Origin: an uncultured virus (IMG/VR IMGVR_UViG_3300033150_001690)
Lineage: Duplodnaviria > Heunggongvirae > Uroviricota > Caudoviricetes
Reading direction: 5' to 3' (one strand)
IMG/VR virus record: IMGVR_UViG_3300033150_001690
DNA: 64,000 bases
Shown: piece by piece, positions 1-64,000 of the stretch
Position numbering within the stretch: position 1 is the first letter of the stretch
How the letters are laid out: each line of letters starts with the position of its first letter
Made by a program: the position numbers and the translations under genes
Notes under the pieces: generated by a model
The model's input: only the letters and a program-made list of their open reading frames with translations
Database searches by the model: none
Told to the model about the DNA's origin: nothing

Positions 1-92
1 GACAAGATACCTGGTGTCCATACTGTCGTAAAATGGTCAAAGTTGTAAAGATAATTGATAGAGTAACTGGAGAGGAGAAAGAGAGATTATGA
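1..92 (+). CDS. Partial (5'-truncated) Zn-ribbon protein
   Basis: Frame reads ...QDTWCPYCRKMVKVVKIIDRVTGEEKERL*, with the stop overlapping the next ATG (ATGA). Confidence 0.55.
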   Translation, partial: QDTWCPYCRKMVKVVKIIDRVTGEEKERL

Positions 93-292
93 AATATTTA
101 GTTAAACAAATAGGAGACTTCTCCTGGATAGTAGAAAAAGAGACAGGAGAAGAATATTATGTGGTCTACGACTCCTGGAACAATACTTGGAAGTGTACCT
201 GTCCATATAACACTAGAACGAAGAAGACCTGTAAACACATTATAATGGTAAAACAATATATTTCAATTGGTCAGAGGGAGTTTGAAGAGTGA
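89..292 (+). CDS. SWIM zinc-finger protein
   Basis: CTC-x9-CKH motif. Confidence 0.8.
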   Translation: MKYLVKQIGDFSWIVEKETGEEYYVVYDSWNNTWKCTCPYNTRTKKTCKHIIMVKQYISIGQREFEE

Positions 293-657
293 AGTTAGTG
301 TATTTATCTTATCCCTATAAGGGAGACATAGAGAAGAATACTAGAAATGCTAGAATATTGGGTCAAGTATTAATGAGAGATCATCCTGACTGGTTTGTAA
401 TAGTACCTCACACAGCAGTAGATGGTCTAATATTTGATCATATACCAAACAGTGACCAGGTCACTCTATCACAACACTTACAGGCTATAGAGTATGAATA
501 TCGTGTCTTAGAAGCAATAGACATCTTTGTAATTGGGACACCTTTAGGGGAGGAAAGTGAAGGTATGATCTGGGAGTTAGGATATGTGAATCACTTAAAC
601 AATAGGAGAAAGAAGAAGATTCAGGTTATAAGGACCATTAGAGGAGGAGAAGGTTAA
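289..657 (+). CDS. Nucleoside 2-deoxyribosyltransferase-like (DUF1937/DUF4406-type) protein
   Basis: N-terminal VYLSYPY, PH motif, and ESEG-x2-WE-x2-Y near the C-terminus. Confidence 0.6.
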   Translation: MKLVYLSYPYKGDIEKNTRNARILGQVLMRDHPDWFVIVPHTAVDGLIFDHIPNSDQVTLSQHLQAIEYEYRVLEAIDIFVIGTPLGEESEGMIWELGYVNHLNNRRKKKIQVIRTIRGGEG

Positions 658-876
658 ATGAAGAAAGGAGAACTTGAGAAAAGAATTAAGAAGAAGTTAG
701 TTAGTATTCTTGAAGAAGCTAAGCAAGAGTTTCCAAAACTAGGTATTGGAGGCTCTAATGATCTTCAGAGTATCTACAATTATTCTGAGACTACAGAAGA
801 AGCATTAAGCATTGCACTAGAAACACTTCAAGAAGTAAAGGAATGGTTTGAAAAGTGGTTTGGAGAAAATGGTTAA
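658..876 (+). CDS. Hypothetical protein
   Basis: ORF with GGAGG RBS, translationally coupled to neighbours. Confidence 0.6.
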   Translation: MKKGELEKRIKKKLVSILEEAKQEFPKLGIGGSNDLQSIYNYSETTEEALSIALETLQEVKEWFEKWFGENG

Positions 877-1423
877 AATAGAGATAACTAAATTCCCCTG
901 TCCTAAATGTGGCCAATACTTCCCTCCTAGTCTAATATTGAAGAACAGGGCTATTATGAGATGTCCTATTCATGGTCTCTATGAAGTTGATATAGATAGA
1001 TCTCTTCATTTCAGGAGCTTCTGTAGTAAGATAGCTAGTCACAGTAACAAGTCTAGGGACTATTACACTTCAACAGAAAGAAAGATCTTAACAATATTAA
1101 GAGAACTAGGATATAAAGAAGGATTTGACTTCATACATAATGTTAGATTTAAGAATGGTAAGAAGTATTATTGGGGAGATTTCTACTTTCCAAATAAAGA
1201 ACTAATACTGGAAGTCTCCCCTGCAATTTGGCATAAAATGTGGGGAAGAAGAGTTTCAGAAGAAACAAAGAAAATATTCTTTAAGAAACATGGTATAACA
1301 GTTATAGAGATAACAGAACCTCTGTTAAATGCTTCTAAGAAGTTACTCAAGAGAGCTTTAAAGAATATTCTAGATAATATACACGGAATACAAGAAAAGA
1401 CATATAGGTATGAGGTCGTATGA
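848..1423 (+). CDS. Zn-finger plus DUF559/Vsr-like PD-(D/E)xK endonuclease (start probably ATG 869)
   Basis: CPKC...CPIH zinc knuckle; TSTE..., GDFYF...LILEV...WH motifs. Confidence 0.7.
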   Translation: MKSGLEKMVKIEITKFPCPKCGQYFPPSLILKNRAIMRCPIHGLYEVDIDRSLHFRSFCSKIASHSNKSRDYYTSTERKILTILRELGYKEGFDFIHNVRFKNGKKYYWGDFYFPNKELILEVSPAIWHKMWGRRVSEETKKIFFKKHGITVIEITEPLLNASKKLLKRALKNILDNIHGIQEKTYRYEVV

Positions 1424-1424
1424 A

Positions 1425-1541
1425 ATGAAGAAAGGTCCTGCTTATTATGAGAAGATCTGGAGAGATGGGAGGTATATCGTGGTTGTATACGATAAGAATG
1501 GTAAAGTTATTACTAAATATGAAGAAGGTGAGAAAATATGA
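1425..1541 (+). CDS. Small hypothetical protein (38 aa)
   Basis: MKKGPAYYEKIWRDG...; fills the gap and overlaps the radA start (ATGA). Confidence 0.45.
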   Translation: MKKGPAYYEKIWRDGRYIVVVYDKNGKVITKYEEGEKI

Positions 1542-2539
1542 GTGAAGAAAAAGAGAGTACCTTGTTACAGGTAAAAGGAATAGGTCCTAAAACAGTAGAG
1601 AAGTTAGAAAATACTGGAGTATCTGACATTACTCAACTAGCTGTAATGAGACCAGAAGAACTAAAGAGTCTTCTAGGAATAACTCTAAAGGCCGCTAAAG
1701 ACATTGTTAATGATGCTAAGAATAAGGCATTAGATAAGGCCATCAAGACCTCTACGTTTGCTGAGAGACTAGAACATAGAAGAAAGATCATACAAAGAAT
1801 ACCTACAGGTTGTAGTGAACTAGATAGACTGTTAAATGGAGGAGTACCTACAGAAGCAATAACTACATTTAAAGGAGAATATGCTAGTGGGAAGACCCAG
1901 TTCTGCAATCAGTTAGCAGTTAATTGTTTGAAGTATTTGAAGAGAAAAGTAATATGGATAGAGACAGAAGCAAGTACCTTTATACCTGAAAGAGTGAAGG
2001 AGATGGCTGATGCTATTGGTCTTAAGATAGATGGAGAGAATGACTTTATAGTGATCCCTGCTGATCAGATAGCTACACCATATAACCAGTTTCTAGCATA
2101 TGAGAGGGCTATGAAGGAGGCTAGAAGAAGAAATATGGATGTAGGTCTCTTTATAGTAGACTCCTTCACTGCTAAGTTTAGAGGCTTCTACTCTGGAAGA
2201 GAGATGTTTCCTGATAGAGCTAAAGAAGAGGCCAGACATCTAGGGTATTTGGATATGTTAGCTAGTAACTATAATATGGCAGTGGTCTTAACAGCACAAG
2301 TAATGGGTATACCTGACACAGGTCAACAACTAGGAGAGAGAGTGAAGACAGGTCATACTAAGAGAATGTGGGGAGGAGACCTGATCACACACTGGAGTAC
2401 ATATATTATTAGTCTTCAGAAGATGTCTCTTACAGACTGGGAGGCTATTATAGCAGATGCTCCAGATGTAGCTATGAAGAGTGTACGTTTCAGGTTAACT
2501 TCCGCAGGTATAAGAGATATTCCTGGAAGAAGACGTTAG
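1538..2539 (+). CDS. radA: DNA repair and recombination protein RadA (Rad51-like)
   Basis: N-terminal HhH (VKGIGPKT), IPTG-x3-LD-x2-LNGGV, Walker A GEYASGKT, Walker B LFIVDS. Confidence 0.93.
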   Translation: MSEEKESTLLQVKGIGPKTVEKLENTGVSDITQLAVMRPEELKSLLGITLKAAKDIVNDAKNKALDKAIKTSTFAERLEHRRKIIQRIPTGCSELDRLLNGGVPTEAITTFKGEYASGKTQFCNQLAVNCLKYLKRKVIWIETEASTFIPERVKEMADAIGLKIDGENDFIVIPADQIATPYNQFLAYERAMKEARRRNMDVGLFIVDSFTAKFRGFYSGREMFPDRAKEEARHLGYLDMLASNYNMAVVLTAQVMGIPDTGQQLGERVKTGHTKRMWGGDLITHWSTYIISLQKMSLTDWEAIIADAPDVAMKSVRFRLTSAGIRDIPGRRR

Positions 2540-2570
2540 TTTATGTTAAACAAAATAAAGAGGTGATAAA

Positions 2571-3551
2571 ATGGGTGGAGAGATACCTGAGAAATATACA
2601 AAACTTCTGGATAAGGGCAGTAAGAAGTGGGGCGTAAAGAAGGAGGAGTTATCTAACCTTCTTACTAGCTACTATAATGAAGTAAATGACTGGAGTAAGG
2701 CCTGGAGAAGACTTAAAGTAGAGATGAGTGCAGAAGCTGGATCCTTCTTATCTTCAGCTACTATGTTCTATGCCTATCTAATAGGAGACAGTGGAATGTT
2801 TGACTGGATAGAGAGAATGAGACAGAAGGCGTTAGCAATGTATAATGACCCAGAGAGAAGAGAAGAGGCCATATCTAAAGGATATGTTACTATAGATGGA
2901 ACTCCCTTAGACTGGAGAGATAAGAAGTTTGGAAGGGATAATCCTCAGAAGGGTCTACCATTAGAAGGAGAAGAGTTTGAAAGAGATCTATTTGCAGTAA
3001 TATCAGAGTCTCCTGACTTCAGTAATGTTGAAGTAGGAAGAGTAATAGCACTAGGAGACAGTGCAGAAAATATGAAGGATATTGAACTCTTCAAGTTCTA
3101 CAAGTTTAGAGCCACTAGAAGAAAGAGAAGTAGACCTGATCTTCCTCTTCAACTAAATGTTACTTCTGTGACCAAGTTTAGAGAGATAGACCCTGGAATA
3201 ACACCTGGAGAACTAGCTAATAAAATACCATACTTAGATGTAGATGAACATATTATCTTTGAAGAATATAAAGAGAAGTATCTTAATAAGCCTAGGTCTT
3301 CACTGTTCTCTTCTATTAGAGGAGTAGTTCAGGAAATATCTACTTCTCCTGTTAAAAACAGAAGATCTTTTGCTATAGTGTCTACTGATGAAGAAGACTT
3401 TGCAGAATGGGGTCTGGTCTGTAGAATGTCAGTAAACATTCCTGTTATCTTCAAAGTAAATGATGAGGTCCAGGTCTTTGGAAGAATATGGCAGAGTAGA
3501 AGATCAGGGAAGTTTGGAGTAGATGTACAAGGATATTTGGTGGTAGAGTAA
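2571..3551 (+). CDS. Putative OB-fold ssDNA-binding (RPA-like) protein
   Basis: Adjacent to radA; OB-like strands (IRGVVQEI, EVQVFGRIW, LNVTSVTKF); inferred from context. Confidence 0.5.
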   Translation: MGGEIPEKYTKLLDKGSKKWGVKKEELSNLLTSYYNEVNDWSKAWRRLKVEMSAEAGSFLSSATMFYAYLIGDSGMFDWIERMRQKALAMYNDPERREEAISKGYVTIDGTPLDWRDKKFGRDNPQKGLPLEGEEFERDLFAVISESPDFSNVEVGRVIALGDSAENMKDIELFKFYKFRATRRKRSRPDLPLQLNVTSVTKFREIDPGITPGELANKIPYLDVDEHIIFEEYKEKYLNKPRSSLFSSIRGVVQEISTSPVKNRRSFAIVSTDEEDFAEWGLVCRMSVNIPVIFKVNDEVQVFGRIWQSRRSGKFGVDVQGYLVVE

Positions 3552-3552
3552 A

Positions 3553-4392
3553 ATGTCAGAAGAAAAAGTACCAGAAACAGAAGTGTCTTTAGAGACAGTG
3601 ATCTGGGTAGATCCTAAGAAGTTGAAAGTAGCTCCTACTAATGTTAGAGTAGAAGAGATACCTGATGAAGAAAAAGAGAAGATGAGAAGATCTGTAGAAC
3701 ATGAAGGGATCAAACAACCTATTATTATTAATGAAAACTATGAAGTAGTATCTGGAGGAGTAAGATGGTCAGCAGCACTAGCAGCAGGTCTAGAGAAGGT
3801 CCCATGTATTATGAGACACTTTAATAACAAATATGAAGAGAGAATAACTTGTATGTTACAGGACTTCTTCCATCATCCTATTAGTCAAAGAGCCAAATAT
3901 CTCTTTGTTAAGAAGTGTATAGAAGAAGATGGTATGACTATTAAAGACATAGCTAAGTCTCTAGGAGTAACAGAATATACTGTTAGAAGATGGGCTAATT
4001 ATGAATGGGTCCCTGAACAGATCAAAGACAAGCCAAAATATAAACAAATGTATTTATTAACTTCTGGTAAGAAGAAGAGAGCTATAGAATCAGTATTAAA
4101 ACATCCTGAGTTTAAAGATGATATTAATAGAAGTCTTCAGCTAATTGAAATGACCAGAGAAGCAGGTCTAAGGGAGTTAGAGAGTATAAAGAAAGATGTT
4201 AACACAGGTCTATGGGTAGATCTTGACTTTAGAAGAAAACTAGCTAATATGGAGACTGCTCTAATAGAAGTGAAGATCCCTAAGAGACTAGATCTTCTCT
4301 TCAGGAAGAAACTAAGAATAGAAAGAAAAGACTTCAACAAAGTCCTAGTGGATCTTATCCAGAAGTATGTAGATGGAGAAGTGGAGGTATAG
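3553..4392 (+). CDS. ParB/Srx-family protein with HTH and C-terminal RHH-like segment
   Basis: NVR...SV-x2-EGIKQPIII...VVSGGVRW ParB-N motifs; HTH MTIKDIAKSLGVTEYTVRRW. Confidence 0.85.
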   Translation: MSEEKVPETEVSLETVIWVDPKKLKVAPTNVRVEEIPDEEKEKMRRSVEHEGIKQPIIINENYEVVSGGVRWSAALAAGLEKVPCIMRHFNNKYEERITCMLQDFFHHPISQRAKYLFVKKCIEEDGMTIKDIAKSLGVTEYTVRRWANYEWVPEQIKDKPKYKQMYLLTSGKKKRAIESVLKHPEFKDDINRSLQLIEMTREAGLRELESIKKDVNTGLWVDLDFRRKLANMETALIEVKIPKRLDLLFRKKLRIERKDFNKVLVDLIQKYVDGEVEV

Positions 4393-4394
4393 AC

Positions 4395-4751
4395 CTGTTT
4401 AGAAGAAGAAAAGGTCCTACTCCACTCTCCTTCTACAGAGAAGATGGTAAGATACAGTTTATAACAGGAGATGTATTCTTAACTAAGAAATATGCCCAGT
4501 ATTTTTATAATTTTGTTTTAGAACCTCTTCATATTACTGAAGAGAACTTAAATGATCCAATTATTCAGAAGAGATTAGAAGAACAACGTAAGTACTTCCT
4601 TCATTTTATGGAGCAAAATGTGGAGTGTCCTATTATGCATAGTTATAGGAATAGTAAAGGGAAGGAAGTGTATTATACTATATGGGTCCTTCCTTCAGAA
4701 TTAGAACATCATTTGTTGAAGGTCCACAAGATTAGAAAGAGTAAAGTTTAA
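4395..4751 (+). CDS. Hypothetical protein (118 aa) with probable CTG start; absent from the ORF track
   Basis: Open frame 4395-4751 preceded by GGAGGT at 4383-4388; C-terminal CPIMH...HHLLKVH. Confidence 0.55.
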   Translation: MFRRRKGPTPLSFYREDGKIQFITGDVFLTKKYAQYFYNFVLEPLHITEENLNDPIIQKRLEEQRKYFLHFMEQNVECPIMHSYRNSKGKEVYYTIWVLPSELEHHLLKVHKIRKSKV

Positions 4752-4792
4752 GAAGGAAGCAGACATACTCTAATTTTGGAGGTATCCTTAAA

Positions 4793-5074
4793 ATGGAACA
4801 TGTGAAGGAAAGGTTAGCTTCCTTAGAGACCAAAGTTGCAGAAATGGAGAAAAGAATAGATGAACGCTTAGATATTATTTCTAAGAAGGTTGATGAAATA
4901 AGAGAGAATTTAGTTAATGAGCTAGCACATACTAAGGAGAGATTAGATTATATAGAGACCGAAGTAGAGAAGAATAAAGGGAAGAGTGACCTGGTCAACA
5001 ACTGGATCAAGCCTATTATCATAACTCTTATTACTATCTTCTCAACATATTTCCTGACTAAAGGAGGATGGTAG
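4793..5074 (+). CDS. Coiled-coil protein with C-terminal TM helix (XhlA/holin-like)
   Basis: Heptad-rich N-terminus, hydrophobic IKPIIITLITIFSTYFL tail. Confidence 0.55.
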   Translation: MEHVKERLASLETKVAEMEKRIDERLDIISKKVDEIRENLVNELAHTKERLDYIETEVEKNKGKSDLVNNWIKPIIITLITIFSTYFLTKGGW

Positions 5075-5078
5075 GTAG

Positions 5079-6062
5079 TTGGATCTTATTGTAGAAGAAC
5101 TTGTTAAAAAACATTGGAAGAAAATAAGTAAGAAGAAGAACGTTATAGGATATTCAGGTCATTTACAACCTAAGATAGTAGCAGGAAAGATATATCCTTC
5201 TAGAAAGGCCTTTAGAATATATGTCTCTAAAAAGATGAAGGTCAAAGATCTACATCCTAGAGATATAATACCTATGAAGTTAAATGCTTCTAATGGTATT
5301 TATGAGACTGATATTATTGAAATAGGGGAAATAAAGGCCTTAGATAATAAAGAAAGAAGAAGACCTGTCTGTGCAGGAATATCTACTATGCACTATGGAA
5401 TGGAGGGAGACACTGCCTGTACTATTAATGGTTTCTTCAGAGATAATGAGACCAAGGAGATGTTAGTTGCTAGTAATTGCCACTGTTATGCGAGGGAGAA
5501 TAAAGCGAAGATAGGAGATCCTGTGGTACAACCTGGACCATATGATGGAGGAACTGCTTTAGATGTTATAGGTCATCTCTTCAAATATGTACCAGTAAAG
5601 TTTAATCACTTCACATGTCCTATTAGAAATGCCCTGGTGAAGATAAAGAGATTCTTCACCAGGGAGGATACCTCCAACAAAGTAGATATAGCATTTGCTA
5701 CAATAGAAGTACCATACGAAGTAATAGCAACTTATATTGGTCCTTTTAAAGGAAAGACCACCTTCAAAATAGGTGACCAGGTCACTAAAACAGGAAGGAC
5801 CACTGAACAGACATATGGCAAAGTGGTAGACATTGATTATAATGGAAGAGTACAATATTCTAGAGGAATAGCATGGTTTACTGACTGTTACTTGATACAG
5901 GGTCATCACTTCAGTCAGGGAGGAGATAGTGGAAGTCCTGTCTTTGACATGAACGGTAACTATGGAGGAGCATTATTTGCAGGAAGTGATGAATTTACTG
6001 TGGTCTGTAAAGTGGAGAACATAGAAGAGATAGGAGATGTTACTTTAATTGTCTCTTCTTAG
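5079..6062 (+). CDS. Trypsin-like serine protease (Nal1-like)
   Basis: Catalytic triad motifs SNCHC, VDIA, GDSGS; GRTT motif. Confidence 0.85.
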   Translation: MDLIVEELVKKHWKKISKKKNVIGYSGHLQPKIVAGKIYPSRKAFRIYVSKKMKVKDLHPRDIIPMKLNASNGIYETDIIEIGEIKALDNKERRRPVCAGISTMHYGMEGDTACTINGFFRDNETKEMLVASNCHCYARENKAKIGDPVVQPGPYDGGTALDVIGHLFKYVPVKFNHFTCPIRNALVKIKRFFTREDTSNKVDIAFATIEVPYEVIATYIGPFKGKTTFKIGDQVTKTGRTTEQTYGKVVDIDYNGRVQYSRGIAWFTDCYLIQGHHFSQGGDSGSPVFDMNGNYGGALFAGSDEFTVVCKVENIEEIGDVTLIVSS

Positions 6063-6510
6063 AAGAGTAGACTTCACTTATTTCTTTATGTTTCTATTTC
6101 AGTTTATCCTGTATAGAATGGATGGTCTGGTCTACTCTACGTTAGATAAAATAGGGTGGGAGTGGGGTCTGACCTGGTGGATCTTTATGTTTCTTATTGT
6201 ATTAGTAACTTCTTTTATGTTGTTTTCCTCCTGTGGTGATAAACAAGGTCTCTGGTACTTTATATTCTTTCTTTTACTATATATTGGAGACATTCAAAAT
6301 CTGTTCTATATCTTTAACATTCCTACACCTGTGTTTTTAAGAGATCCAAACTTCATTTATTTCTGGAATATCTTTTATATTCTCTTTGGATACCCTTGGA
6401 CCTTAAAAGAAGAAATATGTTTGTGGGTTCTAATTTGGTCTCTTTTAGCAGGTATTTATTTATATATGAGAAGAAGATTTAACATTTATGGGTTGATCAA
6501 GAATGAGTAG
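6049..6510 (+). CDS. Multi-pass membrane protein
   Basis: About four hydrophobic helices, F/W/I/L-rich. Confidence 0.75.
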   Translation: MSLLRRVDFTYFFMFLFQFILYRMDGLVYSTLDKIGWEWGLTWWIFMFLIVLVTSFMLFSSCGDKQGLWYFIFFLLLYIGDIQNLFYIFNIPTPVFLRDPNFIYFWNIFYILFGYPWTLKEEICLWVLIWSLLAGIYLYMRRRFNIYGLIKNE

Positions 6511-7816
6511 TATAAGAGACTTCTTATTTGGTAGAAAGAAGGAGGACTGGACCGTTCAGGCATTAGAGTCTAAATCAATAGAAGATATTAAGACTTTAAT
6601 GTCTCTTAGAGTTGGTGAAAAACAGGCAAAAGAACAATATAAGAAGTTATATGAGAAGGATGGTCTTACTTTTATGTTAGTTAATTACTTAGATCATAAG
6701 ATAGCAGGTCAAGGGTTCTATTTTGATGGAGATAGTGACCTGGTCAACAAACTAGAAGAGTGGTCTGAAGAAGTTGGTCTAAAGTTTGTTCTTAAGCATA
6801 TAGTTAAAGATGCTATTATCTATGGTACGGCCTGGATAGAACTAGTGTTGTCAGAAGATTATAGAAATATAGAAGACTTCAGGTTCTTTGATCCTACTAA
6901 AATGGACTTTGCTAGAGATAATTCAGGGAAGATTAAGTTAGATGAAAACGGAGAACCTCTTTGTATAGTACAAGAAGAAGGTCTTAAGAAGAGAGAATGG
7001 TACAAAGATCGTATAGAAGAAAATGGTAAAATAATAATTAAGGCAGGAAGAGGAGATGATTTCAGGAAACATATAGCATACTTCAAACTAGAAAGTTATG
7101 GTGATGATCCTATAGGTCTAAGTCTAATAGCTCCTATTTACAGGTCTGCTATTATTAGAAGTAATATATCAGACATGGTTGGAGAAGCAGCATATAGAGG
7201 GGGAGGTATAGTAGCATATTTATCAGGTAATCCTCCAGAAGAAGTAAAGAAGAAATTAGCAGAAGACCTCAAGAATATTACTTCTAAAAATATCTTTGTA
7301 TTTAGTGATAAGATCAGATTAGACCTAGTTCCTATTCCTGATACACGAGAGAGAGAAGGTCTTATTTATTATCTAGCAGATGAAGAAGCATCCACATTTG
7401 GAGTACCATTGGATGTTCTAATGTGTGGAGTAAAATCATATAGACAAGATCTTCCTTCTAAGTTAGCAGATATGGAAGCTAGAATATCTTCTTATCAGGA
7501 ATACATAGCATACCAGTTTAATAAACAGGTCATAGATTTTCTCCTTCGTTTATGGAAGACAGATAAGAAGGCTAAATTGGTCTTTAGAACACAATCTCCA
7601 AGTATTAAGTTATCTAGATCTAGAAGAATAGCTACATTAGCAAGAAGAGGTCTAATAAGATATGATCCACAATTAGAACTTCACTTAAGAAGAGAAGAAG
7701 GTCTTCCTGTTAAGTTTGTACAGTTATCTCTTAAACAATGGCAGGAAGAGAAGAAGTCTCCCGAAGAGATTAAGTCAGATGTAGAAATTATAGCGAAGGA
7801 AGAAGATGAAGTTTAA
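6503..7816 (+). CDS. Portal protein
   Basis: 437 aa; DAIIYGTAWIELV, YG-x3-GLSLI-x-P and FGVP-x2-L motifs typical of HK97/Mu-type portals. Confidence 0.85.
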   Translation: MSSIRDFLFGRKKEDWTVQALESKSIEDIKTLMSLRVGEKQAKEQYKKLYEKDGLTFMLVNYLDHKIAGQGFYFDGDSDLVNKLEEWSEEVGLKFVLKHIVKDAIIYGTAWIELVLSEDYRNIEDFRFFDPTKMDFARDNSGKIKLDENGEPLCIVQEEGLKKREWYKDRIEENGKIIIKAGRGDDFRKHIAYFKLESYGDDPIGLSLIAPIYRSAIIRSNISDMVGEAAYRGGGIVAYLSGNPPEEVKKKLAEDLKNITSKNIFVFSDKIRLDLVPIPDTREREGLIYYLADEEASTFGVPLDVLMCGVKSYRQDLPSKLADMEARISSYQEYIAYQFNKQVIDFLLRLWKTDKKAKLVFRTQSPSIKLSRSRRIATLARRGLIRYDPQLELHLRREEGLPVKFVQLSLKQWQEEKKSPEEIKSDVEIIAKEEDEV

Positions 7817-7895
7817 AGAAGTAAGAGAATATACGACCAAAAGATTTATAGCTTCTATATTTCATATTTAGCATATAAGATCTTTAGAGTATGGT

Positions 7896-9029
7896 TTGAG
7901 AGAGATGTTAGAAGAAGAAGAGTATCTAGATAAAATAGTACAAGGTCATGTGTTAGAAGTGTTAAAACAGATACCTTCTGAAGTAGCAGATGCTGTTGTA
8001 ACAAGCCCTCCCTACTATTTTCAAAGGGATTACGGAGAAGGATCTGAAGCAATATGGGGAGGAGATCCTTCCTGTGATCATAAATGGGTAGAATATGAGA
8101 GAGCTAGTAACTGTTGGAGTGTCCCTGGAAGAGGAGCATATGGAGTAAAAGGAGAATATAATAAGGCCTGGGTCAAATCTCATAAACAGGCATTTTGTAA
8201 GAAGTGTGGAGCATGGAAGGGTCAATTAGGTCTAGAACCTGTATGGTGGATGTATATTGAACATCTTAATATGGTCTTTCATGAAACAAAGAGAATATTG
8301 AAGAAGACAGGGACCATGTTTATAGTTGTAGGAGATACATACTTTGGAGGGAGAGGTTTTAACGATCGTAGAGTAAAGAAGAACTTCAGAACTAAGATCA
8401 ACTATGAATTTAGAAAGGAGATGCAGGATAAAGACCCTATCTATCAACCTAAATGTTTAATGGGTATTCCATATAGACTAGCGTTTAGACTAATAGAAGA
8501 TGGGTGGATCTGGAGAAATAACATTATATGGTATAAACCTAATCATATGCCACATCCTGTTAGAGACAGATTAACTAAGGCATATGAAAGTATTCTCTTC
8601 TTTGTAAAGAACAGAAAGTATTTCTTTAATTTAGATGCAATAAGAGAACCACATAAGTGGGCTTCTAAAGACAAACGATCTTTGCTAAGAAGAGTCCCTC
8701 ATAAAAGTGGAAAATCTCTAACTGGTCAATATAGTAGTAATGCAGTAGGGTATCATCCTCTTGGACGTAATCCTGGAGATGTTTGGAAGATTAAAACATC
8801 CTCTTTTAAAGGAGCACACTTTGCGGTCTTTCCTGAAGAACTAGTGAAGAAATGTCTTATAGCAGGCTGTCCTGAAAATGGAGTAGTATTAGATCCATTT
8901 ATAGGAAGTGGTACTACAGCAGTAGTAGCTAAGAGTCTAGGTCTACATTATATTGGCATTGAAGTAGTTCCTAAATATGTAGAGATGGCCAGAAATAGAA
9001 TAAAGGGGAAGTTAGACTATTATCTGTGA
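7896..9029 (+). CDS. Site-specific DNA methyltransferase, beta class (N4-C/N6-A) with Cys/His insertion
   Basis: Motif IV TSPPY precedes motif I DPFIGSGTT; HFAVFP; insert CDHKW...FCKKCGAW. Confidence 0.93.
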   Translation: MREMLEEEEYLDKIVQGHVLEVLKQIPSEVADAVVTSPPYYFQRDYGEGSEAIWGGDPSCDHKWVEYERASNCWSVPGRGAYGVKGEYNKAWVKSHKQAFCKKCGAWKGQLGLEPVWWMYIEHLNMVFHETKRILKKTGTMFIVVGDTYFGGRGFNDRRVKKNFRTKINYEFRKEMQDKDPIYQPKCLMGIPYRLAFRLIEDGWIWRNNIIWYKPNHMPHPVRDRLTKAYESILFFVKNRKYFFNLDAIREPHKWASKDKRSLLRRVPHKSGKSLTGQYSSNAVGYHPLGRNPGDVWKIKTSSFKGAHFAVFPEELVKKCLIAGCPENGVVLDPFIGSGTTAVVAKSLGLHYIGIEVVPKYVEMARNRIKGKLDYYL

Positions 9030-9074
9030 TCTTAGAGAAAGATTTAAAACTAAGAAGAGATAAAGAGTTAGTAG

Positions 9075-9371
9075 GTGTCTTATTTGAAGACAAAGACCAT
9101 TCTTGGTGAAGATCTTAAACCTGTTATAATTCTTAGAGATTTAGAAGATCTTGAAGAGTTAGCCAGAAGATGGAAACAGGAGATATGGGAGACTGATCTT
9201 GCCTATTATATACTAACCCCTAACTATATTTGGAAGGTTTTTAAAGAGAAGATGTGTGAAACTGTAGAAGAGTCACTACCTCTTAAAGTAAAACAATATC
9301 CTCTTAAGACCAGTACTGATTCTATTTCTTATGAAGGAAAATGGATGTATGATGTTCCTGTAACATGTTAG
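9075..9371 (+). CDS. Hypothetical protein
   Basis: ORF downstream of a TATA-like TTTAAAA. Confidence 0.55.
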   Translation: MSYLKTKTILGEDLKPVIILRDLEDLEELARRWKQEIWETDLAYYILTPNYIWKVFKEKMCETVEESLPLKVKQYPLKTSTDSISYEGKWMYDVPVTC

Positions 9372-9381
9372 GAGGGATAAT

Positions 9382-9600
9382 ATGGCTCATGCAGAAATTT
9401 GTCCTGTATGTAACGGAAAAGGAGTTATAGAAGAGGAAATAGGTTCTACAGGTGAAAAGTCTATTAAAGTCTGTCATGGTTGTGGAGGAAGAGGATGGAT
9501 AGAAGTGAGAGATGATCCTTGTTATTCTCCATGGTACCCTTATACTATAGCGTGGACTGTAAAAGGAAGTCAGAATTATGATCCAAATATCAGTAAATGA
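9382..9600 (+). CDS. DnaJ-type CxxCxGxG zinc-finger protein
   Basis: CPVCNGKG and CHGCGGRG. Confidence 0.8.
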   Translation: MAHAEICPVCNGKGVIEEEIGSTGEKSIKVCHGCGGRGWIEVRDDPCYSPWYPYTIAWTVKGSQNYDPNISK

Positions 9601-10757
9601 CATTTTTAGGAAGTGTAGTTATGGAAGAAGAACTAACTAAGGAATTGCTAGAAGAAGAATACAATAATGGTCTGTCAGTTAGAGAGATAGCCAGAAAATA
9701 TGGAGTTTCTAAAGGAAGAATAGATTATTTATTTGACAAGTATGGTATAGAGAGAAGAAGTGTAAGTGAAGCATTAATCCTGAAGGCTAGTAAAGAACGA
9801 GAAGAGAGAATAGAAGAGGCTAGAGTGATATTAGAGGAAGATTTGAGGAAGATTCATATAAAGAAGAGAAAAATTAAACCTCTTAAAAGGAGACATCTTC
9901 TTGTTCCACTATCGAACAGTAAGGAGTGTACTATAACAGTAGTGATCTCTGATCTACATCTAGGAGATAGTAATCATCTTCCTGATACTTACTGGTCTAC
10001 TATAGCTAATTTGAAGGAAGTACTCAGTTATATCAATAAGAACTATTCTATTAAGGCCTTCTACATAGTATTAAATGGTGACCTGGTCAGTGGAAGAGAT
10101 GTATATAAATTTCAAGAACTAAGAAATCTTCTAGACAGAGGTCATTGGCAGGTCTTTCTAGCAGAGTATGTGTTGAAGAAGACCTTCAAAATGTTAGAAG
10201 ATATTAGACCAATTACTAGAGTTTATTTAGTGAAGGGCACTCATGAATCACTAGCTAATAACTTTGTATTATACTTGAAGAGAATGTTAGGAGATAAGGC
10301 CTATTATTTAAGTCATGGAGGAGTAGTAAATATAGCTGATCCAATAGGAGAATACAATGTGTTATTTACTCATGGATCATCTTATTCTGAATATTGCCCT
10401 ATACCTCCTAAGTTAATGAGAGACGTTCTAGCGGAAGTAAACAAACAGAAGGAGAGAGGAGTATATATTGAAAGAGTATGTACAGGTCATACTCACTGGT
10501 TATCTCCTAGTTTAATAATAGGAGATGTTTACTGGGATGTAACAGGTGGTTTCCAGAAGTGGGAGTACACTCTTCATCAGAGACCAAGTGGAGTAATATT
10601 GTACTTCTATAGTTCTAAGGAAGTATCTTCTATTCCTATTAGACCAGATCCAGAGATAGAAGATGAAGAACAAAGTGAAGTAGGTCTAGAATATAAAAAC
10701 TTGAAATATTATGGAGAATGTCTTCTAGAACATTTAAAGAAAATAGAGGGAAGATAA
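9597..10757 (+). CDS. HTH plus calcineurin-like metallophosphoesterase
   Basis: HTH LSVREIARKYGVS; DLHLGD, NGD, GTHE, THG, GHTH motifs. Confidence 0.85.
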   Translation: MTFLGSVVMEEELTKELLEEEYNNGLSVREIARKYGVSKGRIDYLFDKYGIERRSVSEALILKASKEREERIEEARVILEEDLRKIHIKKRKIKPLKRRHLLVPLSNSKECTITVVISDLHLGDSNHLPDTYWSTIANLKEVLSYINKNYSIKAFYIVLNGDLVSGRDVYKFQELRNLLDRGHWQVFLAEYVLKKTFKMLEDIRPITRVYLVKGTHESLANNFVLYLKRMLGDKAYYLSHGGVVNIADPIGEYNVLFTHGSSYSEYCPIPPKLMRDVLAEVNKQKERGVYIERVCTGHTHWLSPSLIIGDVYWDVTGGFQKWEYTLHQRPSGVILYFYSSKEVSSIPIRPDPEIEDEEQSEVGLEYKNLKYYGECLLEHLKKIEGR

Positions 10758-11962
10758 TGGTCATTAATTCTCCTAAACTAACTTTGTTATGGCATTCAGT
10801 TGCTCCGTTTATAAGAAGTGGTTATGGTAAGACCACGTATAATATATTGAGTAGACTAGTGAAGTATGGTTATAGAGTAGTACAGTCTGCTTATTATGGA
10901 GTAGAACCTGGAGGAGTACTAAACTATCAAGGGATAATAGTAGTTTCTTCTAAAGAAGGACCCTTTGGAGTAATTAGTGCAGCTAAACATGCTAAGAGAT
11001 TCAAAACGGATGTACAGTTTCTATTTACAGATTGGTGGGCCTTCTCTAAATTTCCTGAATTAATGGCTTATCCTATTGCTTATACACCTATGGACCATGT
11101 GTATTATCCTGAAGAGATCATCAACTTTACTAGAAAATACAAAAAAGTGGTCACTTTCTGTAAGTTTACACATGATGAACTTTTATCTAGGTGGAACATG
11201 GATAGTACTATCATTCCTCATGGAGTTGATCTTTCTATCTACAAACCTCTTCCTAAAGAAGAGTGTAAGAAGAGACTAGGTCTAGAAGGGAAGTTTGTAT
11301 TTGGTACAGTAGCGGCCAATAGTGACAAAGAAGATAGGAAGTTCCATGCAGGAATGATGAAGGCTATGAGATACTTCTTAGATCAGAACCCTGACGTGAA
11401 GGATATTGTTTGGCTGTATCACACCGTTCCCACCGACCCCAGGGGCATGCCATTAAGTAATATAGCCCATAAGTGGAAGTTGGATAATGTTATAAAATTC
11501 ATGGATCCTAGTATGGCCGATATAATGCTATCAGAAGAAGAACTAGTAACATTATACAACGCTATGGATGTTCACTTGTTGTGTAGTAAAAGAGAAGGCT
11601 TTGGTCTTCCAATAATAGAGAGTCAGGCCTGTGGAGTACCAAATATAGTGCATAATTTCAGTAGTATGCCTGAACTAGTAAAAGGTCATGGATGGTTAGT
11701 AAAGAGTTTAGGAATAGATCTTAATTTAACAACCACTCCTATAAATGCAGAAACAGGGGTTCCTGATGTGTATGATCTGGCTGATAAAATAAAGAGAGCA
11801 TATTTTAATGATAAAGAGAGAAAGAGATATGCCAAAAGAAGTAGACAGTTTGCCCTGAAGTTTGGTTATGATGATATAGTTAGAGATAAATGGATACCAT
11901 TCTTAGAAGAAGTTAAAGAAGATATTAGACCTAAGGGAGTTTTGGAGAGAAGAATACTATGA
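10718..11962 (+). CDS. Glycosyltransferase family 4 (GT-B); start probably ATG 10757
   Basis: SGYG, IPHGVD, EGFGLPIIESQACGVP. Confidence 0.92.
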   Translation: MSSRTFKENRGKIMVINSPKLTLLWHSVAPFIRSGYGKTTYNILSRLVKYGYRVVQSAYYGVEPGGVLNYQGIIVVSSKEGPFGVISAAKHAKRFKTDVQFLFTDWWAFSKFPELMAYPIAYTPMDHVYYPEEIINFTRKYKKVVTFCKFTHDELLSRWNMDSTIIPHGVDLSIYKPLPKEECKKRLGLEGKFVFGTVAANSDKEDRKFHAGMMKAMRYFLDQNPDVKDIVWLYHTVPTDPRGMPLSNIAHKWKLDNVIKFMDPSMADIMLSEEELVTLYNAMDVHLLCSKREGFGLPIIESQACGVPNIVHNFSSMPELVKGHGWLVKSLGIDLNLTTTPINAETGVPDVYDLADKIKRAYFNDKERKRYAKRSRQFALKFGYDDIVRDKWIPFLEEVKEDIRPKGVLERRIL

Positions 11963-13905
11963 CCCATATAATGATAGCTACTATGTGTAAGAACGCAAGT
12001 AAATACTTAGATACTTATTGGAAGTGTATTAAACAGTTAGATTATCCCAAAGATAAGATAAGAATAGTAATTATTTATGGAGACTCCTGGGATGATACTC
12101 TTAAAAAGTTGAAGGAGTTTAAAGAAGAGGGAGTAGTAGAATTGGAAGTATTTAGAGAATCATCTGTCCCTAGAGTAAAAGGATCCTTTCTTTCCGCTTC
12201 AATATATAATGATTTTAAAGGTCTAGTGAAGGATGAAGATGATTATATTCTCTTTTTAGATGTAGATCTTGAATTTCCTCCTAACTTAGTAAAGGAGTTA
12301 ATTAAAGTCAAAGGAGACATTGTAGCTCCCTACGTGTTCTTCAAGAATAGAGAAGGGCAAGATATTTTTTACAACACATGGGAGTTTAGGTATAAGGGTA
12401 AAAGATTTGATCCTCTTAGCCCTGTAGGACTTGGAGAGCATTACCCGATAGAAGTAGACTCTGTTGGATCGTGTTTTCTAAACACTAGAGAAGTTTGGAT
12501 CAATATGCCTGCTGGGGATCCCTATCCCGATGTTTATTATTGTAACTATGCTAGGAAGTGTGGATATCAAATAGTGGTTCTGCCATATTTGAAGGTATAT
12601 CACCCAAGTCCATATGAAGATCCTAAGATAGCAAAATCTCCGTTAGATCCAAGATTGGGAGGATATCCAGAGAAGGAAGAATTTGCTACTTCTAGAGAGA
12701 CTGTCGAACCTTTCAGAAAGAAGACAAAAGAAGAGCTAGATGCTTTTTATCAGGCTAAGCTAGATAAGTTTCTTGAATATATCAAGCGAAGAGCCAAACA
12801 ACTCCAAGAAGTCTTCAAAGACCAGAACTATAGATTCTGTTATAACAAGGCATTTAATGAAGTGTTCTTCTGTACTAGAAACCCTGAAGTTATTAACTTA
12901 ATGTATAAGACCGAGATGCTTCCTCCATTTGTTGAAGTTGAACTCTCTAACATATGTCCATACAGATGTAGGATGTGTGAAAGAACCTATATCAAGGATG
13001 AAGAGCCTAGACTGATGTCCTGGAAAGAGTTTATGCTTATAATGAAGAACTTCCCCACTTTAAAACAATGTTCATTCACTGGTATTGGAGATATTTGGGC
13101 TAATCCTATAGCCTTAGATGCTATTAAGTTTGTTAAGAAGGAAAGAGATGCTATATTTGAACAATATGATACTTTCCAAAAGATCACTCCTGAAGTAGCT
13201 GAGAAGTTAGTAAAGTGGAAAGTAGACTCATTGTTAGTATCCATAGATGCAGGTACTAAACAGACATATGAGAACTTCAGGAGAGGAATGAAGTGGGATA
13301 AAATGATAGAAGGAGTAAATAACTTATTAAAGGCCAAAAGAAAGTATAAGAGCTATCTTCCTACTTTAGCATGGCATTTTGTTATCAATAAGGCCAATGT
13401 TCATGAGGTTATAAAGATCCAGGACTTTATACTAACTTTTGATCTTAGACCTGAAGAACGTCATATTTTCTACAATAGACTATTACACAACTACCCTGAA
13501 ATATCTGATATTTACATGGAGATTCCTGAAGATCTTAAGAAAACTATCTTGCTAGAAGCTCAGAAGAGAAATATTCATGTAAGTTTTAATGCTCCTACTA
13601 GTCCTTCTCTCCAAGCTCCTATAAACTATTGTACTGACTTCTGGCAGCCCTTCATATTTGTGAATGGTGATGTATTTCCCTGTTGTTGTCAACATGAAAG
13701 TAATAGAAGGTTCTGGGAGTTCTCTCTGAGACTAGGTAATATATTTGAGACCAAAGACCTTAGAAAGATATGGTTTGGGTCAAGATGGAGACATTTAAGA
13801 AGAACTCTATATCAGGGGAGACTTCCTGAGGTCTGTGTTGATTGTCCCACATATAACTGGAGAGGATACGATAGGAAGCCTATTATGAGGTATGGAGAGA
13901 AATGA
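11959..13905 (+). CDS. GT-A glycosyltransferase (Anp1/GT2-like) fused to radical SAM/SPASM domain
   Basis: LFLDVD (DxD) and VDSVG in the N-half; CPYRCRMC (CxxxCxxC) and SPASM cysteines (CTDFW, PCCC, CVDC) in the C-half. Confidence 0.88.
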   Translation: MTHIMIATMCKNASKYLDTYWKCIKQLDYPKDKIRIVIIYGDSWDDTLKKLKEFKEEGVVELEVFRESSVPRVKGSFLSASIYNDFKGLVKDEDDYILFLDVDLEFPPNLVKELIKVKGDIVAPYVFFKNREGQDIFYNTWEFRYKGKRFDPLSPVGLGEHYPIEVDSVGSCFLNTREVWINMPAGDPYPDVYYCNYARKCGYQIVVLPYLKVYHPSPYEDPKIAKSPLDPRLGGYPEKEEFATSRETVEPFRKKTKEELDAFYQAKLDKFLEYIKRRAKQLQEVFKDQNYRFCYNKAFNEVFFCTRNPEVINLMYKTEMLPPFVEVELSNICPYRCRMCERTYIKDEEPRLMSWKEFMLIMKNFPTLKQCSFTGIGDIWANPIALDAIKFVKKERDAIFEQYDTFQKITPEVAEKLVKWKVDSLLVSIDAGTKQTYENFRRGMKWDKMIEGVNNLLKAKRKYKSYLPTLAWHFVINKANVHEVIKIQDFILTFDLRPEERHIFYNRLLHNYPEISDIYMEIPEDLKKTILLEAQKRNIHVSFNAPTSPSLQAPINYCTDFWQPFIFVNGDVFPCCCQHESNRRFWEFSLRLGNIFETKDLRKIWFGSRWRHLRRTLYQGRLPEVCVDCPTYNWRGYDRKPIMRYGEK

Positions 13906-14978
13906 ATATTCTAATCCTTCAACCTTCCTGTTTAGTATATGGTGGAGCAGAACTGGCCATTTCTAATTTATGTAATTATTTAATTAAGAAAGGTCATAAT
14001 ATTGATCTATTAACTATGGGTATTGATGAGCAAATGGAGAAAGATCTTAAACATGGAATTGGTCTAATATCGTTTAAAGGAAATAAGATCCCTTCTAGAC
14101 CGTTTGAAGTTTTCAAAGAGTATCTTGAGGAGAACTATAATAACTATGATATCTTCAACTCTCATAACCATCCCTGTGAACTTTTAGTTAAGAAGGAGTA
14201 TGGTCCTCATGTCTGGTATCATAATGAACCTCCGGATTATGTATTAGATGGAGGTAAACTTGATATTAGAGAGAAGGAGTATGTTAGAAGGAATGTGACT
14301 AGAATCATAGTAGCAGATAAGTTTAACCAAAATAGAGTGTATAAATTGTACGGTATTAGACCAACAATAGTTCCATATGGTGTGGATGTCTCTTTTTGGA
14401 ATCCTTCTAGGGCAAGACCTGAGAAAATAGAGGAGGAGTTCAATATTTCAGAAGATGACTTCTTAATCTTTCATCCTGGATGGTATCATCCTAGAAAGAA
14501 TCAACTGTTTACTTTTAGACTGGCGGAAATGTTGAAGAAAGATATTCCTAATCTTAAAGTAATGTTTTCAGGTCAACCAACACAGTATTATTATTTGTTA
14601 AAGAAGAGAATAATAGATTCAGGTCTAGAAGATTTATTTGTTTTAGACACAGTTATGGGAAGAAGGAGAAGAGTAAGAGATATGTATGCCAGAGCTGATC
14701 TAGTTGTATTTCCATATAGATCTCAGGGAGGATTTTTATCAGTATTTGAAAGTTTAGCAATGAAGAAAACTATCTTAGTATTTCCTGAAGTGTGTTGTGC
14801 TTCTATTGTTAGAAAGAACAATTTGGGAATAGTAACTTATGATTTCTACTCTTATGTTCTGAAAATATACAAAGATCCAGGAAGGTTTAAGTTCAATGGC
14901 AGAAATTGGGTAAGGGAGAATCTTACTTGGAAGCAGTATGGTGAAAGAATATTAAAGGTCTTTGAGGAGTTGACATGA
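13902..14978 (+). CDS. Glycosyltransferase family 4
   Basis: YGGAE, VPYGVD, RKNQ, ESLAM. Confidence 0.88.
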   Translation: MNILILQPSCLVYGGAELAISNLCNYLIKKGHNIDLLTMGIDEQMEKDLKHGIGLISFKGNKIPSRPFEVFKEYLEENYNNYDIFNSHNHPCELLVKKEYGPHVWYHNEPPDYVLDGGKLDIREKEYVRRNVTRIIVADKFNQNRVYKLYGIRPTIVPYGVDVSFWNPSRARPEKIEEEFNISEDDFLIFHPGWYHPRKNQLFTFRLAEMLKKDIPNLKVMFSGQPTQYYYLLKKRIIDSGLEDLFVLDTVMGRRRRVRDMYARADLVVFPYRSQGGFLSVFESLAMKKTILVFPEVCCASIVRKNNLGIVTYDFYSYVLKIYKDPGRFKFNGRNWVRENLTWKQYGERILKVFEELT

Positions 14979-15784
14979 ATAAGTATTTAGAGATACTTAA
15001 AGGGAAGAACTGGTTAAAGAATCTAGTAATATTTCTTCCTTTATATCTTGAAGGTCTTTTATTTTCTTCTAATCACTTCTTATCATTAATCATTCCGTTC
15101 ATAGCTTTATGTTTGATATCTTCAGCAGGTTATATCTTAAACGATATTTGTGACATTGAAGAAGATAGAATTCATCCTAAAAAGAAACATAGACCTTTTG
15201 CTAGTGGTAAAATAAGACCAGTTGTAGGTCTATTGATTTTAGATATCTTGATAATACTTTCTTTTCTTCTATATCCTTCTATTTATTTATTATTTCTATT
15301 TCTTATTGATTTAATGTATAATATCAAATTTAGGCACATTCCTTATCTAGATTGTATTACACTATCTTCTAAATATCCGATTAGATTAATGGTGGGATAT
15401 GATATTCTTACTATTCCACCTGATATCTCTTTACTTTTCGTAGTCTTCTTTTTAGCAATGATCTTGGCTATTTTTAAAAGGATAGGAGAAATAGGGATCT
15501 ATTCTAGATCTGTAATGAAGTATTATACAAAAGATATGTTATATTCCTTCTTTAGACTAAGCTTTTGTTTATTTGGATGTTTGTCAGTAATATTCTTCAT
15601 TCTAAATGGTCTTTATTACTCTACTATACCTTCTATTCTCCTTTGTGGATATTTATACTGTTATTCCTTTGATCTTAACTATGAACGGGGAAAGTCTTTA
15701 GCTATTTTAAAAGAAAGATCTTTTCTGCTTGTTCTCTTGTTCCTGTTTCTTACATCTTATCTAGAGATATATGGAGGAGTTTAA
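14975..15784 (+). CDS. UbiA-family prenyltransferase (polyprenyl-phosphate phosphoribosyltransferase-like)
   Basis: WLKNLVIFLP and YILNDICDIEEDRIHPKKKHRPFASG motifs; multiple TM helices. Confidence 0.85.
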   Translation: MNKYLEILKGKNWLKNLVIFLPLYLEGLLFSSNHFLSLIIPFIALCLISSAGYILNDICDIEEDRIHPKKKHRPFASGKIRPVVGLLILDILIILSFLLYPSIYLLFLFLIDLMYNIKFRHIPYLDCITLSSKYPIRLMVGYDILTIPPDISLLFVVFFLAMILAIFKRIGEIGIYSRSVMKYYTKDMLYSFFRLSFCLFGCLSVIFFILNGLYYSTIPSILLCGYLYCYSFDLNYERGKSLAILKERSFLLVLLFLFLTSYLEIYGGV

Positions 15785-16477
15785 ATGGTTGATATTGGAG
15801 TTTGTAGTATGATCCGTAATGAGATAGAGATTCTTCCAGCATATTATAGATATATCAAAAAATGGGCTAACAGTTGGTATGTTTTGGATCATGGAAGTAA
15901 TGATGGGTCTTTGGAATTCTTGTATAGAATGAAGGATCGTGATGAAATTTCAATTGAAGTACTTGAGAGACCTTCTTTGGATTTTAATAAAGACTTCTAT
16001 AGAGAAGTTAATTATATCATCTCAAAATGTAAGAATAAGTGGACATTCTGGGGTCATATTGACGAATTTATCATGAATGCCAAAGAAGTATTTCAAAAGA
16101 TCACTCAGGAAGAAGCAGTTTATTCCTTCACTAGATTAGAAATGATCCAGTTGTGTCCTCCTTTGTATTTGACCAGGGAAACGTTTGTAAGGCTATTTCC
16201 TACTTCTTGGAAAATTAGATGGAGAGAAGGGCATCATGTTCATTCAGAGAGTCCTGTGATCCCTAAAGATAGACCTATTAAGAGAGCTGACTGTTTAATG
16301 TTCCACATTGGGAGGTGTAGAAACATAGAACATATTAGAGAAAAAGAACGATCATATGAGGCTTGTAGTGGAAGTAGTGTCCTTGGATCGAAGTATTCTG
16401 AAGAGAGAAGAGAGGAGGAGAGAAGAAAAGCTAAACTTTTAGAAGTATACATTGATATATCGAGGTTTCTAATATGA
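15785..16477 (+). CDS. Glycosyltransferase family 2-like
   Basis: IRNE, LDHGSNDGS, HIDE. Confidence 0.8.
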   Translation: MVDIGVCSMIRNEIEILPAYYRYIKKWANSWYVLDHGSNDGSLEFLYRMKDRDEISIEVLERPSLDFNKDFYREVNYIISKCKNKWTFWGHIDEFIMNAKEVFQKITQEEAVYSFTRLEMIQLCPPLYLTRETFVRLFPTSWKIRWREGHHVHSESPVIPKDRPIKRADCLMFHIGRCRNIEHIREKERSYEACSGSSVLGSKYSEERREEERRKAKLLEVYIDISRFLI

Positions 16478-17184
16478 TTGATCTTTCAATAGCCATGACG
16501 ATCTGTAATGAAGAGAATACTCTTCCAGAACTTATCCTCAGATTAATTACTATACTGAAAAACACTAACTTAGAATATGAGATTCTAATACTTGATAACG
16601 GAAGTACTGATATGACTCCTAAGATATGTGAAGAATTAAAGATATCATTCTCTAACATTAAAATATTTAGGAATGAAGTAACTAAATACTATTTAGATGC
16701 TTTAAGACAAGTCCTGTTAAAAACTAAAGGGAGATTTATTTTTTATATAGACGGGGATCTTCAATATTATCCTGAAGAGATCTTAAGATTCTATAAGCAT
16801 AGAAATTATGACGTAGTTTCTGGAGTTAAGGTAAGAAGAAGAGATCCTTTCTTGAGGAAAATAGAGAGCATATTCTTTCATGCTTTTACTGGATTAGTAT
16901 TCTTCAAATTCTTCAGAGATCCTAATACTGGTCTTAAACTGTTGAGTAGAGAAGTAATAGAGAACATAATTCCTGAATTGAAATATTTGAAATATTCCCC
17001 TGGTACTGAAATAATGTACAGAGCCTGGAAGGAAGGATATAATATATTGGAGATAGGAGTAGAACATAAGAAGAGGAAGTATGGAGAAAGTAAGATCTCT
17101 AGAATTAAAAATATTAAAAAAGTAATTAAAATTCAACTCCATGGGTTGTATCACTTATGGAAGGATTTAGTATTTGGTCATTAA
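16474..17184 (+). CDS. GT2 polyprenol-phosphate glycosyltransferase (DPM synthase-like)
   Basis: NEE, DNGSTD, IDGDLQY, RRD, D-x2-TG, R-x2-GESK motifs. Confidence 0.88.
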   Translation: MIDLSIAMTICNEENTLPELILRLITILKNTNLEYEILILDNGSTDMTPKICEELKISFSNIKIFRNEVTKYYLDALRQVLLKTKGRFIFYIDGDLQYYPEEILRFYKHRNYDVVSGVKVRRRDPFLRKIESIFFHAFTGLVFFKFFRDPNTGLKLLSREVIENIIPELKYLKYSPGTEIMYRAWKEGYNILEIGVEHKKRKYGESKISRIKNIKKVIKIQLHGLYHLWKDLVFGH

Positions 17185-17591
17185 TACTAGGTTTTATAGG
17201 TAATAGATTAAGAAGATTCGTTAGGAGACCTGATATTGATTATGTAACAAAATATTTAGCTATAGGAGGCGAGACTACTATTCCTTCTTCTTTTAGACCA
17301 GTGAGTGCTAGAATTCTTAAGGAAGGAGAATATCCGGATATAGAGCTAGTGGATACGTTGGTAGGTGAGATAGAAGAAAATTATAAAAAAGGGCAAAAGA
17401 CCTTTCTATACTGTAAATATGGAAGAGGTAGAGCTCCTATGGTAGCAATATGTTATTTAATGAAGCATTTACATCTCTCTCTTGAGAGTTCTATAGAAAA
17501 AGTAAAGAGAAGTAGACCATTTGTTTATCTAAATCAAAAACAGTTAAAGTTTTTGGAGGATTATGAATGCAGGATAAAAGAAAGATCTTAG
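17157..17591 (+). CDS. Dual-specificity (Cys-based) phosphatase
   Basis: YCKYGRGRA (Cx5R P-loop), YLM, RP, NxxQ. Confidence 0.85.
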   Translation: MEGFSIWSLILGFIGNRLRRFVRRPDIDYVTKYLAIGGETTIPSSFRPVSARILKEGEYPDIELVDTLVGEIEENYKKGQKTFLYCKYGRGRAPMVAICYLMKHLHLSLESSIEKVKRSRPFVYLNQKQLKFLEDYECRIKERS

Positions 17592-18565
17592 TTACTGGGG
17601 TCCCAGGTTGGCTAGGAACATACTTTCTTAGAGCTTTGAAGAAGGGGACTTCGGATTATCCAGAATATTCTCCTAAACCATGGAAGATTCGAACATTATC
17701 TCTTCCTGGAGTGGATACTTCAAATATTGAAGAAAACGTGGATCAAATTGTTAGAGGAGATATTAGAGATTTTAATCTTTGTTTGAAGGCCACTCAAGAT
17801 GTGGAGGTGGTAGTTCATTTAGCTGGAGTAATTCATCCTAAAAGGGTAAAGGATTTTTATGAAGTTAACACTAAAGGAACTTCTAACTTGGTTTATGCTT
17901 CTATATTAAATAATGTAGATCAGTTCATTTATATTTCTTCCAATAGTGCATTCGGAGTTGCAGATTATATAATGAATGAAGAATCTCCTCCTAGACCTTA
18001 CATGAATTATGGATGGTCTAAGTTTTATGCCGAGGAAGTTGTAAGAAGTTTTGGAGAACATCTACCATATGTAATTTTGAGACCGTGTTGGTATTATGGA
18101 GAAGGTCATCCGCTTAGACAATCTAAATTAATTAAGATGATCGAAAAAGGAAGACCTCTAATTTTTGGAGATGGAAACTATCTTAGAAGTATGACTTACA
18201 TAGGCAACTTAAGTATGGCTATAATTCAAGTTATAAGCGAAAGGTTATATAATAGGGAATATTGGATAGCTGATAAAAGACCATACACTATCAATGAAAT
18301 TTATAGCACAATAGCTAGAATACTTGGAGTAAATTGTAGACCTATCTATATTCCTGAAGTATTTTCTAAGATGTGTAGGTTGGGAGACAAAGTACTTCAG
18401 AGATTAGGGATGTATAACTCATATCTCCATGTAGCTGGAGAGATGACCTGTAATATTGCTTGTTCTGTCAAGAGAGCTATGAAGGAGTTTGGATATGATC
18501 CTAGAGTTGACCTAGAAGAAGGTATGAGGAGAAGTATAGAATGGGAGAAACATGTAAGATCTTAG
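17567..18565 (+). CDS. NAD-dependent epimerase/dehydratase (extended SDR)
   Basis: TGVPGWLG, HLAG, YGWSK. Confidence 0.9.
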   Translation: MQDKRKILVTGVPGWLGTYFLRALKKGTSDYPEYSPKPWKIRTLSLPGVDTSNIEENVDQIVRGDIRDFNLCLKATQDVEVVVHLAGVIHPKRVKDFYEVNTKGTSNLVYASILNNVDQFIYISSNSAFGVADYIMNEESPPRPYMNYGWSKFYAEEVVRSFGEHLPYVILRPCWYYGEGHPLRQSKLIKMIEKGRPLIFGDGNYLRSMTYIGNLSMAIIQVISERLYNREYWIADKRPYTINEIYSTIARILGVNCRPIYIPEVFSKMCRLGDKVLQRLGMYNSYLHVAGEMTCNIACSVKRAMKEFGYDPRVDLEEGMRRSIEWEKHVRS

Positions 18566-19506
18566 TGACCGGGTCATCAGGATTTGTAGGTTCATATTTA
18601 GTGAGATCTCTCAGTAAACAACATGAAGTAGAAGGTTTGGATATTAGACCTTCTTCTCAAGATATTGTTCTTCATAAGAAAGATATTAGAAGGATCTTTT
18701 GTTTAGATCCCTATGATATAATTATTCATTGTGCTTCCCTAGTACCTATTTCTTCTGCTTCGTGGAATGAATATTATTCTACAAACGTTGTGGGCACTAA
18801 GAATGTCTTAAATATTAAACATGATCAGTTTATTTATATCTCTACTAGTGCTGTATTTAGTGGAGGATTTATAAAAGAAGATACTCCTTTATGTCCTGCG
18901 GGAAAATATGGATTGTCTAAACTATTAGCAGAGAACTTGGTCAAGAATAGAGGAGGAGTTATAATTAGACCAAGGACTATTTTAGGAGGAAGGAGAGTAG
19001 GATTTCTTGATTATATTTTATATAATATTAGGAGAAATAGACCTATACTTCTCTTCAAAGAAAGTAGAGATAAAATAATTCAGTTTCTCCATATTCAAGA
19101 TCTTGTTAAGTTTATAGAGTTGTTGATCAACAAGGATATAAATACTGGGGTTTATAATATTGGTTGTTTGAAATACAATTCTCTTTATTATGATCTAGTG
19201 GAGTCAATAAAACAGGTGGGAAGTAAATCCTGGATCTTATGGTTTCCAGATTTTAGTAGAATATTGAGAGGTCTAAATATAATAAAGTTACTTCCATTTG
19301 CTGAATGGCATAGGATTAGTCTTCTCAATGATTTCTATTTTGATATTCAAAAGGCTCTTGATCTAGGTTGGAAGCCTAAATATTCGAATGTGGAAATGAT
19401 GGTTGAGACCATACAGAAGTTTTCTGTTACTTACAAAGGATCGCTTCATCAAGCATCGTTAAATTATCCTATCCTTAAATTTCTTAGAAAAGGAGGCTTT
19501 ATTTAG
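18541..19506 (+). CDS. NAD-dependent epimerase/dehydratase (extended SDR)
   Basis: TGSSGFVG, HCAS, YGLSK. Confidence 0.9.
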   Translation: MGETCKILVTGSSGFVGSYLVRSLSKQHEVEGLDIRPSSQDIVLHKKDIRRIFCLDPYDIIIHCASLVPISSASWNEYYSTNVVGTKNVLNIKHDQFIYISTSAVFSGGFIKEDTPLCPAGKYGLSKLLAENLVKNRGGVIIRPRTILGGRRVGFLDYILYNIRRNRPILLFKESRDKIIQFLHIQDLVKFIELLINKDINTGVYNIGCLKYNSLYYDLVESIKQVGSKSWILWFPDFSRILRGLNIIKLLPFAEWHRISLLNDFYFDIQKALDLGWKPKYSNVEMMVETIQKFSVTYKGSLHQASLNYPILKFLRKGGFI

Positions 19507-19522
19507 TAGGAGAGAATAAAGA

Positions 19523-20170
19523 ATGAATGAAGCAATAATTCTTGCTGGAAAAGATAATTGGAGACTTAAACCAGATATATGGATCCCTAAACCAATGCTG
19601 AAGTTAAATAACTTTACTCTTCTAGAACAACAGATCAGGTGGTTGGTTAGTAACAAGATAGAACATGTCATAATTGCTTCTGATCAGAAGTATGACATTC
19701 ATCCTTTATTGGAGAGTTATGTGACCTGGTCACTAGAAGATCATAGAGGGACAGGAGGAGCAGTTCTAATTGCTAGTGATTATTTAGAAGGAGACAGTTG
19801 TTATATAATGAACGTAGATGATGTAGTCTTCTATAATCCTTTATTACTAACACTTCCTGACTGTCAGGCTAGAATATTGGTCTCTAAGCCTAGGATAGGA
19901 TATGGTAGAGTGGAGCTTAGACATGACCTGGTCTTAGGTTTTAAGGAGAAACCACTATTAGACTTCTATGTTAGTTGTGGTCACTACTTCTTCAAGAAGC
20001 ATATTATTAACAGGTATTTTCCTGACTATGGTAACTTAGAAGATAAGGTCCTTCCTGAACTAGCCCATAGAAGGATATTAAATGCTATGCGTTTAAGAGG
20101 AAAATGGATCACTATTAACACAATGAAGGACTATCTCCAGGTAAAAGAGATCTTTAAGGAGAAAGTTTAA
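19523..20170 (+). CDS. Sugar-phosphate nucleotidyltransferase
   Basis: AIILAG-x4-RL-x-P...PKPM, GTGGA, FKEKP. Confidence 0.9.
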   Translation: MNEAIILAGKDNWRLKPDIWIPKPMLKLNNFTLLEQQIRWLVSNKIEHVIIASDQKYDIHPLLESYVTWSLEDHRGTGGAVLIASDYLEGDSCYIMNVDDVVFYNPLLLTLPDCQARILVSKPRIGYGRVELRHDLVLGFKEKPLLDFYVSCGHYFFKKHIINRYFPDYGNLEDKVLPELAHRRILNAMRLRGKWITINTMKDYLQVKEIFKEKV

Positions 20171-20191
20171 GAGGTCCTTCTTCTTCACTTC

Positions 20192-22063
20192 TTGAATTGT
20201 TCTATAGGAGGTATTGTTTATATGCGAGAGCATAGACCTGAGTTTATTAATAAAATAGTTACACAGAAGTTAAGTCAACTAGTAGAGGAGTATTTATATC
20301 AAAAGACCTGGAAGGTAAGAGAGAATGCTAATACAACATACTCTCTTCAGGCCTTAAACTTTCACATTTCTTCTGAAGTAATAGAGCAATATTGGTTAAA
20401 TTCAATATATAATGATCATACAGAATTGAAGAAGGCTCACTTGTCAGGAGACTTCCATATTCATGATCTACCAATTTTAGGACCATACTGTGTAGGATGG
20501 GATCTTCAAGATCTATTAATGACAGGTTTTACAGGAGTCCCTGGTAAGATAACTTCTAAACCTGCTAAACACTTTAGATCAGCACTAGGGCAAGTAGTGA
20601 ACTTCTTCTTCACTCTTCAAGGAGAAGCAGCGGGTGCACAGGCCTTTAGTAACTTTGATACTTATTTAGCTCCATTTATTAAATATGATCGTTTATCATA
20701 TAAACAGGTCAAACAGTCTCTTCAGGAGTTTCTATTCAACATTAATATTCCTACTAGAGTAGGATTTCAATCTCCTTTTACTAATATTACTCTAGATCTT
20801 GAAGTACCTAAGTTTATGAAGGATGAACCTGTTATAATAGGAGGTAAAGTAATGGATGCTCCTAGAAGTGACTTCCAAGAAGAAATGAATATGTTTAACA
20901 AGGCATTGTTTGAACTAATGGAGGAAGGAGACGGAGTAGGAAGAGTATTCACATTTCCCATACCTACTATTAATATCTCCAAAGACTTTAATTGGAATAA
21001 TGAAGTAACAGAGGCATTATTTAGAATGACCAATAAGTTTGGTATTCCCTACTTCGCTAACTTTGTTAATTCTAATCTTAATCCTGAAGATGTAAGAAGT
21101 ATGTGTTGTCATCTTCGTTTAGATAAGAGAGAGTTGAAGAAGAGAGGAGGAGGTCTCTTTGGAGCTAATCCATTAACAGGAAGTATAGGTGTAGTTACTA
21201 TCAATATGCCTAGAATAGGATATTTATCTAAAGATGAAGACGACTTCTTTGAAAGATTAGATCATTTAATGATCTTAGCTAAACAGGCATTAATGATCAA
21301 AAGACAACTTCTAGAGAAGTTAACAGATCAAGGTCTCTATCCATATTCTAAGTTTTATCTTCGTATGATTAAACAGAGATATAAAGAATATTGGAAGAAC
21401 CACTTCAATACTATTGGTCTAGTTGGGATGAACGAGGCCTGTCTTAACTTTCTGGGAGAACCAATATGTGAAAATACTGCTCTTCAGTTCTCTATTAAAG
21501 TGTTGAATTACATGAGAAGAAGACTTCAGGACTTCCAACAGGAGACCGGAGATATATTTAACTTAGAAGCTACTCCTGCTGAAGGAGCTAGTTATAGACT
21601 AGCTAAACTAGACAAGGAGAAGTATCCTAAGATAATAGTAGCTAATGAGAAGTACCTGTCTAAAGGATATAAGCCATTTTATACTAACTCTACTCAACTT
21701 CCTGTTGATCTAGAATTAGATGTTTTTGATGCTATAGCTCTTCAAGAAGAACTTCAAACATTATACACTGGAGGTACAGTATTTCATATTTATCTAGGAG
21801 AGAAGCTATACTCCTGGAGATCAACTTCTACTTTGATTAAACAGGTAGTGACCAGGTCACGAATTCCTTACTTTACATTAACTCCTACATTTAGTATCTG
21901 TCCTCAACATGGCTATATTTCAGGAAAGCACAACAACTGTCCTGGATGTGGAGCAAAATGTGAAGTGTACTCAAGAGTTGTAGGCTACCTGAGACCGGTT
22001 GACCAGTGGAATGACGGGAAACAAGCGGAGTTCTTTATTAGACATACCTTCGATCAATCATAA
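20192..22063 (+). CDS. nrdD: Anaerobic (class III) ribonucleoside-triphosphate reductase; start probably ATG 20222
   Basis: HIHDL, SMCC, EATPAEG, C-terminal Zn site and glycyl-radical motif YSRVVGYLRPV. Confidence 0.95.
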   Translation: MNCSIGGIVYMREHRPEFINKIVTQKLSQLVEEYLYQKTWKVRENANTTYSLQALNFHISSEVIEQYWLNSIYNDHTELKKAHLSGDFHIHDLPILGPYCVGWDLQDLLMTGFTGVPGKITSKPAKHFRSALGQVVNFFFTLQGEAAGAQAFSNFDTYLAPFIKYDRLSYKQVKQSLQEFLFNINIPTRVGFQSPFTNITLDLEVPKFMKDEPVIIGGKVMDAPRSDFQEEMNMFNKALFELMEEGDGVGRVFTFPIPTINISKDFNWNNEVTEALFRMTNKFGIPYFANFVNSNLNPEDVRSMCCHLRLDKRELKKRGGGLFGANPLTGSIGVVTINMPRIGYLSKDEDDFFERLDHLMILAKQALMIKRQLLEKLTDQGLYPYSKFYLRMIKQRYKEYWKNHFNTIGLVGMNEACLNFLGEPICENTALQFSIKVLNYMRRRLQDFQQETGDIFNLEATPAEGASYRLAKLDKEKYPKIIVANEKYLSKGYKPFYTNSTQLPVDLELDVFDAIALQEELQTLYTGGTVFHIYLGEKLYSWRSTSTLIKQVVTRSRIPYFTLTPTFSICPQHGYISGKHNNCPGCGAKCEVYSRVVGYLRPVDQWNDGKQAEFFIRHTFDQS

Positions 22064-22096
22064 TCTTTTTATATCTCTTTTTTAATTTGTTTGTTT
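22064..22096 (+). terminator. T-rich archaeal-type terminator
   Basis: TCTTTTT...CTTTTTTAATTTGTTTGTTT directly after the nrdD stop. Confidence 0.5.
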
Positions 22097-22109
22097 AGGT
22101 GAATTTAAA

Positions 22110-22763
22110 ATGGCGGGATTATCTAGTTTGGATATAGTCTTTTATTATACAGGATCAGCTACTGGTCCAAGTAACAATACTTTATCACTAGGAGGGACTA
22201 TTGGATCGGCCACTATACCCGATAACACGGCCAACAATATATTTGATGATGTGACAGGTGATGAATCTCAAAATGGAGATACTGAATATCGAGCTATAGC
22301 TGTCTATGCTGATACAGTCAACTCAGGTGGATCATATGACATGTTAAATACTAAGGTATGGATAACGGGATATAGTAGAGCAACTTCAGGAGCAGATACT
22401 ATTTACTTCGCATTAGAGAATCCTGACTTTGGAGCAAGTCCTGCTACTATTCAATCAATAGGAGATGAAAGTACTGCACCAAATACTGACATGTTTACTG
22501 TTAAAACAGGAGAAACGGTATCTTGGACAGAAGAAGGAAGTCCTTCTAATACACTAACATTTGGAACAGTTACTTCTCAACAATGGTTTGCTATATGGTT
22601 GAAGAGAGTAGTCCCTGAGACGGCGAGTGCTTTTAGTAATAGAAGTTGTACCATTAAGGTCCAGTGTGAGACCACTGCTAGTCCTTTCACAGTAGTTGTA
22701 GAACGGGAATACGTTGTTAATTGGGGTCCTTCAGGGGCTTTATCAGTTGTTCAAGTGGCTTAA
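22110..22763 (+). CDS. Virion structural protein (tail/fibre associated)
   Basis: S/T/G-rich beta protein; SLGG...NIFDDVTGDE...GDTEYR and IWLKRVV motifs as seen in tailed-virus structural proteins. Confidence 0.6.
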   Translation: MAGLSSLDIVFYYTGSATGPSNNTLSLGGTIGSATIPDNTANNIFDDVTGDESQNGDTEYRAIAVYADTVNSGGSYDMLNTKVWITGYSRATSGADTIYFALENPDFGASPATIQSIGDESTAPNTDMFTVKTGETVSWTEEGSPSNTLTFGTVTSQQWFAIWLKRVVPETASAFSNRSCTIKVQCETTASPFTVVVEREYVVNWGPSGALSVVQVA

Positions 22764-23019
22764 GAATAAACTAGGAGACAAGCTCAGTGGATGGACCTCA
22801 TATGGCATTCTGAGACCATGTTATAGATGTGTATATGCTAAATCTCATGAACCTGTTCTAATTTTTTCTCTTCATAGAGGTCCTAGAGTAATAGTTAATT
22901 TAGAAGGTAATACTTATGTTAGACAAGGGAAATGTTTAGGTTTTAGAAATTGTGGAAGATGTTTTGAACAGGCAAAGAAGAGGGATCCTTCTCTTCCCTG
23001 TACTTGGAAGAAGATATAG
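22714..23019 (+). CDS. Small Cys-rich protein (possible metal-binding fibre chaperone)
   Basis: CYRC and GKC-x5-CGRC; start uncertain. Confidence 0.45.
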   Translation: MLIGVLQGLYQLFKWLKNKLGDKLSGWTSYGILRPCYRCVYAKSHEPVLIFSLHRGPRVIVNLEGNTYVRQGKCLGFRNCGRCFEQAKKRDPSLPCTWKKI

Positions 23020-23062
23020 TTTTATACTAATTCTATCAATAGATAAATAGAGGGATAACTGA

Positions 23063-24895
23063 ATGGTCAAGTATGAAACTATTAATCCAATTGAAGATGC
23101 ATATATTAATGCTCAGTATCCAGATACTAACTATGGTTCTGCTTCTTCCTTGGTACTTGGTTATTGGAATTATCGAAAAAACATTTATCTTAAGTTTACT
23201 ATTCCATCTCATTTTTCAAGCACTTTAGAATTATATGAGTATGATTACAATTATACCGATTCGTCTTTGTCTTTTAAGATCCAACAATGTTCTAATAATT
23301 GGAATGAAACTTCAATTACTTGGAACAACACTCCAAGTCCATTTGGAAGTACTCTTTCAGTGAGTTGGAGTACTGTGTCAGGTTGGCATCAAGTAGATAT
23401 CACTTCTCTTATTTCTACTTTACCTTCAGGATCAACAGTTAGTTTAGTCTTAATTTCTCCGACTTCCGGTCCTACAGATGATCTTCTTTTCTATTCTAGA
23501 GAAGCAGAAAATTATCATCCACGATTAATACTTGAAGTAAGGAGAAATGTGGAGAAGAGAATTTCTTCTAGTTATCTTGTACCTGCTACTAATCCACCTT
23601 CAGTTACATTTTTTGAGATAAATGGAAGTGGTGCTATCCAAACTCCTATTTCTTCAGCTAAGTACTATGTTAAAGATACTTGTAATCCTTCTTCAACTCT
23701 TAATCCAATTCCTGTTCCTTATCCTTATAATCAGGGATTTAATGGTACTGATTATCATTATTCTTATTGGAAACACTTTTTTGCTTCAATAACCGCTTCA
23801 GAAGGTACTATAGTTGAAGTTAGTGTTTATCCAGAAGATGCTTCACAATGGAAGAATAAACTAATAGTGGGTCTTAGAGATTCTGGAGACAATGGATGCC
23901 CAATTGGAAGTTATCAAGTAGCTAATGGGACAGAAGTTACAGGATTTCCAATTAATAGTAATTTACCAGGATCTTTAGGTCATGCTTACTATAGAGATCA
24001 AACAACAGGAGTAGGAACAATTGATTCTTATTCTAACACTTGTCCACTAATAATTGACACTTCAACAGGAATTGTTTTAACTTCTAAATGTTTAGTATCT
24101 CAGCTTAAAATCCCAGTAATGGCAGTATCAAGAAGTTATTGGGGAACAGGACCTAAAGATGTATTAAAGAGGTCCTTAGGAGAGAAGGTATTAATTTGGA
24201 CAATAAAAGAATCAAGATCAGATGGTACTTTTCCTTTTCACTTTAAATTAACATTAAATGCCGAGATATGCTCCTTAACAATTCCTGTTCTTCCAATTAA
24301 AGCATCTATAAGTATGTTTGGAATATCCGGAGAGATCTCTTCAGGGACTCTAAGAGCGTGGGATGATGAGAATTGTTCTACAGCTCTTGATGAAATATTT
24401 ACAGGTACTTCATATTTTGGAGATAACTCTATGTTAAGAGCATGTGTTACAGCTGAGAATGTGTCATTCTCATCAACTCTTGGATCTTTTCCTCCTGGTT
24501 GGGAGGAAGATGCTCCTTCTAGTCTTCAGTTCCAGTTACGTGGTACTCAAAGGGTTATTACTTTTGGATCTATAGATGAAGGAAACATGACCAGATTTGC
24601 TATTAGATTAATGACTCCATATGATATGAAGAAGAGAGGAGAAGTAAAAGCTTATCTTGAGATAGTAGGAGAAGAGTCTGGAGAGCATACTATATATTGG
24701 AATGTAGGAAGTGATTCTTCTCCTGTCTGGGTCCCTTCGAACTCTTTCTTCTTTGCTAGTTCTTTAACTGGATATAGAAGAGTAAGCTGGGAGTACCCAA
24801 CTGAGGGAAGAATATATGTTCCTTTAGCTTCCTTCTCTAGTACTCTTAATAAAGTATTTATTATATATGATAGAGATGCTCCAGAGGTGACATGA
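23063..24895 (+). CDS. Fibre/adhesin with N-terminal DNRLRE/CBM96-like domain
   Basis: EDAYIN-x2-YPDTNYG, WNE-x2-ITWNN-x-P, FYSRE...PRL motifs. Confidence 0.72.
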   Translation: MVKYETINPIEDAYINAQYPDTNYGSASSLVLGYWNYRKNIYLKFTIPSHFSSTLELYEYDYNYTDSSLSFKIQQCSNNWNETSITWNNTPSPFGSTLSVSWSTVSGWHQVDITSLISTLPSGSTVSLVLISPTSGPTDDLLFYSREAENYHPRLILEVRRNVEKRISSSYLVPATNPPSVTFFEINGSGAIQTPISSAKYYVKDTCNPSSTLNPIPVPYPYNQGFNGTDYHYSYWKHFFASITASEGTIVEVSVYPEDASQWKNKLIVGLRDSGDNGCPIGSYQVANGTEVTGFPINSNLPGSLGHAYYRDQTTGVGTIDSYSNTCPLIIDTSTGIVLTSKCLVSQLKIPVMAVSRSYWGTGPKDVLKRSLGEKVLIWTIKESRSDGTFPFHFKLTLNAEICSLTIPVLPIKASISMFGISGEISSGTLRAWDDENCSTALDEIFTGTSYFGDNSMLRACVTAENVSFSSTLGSFPPGWEEDAPSSLQFQLRGTQRVITFGSIDEGNMTRFAIRLMTPYDMKKRGEVKAYLEIVGEESGEHTIYWNVGSDSSPVWVPSNSFFFASSLTGYRRVSWEYPTEGRIYVPLASFSSTLNKVFIIYDRDAPEVT

Positions 24896-24896
24896 T

Positions 24897-27266
24897 ATGG
24901 TATGTGAAGCATGTGTAAGAAAACTTCAGGATAGATTAATTAAAAGGTATCATTTATCGACAGAGAAGGCCTATAAACTAGCTTATTCAGCTATTCAGCG
25001 GGTCGAGCTTAGAAAAAGAAAGGATCTATTAGATGGAATAATAGCTAATCTGATGAGTTTGGATCTATTTCCTAGAGTAAAGAAAGAGGAGAAGGCATTC
25101 AGATTAACAATTGATAATTTAACGAAGGATCAAATTGATAAATTAATTCATAAGACCAGGAAGGTATTTAGAGTTTTTCGTACTGGAGAATTTGTTACCA
25201 TTCTTGCTGTTTATCCGGGTATTTTGTTAGAAGGAAGAACTAACATACTTTGGAAGAAGAGAAGAAGAGTTCTAAAGAAGGGAAGATATTTTCATATCCG
25301 GGATATTTACAATAAAACATATAACAGAATAGAAGAGACTTTATTACCTAAAGATATAGATCCTGATTATAGTCAGAGTTGTCAAAAAGCAGGTTCTTGT
25401 TATTGTTCTTCTTCTTTGTTTACTTGTAGGTTTGATTTTCAATGTGTTGTCAACGAGTGTAGTTACTCATGTCCAGATCCTTCTGATCCAAATAGTAGTT
25501 TAGTAGGTAATGATTGTAGTGTTGGAAACAATTACAATTGTGCTTGCGGGGCAAATGGTTATTGTATAGATAATAGAACATGTACTTGTACTGTTTCAGG
25601 AAATTGTTATTATAAGTGCAATGAAGGATACTACTGGGATGGAAGTCAATGTGTACCTTTAATATCTAGAGTATTATCATTTATTCAGAAAGTTAAAAGG
25701 AAGTTCTCTCATAAGATAGAGATAAGAAGAACTTCTGTCCCTGAGTTCTCTGTTATTACTTCTGATATAGACACTGAGATCTTAGGAGGAGGATATCCAG
25801 CTAACGCTGTATTTCCTCATAATAAACGGGCCTGGGTATATGGTGGTTATTGGATTGTCTTCTTTACAGCTGCTAATAAGAAAGTAAAATATGCTGTAAC
25901 TTATGACCAGGAGAATTGGTCTATTTACGATACTCCTCTTCCTATATCTGACGGAGGATATGTTTCTTCATGGTTACATGGAAATACATTTGAAGTTTGT
26001 GGTAATTCTATTTATGTTCAGGGGACTTTTAGTGTCAATAAAGGATCTATTGATTGGAACTCTTGTTCTACTTTTGCTACTTCAGGATTGGCAAGATTTG
26101 GTAAGATATGTTCTACTCCAGATGGTTATATCTGGATAGCATATAGAGATGGTAATCCTCCAGCTACGTTTAAGGTTGATACAACCGAATACAAAGATGG
26201 AAGTTCATGGTCTTCTAGATCTGGATTTCCTAAGTCTCTTGATACTGCTACTTACACTGGAATTGCTTCAGTTCTTGTTGAACCTGCTAGTGAAAATGGT
26301 GTATATGTCTTTGAAGTTTGTTCAGAACTTACAACGAACGATTATATAGATCAAACAATTAGTTTAGTCACAGGGAGATATGTTGATCCTAACACTATTG
26401 GTCCAAAAGAAACAATTGCTAAAATATGGGAGCATCCTTCTTGCAATTCTGCAATTGACCCAGGAAACACTATATGGTTTGTTTCTTATCAGGGAGCTAG
26501 TAGAGGAAGTTTGTATTGTAGAGCTCCAGGAACTAATTCTACTTGGGTCTTTAAGGGAACTGTAAATAATGGTTATATTTTACAACCTGGATTTGCAATT
26601 CCCAATTCATCTATAGGTTACATGTTCTGGTTAGAAGGTTGGAGTGTTGACAATGAACTTGGATGGTACGAAACAATTGATCTGATTAATGGTTCTCTCA
26701 ATCCTGCTATGCCAATTCATGATGGACATAATTTCTTCTGGAGAGAATACTTCTTAACATGCAGTCAAAACCATCCGTATGAAGTCTTTGGCGTAGGAGC
26801 AGCAAAGGATCAAGAAGGAAACACTCGTTTAATTGCAAATATTATAGCTTGGAAGAGATTTATTAAAAAAGAAAGACCAATAACTTTTGCTATAAGAAAA
26901 ATAAAGAGTGCTATTCAAACAGTATCTTTTCTTCTAAAGAACTTAGCTGAAAGAATTATAAGTACCTTGCATGTTGAAGAAGACTATATTTTATCTGTTG
27001 ATGTTAATCCAACTGTTGTTATTAGAGAGACTTCAGAATATGTTCAGTTGAGAGCTGATTGGTCAGCATCTGGAGATAAACCTGCTTCTTCCTTCTCCTG
27101 TAAGTTTTATGTTAGAGATGAAAACAATACTGTTTATGGACCGTATTCGGGAACAGTTGTAAAAGAAGGCTATAATAAATACTATGCTACTTATAATTTA
27201 GATCCAGATAACTCATTTCTTCTAGGAAAGTATGATGTTAAAGCTGAAGTGGACTTCTTAGGGTAA
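24897..27266 (+). CDS. Multidomain fibre/receptor-binding protein (basic N-terminus, 16-Cys module, beta-rich domain, Ig-like C-terminus)
   Basis: Composition and position among structural genes; C-terminal GKYDVKAEV Ig-like strand. Confidence 0.6.
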   Translation: MVCEACVRKLQDRLIKRYHLSTEKAYKLAYSAIQRVELRKRKDLLDGIIANLMSLDLFPRVKKEEKAFRLTIDNLTKDQIDKLIHKTRKVFRVFRTGEFVTILAVYPGILLEGRTNILWKKRRRVLKKGRYFHIRDIYNKTYNRIEETLLPKDIDPDYSQSCQKAGSCYCSSSLFTCRFDFQCVVNECSYSCPDPSDPNSSLVGNDCSVGNNYNCACGANGYCIDNRTCTCTVSGNCYYKCNEGYYWDGSQCVPLISRVLSFIQKVKRKFSHKIEIRRTSVPEFSVITSDIDTEILGGGYPANAVFPHNKRAWVYGGYWIVFFTAANKKVKYAVTYDQENWSIYDTPLPISDGGYVSSWLHGNTFEVCGNSIYVQGTFSVNKGSIDWNSCSTFATSGLARFGKICSTPDGYIWIAYRDGNPPATFKVDTTEYKDGSSWSSRSGFPKSLDTATYTGIASVLVEPASENGVYVFEVCSELTTNDYIDQTISLVTGRYVDPNTIGPKETIAKIWEHPSCNSAIDPGNTIWFVSYQGASRGSLYCRAPGTNSTWVFKGTVNNGYILQPGFAIPNSSIGYMFWLEGWSVDNELGWYETIDLINGSLNPAMPIHDGHNFFWREYFLTCSQNHPYEVFGVGAAKDQEGNTRLIANIIAWKRFIKKERPITFAIRKIKSAIQTVSFLLKNLAERIISTLHVEEDYILSVDVNPTVVIRETSEYVQLRADWSASGDKPASSFSCKFYVRDENNTVYGPYSGTVVKEGYNKYYATYNLDPDNSFLLGKYDVKAEVDFLG

Positions 27267-27309
27267 AGGTTTATAGATATAAATATTTCTAAAATAGTAG
27301 GGATATACT

Positions 27310-29211
27310 ATGACTATGGAAGAAGAGAATCAAGATCCTGTAGAACGTGTTCTTTCTTATGGTTGGGAGGTATTGAAGATTCTAGCATGGCCTTTTGAGA
27401 ATTCATTAGATGTTTTTGAAGTACGAGGTCTAATTATAAAACTATCTTCTTTATTTCACTCTGTTAGGACAATAACATTTGGAGTATTATCTTTCATCTC
27501 CAAACTAAAGGCCTTTAGGAGACAAATTATAGGATACCTCTATTCTCTTGGTAGTTTGAGGACAACTATTTTAAGAATGGTCAACTCTGTTCTTGAATAC
27601 TCTAGTATTTTGCTTACTTCTAAACATCTATTAAAAGTAATTAGAAGTTATCAGCTAGGTCTGAAGTATTTTGTTAGAGTGTTCAGAAGTAGCCTTACTA
27701 GACTTCTGAATAGTGTGAGATCTTTCAGATCTCTGATGGTCTCTTCTAAATATCTTTTAGAGATACTTGTTTGTCGTTCATTAACACTCAAACACTATTT
27801 GAAGGTATTTATTTCTGGCCTGATAACTTCTTTTGATAATGTTTTAGTATTTATTTCCCAACTTCTTAAATTTATTTCAAATATTAGAGTTAATGTTGGC
27901 CTTTCTATTGTGTCTAGATTTCTTCTTAGACAATTCAAAAGTAAGATATTAAGATATGTCTATTCTCTTAAAGAGTTAAAGATCAGGTTAATTGATTTAA
28001 CCCACAAGATATTAATTATCTCTAGTAATTTTATCTCTTCTAAATATTTAATTCAGACCTTTGTTGGAGCAATACTATCATTGTGGTTTATTATTCGATC
28101 TTTTAGATCTTCAATTACTTCTCTTCTTTTTTCAATTAGATCTTTTAGAAGTGGCATTGTTGGAGGTGAATATCTTCTAAGGAATTTAAAGACAACTGGC
28201 CTAAGAATAAAGCATTCTCTTATAGGTATTATATCTCAAGTGAAGTTACTTAATTATTTGGTTGGTAATGTCAGAGCTAGATTAGTTGGGACCATCTGGA
28301 GAGCATACGCTAGAGTATTCTTAAGCTTCAGGACTTCTTACGTACTTAGAGAAATATCTTCTAAGGTCTTGTCTATTTCACATCTCTTAGTAAGATATGT
28401 TATTCAGACAATAGGACAACTCCACAAAGTTTTAAGCTTAGTTGAAGTTTCAATAACCTCTTTATTCAGGCTTAAAGAACTAGTTTCAGTATTAACTAGA
28501 CTAAGCTATTCTATTTTAAGACTAGTATACAACGTTTTATCTTCTTTCTTCTCTGTCCTGATCTTTAAAATAAGAAGTCTCTCCTTTAATTGGCTATCAA
28601 GACTATTAAGTTCTAAAAGTAAAACATTGGTCTATGGTCTTAGAAGTTTTTCTTCTAGAGTTATCAGGATGATACATTCTCTACTTCAATTAGGAGTTAT
28701 ATTCAGAAATCTGTCTTCACTTTATAGTCTTGCTCAGATCAGATTAGTAGTACTCTCTTTAGTTTCTAATGTTAGATCTTTTGTTTCTAAGATGATCAGT
28801 CTTCTTCAGAAGAACTTCGGTCTTCTGTGGAGAACAGTGAAGATTCTCTATACTCTTCCAGGTCAAGTATTTAGATTATTCACGATCATCTTTTCAAACC
28901 TGAATCTAAAAAGTGCTCTAATAACTTCTTCACATAATGTTCTTCATAAGATTGACAATTTATTAAATATTATCTATGAAGTTCTAAAATATCAAATAGT
29001 TGCAATGGTCTTAGGTCTAGAGTATTCTATGGTAGGAGTATTGTTTAGAGTATTTAGAGCTTCTTATACTGTTATTTACAAGTATTTAGAAGTTTTAACT
29101 GTTCTTATTAAAACACGACCGACTTCTATCTTGGTCAAGTTGAAGGATAGGGCTAAGTTAGTAAAAGAGAAGTTAAACCAAACATTTAAAAAGATCATAA
29201 CAGAAAAATAA
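27310..29211 (+). CDS. 14-residue-repeat protein, probable fibre shaft
   Basis: Regular 14-aa period with an aromatic/His residue at a fixed position; 42-nt DNA repeat at 28097/28139. Confidence 0.65.
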   Translation: MTMEEENQDPVERVLSYGWEVLKILAWPFENSLDVFEVRGLIIKLSSLFHSVRTITFGVLSFISKLKAFRRQIIGYLYSLGSLRTTILRMVNSVLEYSSILLTSKHLLKVIRSYQLGLKYFVRVFRSSLTRLLNSVRSFRSLMVSSKYLLEILVCRSLTLKHYLKVFISGLITSFDNVLVFISQLLKFISNIRVNVGLSIVSRFLLRQFKSKILRYVYSLKELKIRLIDLTHKILIISSNFISSKYLIQTFVGAILSLWFIIRSFRSSITSLLFSIRSFRSGIVGGEYLLRNLKTTGLRIKHSLIGIISQVKLLNYLVGNVRARLVGTIWRAYARVFLSFRTSYVLREISSKVLSISHLLVRYVIQTIGQLHKVLSLVEVSITSLFRLKELVSVLTRLSYSILRLVYNVLSSFFSVLIFKIRSLSFNWLSRLLSSKSKTLVYGLRSFSSRVIRMIHSLLQLGVIFRNLSSLYSLAQIRLVVLSLVSNVRSFVSKMISLLQKNFGLLWRTVKILYTLPGQVFRLFTIIFSNLNLKSALITSSHNVLHKIDNLLNIIYEVLKYQIVAMVLGLEYSMVGVLFRVFRASYTVIYKYLEVLTVLIKTRPTSILVKLKDRAKLVKEKLNQTFKKIITEK

Positions 29212-29217
29212 GAATAG

Positions 29218-29550
29218 GTGAAGAAATTGAGAACGTTAGTAGCAGGAGACATAGTTTATTTGGCCTATTATCTTAAAGAGAAAGATCTCATTACAGGGAG
29301 TATTTCTTATTTTGATATAACAAATGCTGATACTATTACTCTCAGAATAAGAGAATATGGATTATCTTCTAATACTATAGAGACAACCTGTCAAATAGTA
29401 ACAGGTACTTTAGGATATTGCAGAGCTAAGGTTACTGTTCCGATTGTTTCAACTCCTACTTATTATCAGGGAGAAGTGGAGGTAGTAAGTTCAGGTCAGA
29501 TTACAACGTGGAAGAATCTCAATTATTTAGTAACTCCTCAGCTGGGATAA
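29218..29550 (+). CDS. BppU-like/Ig-fold baseplate or fibre-attachment protein
   Basis: AGD...DITNA-x2-ITL...G...YQGEVEV pattern. Confidence 0.55.
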   Translation: MKKLRTLVAGDIVYLAYYLKEKDLITGSISYFDITNADTITLRIREYGLSSNTIETTCQIVTGTLGYCRAKVTVPIVSTPTYYQGEVEVVSSGQITTWKNLNYLVTPQLG

Positions 29551-29553
29551 GTT

Positions 29554-32500
29554 ATGAAGTTGCATTTCATTGGAAGCAGAGGATATATTGAAGAGAAGTC
29601 TTCTTCTCATAAGAACAGATCTTCTTTATTGCTAGAAACAAATAGAAGTAGAATTCTAATAGATTGGGGAGACGAATACAGTCCTGAAGAACTGAAGAAG
29701 ATCAATCCTGATGCTATTATAATTACTCACAGTCACCCTGATCATTTGTTTGGTCTGAAGAAGTTAAGGTCTTCCTTAGATATTCCTGTCTATATTTCTG
29801 AAGATAGTTTGAAGAGTGAATACTTCAAGAAGGAAGATTATCAATATGTTAACTTTACTTCTTTTAAGAGGTTAGATCATTTTAAGATACTAAATCTAGA
29901 AATGTTCACTGTTCCTATTCTTCATAGTTCTAAAGCTCCTAATCAGGCATTGATTGCTCAGGGCGAAGCAGGAAGACATAAGATATGTTATGCTTCGGAT
30001 ATTCTATCATTTCCTGTAAAATATAGACAGAAGTTACTAGGTTGTGATGTGTACATTGGAGATCTTTCTACTTTGAAGAAGGAGGGTCTTATAAGATATG
30101 ATAAGAAGAGAGATGAACCTATTGGTCATGCTTCTCCTCATACTCAGTTATCCTGGTGTAGTAAAGCAGGAGTTAGAACTGTAATATTTACTCATTTAGG
30201 ATCTGAACCTATTAAAATGGGAGATGACCAGGTCACTAAAAAGTTACAGGAGTTATCTAAAGAGTATTCTTTAAATATTATATTAGCAAAAGATGGTATG
30301 GTGATAGATCTGGACCATCTAGATCTTAAACCTTCTGATGTAGAAGCTATTACTCCTAAGAAGACTCCAACTCCACAATATGGTCTTATAATGGTCTCTC
30401 CTCATGGAAGATGGATTTATCAAGGAGTTAAGAAGGGAATAGTGAAGACAATTAAATTAAAAGAACATATTGGAGAACCATTGTATTTAATATCAGAAGG
30501 TATAGTATGGGGAGAGATCACTCTATATCCTCCTAAAGAGATAGATGAGAAGGAGTTTAAGAAATTATACAAATATCACAGGATATCTGAAGAAGAGAGA
30601 GAAGCATGGTCTAAGAAGGAGAAGAGATGGAGAGAGTTTCCATTATATTATTACACTTTTAGTTTTAAAAAGTATCCTAGACCAATACCAATTAGGTTGA
30701 AGGTGAAAGGACCACAGGTCTTTGTAAAAGCTTCTAATATTGAATTTCCTAAGACCAAACAACTAAACGATCTAGAACTAGTATACTATCATTCTCTAAG
30801 CCACTTATATCAGGAAGAATTAGGAGATCCATTCTATAACCTACACAGAGATATTGCTCTAGAGATGATCAGAAGAGGTATGTACCATAGTAGTGAGTCG
30901 CTATGTGATCGAGAAGTAGAACTAATAAAAGAAGAAGGACCTGAGTGGGTCAAGGCCTACATTAAGCGTCTTCCTAGATATACTAGAGCACAAGTAGGAG
31001 ATGACTTCAGGATAGTATTAGGCTGGTATTCTTCTTTAAAAAGAGGTAAGAAGTTATTCAAGGGAGAAGAGAAGGTCCCTATTAGAGAACAGGATTGTAA
31101 GACCTTAATACTAGCTATTATAAAAGAGCTGGTTAGAAGAGGAGCTACCTTCAATAGACCAGAGACTTATAAGAAGTATGCTAGAGAGTTGTTTGAATGG
31201 GCCATTAAACAAATAGGAGAAGATAAAATATCATGGAAGAAGGAATTATCTCTTAAACTCCCTGAAGGTTTTCAGGTCTCTGATATAGATATACCATTTG
31301 TTAAGAAGTTATCTAATGAAGAATTGGAAGAGTTATGGAAGTGGCTTCATAATAAATGGAGAGAAGACACAGGAGGTAAGAAGGTCCCGGAGAACTATCT
31401 TAATGCAAATGTATTTGTTCAGATAGAACGTTTTAAGAGAGGTCTAATAGATGAGACTTATGAAGATAAAGATAAACTAGATGAAGATGTTAGGTATGCC
31501 TGGCAGGAGTATGGTCTTCCTGGAGAGAAGATAAAGGCCAGAACCATAGTTAGAGAACCTCTTCCTGCTCTAGAAGAAGAACCTGAAGAGATCACTCTTC
31601 CTATTGTATTAGAAGCATTTAGAAATGCTGGTCCTGTTATAGTAAAAGGATATCCATATGGAGCATATCTATGTGGAAGACTAGTTAATGAAGGAAAGAT
31701 CCCTAAAGATCATGATATAGATTTGGCTATTAGACAAAGACCAGATCCTAGATTAATAGTAGCGTTAAAGAGAATGTCTCCTAAATGGTTGTTTAAAAGG
31801 TTACATCCGTTCTTCGATAAAGGAGCAGCAGGTATTGGATGGAGTGTTCCTATTTATGGATATAGTCTTAATCCTCTTCCTAAGGAGTTAATGAAGAAGG
31901 GCTTCTATCCATTTCCTTCATATCTAGAGAAGAAAGTAGATCCATGTGGAAGAATAGTAATAGGAGTTAAACCTAAGAGTGGTTTTGGGAAGAATGAGTT
32001 CTTTGACATAGATGAGATGTGGGAGAAGTGGGGAAGTAGGTTTATAGACCATGGAATACTAGTACAGGAGAAAGTAGATGGAAGAAGAATGATGTGTTAT
32101 AAATGTGGAGATAGGATCAGGATAATAACAGAAGATACTCATAGAGACAGATCTAAGCTCTTCCCTGAGATAGTTAATGAACTGAAGAAGATTCCTGGAG
32201 ACTGGATACTAGATGGAGAAATGGTAGCATATGAATTACCTCCTAGGATAGAAGGGAAGGATGCTAGGACCAAACGGATGATAGGCGAACATATACCTAG
32301 AGAGGACACGGCCCAAGTGACGACCGGACAACCTGATGAAGAATTTAGGAAGAAGATAGTTCATGTCTTCTATGACATACTATATTGGAAGGAGTCACTG
32401 GTCAATAAGGGATTTGAAGAACGATATGAGATATTGAAGAAGGCCATTCCTAGACATGCTAAATATATTGATGTGGTTAGAGGAGAAGAAGCAAATAACA

Positions 32501-35196
32501 TGAAGGACTTCTATAGACTAGTAGACAAATACAGAAGAGTTAGTGGATCAGAAGGAGTGGTCTGTAAGGTATCAGATGCTCCTTATCCTATAAAATATAC
32601 AGGTGAAAATAGAACAGACTTCATGTGTAAGTTGAAGAATCTTAAAGAGATAGATGTTATGGTCTTAGATATTCAACAGAAGAAGACAAAAGAAGGTAAA
32701 CTTCTTCCTACTTATATCTATGTGTGTGGATTCCTTCTTCCTGAAAACAAAGTAGAAGAGTTCTCGAAGAACAGAGTAGTAGAATATAATAGTAAACACT
32801 ATTGTATCCTAGGAAGGGCCTATGGTACTAATGTGAAGTGTAAGAAGGGAGACATAGTAACTATAATGCCTATTAGAATAAGAGAGTATAAAGATAAACA
32901 AAATAAGAGATACTTCACCTGGATGTTTCCATATTTCAAGGAGAAGAGACCTGACAAACATGAAGCAGATACGTTAACTACTGTAGAACGTATAGCTAAG
33001 ATAGGAACTGGACCTGCTCCTTCTAAGAAGAGAGAATTAGAAAAAGATGACCAGATCACTGTTACTATTAAACTAGATCCATGTCCCTTCTGGAATGATC
33101 CAGATATATGTCCTCTTCTAAAAAGATTTAGATTTCCTAGAGATGAATTAAGTAATGTAATAGTAGAACAGGAGATCCTTAGATTTCCTATAATATGTCC
33201 ATTAGCTAAGGTCTTTAAGTGTAGATTTGTAAAGGACTATTACTATAAGGTGATACCTGTAGCAGAGTATTCTTCAGAATTATCTGATGGAGACATAGAT
33301 ATTAATGAGTTACTTCTTCCAGAATTGGCCAAGAAAATAATCTTACAAAAGTATATGGAATGTCCATGTAAAGAGGAGAGTTTTGTGATGCAAAGTCATC
33401 GTATCGGCATTACTCCTGGTCATAAAGCTGAAGACCCTGGAGAGACCTGGTCACAACACTGTGACTTCAGGATGAAGACAAATGGATATCTAGTTGGATG
33501 GAGTATAGTAGGAGGTCATAAAGGAGATGAAATGGGTCCAGAGAAATTCTTGAAGAATATAGGGAAAGGTTTTAGAGCAGAGACGAAAGCGAGACAACCA
33601 TTGGTCTGGATGGATGTTCAGGGAAGATTTAAACCTGGAGAAGTAGGAGCAGGAATACATACTGCAGGAGAGATGTGGATCCAAACTAAAGGAAAAGTAA
33701 GATTTGGAGCACAGAAACCATACTTCCATGAATATTTCCTGAAGGATGATAAATACTTTAAAGACTGGACTAGAGTTATTATTAGGGCCATTAATGTTCC
33801 TAAGATATCTCCTGAGACCAAAGTGAAGACTCCTCATAAGGAGTTAATGTGGAGATTTATGATCCCTAAAGAACAAATGCCATATACTATAAGCAATAGA
33901 GCTATGAAGGAAGGATGGATACCTCCTAAGAGTTGCAGAACACCATTCCCTGAAGAGTGGGTAAAGAAGAAGTGGCCTGAACAATATGCTAAATGGGAGG
34001 AGTATATGAAGAGTAAGAAGATAGAACTATCTAACATTAACTATACTTTTAGTATGCACAGTTATAGAGGACCAGTTCATGTTAGAGCAATGTGGAGAAG
34101 AGCATGGTATCTAATGTTAGATGATAAAGGAGAAGGTAAAGTAAGGATCTTCAGAATACATGAGTTTCTTCCTGTAGAGAAGCAGGGAGTAGCTATAAAC
34201 GAAGGGAGAGACTCTAGGAAGTATATGTCCTTCGAAGGAAAGACCAGACCTGATTCTAGATTTAACCCTAATGAGAAGTTAGTAGGTGAGATGAAGATCA
34301 TCTCTTCAGGAAAAGTCTCATACGACAGTAAAATAGAAAATGGTAAAGAAGTTATTCATTTAAAGTTTCCTTCAGGAACATTGAAGGGAGAATGGATACT
34401 AGAACAAGAGGAGAAGGGATCAGATATCTATACTATTATACAGGCCCAAGAAGAATCTCTAGAACTAGGAGGAGTAAAAGCACATTTTGTCTATCATAAA
34501 CATATTATAGGAGATAGATACCACTTCGATCTAAGATATGTGAAGGAAGGAGATAATGTTGTTAATGAGTACAACTTACATGAAGATTTAAGAGAGAAGG
34601 ATATAGAAGAACCTGTTCAAGTAGTGAAGAAAACCTGTTCTGATATATCATGGATGCATATTAAGAAGCCTAGAGAAGTAAGATATGTTGGTCCTTTGAA
34701 GACTATAGTAGAACCTATAGATGAAGGAGACATGCTGATAATAGAGGAGAATCCTGACTTTATTTCTTATAAGTTAAATGGTAAGATCTTAAAAGGATAC
34801 TATATTGCTAAGAAGACACCTGAAGGGTGGATCTTTGAGAAGGCTAGACTACCTAAGACAGGTCTAAGTGGAGAAGGTAACCCTAGAGTTGGACCATTTA
34901 GGAAGTTCGTAATAAAAGAGAAGAAGAACTGGGATCACTTTATAGTTTATATTTATGACTTCAGGGAGTTTACTAGATGTGTCTCTCCTGAGAAGGTTAA
35001 GAAATATCTTCCTAATCTGAAGATCCCTGAAGGAGTAGAAGTAGGAATATGTTTGTATCCTGTTCCAGGTCGTATTCATCATGTTAGAGTGGCATATGTT
35101 ATCTTTAAGAAGGACAAGTGGTCCTATGAAGATGCTGAGAAGTGGATAAGAAAGAACAATCTCCATAAATGGGATGGAGTTTTAATTAGAGAATAG
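29554..35196 (+). CDS. 1880-aa polyvalent protein: MBL hydrolase, ASCH, nucleotidyltransferase-like, ATP-dependent DNA ligase, LigD-type 3'-phosphoesterase domains
   Basis: THSHPDH; GLIMVSPHG-x2-I-x2-GVK; LCG...DIDL; ligase EKVDG (K840), LDGE, FYDIL, EGVVCK, KLK; PE motifs FVMQSH...HCDFRM and FVYHKH...HFDLRY. Confidence 0.88.
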   Translation: MKLHFIGSRGYIEEKSSSHKNRSSLLLETNRSRILIDWGDEYSPEELKKINPDAIIITHSHPDHLFGLKKLRSSLDIPVYISEDSLKSEYFKKEDYQYVNFTSFKRLDHFKILNLEMFTVPILHSSKAPNQALIAQGEAGRHKICYASDILSFPVKYRQKLLGCDVYIGDLSTLKKEGLIRYDKKRDEPIGHASPHTQLSWCSKAGVRTVIFTHLGSEPIKMGDDQVTKKLQELSKEYSLNIILAKDGMVIDLDHLDLKPSDVEAITPKKTPTPQYGLIMVSPHGRWIYQGVKKGIVKTIKLKEHIGEPLYLISEGIVWGEITLYPPKEIDEKEFKKLYKYHRISEEEREAWSKKEKRWREFPLYYYTFSFKKYPRPIPIRLKVKGPQVFVKASNIEFPKTKQLNDLELVYYHSLSHLYQEELGDPFYNLHRDIALEMIRRGMYHSSESLCDREVELIKEEGPEWVKAYIKRLPRYTRAQVGDDFRIVLGWYSSLKRGKKLFKGEEKVPIREQDCKTLILAIIKELVRRGATFNRPETYKKYARELFEWAIKQIGEDKISWKKELSLKLPEGFQVSDIDIPFVKKLSNEELEELWKWLHNKWREDTGGKKVPENYLNANVFVQIERFKRGLIDETYEDKDKLDEDVRYAWQEYGLPGEKIKARTIVREPLPALEEEPEEITLPIVLEAFRNAGPVIVKGYPYGAYLCGRLVNEGKIPKDHDIDLAIRQRPDPRLIVALKRMSPKWLFKRLHPFFDKGAAGIGWSVPIYGYSLNPLPKELMKKGFYPFPSYLEKKVDPCGRIVIGVKPKSGFGKNEFFDIDEMWEKWGSRFIDHGILVQEKVDGRRMMCYKCGDRIRIITEDTHRDRSKLFPEIVNELKKIPGDWILDGEMVAYELPPRIEGKDARTKRMIGEHIPREDTAQVTTGQPDEEFRKKIVHVFYDILYWKESLVNKGFEERYEILKKAIPRHAKYIDVVRGEEANNMKDFYRLVDKYRRVSGSEGVVCKVSDAPYPIKYTGENRTDFMCKLKNLKEIDVMVLDIQQKKTKEGKLLPTYIYVCGFLLPENKVEEFSKNRVVEYNSKHYCILGRAYGTNVKCKKGDIVTIMPIRIREYKDKQNKRYFTWMFPYFKEKRPDKHEADTLTTVERIAKIGTGPAPSKKRELEKDDQITVTIKLDPCPFWNDPDICPLLKRFRFPRDELSNVIVEQEILRFPIICPLAKVFKCRFVKDYYYKVIPVAEYSSELSDGDIDINELLLPELAKKIILQKYMECPCKEESFVMQSHRIGITPGHKAEDPGETWSQHCDFRMKTNGYLVGWSIVGGHKGDEMGPEKFLKNIGKGFRAETKARQPLVWMDVQGRFKPGEVGAGIHTAGEMWIQTKGKVRFGAQKPYFHEYFLKDDKYFKDWTRVIIRAINVPKISPETKVKTPHKELMWRFMIPKEQMPYTISNRAMKEGWIPPKSCRTPFPEEWVKKKWPEQYAKWEEYMKSKKIELSNINYTFSMHSYRGPVHVRAMWRRAWYLMLDDKGEGKVRIFRIHEFLPVEKQGVAINEGRDSRKYMSFEGKTRPDSRFNPNEKLVGEMKIISSGKVSYDSKIENGKEVIHLKFPSGTLKGEWILEQEEKGSDIYTIIQAQEESLELGGVKAHFVYHKHIIGDRYHFDLRYVKEGDNVVNEYNLHEDLREKDIEEPVQVVKKTCSDISWMHIKKPREVRYVGPLKTIVEPIDEGDMLIIEENPDFISYKLNGKILKGYYIAKKTPEGWIFEKARLPKTGLSGEGNPRVGPFRKFVIKEKKNWDHFIVYIYDFREFTRCVSPEKVKKYLPNLKIPEGVEVGICLYPVPGRIHHVRVAYVIFKKDKWSYEDAEKWIRKNNLHKWDGVLIRE

Positions 35197-35238
35197 TTTT
35201 AATAGGAAGTTACAACAATAAACATATGGTGATCATGA

Positions 35239-35784
35239 ATGTCATGGGCCAATATGAGAGATAAAATTATATCTATTCTAACTATGGATGATGGAACAAT
35301 GATCAACTTGCCTAGGTTCTACAAGAAGGTAAGTGAAGGATATGGTTTTGCTATTAGTAAACGATTTGATTCTCTAGGAGCAGGAGAAACCATCTCCTTC
35401 TTCTTCCAGAATCCTTCAGGTTCAGGGAGAATAGGAAATATAATAGATGTAGAAGTAGTAGGTGGAGCTGAACTAGAAGTAGATGTTTATAAAAATAATA
35501 CTCTAAATACTGGAGGTACTACTTTACAAGCTTTAAACTTAAGACCTTCTTCTACTATTCAAAATTCGTTAATAGTTGAATATGGAGGAAATTATACTAA
35601 AGGCACTTTAATATATAATATGGTTGTTCCTGGAGGATCTAAACAATTTGCAATTGGAGGAGCAGTATCTTTAGGTGAAGCTGTAATTTTAGATCCAGGA
35701 GTGAACTTCTTGTTAGACATGATAAATAAATCCGCATCAGACTGTTCGGCTAGTGCTAAAGTAGTATGGTGGGAGGATCCCTAG
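35239..35784 (+). CDS. Probable virion protein
   Basis: Beta-rich and G/N-rich; lies in the head module. Confidence 0.5.
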   Translation: MSWANMRDKIISILTMDDGTMINLPRFYKKVSEGYGFAISKRFDSLGAGETISFFFQNPSGSGRIGNIIDVEVVGGAELEVDVYKNNTLNTGGTTLQALNLRPSSTIQNSLIVEYGGNYTKGTLIYNMVVPGGSKQFAIGGAVSLGEAVILDPGVNFLLDMINKSASDCSASAKVVWWEDP

Positions 35785-35802
35785 AATACATTAACTTTAA
35801 AT

Positions 35803-37350
35803 ATGATAATTTGTAAAATAAACAAGGTGGTTAAAGTGAATGAGTCTATTCTTCAAGAATTATTAGCGGAGAATGCTATGTTAAGGGAGAAGTTAGACCA
35901 GAGAAGATCAGAACTATCTTCCAGATTTGTTATTCTTCAGGAAAAACCATTGAAGATCCATGGAGTATTAATAGCTGAAGGGGTATGGAAGGGGGTACTA
36001 TATGACTATAATGAAATGAAGAAGTCTAAAGACAAGTTCTTAAGTCTTCCATTGAAGGTCCAACATGGTCATAGTGAAGACTTTGGAGATAGAAGTGTAG
36101 GAAAGATCACTAAAGTCAAAGCAGAAGATCTTTTAAAGTCACTAACATTTGAAGCAGAAGTAACAGATCCTAAGGCTATAGAACTAGTGAAGAATGGTAC
36201 ATTAGATGCTGTCTCTATAAAGGGATCATTTGAGTTAGTAGATACTTCTTCTACTCCACCTAAAGGAGTTAATTATACACCTGAAGAAGTTAGTTTAACA
36301 CCTTCTCCTGCATGTGAGTTCTGCCAGATATTTAATTATGAATTATCTAAGAAATGTGGAGAATTGTTCTCTAAAGAGCAATATTTAAATAATAAGACTT
36401 CCATTCAAGAAGTAGGTGATCAGAAAATGGAGCTAAATGAGAATGAAATTTACATAGGAGAAGACGATGTTCTAGTGTTTCCTGAACTAACAGAAGAAGA
36501 CCAAGAAGGAGAGTTTGAGATTGTTAAAGAGAAGGATTTTAAGGAATTAGCTAAGAAGAAGGCTGTGAAGGTTAAACCAGGAGTGTATCCTACTAAGGTT
36601 AAGAAAGTAGTTGTTAAGAAGGGATCTACTGTACCTAAGTATCCTTATTATGGTTATTATCCATATGGATATTGCTACTATTACTACTACCCAGGGTATG
36701 GATATCCAATGGAGAAGTTATCTGAAGAAGAGATCGTAGACATTCTTCTTGAAGGAGATTATAGGACATTCATGAAAGAATGTATGAAGTCAGGTAAAGA
36801 CATGAAGACCTGTGCTAAAGAGTGGAAGGAGAAGGCAGGTAAATACCCTGCTCCTGTGAAAGGAGAAGAGGCTAGTAAGGAGGAAGGGAACTGGCCTGAA
36901 CTAGAACTAGCTGAGATCAAATGTCCTGTATGTGGAAAGGTCTTTAAGACCAAGAAGGAGTTCTTGAAACATTGGGAAGAGAAACATGCTGCTAAGTATG
37001 GAGAATATGGTCAGGTAAGGAAGTTAATTAGAGACCTTAAAGAGAAGCCAGAACTAAAAAAGGCACTAAGAAAACATTTTGAACTGTCTGAAGAGACTCC
37101 TAAAGAAGAGTCTAAAGAAGAAGTTAAACAAGAAGAACCTAAAAAAGAAGAAGTAAAGAAGGAGGAAGAGAAACATGAAGAGACTCCTACACAGGAGAAG
37201 GAGAAGGTTGAGGAGAAGACTCAGGAGACTCCTAAGACAGAGAGTGTACCTGAACCTCCGAAGAAGAATATAGATGAAATAATTAAAGAACTAACTTCAC
37301 CTGAAAAAGCAGCTGAACTTCTAATAGCTTCTAGCAGGAAGGAAGACTAA
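35803..37350 (+). CDS. Prohead protease-scaffold fusion (start probably GTG 35836)
   Basis: IAEGVW, VQH, VG-x-I, AVSI and EVSL-x3-PAC motifs; acidic/Lys-rich C-terminus; upstream of MCP. Confidence 0.82.
   Translation: MIICKINKVVKVNESILQELLAENAMLREKLDQRRSELSSRFVILQEKPLKIHGVLIAEGVWKGVLYDYNEMKKSKDKFLSLPLKVQHGHSEDFGDRSVGKITKVKAEDLLKSLTFEAEVTDPKAIELVKNGTLDAVSIKGSFELVDTSSTPPKGVNYTPEEVSLTPSPACEFCQIFNYELSKKCGELFSKEQYLNNKTSIQEVGDQKMELNENEIYIGEDDVLVFPELTEEDQEGEFEIVKEKDFKELAKKKAVKVKPGVYPTKVKKVVVKKGSTVPKYPYYGYYPYGYCYYYYYPGYGYPMEKLSEEEIVDILLEGDYRTFMKECMKSGKDMKTCAKEWKEKAGKYPAPVKGEEASKEEGNWPELELAEIKCPVCGKVFKTKKEFLKHWEEKHAAKYGEYGQVRKLIRDLKEKPELKKALRKHFELSEETPKEESKEEVKQEEPKKEEVKKEEEKHEETPTQEKEKVEEKTQETPKTESVPEPPKKNIDEIIKELTSPEKAAELLIASSRKED
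36427..37350 (+). CDS. Nested in-frame scaffold protein (internal start M209)
   Basis: TTTAAAT at 36384-36390 and RBS GGTGAT at 36415-36420 ahead of in-frame ATG 36427. Confidence 0.6.
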   Translation: MELNENEIYIGEDDVLVFPELTEEDQEGEFEIVKEKDFKELAKKKAVKVKPGVYPTKVKKVVVKKGSTVPKYPYYGYYPYGYCYYYYYPGYGYPMEKLSEEEIVDILLEGDYRTFMKECMKSGKDMKTCAKEWKEKAGKYPAPVKGEEASKEEGNWPELELAEIKCPVCGKVFKTKKEFLKHWEEKHAAKYGEYGQVRKLIRDLKEKPELKKALRKHFELSEETPKEESKEEVKQEEPKKEEVKKEEEKHEETPTQEKEKVEEKTQETPKTESVPEPPKKNIDEIIKELTSPEKAAELLIASSRKED

Positions 37351-37351
37351 A

Positions 37352-37576
37352 ATGTCTGAAGAAGTTCTCCAAAAACTTCTAGAGAAAATAGAGAGCTTAG
37401 AGAAGCAAATACAGGAACTTCAGAAGGAGAAGAAGACTATTAACCTTCAGAGACCTAGAAAAGTATCTCTTCAAGATCTAAAGATAGAGGAAGAGTTGTC
37501 TACTGAAGTAGAGAACCATATTGATCAGGCAGTAGATCTTCTTCTCAAATATGCTAAAGCGGTAGACTTCTCCTAA
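37352..37576 (+). CDS. Small coiled-coil protein, possible second scaffold
   Basis: C-terminus DQAVDLLL resembles the scaffold C-terminus EKAAELLI. Confidence 0.5.
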   Translation: MSEEVLQKLLEKIESLEKQIQELQKEKKTINLQRPRKVSLQDLKIEEELSTEVENHIDQAVDLLLKYAKAVDFS

Positions 37577-37646
37577 AATATTCTATTTTATATTCAATAT
37601 ATTTATATACTTCTTTTTCTTACTATAGGGCTTAGGTGATCAAACA

Positions 37647-38705
37647 ATGAAGAATGTTATTCAAGAACTAGACCTTGCTCCTTCAGATGTTACAGTGATT
37701 ACTCCAAAAGTTATTAGTGGAGTAATTGAAGAGATTAGGAGACACAAACGTGTATGGGCACAGTTCTATAAGACCAACAGAGACCTGGTCAACAATGGAG
37801 GTAAAGAGATAGAGTTTCCAAAGAAAGAGTCAGGAATAACTGCTACTTTTGATGTGTCTGCAGGTACAGGGATATCAGCAAGTAATATGACCTACTCTGC
37901 TGTTACAATAACAGTGAAGAAAGGTGGAATAGGTCTTGGCTTTCAGGGAGAAGCTATTAGACAGGCCAATAGAGATGTTCTTGCTGATGCTATTAAAGAA
38001 GCAGGTGAAGTATGGGCTGATACATTAGATATAGTTGCTTTAGAAGCAATGTTTCCTTCTGTAACTGTAGCAGAGACCTCCGGAGCTAGTACTGTTGCTG
38101 CTTCATTCCCAGTAGTTGGTATTAAAAGTTACAATGGTGGATTCTCTAAGATAATAAACTATGCTTCTTCTTCAAGCATAGTATTTACTAATAAAGGGAC
38201 AGTTACATACTGGTATGCACCTCAGACCAATGCTGAGGGAGATACTATTGGAGCTAGGAGAATAACTTCTACTGCAGGAAGCTTTAGTGCTAAAGACATA
38301 TTGAATGCTAGAAGTGACATTATAGCCAATAAGTTTGAACCTGAAGTGCTTGTAATTCATCCTGATGTATTGACAGATATTCTATATGATCCAACAGTGA
38401 AGTTCCTGGAGAAATCAGTATACAAAGGTGAAGGAGAACTATACAATGCTGAACTGGGAAGAATATGGGATCTTAGAGTTATAGTTAGCAACAAATGTCC
38501 AAGATATGCTGCTGTGCTGATAGACCCAGGAGACCTTGGCTATGAAGTTATCAGAAAAGACCTGAAGTTGGTCAGAGATGAATACTCTGGTATGAGTATG
38601 GATGTGTTATATTTCTGGGGCTTTGGAGAACTCAACTATGGTGTGGTCAATGCTCAGGCATATGGAGTAGTTGCAATGCAAGGTACTCTAACAGAAGCTA
38701 ATTAA
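37647..38705 (+). CDS. Major capsid protein (HK97 fold)
   Basis: 352 aa; LVIHP, GELYNAELGRIWDLRVIVSN motifs; strong RBS; follows protease/scaffold. Confidence 0.9.
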   Translation: MKNVIQELDLAPSDVTVITPKVISGVIEEIRRHKRVWAQFYKTNRDLVNNGGKEIEFPKKESGITATFDVSAGTGISASNMTYSAVTITVKKGGIGLGFQGEAIRQANRDVLADAIKEAGEVWADTLDIVALEAMFPSVTVAETSGASTVAASFPVVGIKSYNGGFSKIINYASSSSIVFTNKGTVTYWYAPQTNAEGDTIGARRITSTAGSFSAKDILNARSDIIANKFEPEVLVIHPDVLTDILYDPTVKFLEKSVYKGEGELYNAELGRIWDLRVIVSNKCPRYAAVLIDPGDLGYEVIRKDLKLVRDEYSGMSMDVLYFWGFGELNYGVVNAQAYGVVAMQGTLTEAN

Positions 38706-38738
38706 AAGGTCTAGTTTAGTTTGGATAGTATATTATAT

Positions 38739-38767
38739 TTCGGAAGGTATCTTGTATATCTTCCGAA
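38739..38767 (+). terminator. Stem-loop followed by T-tract after MCP
   Basis: TTCGGAAGGTAT-cttgt-ATATCTTCCGAA, then TTTATTTTTT. Confidence 0.6.
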
Positions 38768-38815
38768 GAGAACATTTATTTTTTACAATTCTTCTTTATA
38801 CAGTGGTGACCAGGT

Positions 38816-39448
38816 TTGACATGGTGTAATCCTCAACAGGTCCGTAAAGTTATTGGTCTAACTCCTGATGATGTATCAGATGAGGATCTCTATCAATATA
38901 TAGAAGATGCTCAGAGAGATGTTAGAGATCAGATAGCCATTTATCAGTATCAGGAAGAACTATCAGGTAAGATCGATGGAAAGAATACTACTTTTAGTAC
39001 TAGTTTCTCTCCTATAGCAGATGCTGACTTTGATCTAGATGTAGATACTAGTGATGTAGAAGTGTGGAAGTGGGGAGATAAAGACAGTATAGATACTAAA
39101 GAGACTGTTTCTATTTCTACTATTTATCCTGATGAAGGGAAGATAGTGTTATCTTCACCTCCTGCTAGCACTTATGACTGTGTGGTCTGTAACTACTACT
39201 ATTATCCAAGGAAGATAGACACCAATAGACTTCCTAGAGTAACTGCATTACTAGCAGGATATTATTATATAATGAGTGAGATGTTATTGATTCCTGAACA
39301 GTGGATGCATGGAGCATATCGTTTTAGACATACTAGACCATATACTTTATTGTTAGATGAATACTACAGAGAGTTAGAGTCTCTAATAGGAAGGCAACAT
39401 GTAAAAGAAGAACATGGCACAGTATCCTTTCTGAGGGAAGAAGAGTGA
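38816..39448 (+). CDS. Head-tail adaptor with inserted beta domain
   Basis: MTWC-x4-VR N-terminus typical of gp6/gp15-like adaptors; position after MCP. Confidence 0.7.
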   Translation: MTWCNPQQVRKVIGLTPDDVSDEDLYQYIEDAQRDVRDQIAIYQYQEELSGKIDGKNTTFSTSFSPIADADFDLDVDTSDVEVWKWGDKDSIDTKETVSISTIYPDEGKIVLSSPPASTYDCVVCNYYYYPRKIDTNRLPRVTALLAGYYYIMSEMLLIPEQWMHGAYRFRHTRPYTLLLDEYYRELESLIGRQHVKEEHGTVSFLREEE

Positions 39449-39801
39449 AGAGTATAACTTCTATTATAATTAAGAAGATGATCAGATATTACGGTCAGAC
39501 CGTTAAACATAAGAGAAGAATATCTCACACAGGAGATGGAGAGGTCTATTATACTTATGAAGTTAAAGAACCTAAGAGAGGTCAGTTTATGCAATTAACT
39601 GCTTTAGATCAGGCATTAAATAGATGGGGAGTACAGGTAGATGCTGATTATATTGGTACTTTTCTTCCAGGTACTGATATACAGGAAGGAGATCTTCTAG
39701 AGATAGATGGATCTTGGTATGAAGTACAAAATGTGATGTATAGAAGAACTAAGGGAGAAGTGGATTATATTGAAGTGTTATTAAGACATAAGGAGGGATA
39801 G
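39445..39801 (+). CDS. Head closure (stopper) protein
   Basis: DIQEGD-x4-DG-x2-YEV pattern; synteny. Confidence 0.72.
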   Translation: MKSITSIIIKKMIRYYGQTVKHKRRISHTGDGEVYYTYEVKEPKRGQFMQLTALDQALNRWGVQVDADYIGTFLPGTDIQEGDLLEIDGSWYEVQNVMYRRTKGEVDYIEVLLRHKEG

Positions 39802-39803
39802 AT

Positions 39804-40241
39804 ATGTTAGGAGTAACATTATCAGTAAAAGGGGTAGAACAACTTACTTCTATTCTAACTAATTTATCTGAAGAAGATATTAAGGAGAAGGCCTTAGATA
39901 TTACAGTGGATGAACTAGCTAAAGTAGGAGAACAACTTCAGACCGATACTAATATACCAGAAGAAGTTAAGAAGGCTATGATCGTCTATTATAGTAAATT
40001 GTCAGGTCTAGCAGTTCTTACTCTCTTTGTTCAGGGAAGACTTCAATGGATAAGATTTGGTAAGGTCTTAAAATGGAGACGCTATAAGTGTACTGTTAGG
40101 AAGTATTATGGAGGAGCACTAACTCCTGAATATGAACTGTCTGAGTATGTGAAGGAGAAGTTTAAAGAAGTACAACCTAGAATAATTGACCGGGTCACTA
40201 GAGGAATAATAGACTATGTGAGGAGTGTTGTAATAACATGA
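39804..40241 (+). CDS. HK97 gp10-like tail completion protein
   Basis: VKGVEQL N-terminus; synteny. Confidence 0.55.
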   Translation: MLGVTLSVKGVEQLTSILTNLSEEDIKEKALDITVDELAKVGEQLQTDTNIPEEVKKAMIVYYSKLSGLAVLTLFVQGRLQWIRFGKVLKWRRYKCTVRKYYGGALTPEYELSEYVKEKFKEVQPRIIDRVTRGIIDYVRSVVIT

Positions 40242-41017
40242 TCTTTGACCTAGATAACTTGAAGAATACATTTAAGACCAGTATTAATAGTTATATTTCT
40301 CCATATCAGAATGATCATCCTCATTCTATTTCTCTTTATACTTCTGGAACTATTACTGAGACCTTTATTCCTTTCTCTTCTAGTATAACAACTGGATCTA
40401 TTTATATTTCTAATACTATTGGAACTCCAGATAAGGTCACTATATCTTTATCTGGTCCAGGAGTGTCTTCTTCTAAGACTCTTTCTCTAGAAGAAGGTTG
40501 GAACACTATTAACTGGAGTTTAAATGACCTAGTCACCTATAAACGACATACTTTATCTATAACAGGAGGAGTATCGTCTTCTGATGATTACTATTTTGGG
40601 TATTCTTCAATCAATAGTTACTTCTATGGAAGTATGGCCACTGATAAGGTCTTAACATTTGGTTTTAATACTGGAGATCATGTATTCAAAATGTTTCCTA
40701 GTAGAGAGATAGGATTAGATGAGTATCCTATAGTAGTCTTAGATCTTAGAGGGAGACCTAGAGTTAGAGATCGTTATATTTCAGGAGACTTCCTATGGGA
40801 GTATATTAACTTAGGAGTAGAAATATACTCCAGGTATTCTACTGAAATAGATCTTCTCTCTAAAGGAATAGAAAGAGGTCTAGTTAAAAATAGGAAGAAC
40901 TTCACAGGAATTCAATATATTACACCAGGAAGACTAGGAGATCTCTCCTTCCTTTCTTCAGAGATCTTCTTTAGAGATCTTAGTTATACTTTAATGTGTC
41001 TTGTCTCAAGGGAGTAA
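40238..41017 (+). CDS. Tail terminator with inserted S/T-rich beta domain
   Basis: EYPIVV, VEIYS motifs; located just before the tail tube gene. Confidence 0.6.
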   Translation: MIFDLDNLKNTFKTSINSYISPYQNDHPHSISLYTSGTITETFIPFSSSITTGSIYISNTIGTPDKVTISLSGPGVSSSKTLSLEEGWNTINWSLNDLVTYKRHTLSITGGVSSSDDYYFGYSSINSYFYGSMATDKVLTFGFNTGDHVFKMFPSREIGLDEYPIVVLDLRGRPRVRDRYISGDFLWEYINLGVEIYSRYSTEIDLLSKGIERGLVKNRKNFTGIQYITPGRLGDLSFLSSEIFFRDLSYTLMCLVSRE

Positions 41018-41060
41018 TATTTAAATAAGAAGATAATAAATTGAAGAGTAGGTGAATAAA

Positions 41061-41888
41061 ATGGCAAGATATTTAGACATAGTCACAGATACTCCAGGTA
41101 CAGTTCATTTTGACTTCGCTACTAGAGCAGACTTTAGTGAGAGGAAGGAGTACTTCTCAGACTTTGTACTGGGAGGAGGAAGAGACCTTAAAGCATATGG
41201 TCTGACTCGTATTACTCCTACTTTAACTATGGCATATGATGTTAATGGTCTTAACTTCTTGAAGTATGTATTAGGAGCAGACGATTATACTGCTCAAACA
41301 GTAGCTGTTACTCTTACTCCTAAAGGGACTATAGGAACACTGGATGTTAGAGTAACTGTAGAAAGTGAAAATATGAGTATACATGATGGTAAGGTCAACA
41401 CCTGGGAGATAACAGTTGAAGAAGGCAATCCTGTTAGAGCAGAGGTAAACATTATAGGGAAGAGTATAGGCACAGAAGCAGCTAGTGCTTATAATCCTGA
41501 CTTTAGTGATATGCCATTAATGCCTTATGAGGTAACTATTAGTACAGGTGGAAGTTCTTTGGCCTTCACTAGATTTAATTTAAGAATCTCCAACGCATTA
41601 CAGGCTATCTTCAAGACTTCTAGACGACCTGTAGAAGTAAGAGAAGCAGGTCTAGATGTTACTGGAAGAATAAGAGCTAACAACTTTAGTAATTGGGCCA
41701 CTGAAGGACCTTGGACTGTTACTTTTGGTACTATAGGTACTATTATTCTTCATCAGGTCAAGTTTATGGAGATACCTCCTAGAGTAACAGGCTTCGATCT
41801 ACCTGAAACAGAGATCAACTGGACAGCATATCCTACTGCTTCTACATGTGCTATAACAGCTAAAATACCTGCTAGTCCGAAGTGGTAA
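41061..41888 (+). CDS. Major tail tube protein
   Basis: KVNTWEIT, FNLRISNAL, GLDVTG motifs; TATA plus GGTGA RBS; followed by chaperones and tape measure. Confidence 0.8.
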   Translation: MARYLDIVTDTPGTVHFDFATRADFSERKEYFSDFVLGGGRDLKAYGLTRITPTLTMAYDVNGLNFLKYVLGADDYTAQTVAVTLTPKGTIGTLDVRVTVESENMSIHDGKVNTWEITVEEGNPVRAEVNIIGKSIGTEAASAYNPDFSDMPLMPYEVTISTGGSSLAFTRFNLRISNALQAIFKTSRRPVEVREAGLDVTGRIRANNFSNWATEGPWTVTFGTIGTIILHQVKFMEIPPRVTGFDLPETEINWTAYPTASTCAITAKIPASPKW

Positions 41889-41891
41889 GCA

Positions 41892-42272
41892 TTGAGTGAA
41901 GAGAGGAAGTTAACATTAAAAGAACTTCTAGAGAATACTCCTGAGGATCTCAACATCCCAGGTCTTGGAGTTGTAGTAGTAAAGACTCCTACTATAAAAG
42001 ATCGTATAGAAGCTAAGGAAGAAGCTAGAAAGATTCCTGGGTATGACAAGTTACCTGAAGATGAGAAGAGAATAGAAGAAGGGAGAATGTTAGCTAGAAG
42101 AATGCTAGTATCTCCTAAGATATCTTTTGAAGACTATCTTAACTCTGATGATATAAAGATGGGGATCCTATTAGACACTGTATCTTTGTGGTATGCTAAG
42201 AAGTTGAAAGAGTTAAATGATAAAAGAAGAAGTATAGTAGATGATTTTTTACGACAGATGAAGGAAGACTAA
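41892..42272 (+). CDS. Tail assembly chaperone (gpG-like)
   Basis: Between tube and tape measure; ends at slippery T TTT TTA (42245-42251). Confidence 0.8.
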   Translation: MSEERKLTLKELLENTPEDLNIPGLGVVVVKTPTIKDRIEAKEEARKIPGYDKLPEDEKRIEEGRMLARRMLVSPKISFEDYLNSDDIKMGILLDTVSLWYAKKLKELNDKRRSIVDDFLRQMKED

Positions 42273-42478
42273 GTATGACCTTCTTCTTCTTACTTAGAGA
42301 AACAGGATATAACTGGGATCTAAGTAAGAAGATATTTTATAATCTAACGGATACTCAGTTGACCTGGTTAAACAAGATGTTGTCTAGAATAGAGAGAAGA
42401 ATACCTTCTCATTCTGGTGACCAGGTCAAGTCCTTTGATCTAAGACCGGAGGGATACTTCTATGGCAGAAGCAGGTGA
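42245..42478 (+). CDS. -1 frameshift extension of the tail chaperone (gpGT-like)
   Basis: The -1 frame is open from 42245 into the 42275-42478 ORF. Confidence 0.75.
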   Translation, partial: FFTTDEGRLSMTFFFLLRETGYNWDLSKKIFYNLTDTQLTWLNKMLSRIERRIPSHSGDQVKSFDLRPEGYFYGRSR

Positions 42479-44591
42479 ATCTATTAAGATCTCTATAGGA
42501 ATAGAAGTACAGTTTCAACAGGTAGAACAGGCCAAACAAGCAGTGGATGCTCTATATGCTTCATTATCTAAATTACGAAGAATGGGAGTAGATATTAAGA
42601 CAGCATTTCAACAGGCTAGACCTGGAGTAGACGAACTATCTCAAGGTCTAGAAAGAATGAAGGAACAGGTAAAAGATATAGGAGTGAATAGAGCTTCTAC
42701 TGAAGTTAAAGGTTTTGGAAGAACTCTTCTTTCTAATGTCTCTTCAATGCATGAATTTACTTCTCAGTTAAAGAGAATAGCTCCTTCATTTGAATCTGAA
42801 GTTCCTAAGATAAGAAGGTTAGTAGCTGCTGCAGCTGAACCTCTTCCAGCTCCTGGGACCAGGCAGTTTATGACAAAAGTAAGAAGATTGGCAAGAGACC
42901 TAGGAGAACCTGTTAGAACAGTAAAGGCCAAGATCATGGCCTTAAGAAACATCTTTAGTTTTATAGAAACAGGCGAAATAGATACTAGAACATTAGCTTC
43001 TACCTCTAGAATACTAAGAACAAGTAGACAAGAAGTACGGAATTTAGTTAACTCCTGGAGAAGAGCAGGACCTGAAACTACCCAGGCTATTAGAGGTCTT
43101 GCTCCAGCTATCCAGAAGGCTGGTATGATGACTTCTGGTCTAATAAGAGATGAAAGAGTATTAGGATTTGTAATGAGCAGAATGGGTTATACTACTGAAC
43201 AGCAACGAAGGGATATTGAAGAACTTGGAGATATATTAGGACTAACTGGAGAACGTATGAATAGATTTAGACACTTAATGTTTATTGCTCTTAGAGCTCC
43301 TAGAGGTACTGATGTCTTCAAGAGAGCAGTTCAAGACCTTAGAGCAGAATTTCCTGAACTAGGGAGAGATGTTAACTCTTTAATATCTATGCTTAGAAGA
43401 GGAACTACTTCTATGGAGAAACATAAAAAAGCAGTAGATGAAATAACAGCTAGATATCAAGGTATGAGAGTAGCTTCTAGAGCATGGATGGCCTCTCTTG
43501 GAGCAACAGGAAGAGTTATTCTTCAGACCACTTCTAGACTATATTGGTTTGGTCTAGGTATTATGTTTGTTACAATGTCAATTCAAAGAATGCTTAGAAG
43601 ACAGTATGCTGTTTTAAGTAGAACAAGATCATTAGCATCTGCTTATAAACGGTTATCTGATGCTCAAGAAGAAGTCAGAAAAACTATGATGGAAAGCGGA
43701 GCAAGTTCAGAAGAATATAAGGAAGCAATTGGAAGAGTAAGAGAAGCAGAATATGATCTTAAAATAGCTATTGAAGCTAATAGAAATGCTATTTACGATG
43801 AAATGATGTCATATCTTCAACTAGCCTTTGGAGCTATTCCTGTTGTTATGAACGGTATTCAAATGGGTATTACTATTAGAAGTATGTTGAGATCTGCTCA
43901 ATTACTAAATATAGTATTACATAATCAGGAATCTTTAACATTATTCAAACAAACTATGACATATAGAATGTTATCTGCAGCAGTAGGGGAAGAAGCAGCT
44001 ATGGAGATGCTAAATGCTGAAGCATCTGCTATGGCTGCAGCTGCTAAATGGATGTTAGTAGGAGCAGTAACCATGGCAATAGGAACGTTTGTTTATCTTG
44101 GTTATGTTTACGAAGTGACAAATAGAAGAATGGAAGAGACCATTAAACGTTCTAAAGAATTAGCTAGAGAGTTCTCTGGTCACTCCTTAGATACTAGTGC
44201 ATTAAAGGCTGCTAGTGCTATAAGCATTCTTCATAGAAGAACAAGTAAAGTAGGAGAGGCTTTAGAGAAGATAACATCAAGAAATAAAGATATGATCTCT
44301 TCCTTTAAAGAAGGAGAAGGAATAATTAGAGACTATGGTCATTTATTCTCTGGATCAGGTCTAGCGGAGAGGGTAGATAGAGCTAGAAGAAGTTTATTAG
44401 AATTTAGAGGAGTACTTCCAGATATCAGAAGAGGACCTGTCTTAGAAGTTACAGGAGGAAGGGAACAGGTTCAGGTGTACGCTCCTATTAGTGTTACAGT
44501 AAGTAATAGAAGAGACATAGATCTAATAAGACAGGCCATTAGAGATGGTCTAGTTGAAGGAATAGGAAGAAGAGGGAGAATAGTTGGGTGA
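42462..44591 (+). CDS. Tape measure protein
   Basis: 709 aa, helical and A/R/L-rich with hydrophobic segments; synteny. Confidence 0.85.
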   Translation: MAEAGESIKISIGIEVQFQQVEQAKQAVDALYASLSKLRRMGVDIKTAFQQARPGVDELSQGLERMKEQVKDIGVNRASTEVKGFGRTLLSNVSSMHEFTSQLKRIAPSFESEVPKIRRLVAAAAEPLPAPGTRQFMTKVRRLARDLGEPVRTVKAKIMALRNIFSFIETGEIDTRTLASTSRILRTSRQEVRNLVNSWRRAGPETTQAIRGLAPAIQKAGMMTSGLIRDERVLGFVMSRMGYTTEQQRRDIEELGDILGLTGERMNRFRHLMFIALRAPRGTDVFKRAVQDLRAEFPELGRDVNSLISMLRRGTTSMEKHKKAVDEITARYQGMRVASRAWMASLGATGRVILQTTSRLYWFGLGIMFVTMSIQRMLRRQYAVLSRTRSLASAYKRLSDAQEEVRKTMMESGASSEEYKEAIGRVREAEYDLKIAIEANRNAIYDEMMSYLQLAFGAIPVVMNGIQMGITIRSMLRSAQLLNIVLHNQESLTLFKQTMTYRMLSAAVGEEAAMEMLNAEASAMAAAAKWMLVGAVTMAIGTFVYLGYVYEVTNRRMEETIKRSKELAREFSGHSLDTSALKAASAISILHRRTSKVGEALEKITSRNKDMISSFKEGEGIIRDYGHLFSGSGLAERVDRARRSLLEFRGVLPDIRRGPVLEVTGGREQVQVYAPISVTVSNRRDIDLIRQAIRDGLVEGIGRRGRIVG

Positions 44592-46869
44592 CATAAGTTA
44601 TAATGCTAAGATCGTAAAAGGATCTTCTACTTTACATCCTTTAGAAGTAACTGTAAAGCAAATATTAACAGAAGAACCCTGGAGTAGTGATTTTCTATTA
44701 ACTAAAGAAGATGGAGATAATCTATCACTAGGAGATACTGTTAGTGTTTATTTAGCTGCTAATTCTTCAGAACACCATGTGTTTAGTGGGGTAATAGAGA
44801 AGAAGACCTTGATCTATCCTGAAGATAAACAATATCCTAGAACTAAGTTTACTGCAATGTCTCGTGGAGCAGTTCTAATGAAGAATAACTTTGTACAGAA
44901 GGAAGTTCCTGAAGGTCAAGCTTCTCTTCAGATATACAAGATAATAGAAGATCTAATTCCAGGAACTATTAGTGCTTTTGATTGTGGATATACTTCACAG
45001 GATCTTCCTGCTATCTCAGGTAAAATTAATAATTATTGGGATCTAGTTAGTGATGTAATTAAGAAGGTAGACTGGGACTTTTATGTTGATCAAGGAGATA
45101 CTTTACATGCATTTCCTAGAGGGATAGAGACTTCACCTTTAGTTTTAGATGCCTCAGATTATCTTTTTAGATTAGAACTGGAGGAAGATGCTTCTAATAT
45201 AATTAATAAACTAGAAGTAATAGGAGGACCGTATAACACTATTACTTTATCCTATGATTCTTCTAATTGGTCAGGACCAAATAAAACAACAGGCTCTGGA
45301 AATGGAAGAGGTTATATTCGTTCAGATTCTTCTGGAGAGCCTTATTTAATATATTCCTTTTCTTCTATAGATCTGAGATATGGAAGAAAATTACGATTAG
45401 GTCTAAGTTATCGAGCATTTGGAATAACTGAAGGAACTCTTACTATTCGATATACCTTCTTTACTGATAACGATAACTATTTCAAAAAAGAAGTTAAATA
45501 TCCAGGAGGCTATGCTAGAAGAACAGCATTAGGAGGTAAAAGAGACTTTCCTGTTACTGCTGAAGAAGGCTTCTATATTGATATGTGGAGAGATCTTGAA
45601 GTTCCATTAAATTTAGAAGATCCAGAATGGTCAGAAATATTTAGTCCTAAATGGCAGGATATATCAAGTTTAGAAGTAAGAGTTTTGTCTCCTCTTGGAT
45701 CCAACAACTATTTATATTTATCTTCTGTTAGTATTTTAGAGAACTGCCATTATTGTTATGAAGACACAGATAGTCAGTCTAATTTTGGAGTAAGAAGTGG
45801 TAAACCTGTATGGGATGAAAACTACACTTCTAATGAGATGTGTAAAATAGCAGGTTCACTAATAGTGTTTACATATAAAGATCCTTTTAGAAGTGCAGGA
45901 GAGGTACCTACAGCTTATAACTTTGATTATGACCTGGGAGAAAGAGTTACTCTTTCTATTCTTGGTCATTCCGAAGTATATGAAGTAAGAGGAATAAGAC
46001 ATGAATATCAGGAAGGAAGACTTCAGACATATTTAAAATTAGCTACTCGTTACAAGCCTTCTATAGAAGATATTCTAGACTTCTATAAGAAGTCACTAAC
46101 TGAAATGGGATGGGATCTAGAACGTTGGAAGAGAAAGGCACAGGAGACAGGTCTTATTGATACTAGATCAGATCTAATTGATTGGTCTCAAGTAGGAGAT
46201 ATGTTTCCAGAACAATTTTATTTATGGTCTGGTTTAAAGATATTGACAGAAATATCTACTAACACTGCTGACTGGGAGAAGAAAACAGGAGGGTATGAAG
46301 CTACATTAAATAGTTACTTCAATGAATTAGAATGGATTAGAAACACTGGATCAGAAGAAGATGATTGGTGGGAAGTAAAAGAAGAGCACTCTTTAAGAGT
46401 ACATGATACAATTGCCTGGAGTTGTTACGCAGAAATAAAGGGAAGTGTAACTCCTCCTCTAGATTATTGGATAAATCTTGGTATAGGAGTAACAGAATTT
46501 GTTTCTACAGGAACTTATCGCTTAGGAGATTGGATAGGAATATCTTTTGGTCAAAATGGGATTTATGGAGTAATTTCTACATTAGGCACAGGAGGAGTAG
46601 GAGGAAATACTTATTCTACTTTACTTCAAGATAACTGGAACTTTAATGAAGAATATCAAATAGGCTTCAAATATATTCATGGAGGAAGTGGTACAATTAT
46701 TTATCTGATTAACTTATCTCCTAAAGGAACATTAACAGGTCATAAGCTTAGTCAGAATGTAGGAGAATTATTTGGTTGGGCAGGAAGTAATCTCTTCAAA
46801 TATCATTCAACTCTTGTTACAGAACCATACACTATTATTCTGAAGAATCCTAGGATCGGTCTTAAATGA
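44584..46869 (+). CDS. Baseplate hub / tail tip protein
   Basis: VFSGVIE, WDFYVD-x4-LH, SQSNFGVR hub-like motifs; directly after tape measure. Confidence 0.7.
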   Translation: MGDISYNAKIVKGSSTLHPLEVTVKQILTEEPWSSDFLLTKEDGDNLSLGDTVSVYLAANSSEHHVFSGVIEKKTLIYPEDKQYPRTKFTAMSRGAVLMKNNFVQKEVPEGQASLQIYKIIEDLIPGTISAFDCGYTSQDLPAISGKINNYWDLVSDVIKKVDWDFYVDQGDTLHAFPRGIETSPLVLDASDYLFRLELEEDASNIINKLEVIGGPYNTITLSYDSSNWSGPNKTTGSGNGRGYIRSDSSGEPYLIYSFSSIDLRYGRKLRLGLSYRAFGITEGTLTIRYTFFTDNDNYFKKEVKYPGGYARRTALGGKRDFPVTAEEGFYIDMWRDLEVPLNLEDPEWSEIFSPKWQDISSLEVRVLSPLGSNNYLYLSSVSILENCHYCYEDTDSQSNFGVRSGKPVWDENYTSNEMCKIAGSLIVFTYKDPFRSAGEVPTAYNFDYDLGERVTLSILGHSEVYEVRGIRHEYQEGRLQTYLKLATRYKPSIEDILDFYKKSLTEMGWDLERWKRKAQETGLIDTRSDLIDWSQVGDMFPEQFYLWSGLKILTEISTNTADWEKKTGGYEATLNSYFNELEWIRNTGSEEDDWWEVKEEHSLRVHDTIAWSCYAEIKGSVTPPLDYWINLGIGVTEFVSTGTYRLGDWIGISFGQNGIYGVISTLGTGGVGGNTYSTLLQDNWNFNEEYQIGFKYIHGGSGTIIYLINLSPKGTLTGHKLSQNVGELFGWAGSNLFKYHSTLVTEPYTIILKNPRIGLK

Positions 46870-48215
46870 GAATATCTCAATATGTTCTTCGATTGCCTAA
46901 AACAGTTAAAAGACTTCTCGGAAGAATTACTAACTCTTTTAAAGAGACTATAAACTTAAGTATAGAAATTCTGAAGATAGAAGTAGGTAGTAAAACTCTT
47001 AGTCTTCTACTTAAATTATCAGAGAAAGTGATTTATCGTTATATTGCATTAATTAAAGGGCTGGTCTATTTCTATGATAAAATAACTGGTTGTTTGAGAA
47101 CAGTGAAGAAGGAGACTATTACACTAATATCTACTATTTTCCTTCTTCTTCAGAGAACCATTCATGTGATATTAAACTTGTCTGAGAGCTATTGGACCTT
47201 CTTATTAGGAAGAATATCAGATCTCTTAGAAACAATAGATAAAATTTCTGGATTATTGCTTCAAACAAGAATGGAAGATATTAGTATTTCTCTTAAAATA
47301 ACCTTCTTCAAGACCTTGTACAAAAGCTACGATCTTATTTTAACTCTTAAAGAAGCTATTATTAAGTCTTTGATCAACATGTTAAAAGATACGATTTCAG
47401 CTTTAGATCATATCATTGGAGAAGTTGTAAGTACTTCTCAAGAAGTTGTGAATCTATCCGTAAAAATAATTACTCATTACACAATAATAAAGAAGATCTA
47501 TCTTCAACTCTCATTAAGTGAATTTTTAAATAAAATAATTAAACGATCTTTTGTAGATATTACAAAGTTGAAGGACTTCTTAAGAGGACTTCTTAGGAGA
47601 ACAACTAAAGAATTCATTACTTTATCTATCAAGGTAATTCTAGCAGTTACTAAAACAAGAATATTACTTAGTTTATCTTTATCTGAATATTATCAGAAAT
47701 TTATGAAGACTATAGAGACTCGGTATTTTAGAAGTGATGAACACGCTATCAATGATCTAAGTGCTTATAAGTTTGGGACTTCTCAAACCGATAGTGACCA
47801 TGGAACGTTAAATACTAGTACTACCTGCAATTTTAAATGGGGAATTAGAGTATGGAAGAGAAGTTCTAGTGGATCTGAGACAGAAATAACTAATGGATCT
47901 CCTGTTGCAGTAGTAACTAGAACTTCTACTGGAGAAGGAATTCAGAGTAATACTTGGAGTTGTCCTGAAACTTCCTTACAAAGTACTGATGCTATAGTTG
48001 TTAGAGTTTACAATTATAGAAACGGAAGTTGGTATCAAGAAGAACCATGGATCACAGAACAACTAGAAGCTATTAAATTGTTATCTTCGACTTGGACAGT
48101 TTATTATTATACTAAAGTAACGTATAGTTCTACGTTGAATAAATACAAAGCAGAATTTCATTGGGGCAAAAGTACTGTTAATTCAAGAGTGGAGGGATTC
48201 TCATATGCTAAGTAG
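46866..48215 (+). CDS. Fibre protein with five ~55-aa repeats and a C-terminal globular domain
   Basis: Recurring (K/M/Q)E-x-I-x-L...L(S/K)E...D-x2-x-G units. Confidence 0.6.
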   Translation: MRISQYVLRLPKTVKRLLGRITNSFKETINLSIEILKIEVGSKTLSLLLKLSEKVIYRYIALIKGLVYFYDKITGCLRTVKKETITLISTIFLLLQRTIHVILNLSESYWTFLLGRISDLLETIDKISGLLLQTRMEDISISLKITFFKTLYKSYDLILTLKEAIIKSLINMLKDTISALDHIIGEVVSTSQEVVNLSVKIITHYTIIKKIYLQLSLSEFLNKIIKRSFVDITKLKDFLRGLLRRTTKEFITLSIKVILAVTKTRILLSLSLSEYYQKFMKTIETRYFRSDEHAINDLSAYKFGTSQTDSDHGTLNTSTTCNFKWGIRVWKRSSSGSETEITNGSPVAVVTRTSTGEGIQSNTWSCPETSLQSTDAIVVRVYNYRNGSWYQEEPWITEQLEAIKLLSSTWTVYYYTKVTYSSTLNKYKAEFHWGKSTVNSRVEGFSYAK

Positions 48216-48265
48216 AAGTAAAAGATATAAGATAGAAAGAAATAGAAGAAATAAGAGGGAAGTTA

Positions 48266-48715
48266 ATGTTAGAAAAAGCATTTAAATTTCTTAGGGAGAT
48301 TTTCCAGAGATCTTTATCTAATGACATAATTGGTCTAGGAGAAGAGATTCGTATTTCCTTAGTAAAAGATGGTAAGACTATCCGAGTGTTTAATACTAAG
48401 GGTCATACTTGGAATTCTACTGGTCTTCATCAAATTAGAGAATGGTTGAGAACAGGGAGTGCTAATAGACCAAACTCCTTAACTACTAATGGAAGTGGTT
48501 CTCCTTATGTCTCTGCAAATCCCTATCAACCAACAGAAAGTACTGTAGCTGGTTGGAAGGGAACATTTAGTGCTTCAGGATCTATAACAGATATTTCTAC
48601 GATAAGTTTATGTCACAATGGAACAGCTTATAGTTCTTCAGCAGTAACTACATTTACTAAACCTGATGGAGTAGAAATGAGAATTGATTGGAGAACTACA
48701 TTATCAGCTAGTTAG
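48266..48715 (+). CDS. Virion tail/baseplate protein
   Basis: HTW-x3-GL...ITDISTISL...FTK motifs shared with the next gene. Confidence 0.55.
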   Translation: MLEKAFKFLREIFQRSLSNDIIGLGEEIRISLVKDGKTIRVFNTKGHTWNSTGLHQIREWLRTGSANRPNSLTTNGSGSPYVSANPYQPTESTVAGWKGTFSASGSITDISTISLCHNGTAYSSSAVTTFTKPDGVEMRIDWRTTLSAS

Positions 48716-48728
48716 AAGGTGAGTAGAA

Positions 48729-49472
48729 ATGGAAGGAATTATTTCTCCTATAGAAAATGTTCGTATATATTTGAATGGTACATTACTTGTTCAAAAAGAA
48801 CATCATTCCTGGACCTCTTTAGGTCTGGATAGAGTAATGTATCTATTTCTAGGGTCTACTCAAGATGATGCTGAACATAAAGGAACTCTAACTTATCCCT
48901 TTGTTAAAGATAATACAGGAGTAGACCATGCTCTATCTTCTAATGTAACTAAAGAAGCCTCTCTTAATGTGTTGAAGTCTTATGGAGAGGGAGATGGAGG
49001 AATGACCATCGATGAAATAAAGATTAAGGGAGTATATGGAGGAACTTATATTACTTGGTCTATAATAGATATCCAAGACGTTACTGTACCTCCTGGCTGG
49101 AATTTTAGAGTAGAGTGGGAGAGTACATTTACAGGATCAGATTATACATCTGCTGGTCTTAATAAAATAGCTGATGATCTAGATGATCTCACTTCAAACC
49201 TAGGCTTTAAACCAAACAGTTTTGGACTTGTTCATTCAGGAGGTACTCAGTTAGTTGCAATTACTGAATATGATTATGAGATACCTGCTTCTAATACTAG
49301 AACTGTAATCTACAAAGGAAGCATTGGAACAGGAATAGCCTTAACTTCTATTAGCACTATTGAGTTAAGAAAGGACTCAAACATCTGGTCTTCTAAAAGC
49401 ATTACTCCGTTTGATAAATCATCTGATACTTCTCTAGTAATAGAACATAGAAATACTATTACACCTGCTTAG
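48729..49472 (+). CDS. Virion tail/baseplate protein with internally duplicated domain
   Basis: Two units (WTSLGL.../YTSAGL...) similar to the 48266 protein. Confidence 0.55.
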   Translation: MEGIISPIENVRIYLNGTLLVQKEHHSWTSLGLDRVMYLFLGSTQDDAEHKGTLTYPFVKDNTGVDHALSSNVTKEASLNVLKSYGEGDGGMTIDEIKIKGVYGGTYITWSIIDIQDVTVPPGWNFRVEWESTFTGSDYTSAGLNKIADDLDDLTSNLGFKPNSFGLVHSGGTQLVAITEYDYEIPASNTRTVIYKGSIGTGIALTSISTIELRKDSNIWSSKSITPFDKSSDTSLVIEHRNTITPA

Positions 49473-50734
49473 AGTATCTTATAGTAATAGGTATCTTCTT
49501 CATGTTCTTTATGAAGAGCTAACATTAATGCATCTACATAATCATCATCCTTCTTAGTATCCCAGTTATACTTTCTTAGTTGTCTGACCAAGTCAACGTT
49601 CTCTTCAGGTATTCTTATTTTATTCTGATGAAATAGTATCTTCATTCTGGTCTGCATTTGTACTTTAGACTGATTAAATGCTACAGGGACTACATTAAGA
49701 CCTCTAGCTTCTAAACGTTGGTTCTCTCCTACATCTTCTGCATCTGCATATATGACCTGAACATGATATTGTTTGTAGATCTGTTCTATACGATCATGTA
49801 TGGTCTCGAAGTCTTCTCGTCTCCATGCTGCACTATATAATATATTGAATACTCCATTTACTTCTTGAACTACTACAATAGCTGTTGGATGGTCCCATCC
49901 CCAGTCACAACCTATAACAGGAGGTCTACCATAAGGATTATATTGTATCTTCTTTACTCCTTTTACGGCCTGTTTAAGATCACTAAATGGTATTAATATA
50001 TTGGTTTCTTTAGCATATGGTCTTCCTTCCCAGAATACTTCAAACATATCTTCAGGAAGTTTACTAGCCTCCATATACTTCTCTAAAGATATATTAGGAC
50101 ATTCCTTCGCTGACCAATGAAAACGCTTCCATTCAGGATATTTGTCTTCATCCTCCCACATCTCTACAAATAAGGAGTTATACTCCATAGGAGTACCTGA
50201 TAAGATAATAAGATCCTTCTTAGATTGTGCTACTATTCTAAAAGCATCTCTTATTATGAAGTCTCCTGCTAGTACTGCTTCGTCTATTATCACTATATCA
50301 CAATGTTTACCCTGTATGGCCTTTAAACTGTTAGGTACTGCTAGTATCTCTGATCTGTTCTTTAAACGTGTTATAGACATTAGTGGTTCTCCTTCTACTT
50401 CTTCTGTTAGAATAGGATTATCCTTAAAGGCTAATCTAACATACTCGTATAGATTTCTGGCCTGGTCTCTACTACCAGATATTATTATAATAGAATAAGG
50501 ATAATGATCAAACTTACTCTTTACTACAGAATAATATAATGCTATACAGGCCAGTAACTTGGTCTTACCTGTTCCTCCTGCTCCCATTAATAGTATTCGT
50601 TTAGGATTTTGAAGAATATGCTTCAATACTCTCCTCTGATATGGATAAGGATCTTGATTAAAGACATCTTTAAAGAACGAAGAAGGATCTTTACTCCATT
50701 TCAAGAATTGCAGTGCTCTAAGAACTTGATCCAA
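49469..50734 (-). CDS. terL: Terminase large subunit
   Basis: PYPYQ, Walker A GAGGTGKT, Walker B VIIDEA, SGTP, RNase H-like nuclease GCDWG...DDYVDA. Confidence 0.93.
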   Translation of the reverse strand: MDQVLRALQFLKWSKDPSSFFKDVFNQDPYPYQRRVLKHILQNPKRILLMGAGGTGKTKLLACIALYYSVVKSKFDHYPYSIIIISGSRDQARNLYEYVRLAFKDNPILTEEVEGEPLMSITRLKNRSEILAVPNSLKAIQGKHCDIVIIDEAVLAGDFIIRDAFRIVAQSKKDLIILSGTPMEYNSLFVEMWEDEDKYPEWKRFHWSAKECPNISLEKYMEASKLPEDMFEVFWEGRPYAKETNILIPFSDLKQAVKGVKKIQYNPYGRPPVIGCDWGWDHPTAIVVVQEVNGVFNILYSAAWRREDFETIHDRIEQIYKQYHVQVIYADAEDVGENQRLEARGLNVVPVAFNQSKVQMQTRMKILFHQNKIRIPEENVDLVRQLRKYNWDTKKDDDYVDALMLALHKEHEEDTYYYKIL

Positions 50735-51245
50735 AGGTCTCCCATCTCTCCCTAAACTTCTCTATTAGTTCTGGAGGGAAGTCCTCCATACAATATAATA
50801 TTCTAGTAAATATATCCTCTTTAGCAGGTTCTAATTGAATTTTAGAAGACCATTTAAGAAGCTCTTCTATTATTAACCTGGTCTCTGCTAAATAGTCTAA
50901 TAAGACCTTCTCTTCATCTTTACTTAATGAAGCACTTTGTACTAAACTCTCTATTTTGTTGGAGCATATCTCCAGGTTTCTAGTTAGTCTTTGTGCTATT
51001 TGGATATCTTTTCTAATACTCTCTCTTAGTACCTTCTGTCTTAGTTGAGAAGACTTTCTTAGTTCATTAAGATACACTTCTACGTGATTATTAAAATGTC
51101 TAACAAAGGAGTAATATCCGATATCTTCTCCATACTTCTCTTTAGCATATTCTTGGATCTCTTTAATACTCTTTCTCTCTACAAATCTCATATGTTCATA
51201 TTCTGTTCTGTGGAGAGATCTACAAACATTACATACTCGACCCAT
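50718..51245 (-). CDS. Probable terminase small subunit (start ATG 51245)
   Basis: Directly upstream of terL; CNVC...RH-x3-H plus helical domain; GGTGA RBS (TCACC at 51250-51254 on +). Confidence 0.7.
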   Translation of the reverse strand: MGRVCNVCRSLHRTEYEHMRFVERKSIKEIQEYAKEKYGEDIGYYSFVRHFNNHVEVYLNELRKSSQLRQKVLRESIRKDIQIAQRLTRNLEICSNKIESLVQSASLSKDEEKVLLDYLAETRLIIEELLKWSSKIQLEPAKEDIFTRILYCMEDFPPELIEKFRERWETFGSSS

Positions 51246-51437
51246 TATATCACCATGAAGGATAATGACCGGGTCATTTATTAATTTATCGCACAAGGTC
51301 TGATTATTGTACTACACAGTAGATAGTGCACATCTTATGAGCAGGTAAGAAGGGTGTTTCTTCTTCTCTCTCTCTTTTATTTTTGAATTTTAAAATGTTA
51401 AATATGAGTTATGCATATTTGCTTATAGGTGTCAAAT

Positions 51438-51971
51438 ATGAACGGAAACAAATACGTAAATATTAGGCAACTAATAGGTTGCCTTTATCCATCGGAATTG
51501 AAAGGTATAAGTAAAATTGAGTTAAAGGGAAATAGCTTATACATAACCACAAATACACCATCAAGACACCATAAGCCTATAAGAGTAATTCCTAATGTAG
51601 AACAACAACAATACTTAGAATTTCTTAGATTTGTTCAAGAGATTAAAGGCTTATCAGTTAGGCAAATTGAACGTAGAATTAAGCGATTATTTGGTGTTTC
51701 TACAAGAGTATTAAGAAAAACATTAGCGAATCAAGTATTGATAAAGACACAAAACCTAGGAAAGGTTAAGAATACTCTAGGACATAACAAGATGAAAAAT
51801 GTAGCGTATTATCTAAATCCCTTAGAGATTGCTGATAAAATAGGTGAACAGCAAACCCTAGAATTACTCAACAAAACTGAATATGGAATGCTGTTAAACC
51901 TAATACGTTTAGCTGTTAGAGTAGAATTAAAGCGTCTTTATAAGAATACTAAAATAGATTACGTTAAATAG
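51438..51971 (+). CDS. Minimal, degenerate tyrosine-recombinase-like protein
   Basis: STRVLRKTLA...LGH-x7-YY resembles XerC/D box II; box I reads GCLYPSEL without the catalytic Arg. Confidence 0.65.
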   Translation: MNGNKYVNIRQLIGCLYPSELKGISKIELKGNSLYITTNTPSRHHKPIRVIPNVEQQQYLEFLRFVQEIKGLSVRQIERRIKRLFGVSTRVLRKTLANQVLIKTQNLGKVKNTLGHNKMKNVAYYLNPLEIADKIGEQQTLELLNKTEYGMLLNLIRLAVRVELKRLYKNTKIDYVK

Positions 51972-52011
51972 ATGTCGTTATTCGAACAGCGACATCTAAC
52001 CCTTATTTTTT
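51969..52011 (+). terminator. Hairpin plus T-tract
   Basis: TAGATGTCG...CGACATCTA followed by TTATTTTTT. Confidence 0.65.
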
Positions 52012-52053
52012 CTACACAAAATATTTAAGCACATAACACAATATAGGGTAATT

Positions 52054-52305
52054 GTGGGAAAAATGCAGACAACGATAAAAGACTTTAACGACTTTAAGCG
52101 ATACGTTGAACAGCAGATAAAACAGCATGATTTTATGATTTTAGATAAGCCACCGATTACTATTAGGAAACGTGAACCATTCCTTATGGCTTTACCGACA
52201 TTATGGGGTTATGTAATCTATCAAGCATTTAGACATCACAGCCCGAAAGAGATATGGCTAACATTTCAAGAGATAAAGCGAATACATGAAATAGCCACAC
52301 AATAA
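52054..52305 (+). CDS. Hypothetical protein (own TATA-like promoter and terminator)
   Basis: ORF preceded by AAAATATTTAAG. Confidence 0.55.
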   Translation: MGKMQTTIKDFNDFKRYVEQQIKQHDFMILDKPPITIRKREPFLMALPTLWGYVIYQAFRHHSPKEIWLTFQEIKRIHEIATQ

Positions 52306-52486
52306 AACAACGATATAAGGATATACTATATTCCCTTTCCCTATTTTTCTGTTATACTGTTTCTCTGTATGTATGTTTCAATGGTTTAACTGCACATTTT
52401 CAACATTACACATACCTTAAAATTGGCTACAACTACGCAACATTTATAAAGCATTATTTCGCATACTTTACCATGAGTGAACCGAC

Positions 52487-52723
52487 ATGGATTTCAAGCA
52501 GTTAATAAGCGACATTGAACCCGATGCTAAAGCCCGACAAAAAAGCGATGAACCTAAATATTACATTATTTTCGATAAAAGCACTGTGAAAATTGATGGT
52601 AAAGAGTACAAGCTAAACACTGATGGAATAGCGATTCTGGAGAAGGCACTAGGCACACGCAACCGTAAGCTAATGGCTAAAAGGCTATTAGCTTTACTGA
52701 TACGACTTGCTAAGAGTAAGTAA
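52487..52723 (+). CDS. Hypothetical protein
   Basis: ORF preceded by TTTATAAA and GAGTGA. Confidence 0.6.
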   Translation: MDFKQLISDIEPDAKARQKSDEPKYYIIFDKSTVKIDGKEYKLNTDGIAILEKALGTRNRKLMAKRLLALLIRLAKSK

Positions 52724-52769
52724 GGTTTTAATTCTTATTTACTCTTAGCTTTATTCCCCTTTTTTTTTT
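52709..52769 (+). terminator. Long hairpin plus T10 tract
   Basis: GCTAAGAGTAA...TTACTCTTAGC followed by poly-T. Confidence 0.7.
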
Positions 52770-52795
52770 ATGAATAAAATGTTAGGTGTTAGAAC

Positions 52796-53224
52796 ATGAA
52801 TGATTTAAACTTTAACAAGATAAGAGATGTAGTTAAAGATATTACACAACCGAATAGGAAAAATCTTAAAACCTTATTAGCAGAAAAATATCCTACGTTC
52901 ACAATTTGCTTATTATCACGATGTAAACACATAACTGAATGTTGGGACTTAGAAACACTTAAACCTAAACCTAATTCTAATATTCAGAAATGTAAAACAT
53001 TCCTAAATGCTTTAAATGTTTACTCTAAACCTAAGGACTATCATTTTTCTAAGGCAGAAAACTATATAGCTTTCAGCCCACAAGAGTTAAGTTTAATCAT
53101 TTTAGGATTAAGGTTATTATCTCAAGAGTATAAGGAAAAAGCACAAGTATTAAGGCTATTGGATAAGCTATCTTATGTTAATTCTCTTTATGGAAAACAT
53201 ACAGAAAAAGTAAGGATAAGGTAA
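52796..53224 (+). CDS. Hypothetical Cys-containing protein
   Basis: ORF with AGGTG RBS. Confidence 0.55.
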   Translation: MNDLNFNKIRDVVKDITQPNRKNLKTLLAEKYPTFTICLLSRCKHITECWDLETLKPKPNSNIQKCKTFLNALNVYSKPKDYHFSKAENYIAFSPQELSLIILGLRLLSQEYKEKAQVLRLLDKLSYVNSLYGKHTEKVRIR

Positions 53225-54689
53225 TTATAATGTTTAAAATTCTTGTTCTTATTAGTGAAATAGTTATTATTCTCTATTTCACGTATGTTTGTTTATGCTT
53301 AAGAAAGTGGAAGAAAGAAAGTGAAGAAGAAAGAGGTAAGAGAAGAAATGATTGAAGAAACCACGAATAAAATAAAAGAAGAAGAAATCGTAAAAGCTAT
53401 ATCCTCTCCATTACAAATGGTAGAAGTCTCCAATACTCTTTTTAGAAATACGAAGAATGCCCTAAGAGCATGGGTAGGGAAGAAAGGAAAAGCAAACATT
53501 ATTCTAAGTAAATTTAGAAGATTCTATTCTCTTAACATCTTCTTGGGAAATGTTTATGCTTTGTGCTGGAATAATGGTCTTCTCTTCTCCGATGGAATAG
53601 AGGCTGAAGTTCTTATAGAGCCTCCTGTATGTAATATAATGATACTGAAGAAACGGACGAAGATATTTGAAGTACAAAACTATCACTATTCTTCTTTAGA
53701 AGAAATCATTAATAGATGTTTGGTCTTAATGAGTATTAAGAAAGACACAACTATCGATTATAGTTTTATAGATGGAGAAAGATTTGTAAATATTTCTAAT
53801 GTATTTAAGGCATTAGAAGAAATTATAAGAGGTTGAAGAAATGGGAACTGATATATACTTGGAATATGAAGGAAAACCTGAGAAGTATACATTTAAAGAA
53901 GGATCCTACATTAGGGCAAGTATCTTCTCCATAAAAGAGAATACTGTTCTAAGAATGATATTTCCTAAGAAGTATTGGGAAGCAGGAGGACCACTAAGAT
54001 ATAGGTTTTCTAAGAAGAAACTTGAAGAATTGAAGGTTATTCTAAATATGTATCTTAAATCTTATTTGGAGAATAAGAAGTTAGAATGCAAGGAAGCAAA
54101 GGAATATGAAGAGTTTGGAGAAAGAGTTGCCTTATTACTTTGTTCTTGTTGTGAGAGAGTAGAAATATCTAGACCAGAGAATATTGAATTTGCTAGAAGA
54201 TGGGCTAGGTCAGTGATCTCCTTCTTTGAGAAAGGTCTTGAATTAGAAAAGGAAGGAAGAAGACCTAAAGTGTTAATATCATGGTAAAACGATAAGGAGG
54301 GATAAAGAAATGGAGATAAAAGATAAAGATTTGAAGAAAACAATAATTGAAGAAATTAAAGAAAACCTAGAAGACATAGATGAAGGAAAACATAAACATC
54401 ATAAATTAACCTGTGTAGTAGATTTAATTGTTAGCTATGATTACGGAGAAATTAAACTAGAAGACGTAGATGTAATTCAAGGAGAATGTGAGACCTGTAG
54501 GGATGAAGACGGAACTCCTTATTGTTTATGGGGTTAGAAAAGAATAAAGGAGGGGAAGAAGAAATGGTCTTTAAGAAGAAGAAAATATGGAATAAAAACA
54601 TAAACGAATATGTATGGGTCAATATGACCACGGAAGAATGGCTACAAAGATTAAGAGAAGTAGAGAACGACTAAAGGAGAAGAGGATAA

Positions 54690-55043
54690 ATGTTTTATAA
54701 GAAGATACTTAGATGTTCTAATTGTGGAGTACCTGCTTCTTTTACTTCTAATTATATTGATAAAGAAGGTTATCTTCACTGTGGATACTGTGGTAATATA
54801 GCTCCTCCTGTTATGGAGAAGAGAATAGATACTATGTACTTCTATATTGAAAGAAGAGGTCTAAGATGTCCTTCTTGTGGTGTTTCTCAAGCATTTATTA
54901 CAATTAAAAAGAATGGAAGAAGATATAGATGTTCTAAGTGTAAACACGAATGGGATATAGAAGAACGTTTAGATTATAAGGAGAGAAGAGAAGAGTTTCT
55001 AAGAAATCCTGTTATGAAGAAGTATATGAAGGAGGTAGAATAA
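54690..55043 (+). CDS. Double Zn-ribbon protein
   Basis: CSNC, CGYC, CPSC, CSKC. Confidence 0.7.
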   Translation: MFYKKILRCSNCGVPASFTSNYIDKEGYLHCGYCGNIAPPVMEKRIDTMYFYIERRGLRCPSCGVSQAFITIKKNGRRYRCSKCKHEWDIEERLDYKERREEFLRNPVMKKYMKEVE

Positions 55044-58000
55044 AATGGGAAGAATAGAAGATCTGAAGAAGAAAGTTGGATATCTTCTAGCTAATATTGG
55101 ACAAGAAATAGAGATCAATGATCCTATAACTGGAGGAATGAAGAGGTTTATCTTTGAAGGTTTTGAAGAAGGAGGAAATGAAAAAGGAGAACCACTAATG
55201 GTCGTAAGATACCCTAACTCAAGGATCTTTAAACAATATCACATTGACTATCTTTTAATAGAGGAGGAGAATGAAGAATGAAGAAAAGTTTCTGGAAGTG
55301 GCTTAAAAGAGGTCTTTCTCTTAATCTAGAATTCTTTAAAATATTCTTTGTTGTTCTTCTCGGAAGTCTCTTTTTATCAGCAGGACTTCTATTTGCTGAA
55401 GATCATCCCTTAATTCTTCTTCTTATTATTCCTGGAATCTTATTAATTCTTTATTATATTTTCTTATTAGTTGAGGAGTAAGAAGTTGACCAAATACAAT
55501 TGCAATAAAGCGAAAGATCAAATCATTGTCAAATATGGTCTATGTGGTGAAATGATACAATATTCAGAAGAAGAGAATAGTAAATCCATAGAGAAGAAGA
55601 TAATTACAAGATGTAGAATATGTGGAAGAAGAATAACAATTACCTGGAGAAAAGATAATGAAAGATGGAGAATAGTAAAGAAGGATCCTTCTTCAGCCTT
55701 TTACGATGAAGGAAACTATGGTTGGGTCTGTAGTGAGAAATGTAAGAATATTAGACCTGTTATTTGAAGACCAGTAATGCTCCTATAAGGCTAGACCATA
55801 AGAATTCTTCTTATGGCTAGAGACCTTAAAAGGAGGTGTTGGAAGAATGAGATTTGAATATGGAGTTGAAGTAGATGAAGATACATTCAATAAGATAAGA
55901 TCGTTAGATGAAGAACGAAGAAGAATATTTGATGAAGACATTAAAGAAGCTCTGAAGAACAGGGTTAATGTTTTAACTAAGGAGGGTCAAATTTGAGGTT
56001 AGAAAGAAATAAATTGATATTATCGAAGGAAGAAATAAAGAAGCTTTATGCAGAGTTGAGTTGTTTGTTTGACTTCGTAGATCCGTTTCCAGAGACCTTA
56101 TTAGAATTGATGCAGGTATTGGAAGAACCTACCAATAATTGAAGAAGAGGGAGTAGAAGTGAGAAACGAAGAGATAGGTGAAAGAATAAGAAGACTCTAT
56201 TCCAAATACATCAAGATCTATGCTTCTAGAGGATATAAAGCACCCAACATGGAGGACTTCCTAGAATGGATAGACTCTCAATTAGAGGAAATTTAATGGA
56301 GGAAGAATATTTTGTGGAGTGTAGGTCAAACATTATACGATAAGAAGAATAAGGAATTAGTATTGTACTTAGGAGTAGGAGTATTCTCAGTTAAACCTAT
56401 AAAAAATATCTTGAAGAACAGTCTTCCTAAAGAACTAGCAAATAAAGAATTCTTCGGGATTATGATGATACGAAGAAAAAACGGGAGAACAGAATTTCTA
56501 AAGAATAAAGAAGATAAGGATAACTTAACTCATATTTACGATAAGAAGACGGGAAGAATAGCTATAGGAAAATATTCTAGAGGATTCTTCTTTGGTTTCT
56601 TAGGAGAAGATGTTGAAGATATCCGTAATATGTTTCCTGATGAGAGTATATTTCCAGATGGAGAAAGGTATATTCCTGGGAGGTAGAAGAAATGACAAAA
56701 AACATTATTGAAACAGAAGACTTTATAGTAAGTCGCTTCTGTTGTGGAGAAGGAAAGATCTGCTATCAGATTAACGAGAAGAATCGAACAGATAATTGGA
56801 GACATGTTCAAATTACTGAAGAACAACTGAAGAGATTATGTTTATGGTATCTGAAGAATGAAGTTTATCCTCAATTAAAATGTAAAAAGGAGAAAGAAGA
56901 ATGAGCAATTGGACCCATATAGCTGGAGTTATTAGAATAGACCATTTTGCTTATGGCGTAAGACCACTATTAGAAAATGAAGCTAAAGACATTATCTCTG
57001 AAGGATCTCCTATTGGAAGCGAAGGTGGTCTAACATTTATAGCAAATAGAACTCAGGTAATAAGACCTTCTGGTTTTGATCTAGTGTGGGGATCTGTTTC
57101 CTTTGTAGGAGATCTAAGAGACTTCTCTATAGAGGATCTTCCAAAGATAACTAAGTGGTTAGAAGAAATACCTGGAAGATTAGAAGAAAGACAGGGTTGT
57201 ATTAGACAGGGTATTGTTCTAGTTGAGATAGAAGAAACAGAAGAAGAAAGAATATTCATATTTGATGTTGAAGAAGAAGCATGGAAGGAGGTGGAGTATA
57301 ATGACAAAGTGGAGATATCTAAATGATGAAGAGAAGGTATCACTTCTTAAGAAGTATATTCAGGGAAGAGTTCTTAGAAGAGTATCATTAGAACAAACTT
57401 CAGGATATTCTCTTCTTGTGTTAGATTTTGGTAATGGGATCAAGTTGAAGATAACAGATGGAGAATATGGAGATCTAAGATGTGTAGATATTATTCAAAA
57501 TAATAAGAAGATAGTTATGCTCTTAGATGATGAAGAACATCCCTGTCAGCTTACTACGTTTGAAGAAGTTCATAATAATCCTAAGATCCTTTATGTTCCT
57601 TATTAGAAGACATGAATTTGAAGAAGAAAGGAGAATTAGAAATTGGCAAGGAATATTTTGAAGACAGATGATATAATTATAACTGAATTCTTCGGAGGTA
57701 AAGGAAGAGGATCCTGTTTTCAAATAAATGTGAAGGATTGTCAAACAGGAGAATGGAGAATGATCAGAATAACTCGATCACAACTAATCAGGATAATTGA
57801 TTTTATGGTGGATGGAGTAAAATGACCAGAGTAAGATGTAAGAATTGTGGTTGGGAAGGAGATCCTTCAGAACTAATAATTCTTCTAGATAAGAGATTAG
57901 TTCCTCCTACTTGTCCGAAGTGTCTAAGTCAAGACCTGTCCCTAATAGAAGAACAGAAATATAAAATGAAGACTTTTATCATAGAAATAAGAGAAGATAT

Positions 58001-59317
58001 TTGGGAGAAGATACTATCCTATGTTAAAGAGAAGACAAGAGTGGGAACACTTTTAACTAATGATACATGGGGAATATGGAGATATATTCTATCTAAACAA
58101 TTAACTATACAGGATACATTTCCTGTTTCTTCTTTAAGAGTATTTGAAATAAAATGGTCTCCTTCGGATCTTTAACATGGAGATTTGAAAGATGAATAAC
58201 GATAAGATATTAGAAGAAATTAAAGCATGGTTAGGAAACAGACTAATACCTAAAGAAGATGCAGATCTTCTTCTTGACCTGGTCATTCAGTATGGGAATG
58301 AGAAGGAACACGAAGGAGAACTTATTGGAGAAGAACGTGGGTATGAAGAAGGATATGAAGAAGGATATGGAGTAGGTTATAGTAAAGGAAGAGAAGAAGG
58401 TATTACTGAAGGAAGAGATCAAGTAATATCAGAAATAGAATATGATCCTCTTATTTCTTTCGAAGATAAACGAAGTGTCTTACGAAGATTTGGAATATTA
58501 GTTTAAGGAGGAAGAAATAAAATGCGAATATATGAAGAACTACCCTGTGGATGTCTGGTCTCTAGAGAAGATCAAGCTATGATACCTTGTTGTTATCCAG
58601 AAGTGGGTCAACGACCGTCTAAACTTCATTTAAGATGTATGGAGTTATTCTTCAAAGAAGGAAAGTCAGTAGAAGAGATTAAACAAATTGTGAAAGAAAG
58701 GAAGGTTTAACGAATGAAGATCCTTTCTGAAGAAGAGAAGAATTGTATTGAGATCGCAATAGATAAATTTAGATTTTATAAATCTCTTCTTAAGGCCCAT
58801 CTAGATACTCTTACTTGTTATTGTAAGACCTGTAAAGAGAAGTCATTTGAGGCCTGTAGTGATTGTGATGTTTATAAATATCTTAACAAAATTCTTAAGG
58901 AGTTCTAAGAATGAAGAGACCCAAACTAACTAAAGATACGGAGACAGGAATTAAGAACGCTATAGATGAGTATCTTCTTTCTAGAAGAGTATTAGAGATC
59001 TGGTTAGCTATTCTTACTTCTATTTGTGGGAGATGTAAACTGTCTTCTAAATCCTGTATAGATTGTAAAATTGGGAAATATAAAGATAAACTTGTGGAGA
59101 TCCTTGACAATGAGTAAGAAGAAAATGATCAAAGGATCTATTCCTGTAGAAGAAGTTAAGAAGAGTATTAGTATACTTCAAGAGAAGATCAAAGAACTCA
59201 AAGAAGATCTTGAAAAGGCTAAGGAATTAGAAGAAAAAATACAGATTCTACATCTTTTACAAATTTATGAGAGAGACCTTACCTTATTTCAGGGTCTTTT
59301 AAAGGAGATTAACTAAG

Positions 59318-59419
59318 ATCTTCGGGCAGAAAGGATATGGAAGAAGTTACATGATACCGAACTTCAACCATACAAAGAACTTTTGGACCCAACTTCTTCC
59401 ATATCCCTGTAAAGAAGAT
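59318..59419. ncRNA. Candidate structured RNA: perfect 16-bp stem within a bulge-helix-loop
   Basis: GGATATGGAAGAAGTT (59333-59348) pairs with AACTTCTTCCATATCC (59391-59406); intergenic. Confidence 0.5.
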
Positions 59420-61894
59420 TGGGAGGAGTAAAAATACCTCTTAATTGTATCTTATGTGGAAGAAAATATCTGAAGAAGGACTGGAGAGATCATTTAAGGA
59501 GAGATCATAGAATACCTGAAAAATTTATTGATAAGTATAAGTTCTTCGTTATAAGAAGAAGTGATACTAACATTCCTGTTATAGAAGACAGTAAATGTCC
59601 TTCCTGTGGGTCAACTATTTCTCCTAAGATATTATATTGGAGACAAGATGGACCCGAAGAAGAGGTAAGTAAAGCAAGAAGGTTATATCATCTTCCTCTT
59701 CTTCTCACTGGATACTGTCCTAATTGTGGTCAGTTAGTCTTCATACGTAAAGTTTATTTGATTAAAGAAGGTGACCAGGTCACAGGTGAAAAGCAATGAG
59801 AACAGAAGAAGAGATAAGAAAGAAGTTAGATACTCTTCGTAGAATGAGAAGATATGAGTTTAGTAGATGGAAGGGAGTACTATTTGACCAGAAGATTAGA
59901 GCATTAGAATGGGTCCTAGAGGAGTTGGAGGACCTATGATCCCTAGATGTCCTGTATGTAAACACCCATTAGAAGAAGTTAGGGAAGAATATAGATCTGT
60001 TTCTACATACAAATATTCTTCTAATGATCAAGGATATGACGTAATTAAAGATGAAGAAAACTTTGTTTTAGTATGTCCTTATTGTGGTTCTGTTCTTCCT
60101 AATAAAGTAGCTGAGAAGATTATTCCTAAACTTCCACTTCCTTCTTCTATTAATCTCTAAATGAGGAGAATTTGATGTGTAATGTTAGATGTGCAAACTG
60201 TGGTCGTATAATAGATTCTGAAGATTCTGGAGAAACAGCCTTTTGTGAACAATGTTATAAAGAAGTAATCAAAGAGGTAGAGAGAAAAGCATATTTAGAA
60301 GGATTTAATCACGCAATAGAACTATTAGAAGTAACTTATAAAGAACTAACTAAAGAAAAATAATGATAGACCCTCCACTAAAGAAGTTCTTCTTCTTTAA
60401 GGGAGAAAGGTCGGTATACATGAGAGATCCAAACATTTTTAGAGAGTTTAATTTAGAAGAAGAGGCACACATAGATGAAGTGGTTCATGTATTGGAAGAA
60501 TTAGAACACTGGTCTACTTCACCATTGAAGGAGAAGATAGAGTGTAGACTAAGAGAGTAAAGGAGGTGAGAATGAATGAACAAAATAGTGATTCCCTTAG
60601 AAGAGCTCCTAAGAGTAGTTTGGAAGAAACATAATGGTGAGATGACAGATGAAGATGTGGAAGAATGGTTCGAGAGAAAGACATCTGCTTCTTCAAATAA
60701 GGAGGAAGAAGATTGATAGAAAATCTCGTTGTAATTGGAATGATCGGAGAAATAGTGAAGTTATTAGGATATCTTATATTAGAAGAACATGGAAATGAAA
60801 GAATAACTTCATGGGGATGTTCTCTGTTTTCTTCTGGTGTTAGCAGGTCTATTTCTCTAAAGGAGGTATGAACTTGCTTATTCTTCAGAAGTTTAGTTGT
60901 CCTAACTGTAGATACTTCTATAGAGTATTGTCTGAGGTCTATACTGATAAACAAAAGGAGGTCTTAGAGACACAGGAGGTATCCTGTCCTAGATGTAATA
61001 CTAGAATGAATCTTATTACTGAAGAAGTATCAGACATCTTCTCTTCAGTTAAAGATGGAGAAAACATTAGAATATATCTCTTTGGAGATGAAATAGTGAA
61101 TATCTCTCCTGAAGAGATTAGAGTTAATTTAGGTAATTTGATCTTCAATGGATTTAATGGTCTTGTTTCTATTGAATATTCTCTAAATAATATTGTTTCT
61201 TTAGAGGTCTTTCCTGACTCTCAAAGTTATGCATTTTTCAAGAAGAAGAACAAAAAGAAATTAGGAGAATAGAACATGTCTAAGAATTGGAAGAGAAGAT
61301 TTAAGAGACTTCATAAACGATTTATAAAAGAAATGACCAGTATTCTAGAGTCTTCTAAGCTTCTAAGTGAAGAGAAACTTCTACAAGTAATTGGGACCTG
61401 GAATTTAGATCTATCTGAGGTCTACAATTTTCTAGTAAGTGAAGAGAAGAAGAAAAAGAGATTAACAGAAGGAGTTAAAGAGGCTAAGAATAATAAACAA
61501 GAGTCTTCTAATAACGAAGAACTGAAGAGGGCAACTTCTACTTCATCTTATTATGGATACTCCTATGTTGTATATCCTTCCACTAAGAAAATAAGTGAAG
61601 TGGAGAAGGATTTAGATTGAGTAAGATAGAAGAATTAAAAAAATATGTTCTTCAGTTGAGAAATAAAACAATAACTGATAAAGAGATCGCCCAAGTAATG
61701 AAATTAATTAATGAAGCATTAGACGAAACATATACTTCAGGTTATAGTCAAGGATCTTATGAAGGATACGAAGAAGGATACCATGCTAGATATGAGAGTT
61801 AGGAGGTAATATTTAAAAGAAAAACAGGATTACCTTATTCTTATGATCTTATTCTTCAGAATTATATCAGAAGATAGTTAAAGAGAGGAGAATA

Positions 61895-62791
61895 ATGACG
61901 ATTTATATTCTAACTAATGTGACCTCTTCATTATATAATAAACCTACAGGTCTAAAACTAGCAGAACTAGGAGGGTTTACTCCAATTAGACCTAGTGACC
62001 TGGTCAACCTTCATCCTGAGAGAGGAGATGTATTAATACGATATGGTATTTCTTCTTATCCCAATAAAGACCTAGAGTTTACCATAGGTTGGGTCTTTAA
62101 TAAAGCAGATGATATCAGGAAGGCTTCTAATAAACTAATAGCTTCTAGAATCATGTATACTCATTCTATTGATACTCCTAAGATATGGACCAACAAAGAT
62201 CTAATAACAGAAGATGATCTTCCTGTTTTAGGAAGAGATCAGTATCATTCCAGAGGATCTGATATTGTCTTCATAGATACCATGGAGAAGTTAAGAAGAA
62301 GTCATAAAGACTATTACTCCAAATTTATACCTTCAATAGCAGAGTATAGACTTCATGTGTTTAAAGGAGAGCCAATTAGATTAAGTAAGAAGATCCCTAC
62401 TGAAGAAGAGAGTATTATTCATAACTTTGAGAATGGCTATAGATTTATGGATAGATGGGGGAGAGAAGAGGGAGATCTAGAACTAGAAACTAATGTAGTA
62501 ATACCTGCTGGTCTAAGGGCTATAGAGGTCTTTAACTTAGATTTTGGAGCAGTTGATATTCTAATATCTGAAGGGAAAACTCCATATATATTGGAGGTTA
62601 ATACTGCTCCTAGATTAAATAAATATGGAAGACAATTATATGTTTACTACTTCAGGTCTAAGTGTATGAGTGAAGATGATGACCCAGGGAAGTATGCTTA
62701 TACTAATTATTCTAGATTAAGATTAAATGAAGGACCACTAAGTAATGGTCTACCTATAACGTTTAGAGATATTGTAAAAAGAAGGAGGTGA
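61895..62791 (+). CDS. ATP-grasp ligase (RimK/YheC-like)
   Basis: ASNK, EYRLHVF, LDFGAVDI, ILEVNTAP. Confidence 0.88.
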   Translation: MTIYILTNVTSSLYNKPTGLKLAELGGFTPIRPSDLVNLHPERGDVLIRYGISSYPNKDLEFTIGWVFNKADDIRKASNKLIASRIMYTHSIDTPKIWTNKDLITEDDLPVLGRDQYHSRGSDIVFIDTMEKLRRSHKDYYSKFIPSIAEYRLHVFKGEPIRLSKKIPTEEESIIHNFENGYRFMDRWGREEGDLELETNVVIPAGLRAIEVFNLDFGAVDILISEGKTPYILEVNTAPRLNKYGRQLYVYYFRSKCMSEDDDPGKYAYTNYSRLRLNEGPLSNGLPITFRDIVKRRR

Positions 62792-62795
62792 AGAA

Positions 62796-62984
62796 TTGGA
62801 AGAAGAAGACATGAAGTTCTTCTTTACATTCTTTCTATTGATTCTTTTATGAATCTTCAACTTATTAGGAGAAGTATCTAAACTAACAGAAAATACAGTT
62901 CATCAAGTAATTGCTATAATAGGATCAACTATTTGTATTATTGGTCTTGTTCTAGCATACATAGGAGACAGAATATTCTCTTAG
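62796..62984 (+). pseudogene. Two-TM membrane protein gene interrupted by an in-frame TGA (62850-62852)
   Basis: MEEEDMKFFFTFFLLILL*IFNLLGEVSK...IAIIGSTICIIGLVLAYIGDRIFS*, preceded by GGAGGTGA RBS. Confidence 0.5.
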
Positions 62985-63048
62985 TCTTCCTTCCTTGGAA
63001 TCCTGAATGAGGAGTACCTCTTCAGGACAAGGAGAGTGAAGAAGAAAT

Positions 63049-63255
63049 ATGAAAATATATTGTAAAATAGAAGATGTTTCTATGGATCCAGAAGGGAATA
63101 TAGTGTTGTTCTTTAGTAAAGAAAAAGAGACAACTAGAGAAGTTACAATATCTTTATTGAAGAATTGGATAGGTCAAGAAGTTATTATCACAATATCTCC
63201 TTTGGTAAGAAGACATGACCAGGTCACGGAGGATATAGGAATTGAAGGTGTATAA
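63049..63255 (+). CDS. Hypothetical protein
   Basis: ORF between the two ligase genes. Confidence 0.55.
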   Translation: MKIYCKIEDVSMDPEGNIVLFFSKEKETTREVTISLLKNWIGQEVIITISPLVRRHDQVTEDIGIEGV

Positions 63256-64000
63256 ACAAGGAGTAGAACTAGAAGGATTTGTAGTAGAAGAAGATGCTAC
63301 ACCACTAGTGAAGGATCATAATCTCCATGCTGAAATGACCGATCTCTTCAAACATCGAATCTTTAATAGATATTACTACGATGATAGTAAGCCAGAGTTT
63401 CCTTCTAATCCATATAAATCTGTAGGAGGTCTAGCTAATCATCTTTCTTCAGTGATATCTGGAGCAACAGATCTAGCTAAGAGTAAGAATGTAAACTATA
63501 TATTAACAGGATGCTTCCCATTCTGGCAGGACTTCGCTTCAGGTCATATCCACACATCTCTAGTAGATATGAAGGAAGATGCCTGGAAGGAGATGAAGAG
63601 GAAGTTATATAACGCACAACCTATGATAGCTCTTCTATCTGCTAATTCTCCACTAATGAAGGGAGTGTTTAAAGCTAGTGATGTTAGACTCTCCTTCTCT
63701 TCTTGGAGTAGATTTACTGATTATGATAGAGATACTTCTGATCACTATATGGCATTAGCCAAAGGAGAAGGAGGAGCTACTCTGGAGTGTAGAATACCTT
63801 CTTCATCTTCTCTATATCAGATACTTGGTATAGCAATATTCATTAGAATATTGTTAGAAGACGAAGATACTACTCTTCCTATATTCTATACTAGAGAGAT
63901 CTTTGATAGGGTAACTAAATATGGATCAGAAACACTAGTTCCTGTTGGTCTTCCTAAAGGAGTGACCTATCACGGAGTAAAACTGAAGAAGGCACATGTT
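63242..64000 (+). CDS. Glutamate-cysteine ligase family 2 / carboxylate-amine ligase (3'-truncated by the window; absent from the ORF track)
   Basis: Manual translation gives GVELEG, GHIHTS, ALLSANSP, TLECRIP. Confidence 0.8.
   Translation, partial: MKVYKQGVELEGFVVEEDATPLVKDHNLHAEMTDLFKHRIFNRYYYDDSKPEFPSNPYKSVGGLANHLSSVISGATDLAKSKNVNYILTGCFPFWQDFASGHIHTSLVDMKEDAWKEMKRKLYNAQPMIALLSANSPLMKGVFKASDVRLSFSSWSRFTDYDRDTSDHYMALAKGEGGATLECRIPSSSSLYQILGIAIFIRILLEDEDTTLPIFYTREIFDRVTKYGSETLVPVGLPKGVTYHGVKLKKAHV

What the first reader, a model, noticed from the sequence alone, without database searches (positions are those of the whole stretch)
51301..53575. 2.3 kb GRYC-free island beside the terminase genes in a GRYC-rich genome
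Seen: GATC, GGTC, GACC and GGCC (together GRYC) are conspicuous throughout the window, often as GRYC-N-GRYC pairs (e.g. 2378, 3411, 39493, ~44353, ~46167, 50459). I found none between 51301 and 53575, where roughly 15 are expected from base composition alone. GAAGA/TCTTC is also absent from ~51370-53300, and CG-containing codons are more common there. The block begins at the strand switch next to terS and has short units, mostly with their own TATA box and hairpin/T terminator. Known: in T5 the first-transferred terminal segment is a special pre-early region. Inference: this is the genome end or first-injected segment, kept free of a site that is either restricted by the host or bulkily modified by the virus (MTase or GT cluster) elsewhere. 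The alternative is a recently acquired element.
Basis: partly seen in the sequence, partly recalled or inferred. Interest (0 to 1): 0.75.

Follow-up and report, generated by a model that had tools for sequence, protein, structure and literature searches.

The report
Restriction-site-free early module beside terminase genes
A 2 kb stretch next to the DNA-packaging genes of a probable archaeal tailed virus is written in a different sequence "dialect" and lacks short restriction-type words, and relatives show similar purged stretches at the same junction, which suggests DNA that meets host defences first.

Summary
GRYC occurs 940 times in 64 kb. The only long gap is 51297-53576 (2279 bp; the next longest is 433 bp).

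"GRYC" is probably not one site. The block at about 51300-53300 is the strongest compositional outlier of the window:
- CpG o/e is 0.75 against 0.23 for the whole window.
- GC skew is near zero.
- Arg codons are often CGN.
- All six best tetramer gaps of the window fall on it.

The block holds four or five separately transcribed small ORFs. The first has a tyrosine-recombinase fold.

Relatives, found through TerL at 40-71% identity, have a CpG-relieved, hypervariable island at the same junction between terminase and small genes. Position-defined islands of 13 relatives are poor in GATC (0.19) and GTAC (0.28), unlike their bulk (0.71 and 1.12). One complete 110 kb relative has a 14.8 kb GTAC-free segment that starts 171 bp after TerL (P~2e-16).

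Best reading (0.5): a hypervariable leading, immediate-early arm purged of host restriction targets, as in T5 and T7-like phages. The termini are not mapped. The main rival (0.27) is a hot spot of foreign cassettes. The bulk excess of GRYC (1.7 times a synonymous-shuffle null) is unexplained.

The parts
49469..50734 (-). Large terminase subunit (TerL)
   Evidence: Pfam Terminase_6C at 2e-17; phrog_2 at 1e-35; 72 homologues.
50718..51296 (-). Conserved gene upstream of TerL, taken as the small terminase subunit by position. The last GRYC sites before the gap lie in its first codons.
   Evidence: tblastn hits directly upstream of TerL in 26 loci. No Pfam or PHROG family. GRYC at 51156-51297.
51297..51428 (.). 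Divergent intergenic region and left edge of the island. It holds a pyrimidine tract at 51357-51378 and an A/T-rich TATA-like stretch before the first ORF.
   Evidence: Sequence read. Imperfect inverted repeat with the purine tract at 53311-53332, 82% complementary.
51429..51971 (+). 180 aa protein with a tyrosine-recombinase catalytic-domain fold and no N-terminal DNA-binding domain.
   Evidence: Atlas feature score 0.96 to integrase clusters. AF2 pLDDT 88.7. Every listed Foldseek PDB hit is in the tyrosine recombinase, protelomerase or topoisomerase IB superfamily; the best is XerA 5hxy at E 6.5e-4. NCBIfam XerA_Arch at E 4e-4, below the curated cut-off. Box II aligns to IntI4. Only 8 relatives among 1.84 billion representatives.
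51969..52012 (+). Hairpin followed by a T-run, a terminator-like site.
   Evidence: (I9); sequence.
52054..52305 (+). 83 aa ORF with no known family.
52306..52486 (.). 181 bp non-coding spacer with TTTATAAA at 52443-52450, 37 nt before the next start codon.
   Evidence: Sequence read.
52487..52723 (+). 78 aa ORF with a homologue inside the island of relative L013.
   Evidence: tblastn 32% identity, E 2.5e-8, L013 6711-6896.
52709..52769 (+). 17-pair hairpin followed by a T-rich tail and a T10 run, a terminator-like site.
   Evidence: (I5); sequence.
52796..53224 (+). 142 aa ORF with a homologue inside the island of relative L005.
   Evidence: tblastn 33% identity over 138 aa, E 9e-10, L005 2369-2764. 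The Atlas model has low confidence.
53230..53355 (+). 41 aa ORF with a hydrophobic N-terminus. Coding status is uncertain.
53310..53576 (+). Right edge of the island. GAAGA-rich bulk dialect resumes at 53310, at the start of the 171 aa ORF 53321-53836. The first GRYC is at 53576.
51297..64000 (+). Whole arm of small plus-strand ORFs to the right of the terminase genes. It is poor in GTAC and GGCC relative to the left 51 kb.
   Evidence: GTAC 8 against 26.6 expected by length; GGCC 2 against 12.3. Early genes: GTAC 4 against 11.0 in synonymous shuffles, z -2.7.
7896..9029 (+). Beta-class N6A/N4C DNA methyltransferase, the only DNA-modification gene recognised. Its specificity is unknown.
   Evidence: Pfam N6_N4_Mtase at 1e-47. 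Closest solved chains are 9c3u and 8urk, then M.MboIIA 1g60 at E 1e-19.

Best explanation
The block is the first roughly 2 kb of the early arm of a probable archaeal tailed virus.

What it is:
- It lies at the junction between the late genes with the terminase and a run of small genes that all read away from the terminase.
- It consists of four or five small genes, each with its own A/T-rich promoter-like box and a terminator-like T-run or hairpin. The first gene is a short tyrosine-recombinase-like protein.
- It is also free of short restriction-type words: GATC, GGTC/GACC and GGCC are absent, CAGG/CCTG occurs once, and GTAC is scarce.

Proposed mechanism (inferred, not shown): this is the DNA that meets the host's restriction enzymes before a viral countermeasure acts, because it enters or is expressed first. 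Sites in it are selected against, while the rest of the genome is not under that selection. This is the logic of the T5 first-step-transfer segment and of the leading region of T7-like phages, which is also hypervariable. Different lineages of this virus group purge different words, as expected if their hosts carry different enzymes.

Shown: the anatomy, the composition, the conservation of position, and the purges in relatives.
Inferred: the order of entry, the existence of a countermeasure, and the identity of the host enzymes.
For: 1. The gap is real and its left edge is sharp, at the first codon of the terS-like gene.
2. An unbiased scan of 136 strand-symmetric tetramers puts the six most significant gaps of the window all on this block: CTTC/GAAG, CAGG/CCTG, GACC/GGTC, CTCC/GGAG, GATC and CCTC/GAGG.
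3. The position is conserved. In 15 of 15 viruses tested, the roughly 2 kb at this junction has higher CpG o/e than that virus's own bulk. In 10 of 15 its dinucleotide distance from its own bulk exceeds the 95th percentile of random 2 kb pieces.
4. Position-defined islands of 13 relatives, window excluded:
   - GATC: 9 against 47.1 expected (0.19); bulk 0.71.
   - GTAC: 13 against 47.1 (0.28); bulk 1.12.
   - GGWCC: 0 against 6.4; bulk 0.60.
   - GGNCC: 0.10; bulk 0.47.
   - CCWGG: 0.31; bulk 0.86.
   - CTAG (2.0), AGCT (1.9) and CATG (1.0) are not avoided.
5. In 12 of 12 GRYC-poor relatives the island o/e is at or below the bulk o/e.
6. The complete relative G004 (109,754 bp) has 290 GTAC sites but none from 22312 to 37073. 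This 14,761 bp gap starts 171 bp after the TerL stop (P~2e-16). The next best tetramer is at P~3e-4, and the segment is not otherwise odd in CpG, skew or GATC. Its ORFs are small and read away from TerL.
7. In G003 the best gap of the genome (CAGG/CCTG, 3,234 bp, P~2.5e-9) starts 135 bp after TerL. In G002 the two best gaps (CATG and CAGG/CCTG) lie directly upstream of terS.
8. In the window, the whole right arm is poor in GTAC (8 against 26.6) and GGCC (2 against 12.3). GTAC is also low at synonymous level: 4 against 11.0.
9. Precedent: the abstract of PMC12455610 reports that phages lacking a Type I motif in the leading, first-injected region infect despite motifs elsewhere, and that leading regions are highly variable. 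Passages of PMC10644984 describe the T5/BF23 first-step-transfer segment.
Against: - No terminus is mapped. The three runs that hold related sequence are contigs of relatives at 85-95% likeness, with no start or end signal.
- The related complete records assemble as circles with 48 and 114 bp overlaps. A fixed end at the junction is therefore an assumption.
- One of four complete relatives (G005) has no purge beside its terminase.
- Restriction avoidance does not explain why the block also lacks CpG and GpC avoidance, purine skew and AGA-type Arg codons.
- CpG-containing palindromes are less avoided in islands than in bulk: TCGA 0.51 against 0.14, ACGT 0.57 against 0.40.
- Within the block's own codon usage the expected GRYC number in the ORFs is only about 3.
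- No anti-restriction gene was recognised in the block.
- In relatives GGTC/GACC is not island-specific.
Confidence: 0.5

Rival explanations
1. The junction is a hot spot where foreign cassettes are repeatedly gained and lost, possibly helped by the recombinase-like gene. The block is young DNA from a donor pool with near-neutral CpG. The missing GRYC is mainly the missing bulk enrichment plus the donor's own signature, not selection at entry.
For: - The block is the top dinucleotide outlier of the window (delta* 0.206; CpG 0.75 against 0.23; GpC 1.23 against 0.59).
- Its tetramer profile is uncorrelated with the bulk signature: rho 0.13 against 0.36-0.68 in 26 control windows.
- CpG and GpC are neutral in all three codon phases.
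- Only 2 of the 5 block ORFs have any homologue in the islands of 14 relatives, each in one relative at about 32% identity. terS and TerL are found in all.
- A strain variant skips 1566 bp just right of the block.
- The first gene has a tyrosine-recombinase fold.
- Homologues of that gene sit on short contigs of 0.5-7.5 kb.
Against: - Zero GRYC against 8.5-14 expected from the block's own composition still needs avoidance.
- The 14.8 kb GTAC-free segment of G004 has an ordinary dialect, so foreign origin cannot explain it.
- The islands of different viruses are not closer to each other (delta* 0.160) than to their own bulk (0.153), so no single donor dialect is visible.
- No match to GenBank phages or PLSDB plasmids.
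- No flanking direct repeats beyond low-complexity tracts.
Confidence: 0.27
2. The block is the integration and lysogeny module of a temperate virus: recombinase, small regulators and an attP site. It is expressed in the carrier state, and its composition tracks the host rather than the lytic genes.
For: - The first gene is tyrosine-recombinase-like.
- The genes are small and monocistronic.
- There is a 181 bp non-coding spacer that could hold an attachment site.
Against: - The family appears to lack the box I arginine, and the window copy has K in place of the box II histidine.
- The protein has no N-terminal DNA-binding domain.
- No tRNA or tRNA fragment is in the window or the block.
- No repressor or excisionase family was hit.
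- No host flank or att repeat was seen.
- Islands of relatives do not carry a detectable homologue of this gene.
- This reading does not explain the purges.
Confidence: 0.1
3. The bulk genome is modified at GRYC, or at a longer word that contains it, by the viral methyltransferase or another enzyme, and sites are favoured there. The block is the unmodified part.
For: - GRYC is 1.7 times a synonymous-shuffle null in bulk genes, in all three frames.
- A beta-class methyltransferase is encoded at 7896-9029.
- The palindrome TGACCNGGTCA occurs 16 times exactly against 0.68 expected with up to one mismatch.
Against: - The excess is strand-asymmetric on the coding strand: GGTC 2.43 times against GACC 1.64 times, and AGGTCT z 13.7 against AGACCT z 3.5. 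This points to codon-pair or mRNA context rather than a double-strand site.
- Methylation would cover the block too.
- The sugar genes sit with a UbiA prenyltransferase and look like a glycan pathway.
- The specificity of the methyltransferase cannot be read from sequence.
Confidence: 0.06
4. The gap is a chance gap or a plain base-composition effect.
For: The block is lower in G (16.6% against 21%). Its ORFs would carry only about 3 GRYC under their own codon usage.
Against: - P is about 1e-6 to 2e-4 from the block's own composition.
- Six independent words have their longest gap here.
- The same junction is purged in relatives.
Confidence: 0.02

Closest known systems
First-step-transfer (pre-early) segment of phage T5 and BF23
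   Same: Both are a defined segment next to a genome landmark that holds small genes of mostly unknown function read by the host polymerase. In T5 sensitivity to a restriction enzyme depends on sites in that segment while the rest of the genome carries sites. That last point is recalled from Davison and Brunel 1979; I saw only the titles in the reference list and the surrounding passages of PMC10644984. G004's purged segment is 13% of its genome, against about 8% for T5.
   Different: T5's segment is a 9.7-10 kb terminal repeat at a mapped physical end with an injection stop signal. Here no end, no repeat and no stop signal is known. The host is probably an archaeon. The window's fully purged part is only 2.3 kb.
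Leading (first-injected) region of Autographiviridae (T7-like) phages
   Same: Motif-free leading regions decide sensitivity to restriction while motifs elsewhere are tolerated. The leading region is highly variable and encodes anti-defence genes (abstract of PMC12455610). Here too the region is hypervariable and purged, and its genes read inward.
   Different: The known case concerns a Type I motif in a bacterial podovirus with mapped ends. Here 4-5 bp words are involved, no anti-defence gene is recognised, and entry order is unknown.
Horizontally acquired islands and morons in phage genomes
   Same: Atypical composition, own promoters and terminators, variable content, and a recombinase-like gene at one edge.
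   Different: The position is conserved across viruses whose TerL is only 40-71% identical. The block is depleted of specific words below its own compositional expectation.
Tyrosine recombinases (XerA, integrases, integron integrases)
   Same: The first ORF has the fold and the box II motif (R, H, Y).
   Different: It is only 180 aa and has no core-binding domain. The box I arginine was not found, Pfam gives no hit, and the family is very small.

Membership tests
T5-type first-step-transfer or leading segment | Lies at a physical end of the packaged genome | not testable with these tools
   Only contigs of relatives were available. The end repeats of related records are 48 and 114 bp overlaps.
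T5-type first-step-transfer or leading segment | Lacks restriction-type sites that are common in the rest of the genome | tested here: met
   Window. Relatives.
T5-type first-step-transfer or leading segment | Enters the cell first and is transcribed first | not testable with these tools
   No infection or RNA data. The gene direction, away from the terminase, is compatible.
T5-type first-step-transfer or leading segment | Encodes a function that neutralises restriction | tested here: inconclusive
   No family hit for 4 of the 5 ORFs. None was tested functionally.
T5-type first-step-transfer or leading segment | Is duplicated as a long terminal repeat | tested here: not met
   No second copy of the block in the 64 kb window. 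The rest of the genome was not available.
Tyrosine recombinase (ORF 51429-51971) | Catalytic-domain fold | tested here: met
   AF2 pLDDT 88.7. Every listed Foldseek PDB hit belongs to the superfamily; TM by query reaches up to 0.49.
Tyrosine recombinase (ORF 51429-51971) | Box II R, H/W and the tyrosine nucleophile | tested here: met
   R96 and Y127/Y128 are invariant in the family. LGH aligns with IntI4.
Tyrosine recombinase (ORF 51429-51971) | Box I arginine and the second box II histidine | tested here: not met
   The family has YPxE where the arginine is expected from recalled consensus. The window copy reads LRK, not LRH. The box I placement rests on my reading of the alignment.
Tyrosine recombinase (ORF 51429-51971) | Curated family score | tested here: not met
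   No Pfam hit. NCBIfam XerA_Arch scores 19.9 bits against a cut-off of 220.
Integron-like cassette array | IntI-type integrase, an attI site, and cassettes ending in related attC hairpins | tested here: not met
   The ORF is half the length of IntI. The two hairpins share no core and are followed by T-runs.

The most novel reading that the evidence does not exclude
Tailed viruses of archaea deliver their genome in a fixed direction and in stages. The stretch beside the terminase genes is the leading segment: 2.3 kb here and 14.8 kb in the 110 kb relative. Each lineage has purged from it the target words of its host's restriction enzymes, and it encodes still unknown anti-restriction functions that let the rest of the genome keep, or even accumulate, those words. 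The length of the purge would then mark the first-transferred DNA, readable from sequence alone.
Probability: 0.33. Interest if true: 0.8.

Novelty: new variant of a known kind. Interest (0 to 1): 0.62.

Why it matters
To my knowledge nothing is known about how tailed archaeal viruses deliver their DNA or deal with restriction at entry; I ran no literature search on that specific question. A sequence signature that marks a leading segment would give a testable prediction for entry order. The signature is a sharp purge of lineage-specific words that starts within about 200 bp of the terminase genes. It would point to the small ORFs most likely to be new anti-restriction proteins. It would also offer a way to infer the restriction repertoire of uncultured hosts from viral contigs alone. 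Finally, it shows that whole-genome site counts can mislead, because what matters may be where the sites are.

Tried and rejected
- Whole genome of the window: not held.
- DNA similarity of the block and of the terminase region to GenBank phages, and of the block to PLSDB plasmids: no match.
- Single-protein scans of IMG/VR with TerL and with the 180 aa ORF: nothing.
- GTDB genomes: only two binned viral contigs were found, so there is no host call.
- Sequencing runs: three hydrothermal-vent runs hold 6-10% of the sampled words. Laid down, they are contigs of relatives at 85-95% likeness. No place where molecules begin or end was reported, so they gave no verdict on termini.
- Contig ends near the junction looked enriched among relatives. 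I dropped this as evidence because the IMG/VR 'terminal repeats' are 48 and 114 bp overlaps of circular assemblies, and hypervariable regions break assemblies anyway.
- tRNA, attP or RNA families in the block: none.
- A very-short-patch-repair-like origin of the GRYC excess: GATT and AATC are under-represented, but GGTG, TACC and AGCC are as well. The excess is also strand-asymmetric. I did not pursue this.
- Island ORFs of relatives as transposases: only weak N-terminal helix-turn-helix hits, with no DDE family found.
- An integron reading: rejected (see the membership test).
- Earlier findings of this scan: none on record.
- Literature: two full-text searches listed no paper on site-free early regions in archaeal viruses. 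One search call failed on a short term.
Full report
**What the window is.** The 64 kb window has 34.7% G+C and nearly all genes on the plus strand. It encodes a Mu-type portal, a capsid protein, a tail tube, a tape-measure-like protein and TerL. It also encodes an archaeal/eukaryotic-type Rad51/RadA recombinase (Pfam 1e-38), an anaerobic ribonucleotide reductase, a sugar and glycosyltransferase cluster, and one beta-class DNA methyltransferase. It has no DNA match in GenBank phages.

TerL has 72 homologues in metagenomes. One is named after a Thorarchaeota bin. Two related contigs sit in Thermoprotei and Woesearchaeota bins. Three hydrothermal-vent runs hold relatives. I take it as a tailed virus of an archaeon. 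The host is not identified.

**The observation.** A recount gives 940 GRYC sites and one long gap, 51297-53576 (2279 bp); the next longest is 433 bp. The block's own composition predicts 8.5-14 sites. The rest of the window has 940 against 441-580 expected.

In bulk genes, synonymous-codon shuffles that keep protein sequence and codon usage give 485 +/- 12.6 against 824 observed. So the excess lies in how codons are arranged, in all three frames.

- There is no GAAGA or TCTTC from 51363 to 53309.
- Arg is CGN in 12 of 30 codons against about 10% in the bulk.
- The block starts at the start codon of the minus-strand gene that precedes TerL.
- Two hairpin plus T-run sites are present.

**GRYC is probably not one site.**
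- The four words differ in excess on the coding strand: GGTC 2.43 times, GGCC 1.85 times, GACC 1.64 times and GATC 1.38 times.
- At 5-6 bases the excess is strongly strand-asymmetric: AGGTCT z 13.7 against AGACCT z 3.5, and CAGGTC z 11.8 against GACCTG z 4.4. This speaks for a codon-pair or mRNA-level component.
- Of the 32 GRYC-N-GRYC pairs, 19 are GACC-N-GGTC.
- Most of those belong to a dispersed palindrome, TGACCNGGTCA. It has 16 exact copies and 23 with up to one mismatch, against 0.68 expected.

**The block is a compositional island in every respect.**
- It is the top dinucleotide outlier of the window: delta* 0.206, CpG o/e 0.75 against 0.23, GpC 1.23 against 0.59, and GC skew near 0 against +0.2 to +0.4.
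- CpG avoidance in the bulk holds in all three codon phases (0.19-0.28) and is absent from the block's ORFs (0.75-1.0).
- The block's tetramer profile does not correlate with the bulk signature: rho 0.13 against 0.36-0.68 in 26 control windows.
- In an unbiased scan of all 136 strand-symmetric tetramers, the six most significant gaps of the window all fall here.
- The dialect boundary is at about 53310, where GAAGA resumes. The last 265 bp of the GRYC gap are ordinary bulk DNA.

**Content of the block.** There are four ORFs of 180, 83, 78 and 142 aa, plus a doubtful 41 aa ORF. Each has an A/T-rich box 25-45 nt upstream and a T-run or hairpin after it.

Evidence that the 180 aa protein is tyrosine-recombinase-like:
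- The language-model atlas places it with integrases at a score of 0.96.
- An AlphaFold model built on 8 sequences has pLDDT 88.7.
- All listed Foldseek PDB hits are tyrosine recombinases, protelomerases or topoisomerase IB. The best is XerA at E 6.5e-4, with TM 0.49 by query.
- A profile of the family aligns its LRHxLAT...LGH...YY stretch to box II of IntI4.
- NCBIfam gives a weak XerA_Arch hit.

Limits on that assignment:
- Pfam gives nothing.
- The box I arginine seems to be missing.
- The window copy has K for the second box II histidine.
- The family has only 8 members among 1.84 billion representatives.

The other ORFs have no family.

**Relatives.** A TerL alignment retrieved 30 metagenome loci and 8 IMG/VR loci.
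- The terS-like gene precedes TerL in 26 loci.
- In the closer clade the 1-4 kb beyond terS is again CpG-relieved, unskewed and poor in GRYC.
- In a more distant clade the same kind of island lies just after TerL. In both clades it sits between the terminase and a run of small ORFs that read away from it.
- CpG o/e is higher in the island than in that virus's own bulk in 15 of 15 viruses.
- Gene content turns over. Of the five window ORFs only two have a homologue in any relative's island (78 aa in L013 and 142 aa in L005, both about 32% identity). Other islands share other ORFs pairwise.

So the position is old and the content is fluid.

**Site avoidance at the junction.** To avoid circularity I defined islands by position, as up to 2 kb upstream of terS, in 13 relatives and left the window out.

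| Word | Island observed / expected | Island o/e | Bulk o/e |
|---|---|---|---|
| GATC | 9 / 47.1 | 0.19 | 0.71 |
| GTAC | 13 / 47.1 | 0.28 | 1.12 |
| GGWCC | 0 / 6.4 | 0 | 0.60 |
| GGNCC | – | 0.10 | 0.47 |
| CCWGG | – | 0.31 | 0.86 |

- CTAG, AGCT, CATG and TGCA are not avoided.
- GGTC/GACC is not island-specific (0.61 against 0.69).

Gap scans on whole related records:

| Record | Best tetramer gap of the genome | Position relative to the terminase |
|---|---|---|
| G004 (109,754 bp, CheckV 100%) | GTAC, 290 sites genome-wide, 14,761 bp gap, P~2e-16 | starts 171 bp after the TerL stop |
| G003 | CAGG/CCTG, 3,234 bp, P~2.5e-9 | starts 135 bp after TerL |
| G002 | CATG and CAGG/CCTG (the two best gaps) | directly upstream of terS |
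| G005 | none beside the terminase | – |

- In G004 no other word comes near the GTAC gap, and the segment is ordinary in CpG, skew and GATC.
- CCGG, CGCG and GCGC are absent genome-wide in all four records. GGCC is absent or nearly so in three.

In the window the whole right arm (51297-64000) is poor in GTAC (8 against 26.6) and GGCC (2 against 12.3). GTAC is also low at synonymous level.

**Reading.** Two things are superimposed at this junction.
- One is rapid gene turnover, which explains the foreign dialect.
- The other is a purge of short restriction-type words that starts sharply at the terminase genes and differs between lineages. The G004 case shows the purge can occur without any change of dialect.

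The simplest model that covers both is a hypervariable leading, immediate-early arm. This is known from T5 and BF23 (passages of PMC10644984) and from T7-like phages. In the latter, motif-free leading regions decide sensitivity to restriction and are highly variable (abstract of PMC12455610).

That GATC, GTAC and GGNCC are specificities of archaeal restriction enzymes, for example in Methanocaldococcus, is recalled and comes from no call.

The model is inferred. No terminus, entry order or countermeasure is shown. Related genomes assemble as circles.

**What stays unexplained.**
- Why the bulk avoids CpG so strongly, down to 0.02 in relative L012, while the island does not.
- Why GGTC, GACC, GATC, GGCC, CAGG/CCTG and GAAG/CTTC are over-represented in the bulk beyond codon usage.
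- What the virus-specific dispersed palindromes do.
- The methyltransferase's nearest solved relatives include M.MboIIA, whose recalled site is GAAGA. This is only a lead.

**Verdict.** It is a new variant of a known phage strategy, seen here in probable archaeal viruses.

Noticed in passing
window, 16 exact copies, e.g. 453, 4987, 5774, 19722, 51266, 63216: A dispersed palindrome, TGACCNGGTCA, occurs 23 times with up to one mismatch against 0.68 expected. Most copies lie inside ORFs. It is absent from all 69 fetched loci of relatives. Other relatives have their own palindromes: GATAGTNACTATC in G004 and G005, and TTCAACGTTGAA in G002, with 17-38 copies each.
   Followed up: partly
relatives G002-G005 (whole records); window bulk: CCGG, CGCG and GCGC are absent genome-wide in four relatives of 69-114 kb. 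GGCC counts are 0, 0 and 2 in three of them, yet the window has 62 GGCC. Bulk CpG o/e falls as low as 0.02-0.05 in L012 and L002.
   Followed up: partly
window bulk genes: The coding strand is strongly enriched beyond synonymous shuffles for TCTTC (225 against 71), CTTCT, GGTCT, AGGTCT (64 against 13.6) and CAGGTC. TTTT and AAAA are at 0.43-0.52 of expectation. This may partly reflect avoidance of T-runs inside operons.
   Followed up: partly
window 29554-35196 (+): A 1880 aa ORF joins an N-terminal metallo-beta-lactamase-fold domain to an ATP-dependent DNA ligase domain.
   Followed up: no
window 10718-20170 (+): A ten-gene sugar cluster: GT4 and GT2 glycosyltransferases, a GT2 fused to a radical SAM/SPASM domain, a UbiA prenyltransferase, a dual-specificity phosphatase, two epimerase/dehydratases and a nucleotidyltransferase.
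   Followed up: no
window 53335-54902: A contig of a relative in run X1 joins 53335 to 54902 with 29 other letters between. This is a strain variant lacking about 1.5 kb (three small ORFs) just right of the block.
   Followed up: no
L003 2057-4300, L013 9995-12193, L016 2534-4786: The TerL reading frames of three relatives are 732-750 aa, and the match to the window's TerL stops at residue 279-307. This suggests an insertion such as an intein or an added domain. Proteins P0011 and P0027 (727-732 aa) look the same.
   Followed up: no
window 61895-62791 and 63242-64000 (+): An ATP-grasp-type 'ribosomal protein S6 glutaminyl transferase' family hit (phrog_2599, 1e-28), followed by a weak COOH-NH2 ligase-like ORF.
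   Followed up: no
window 51357-51378 and 53311-53332: A pyrimidine tract and a purine tract, 82% complementary, bracket the compositional island 1.93 kb apart. They are low-complexity and may be coincidence.
   Followed up: no
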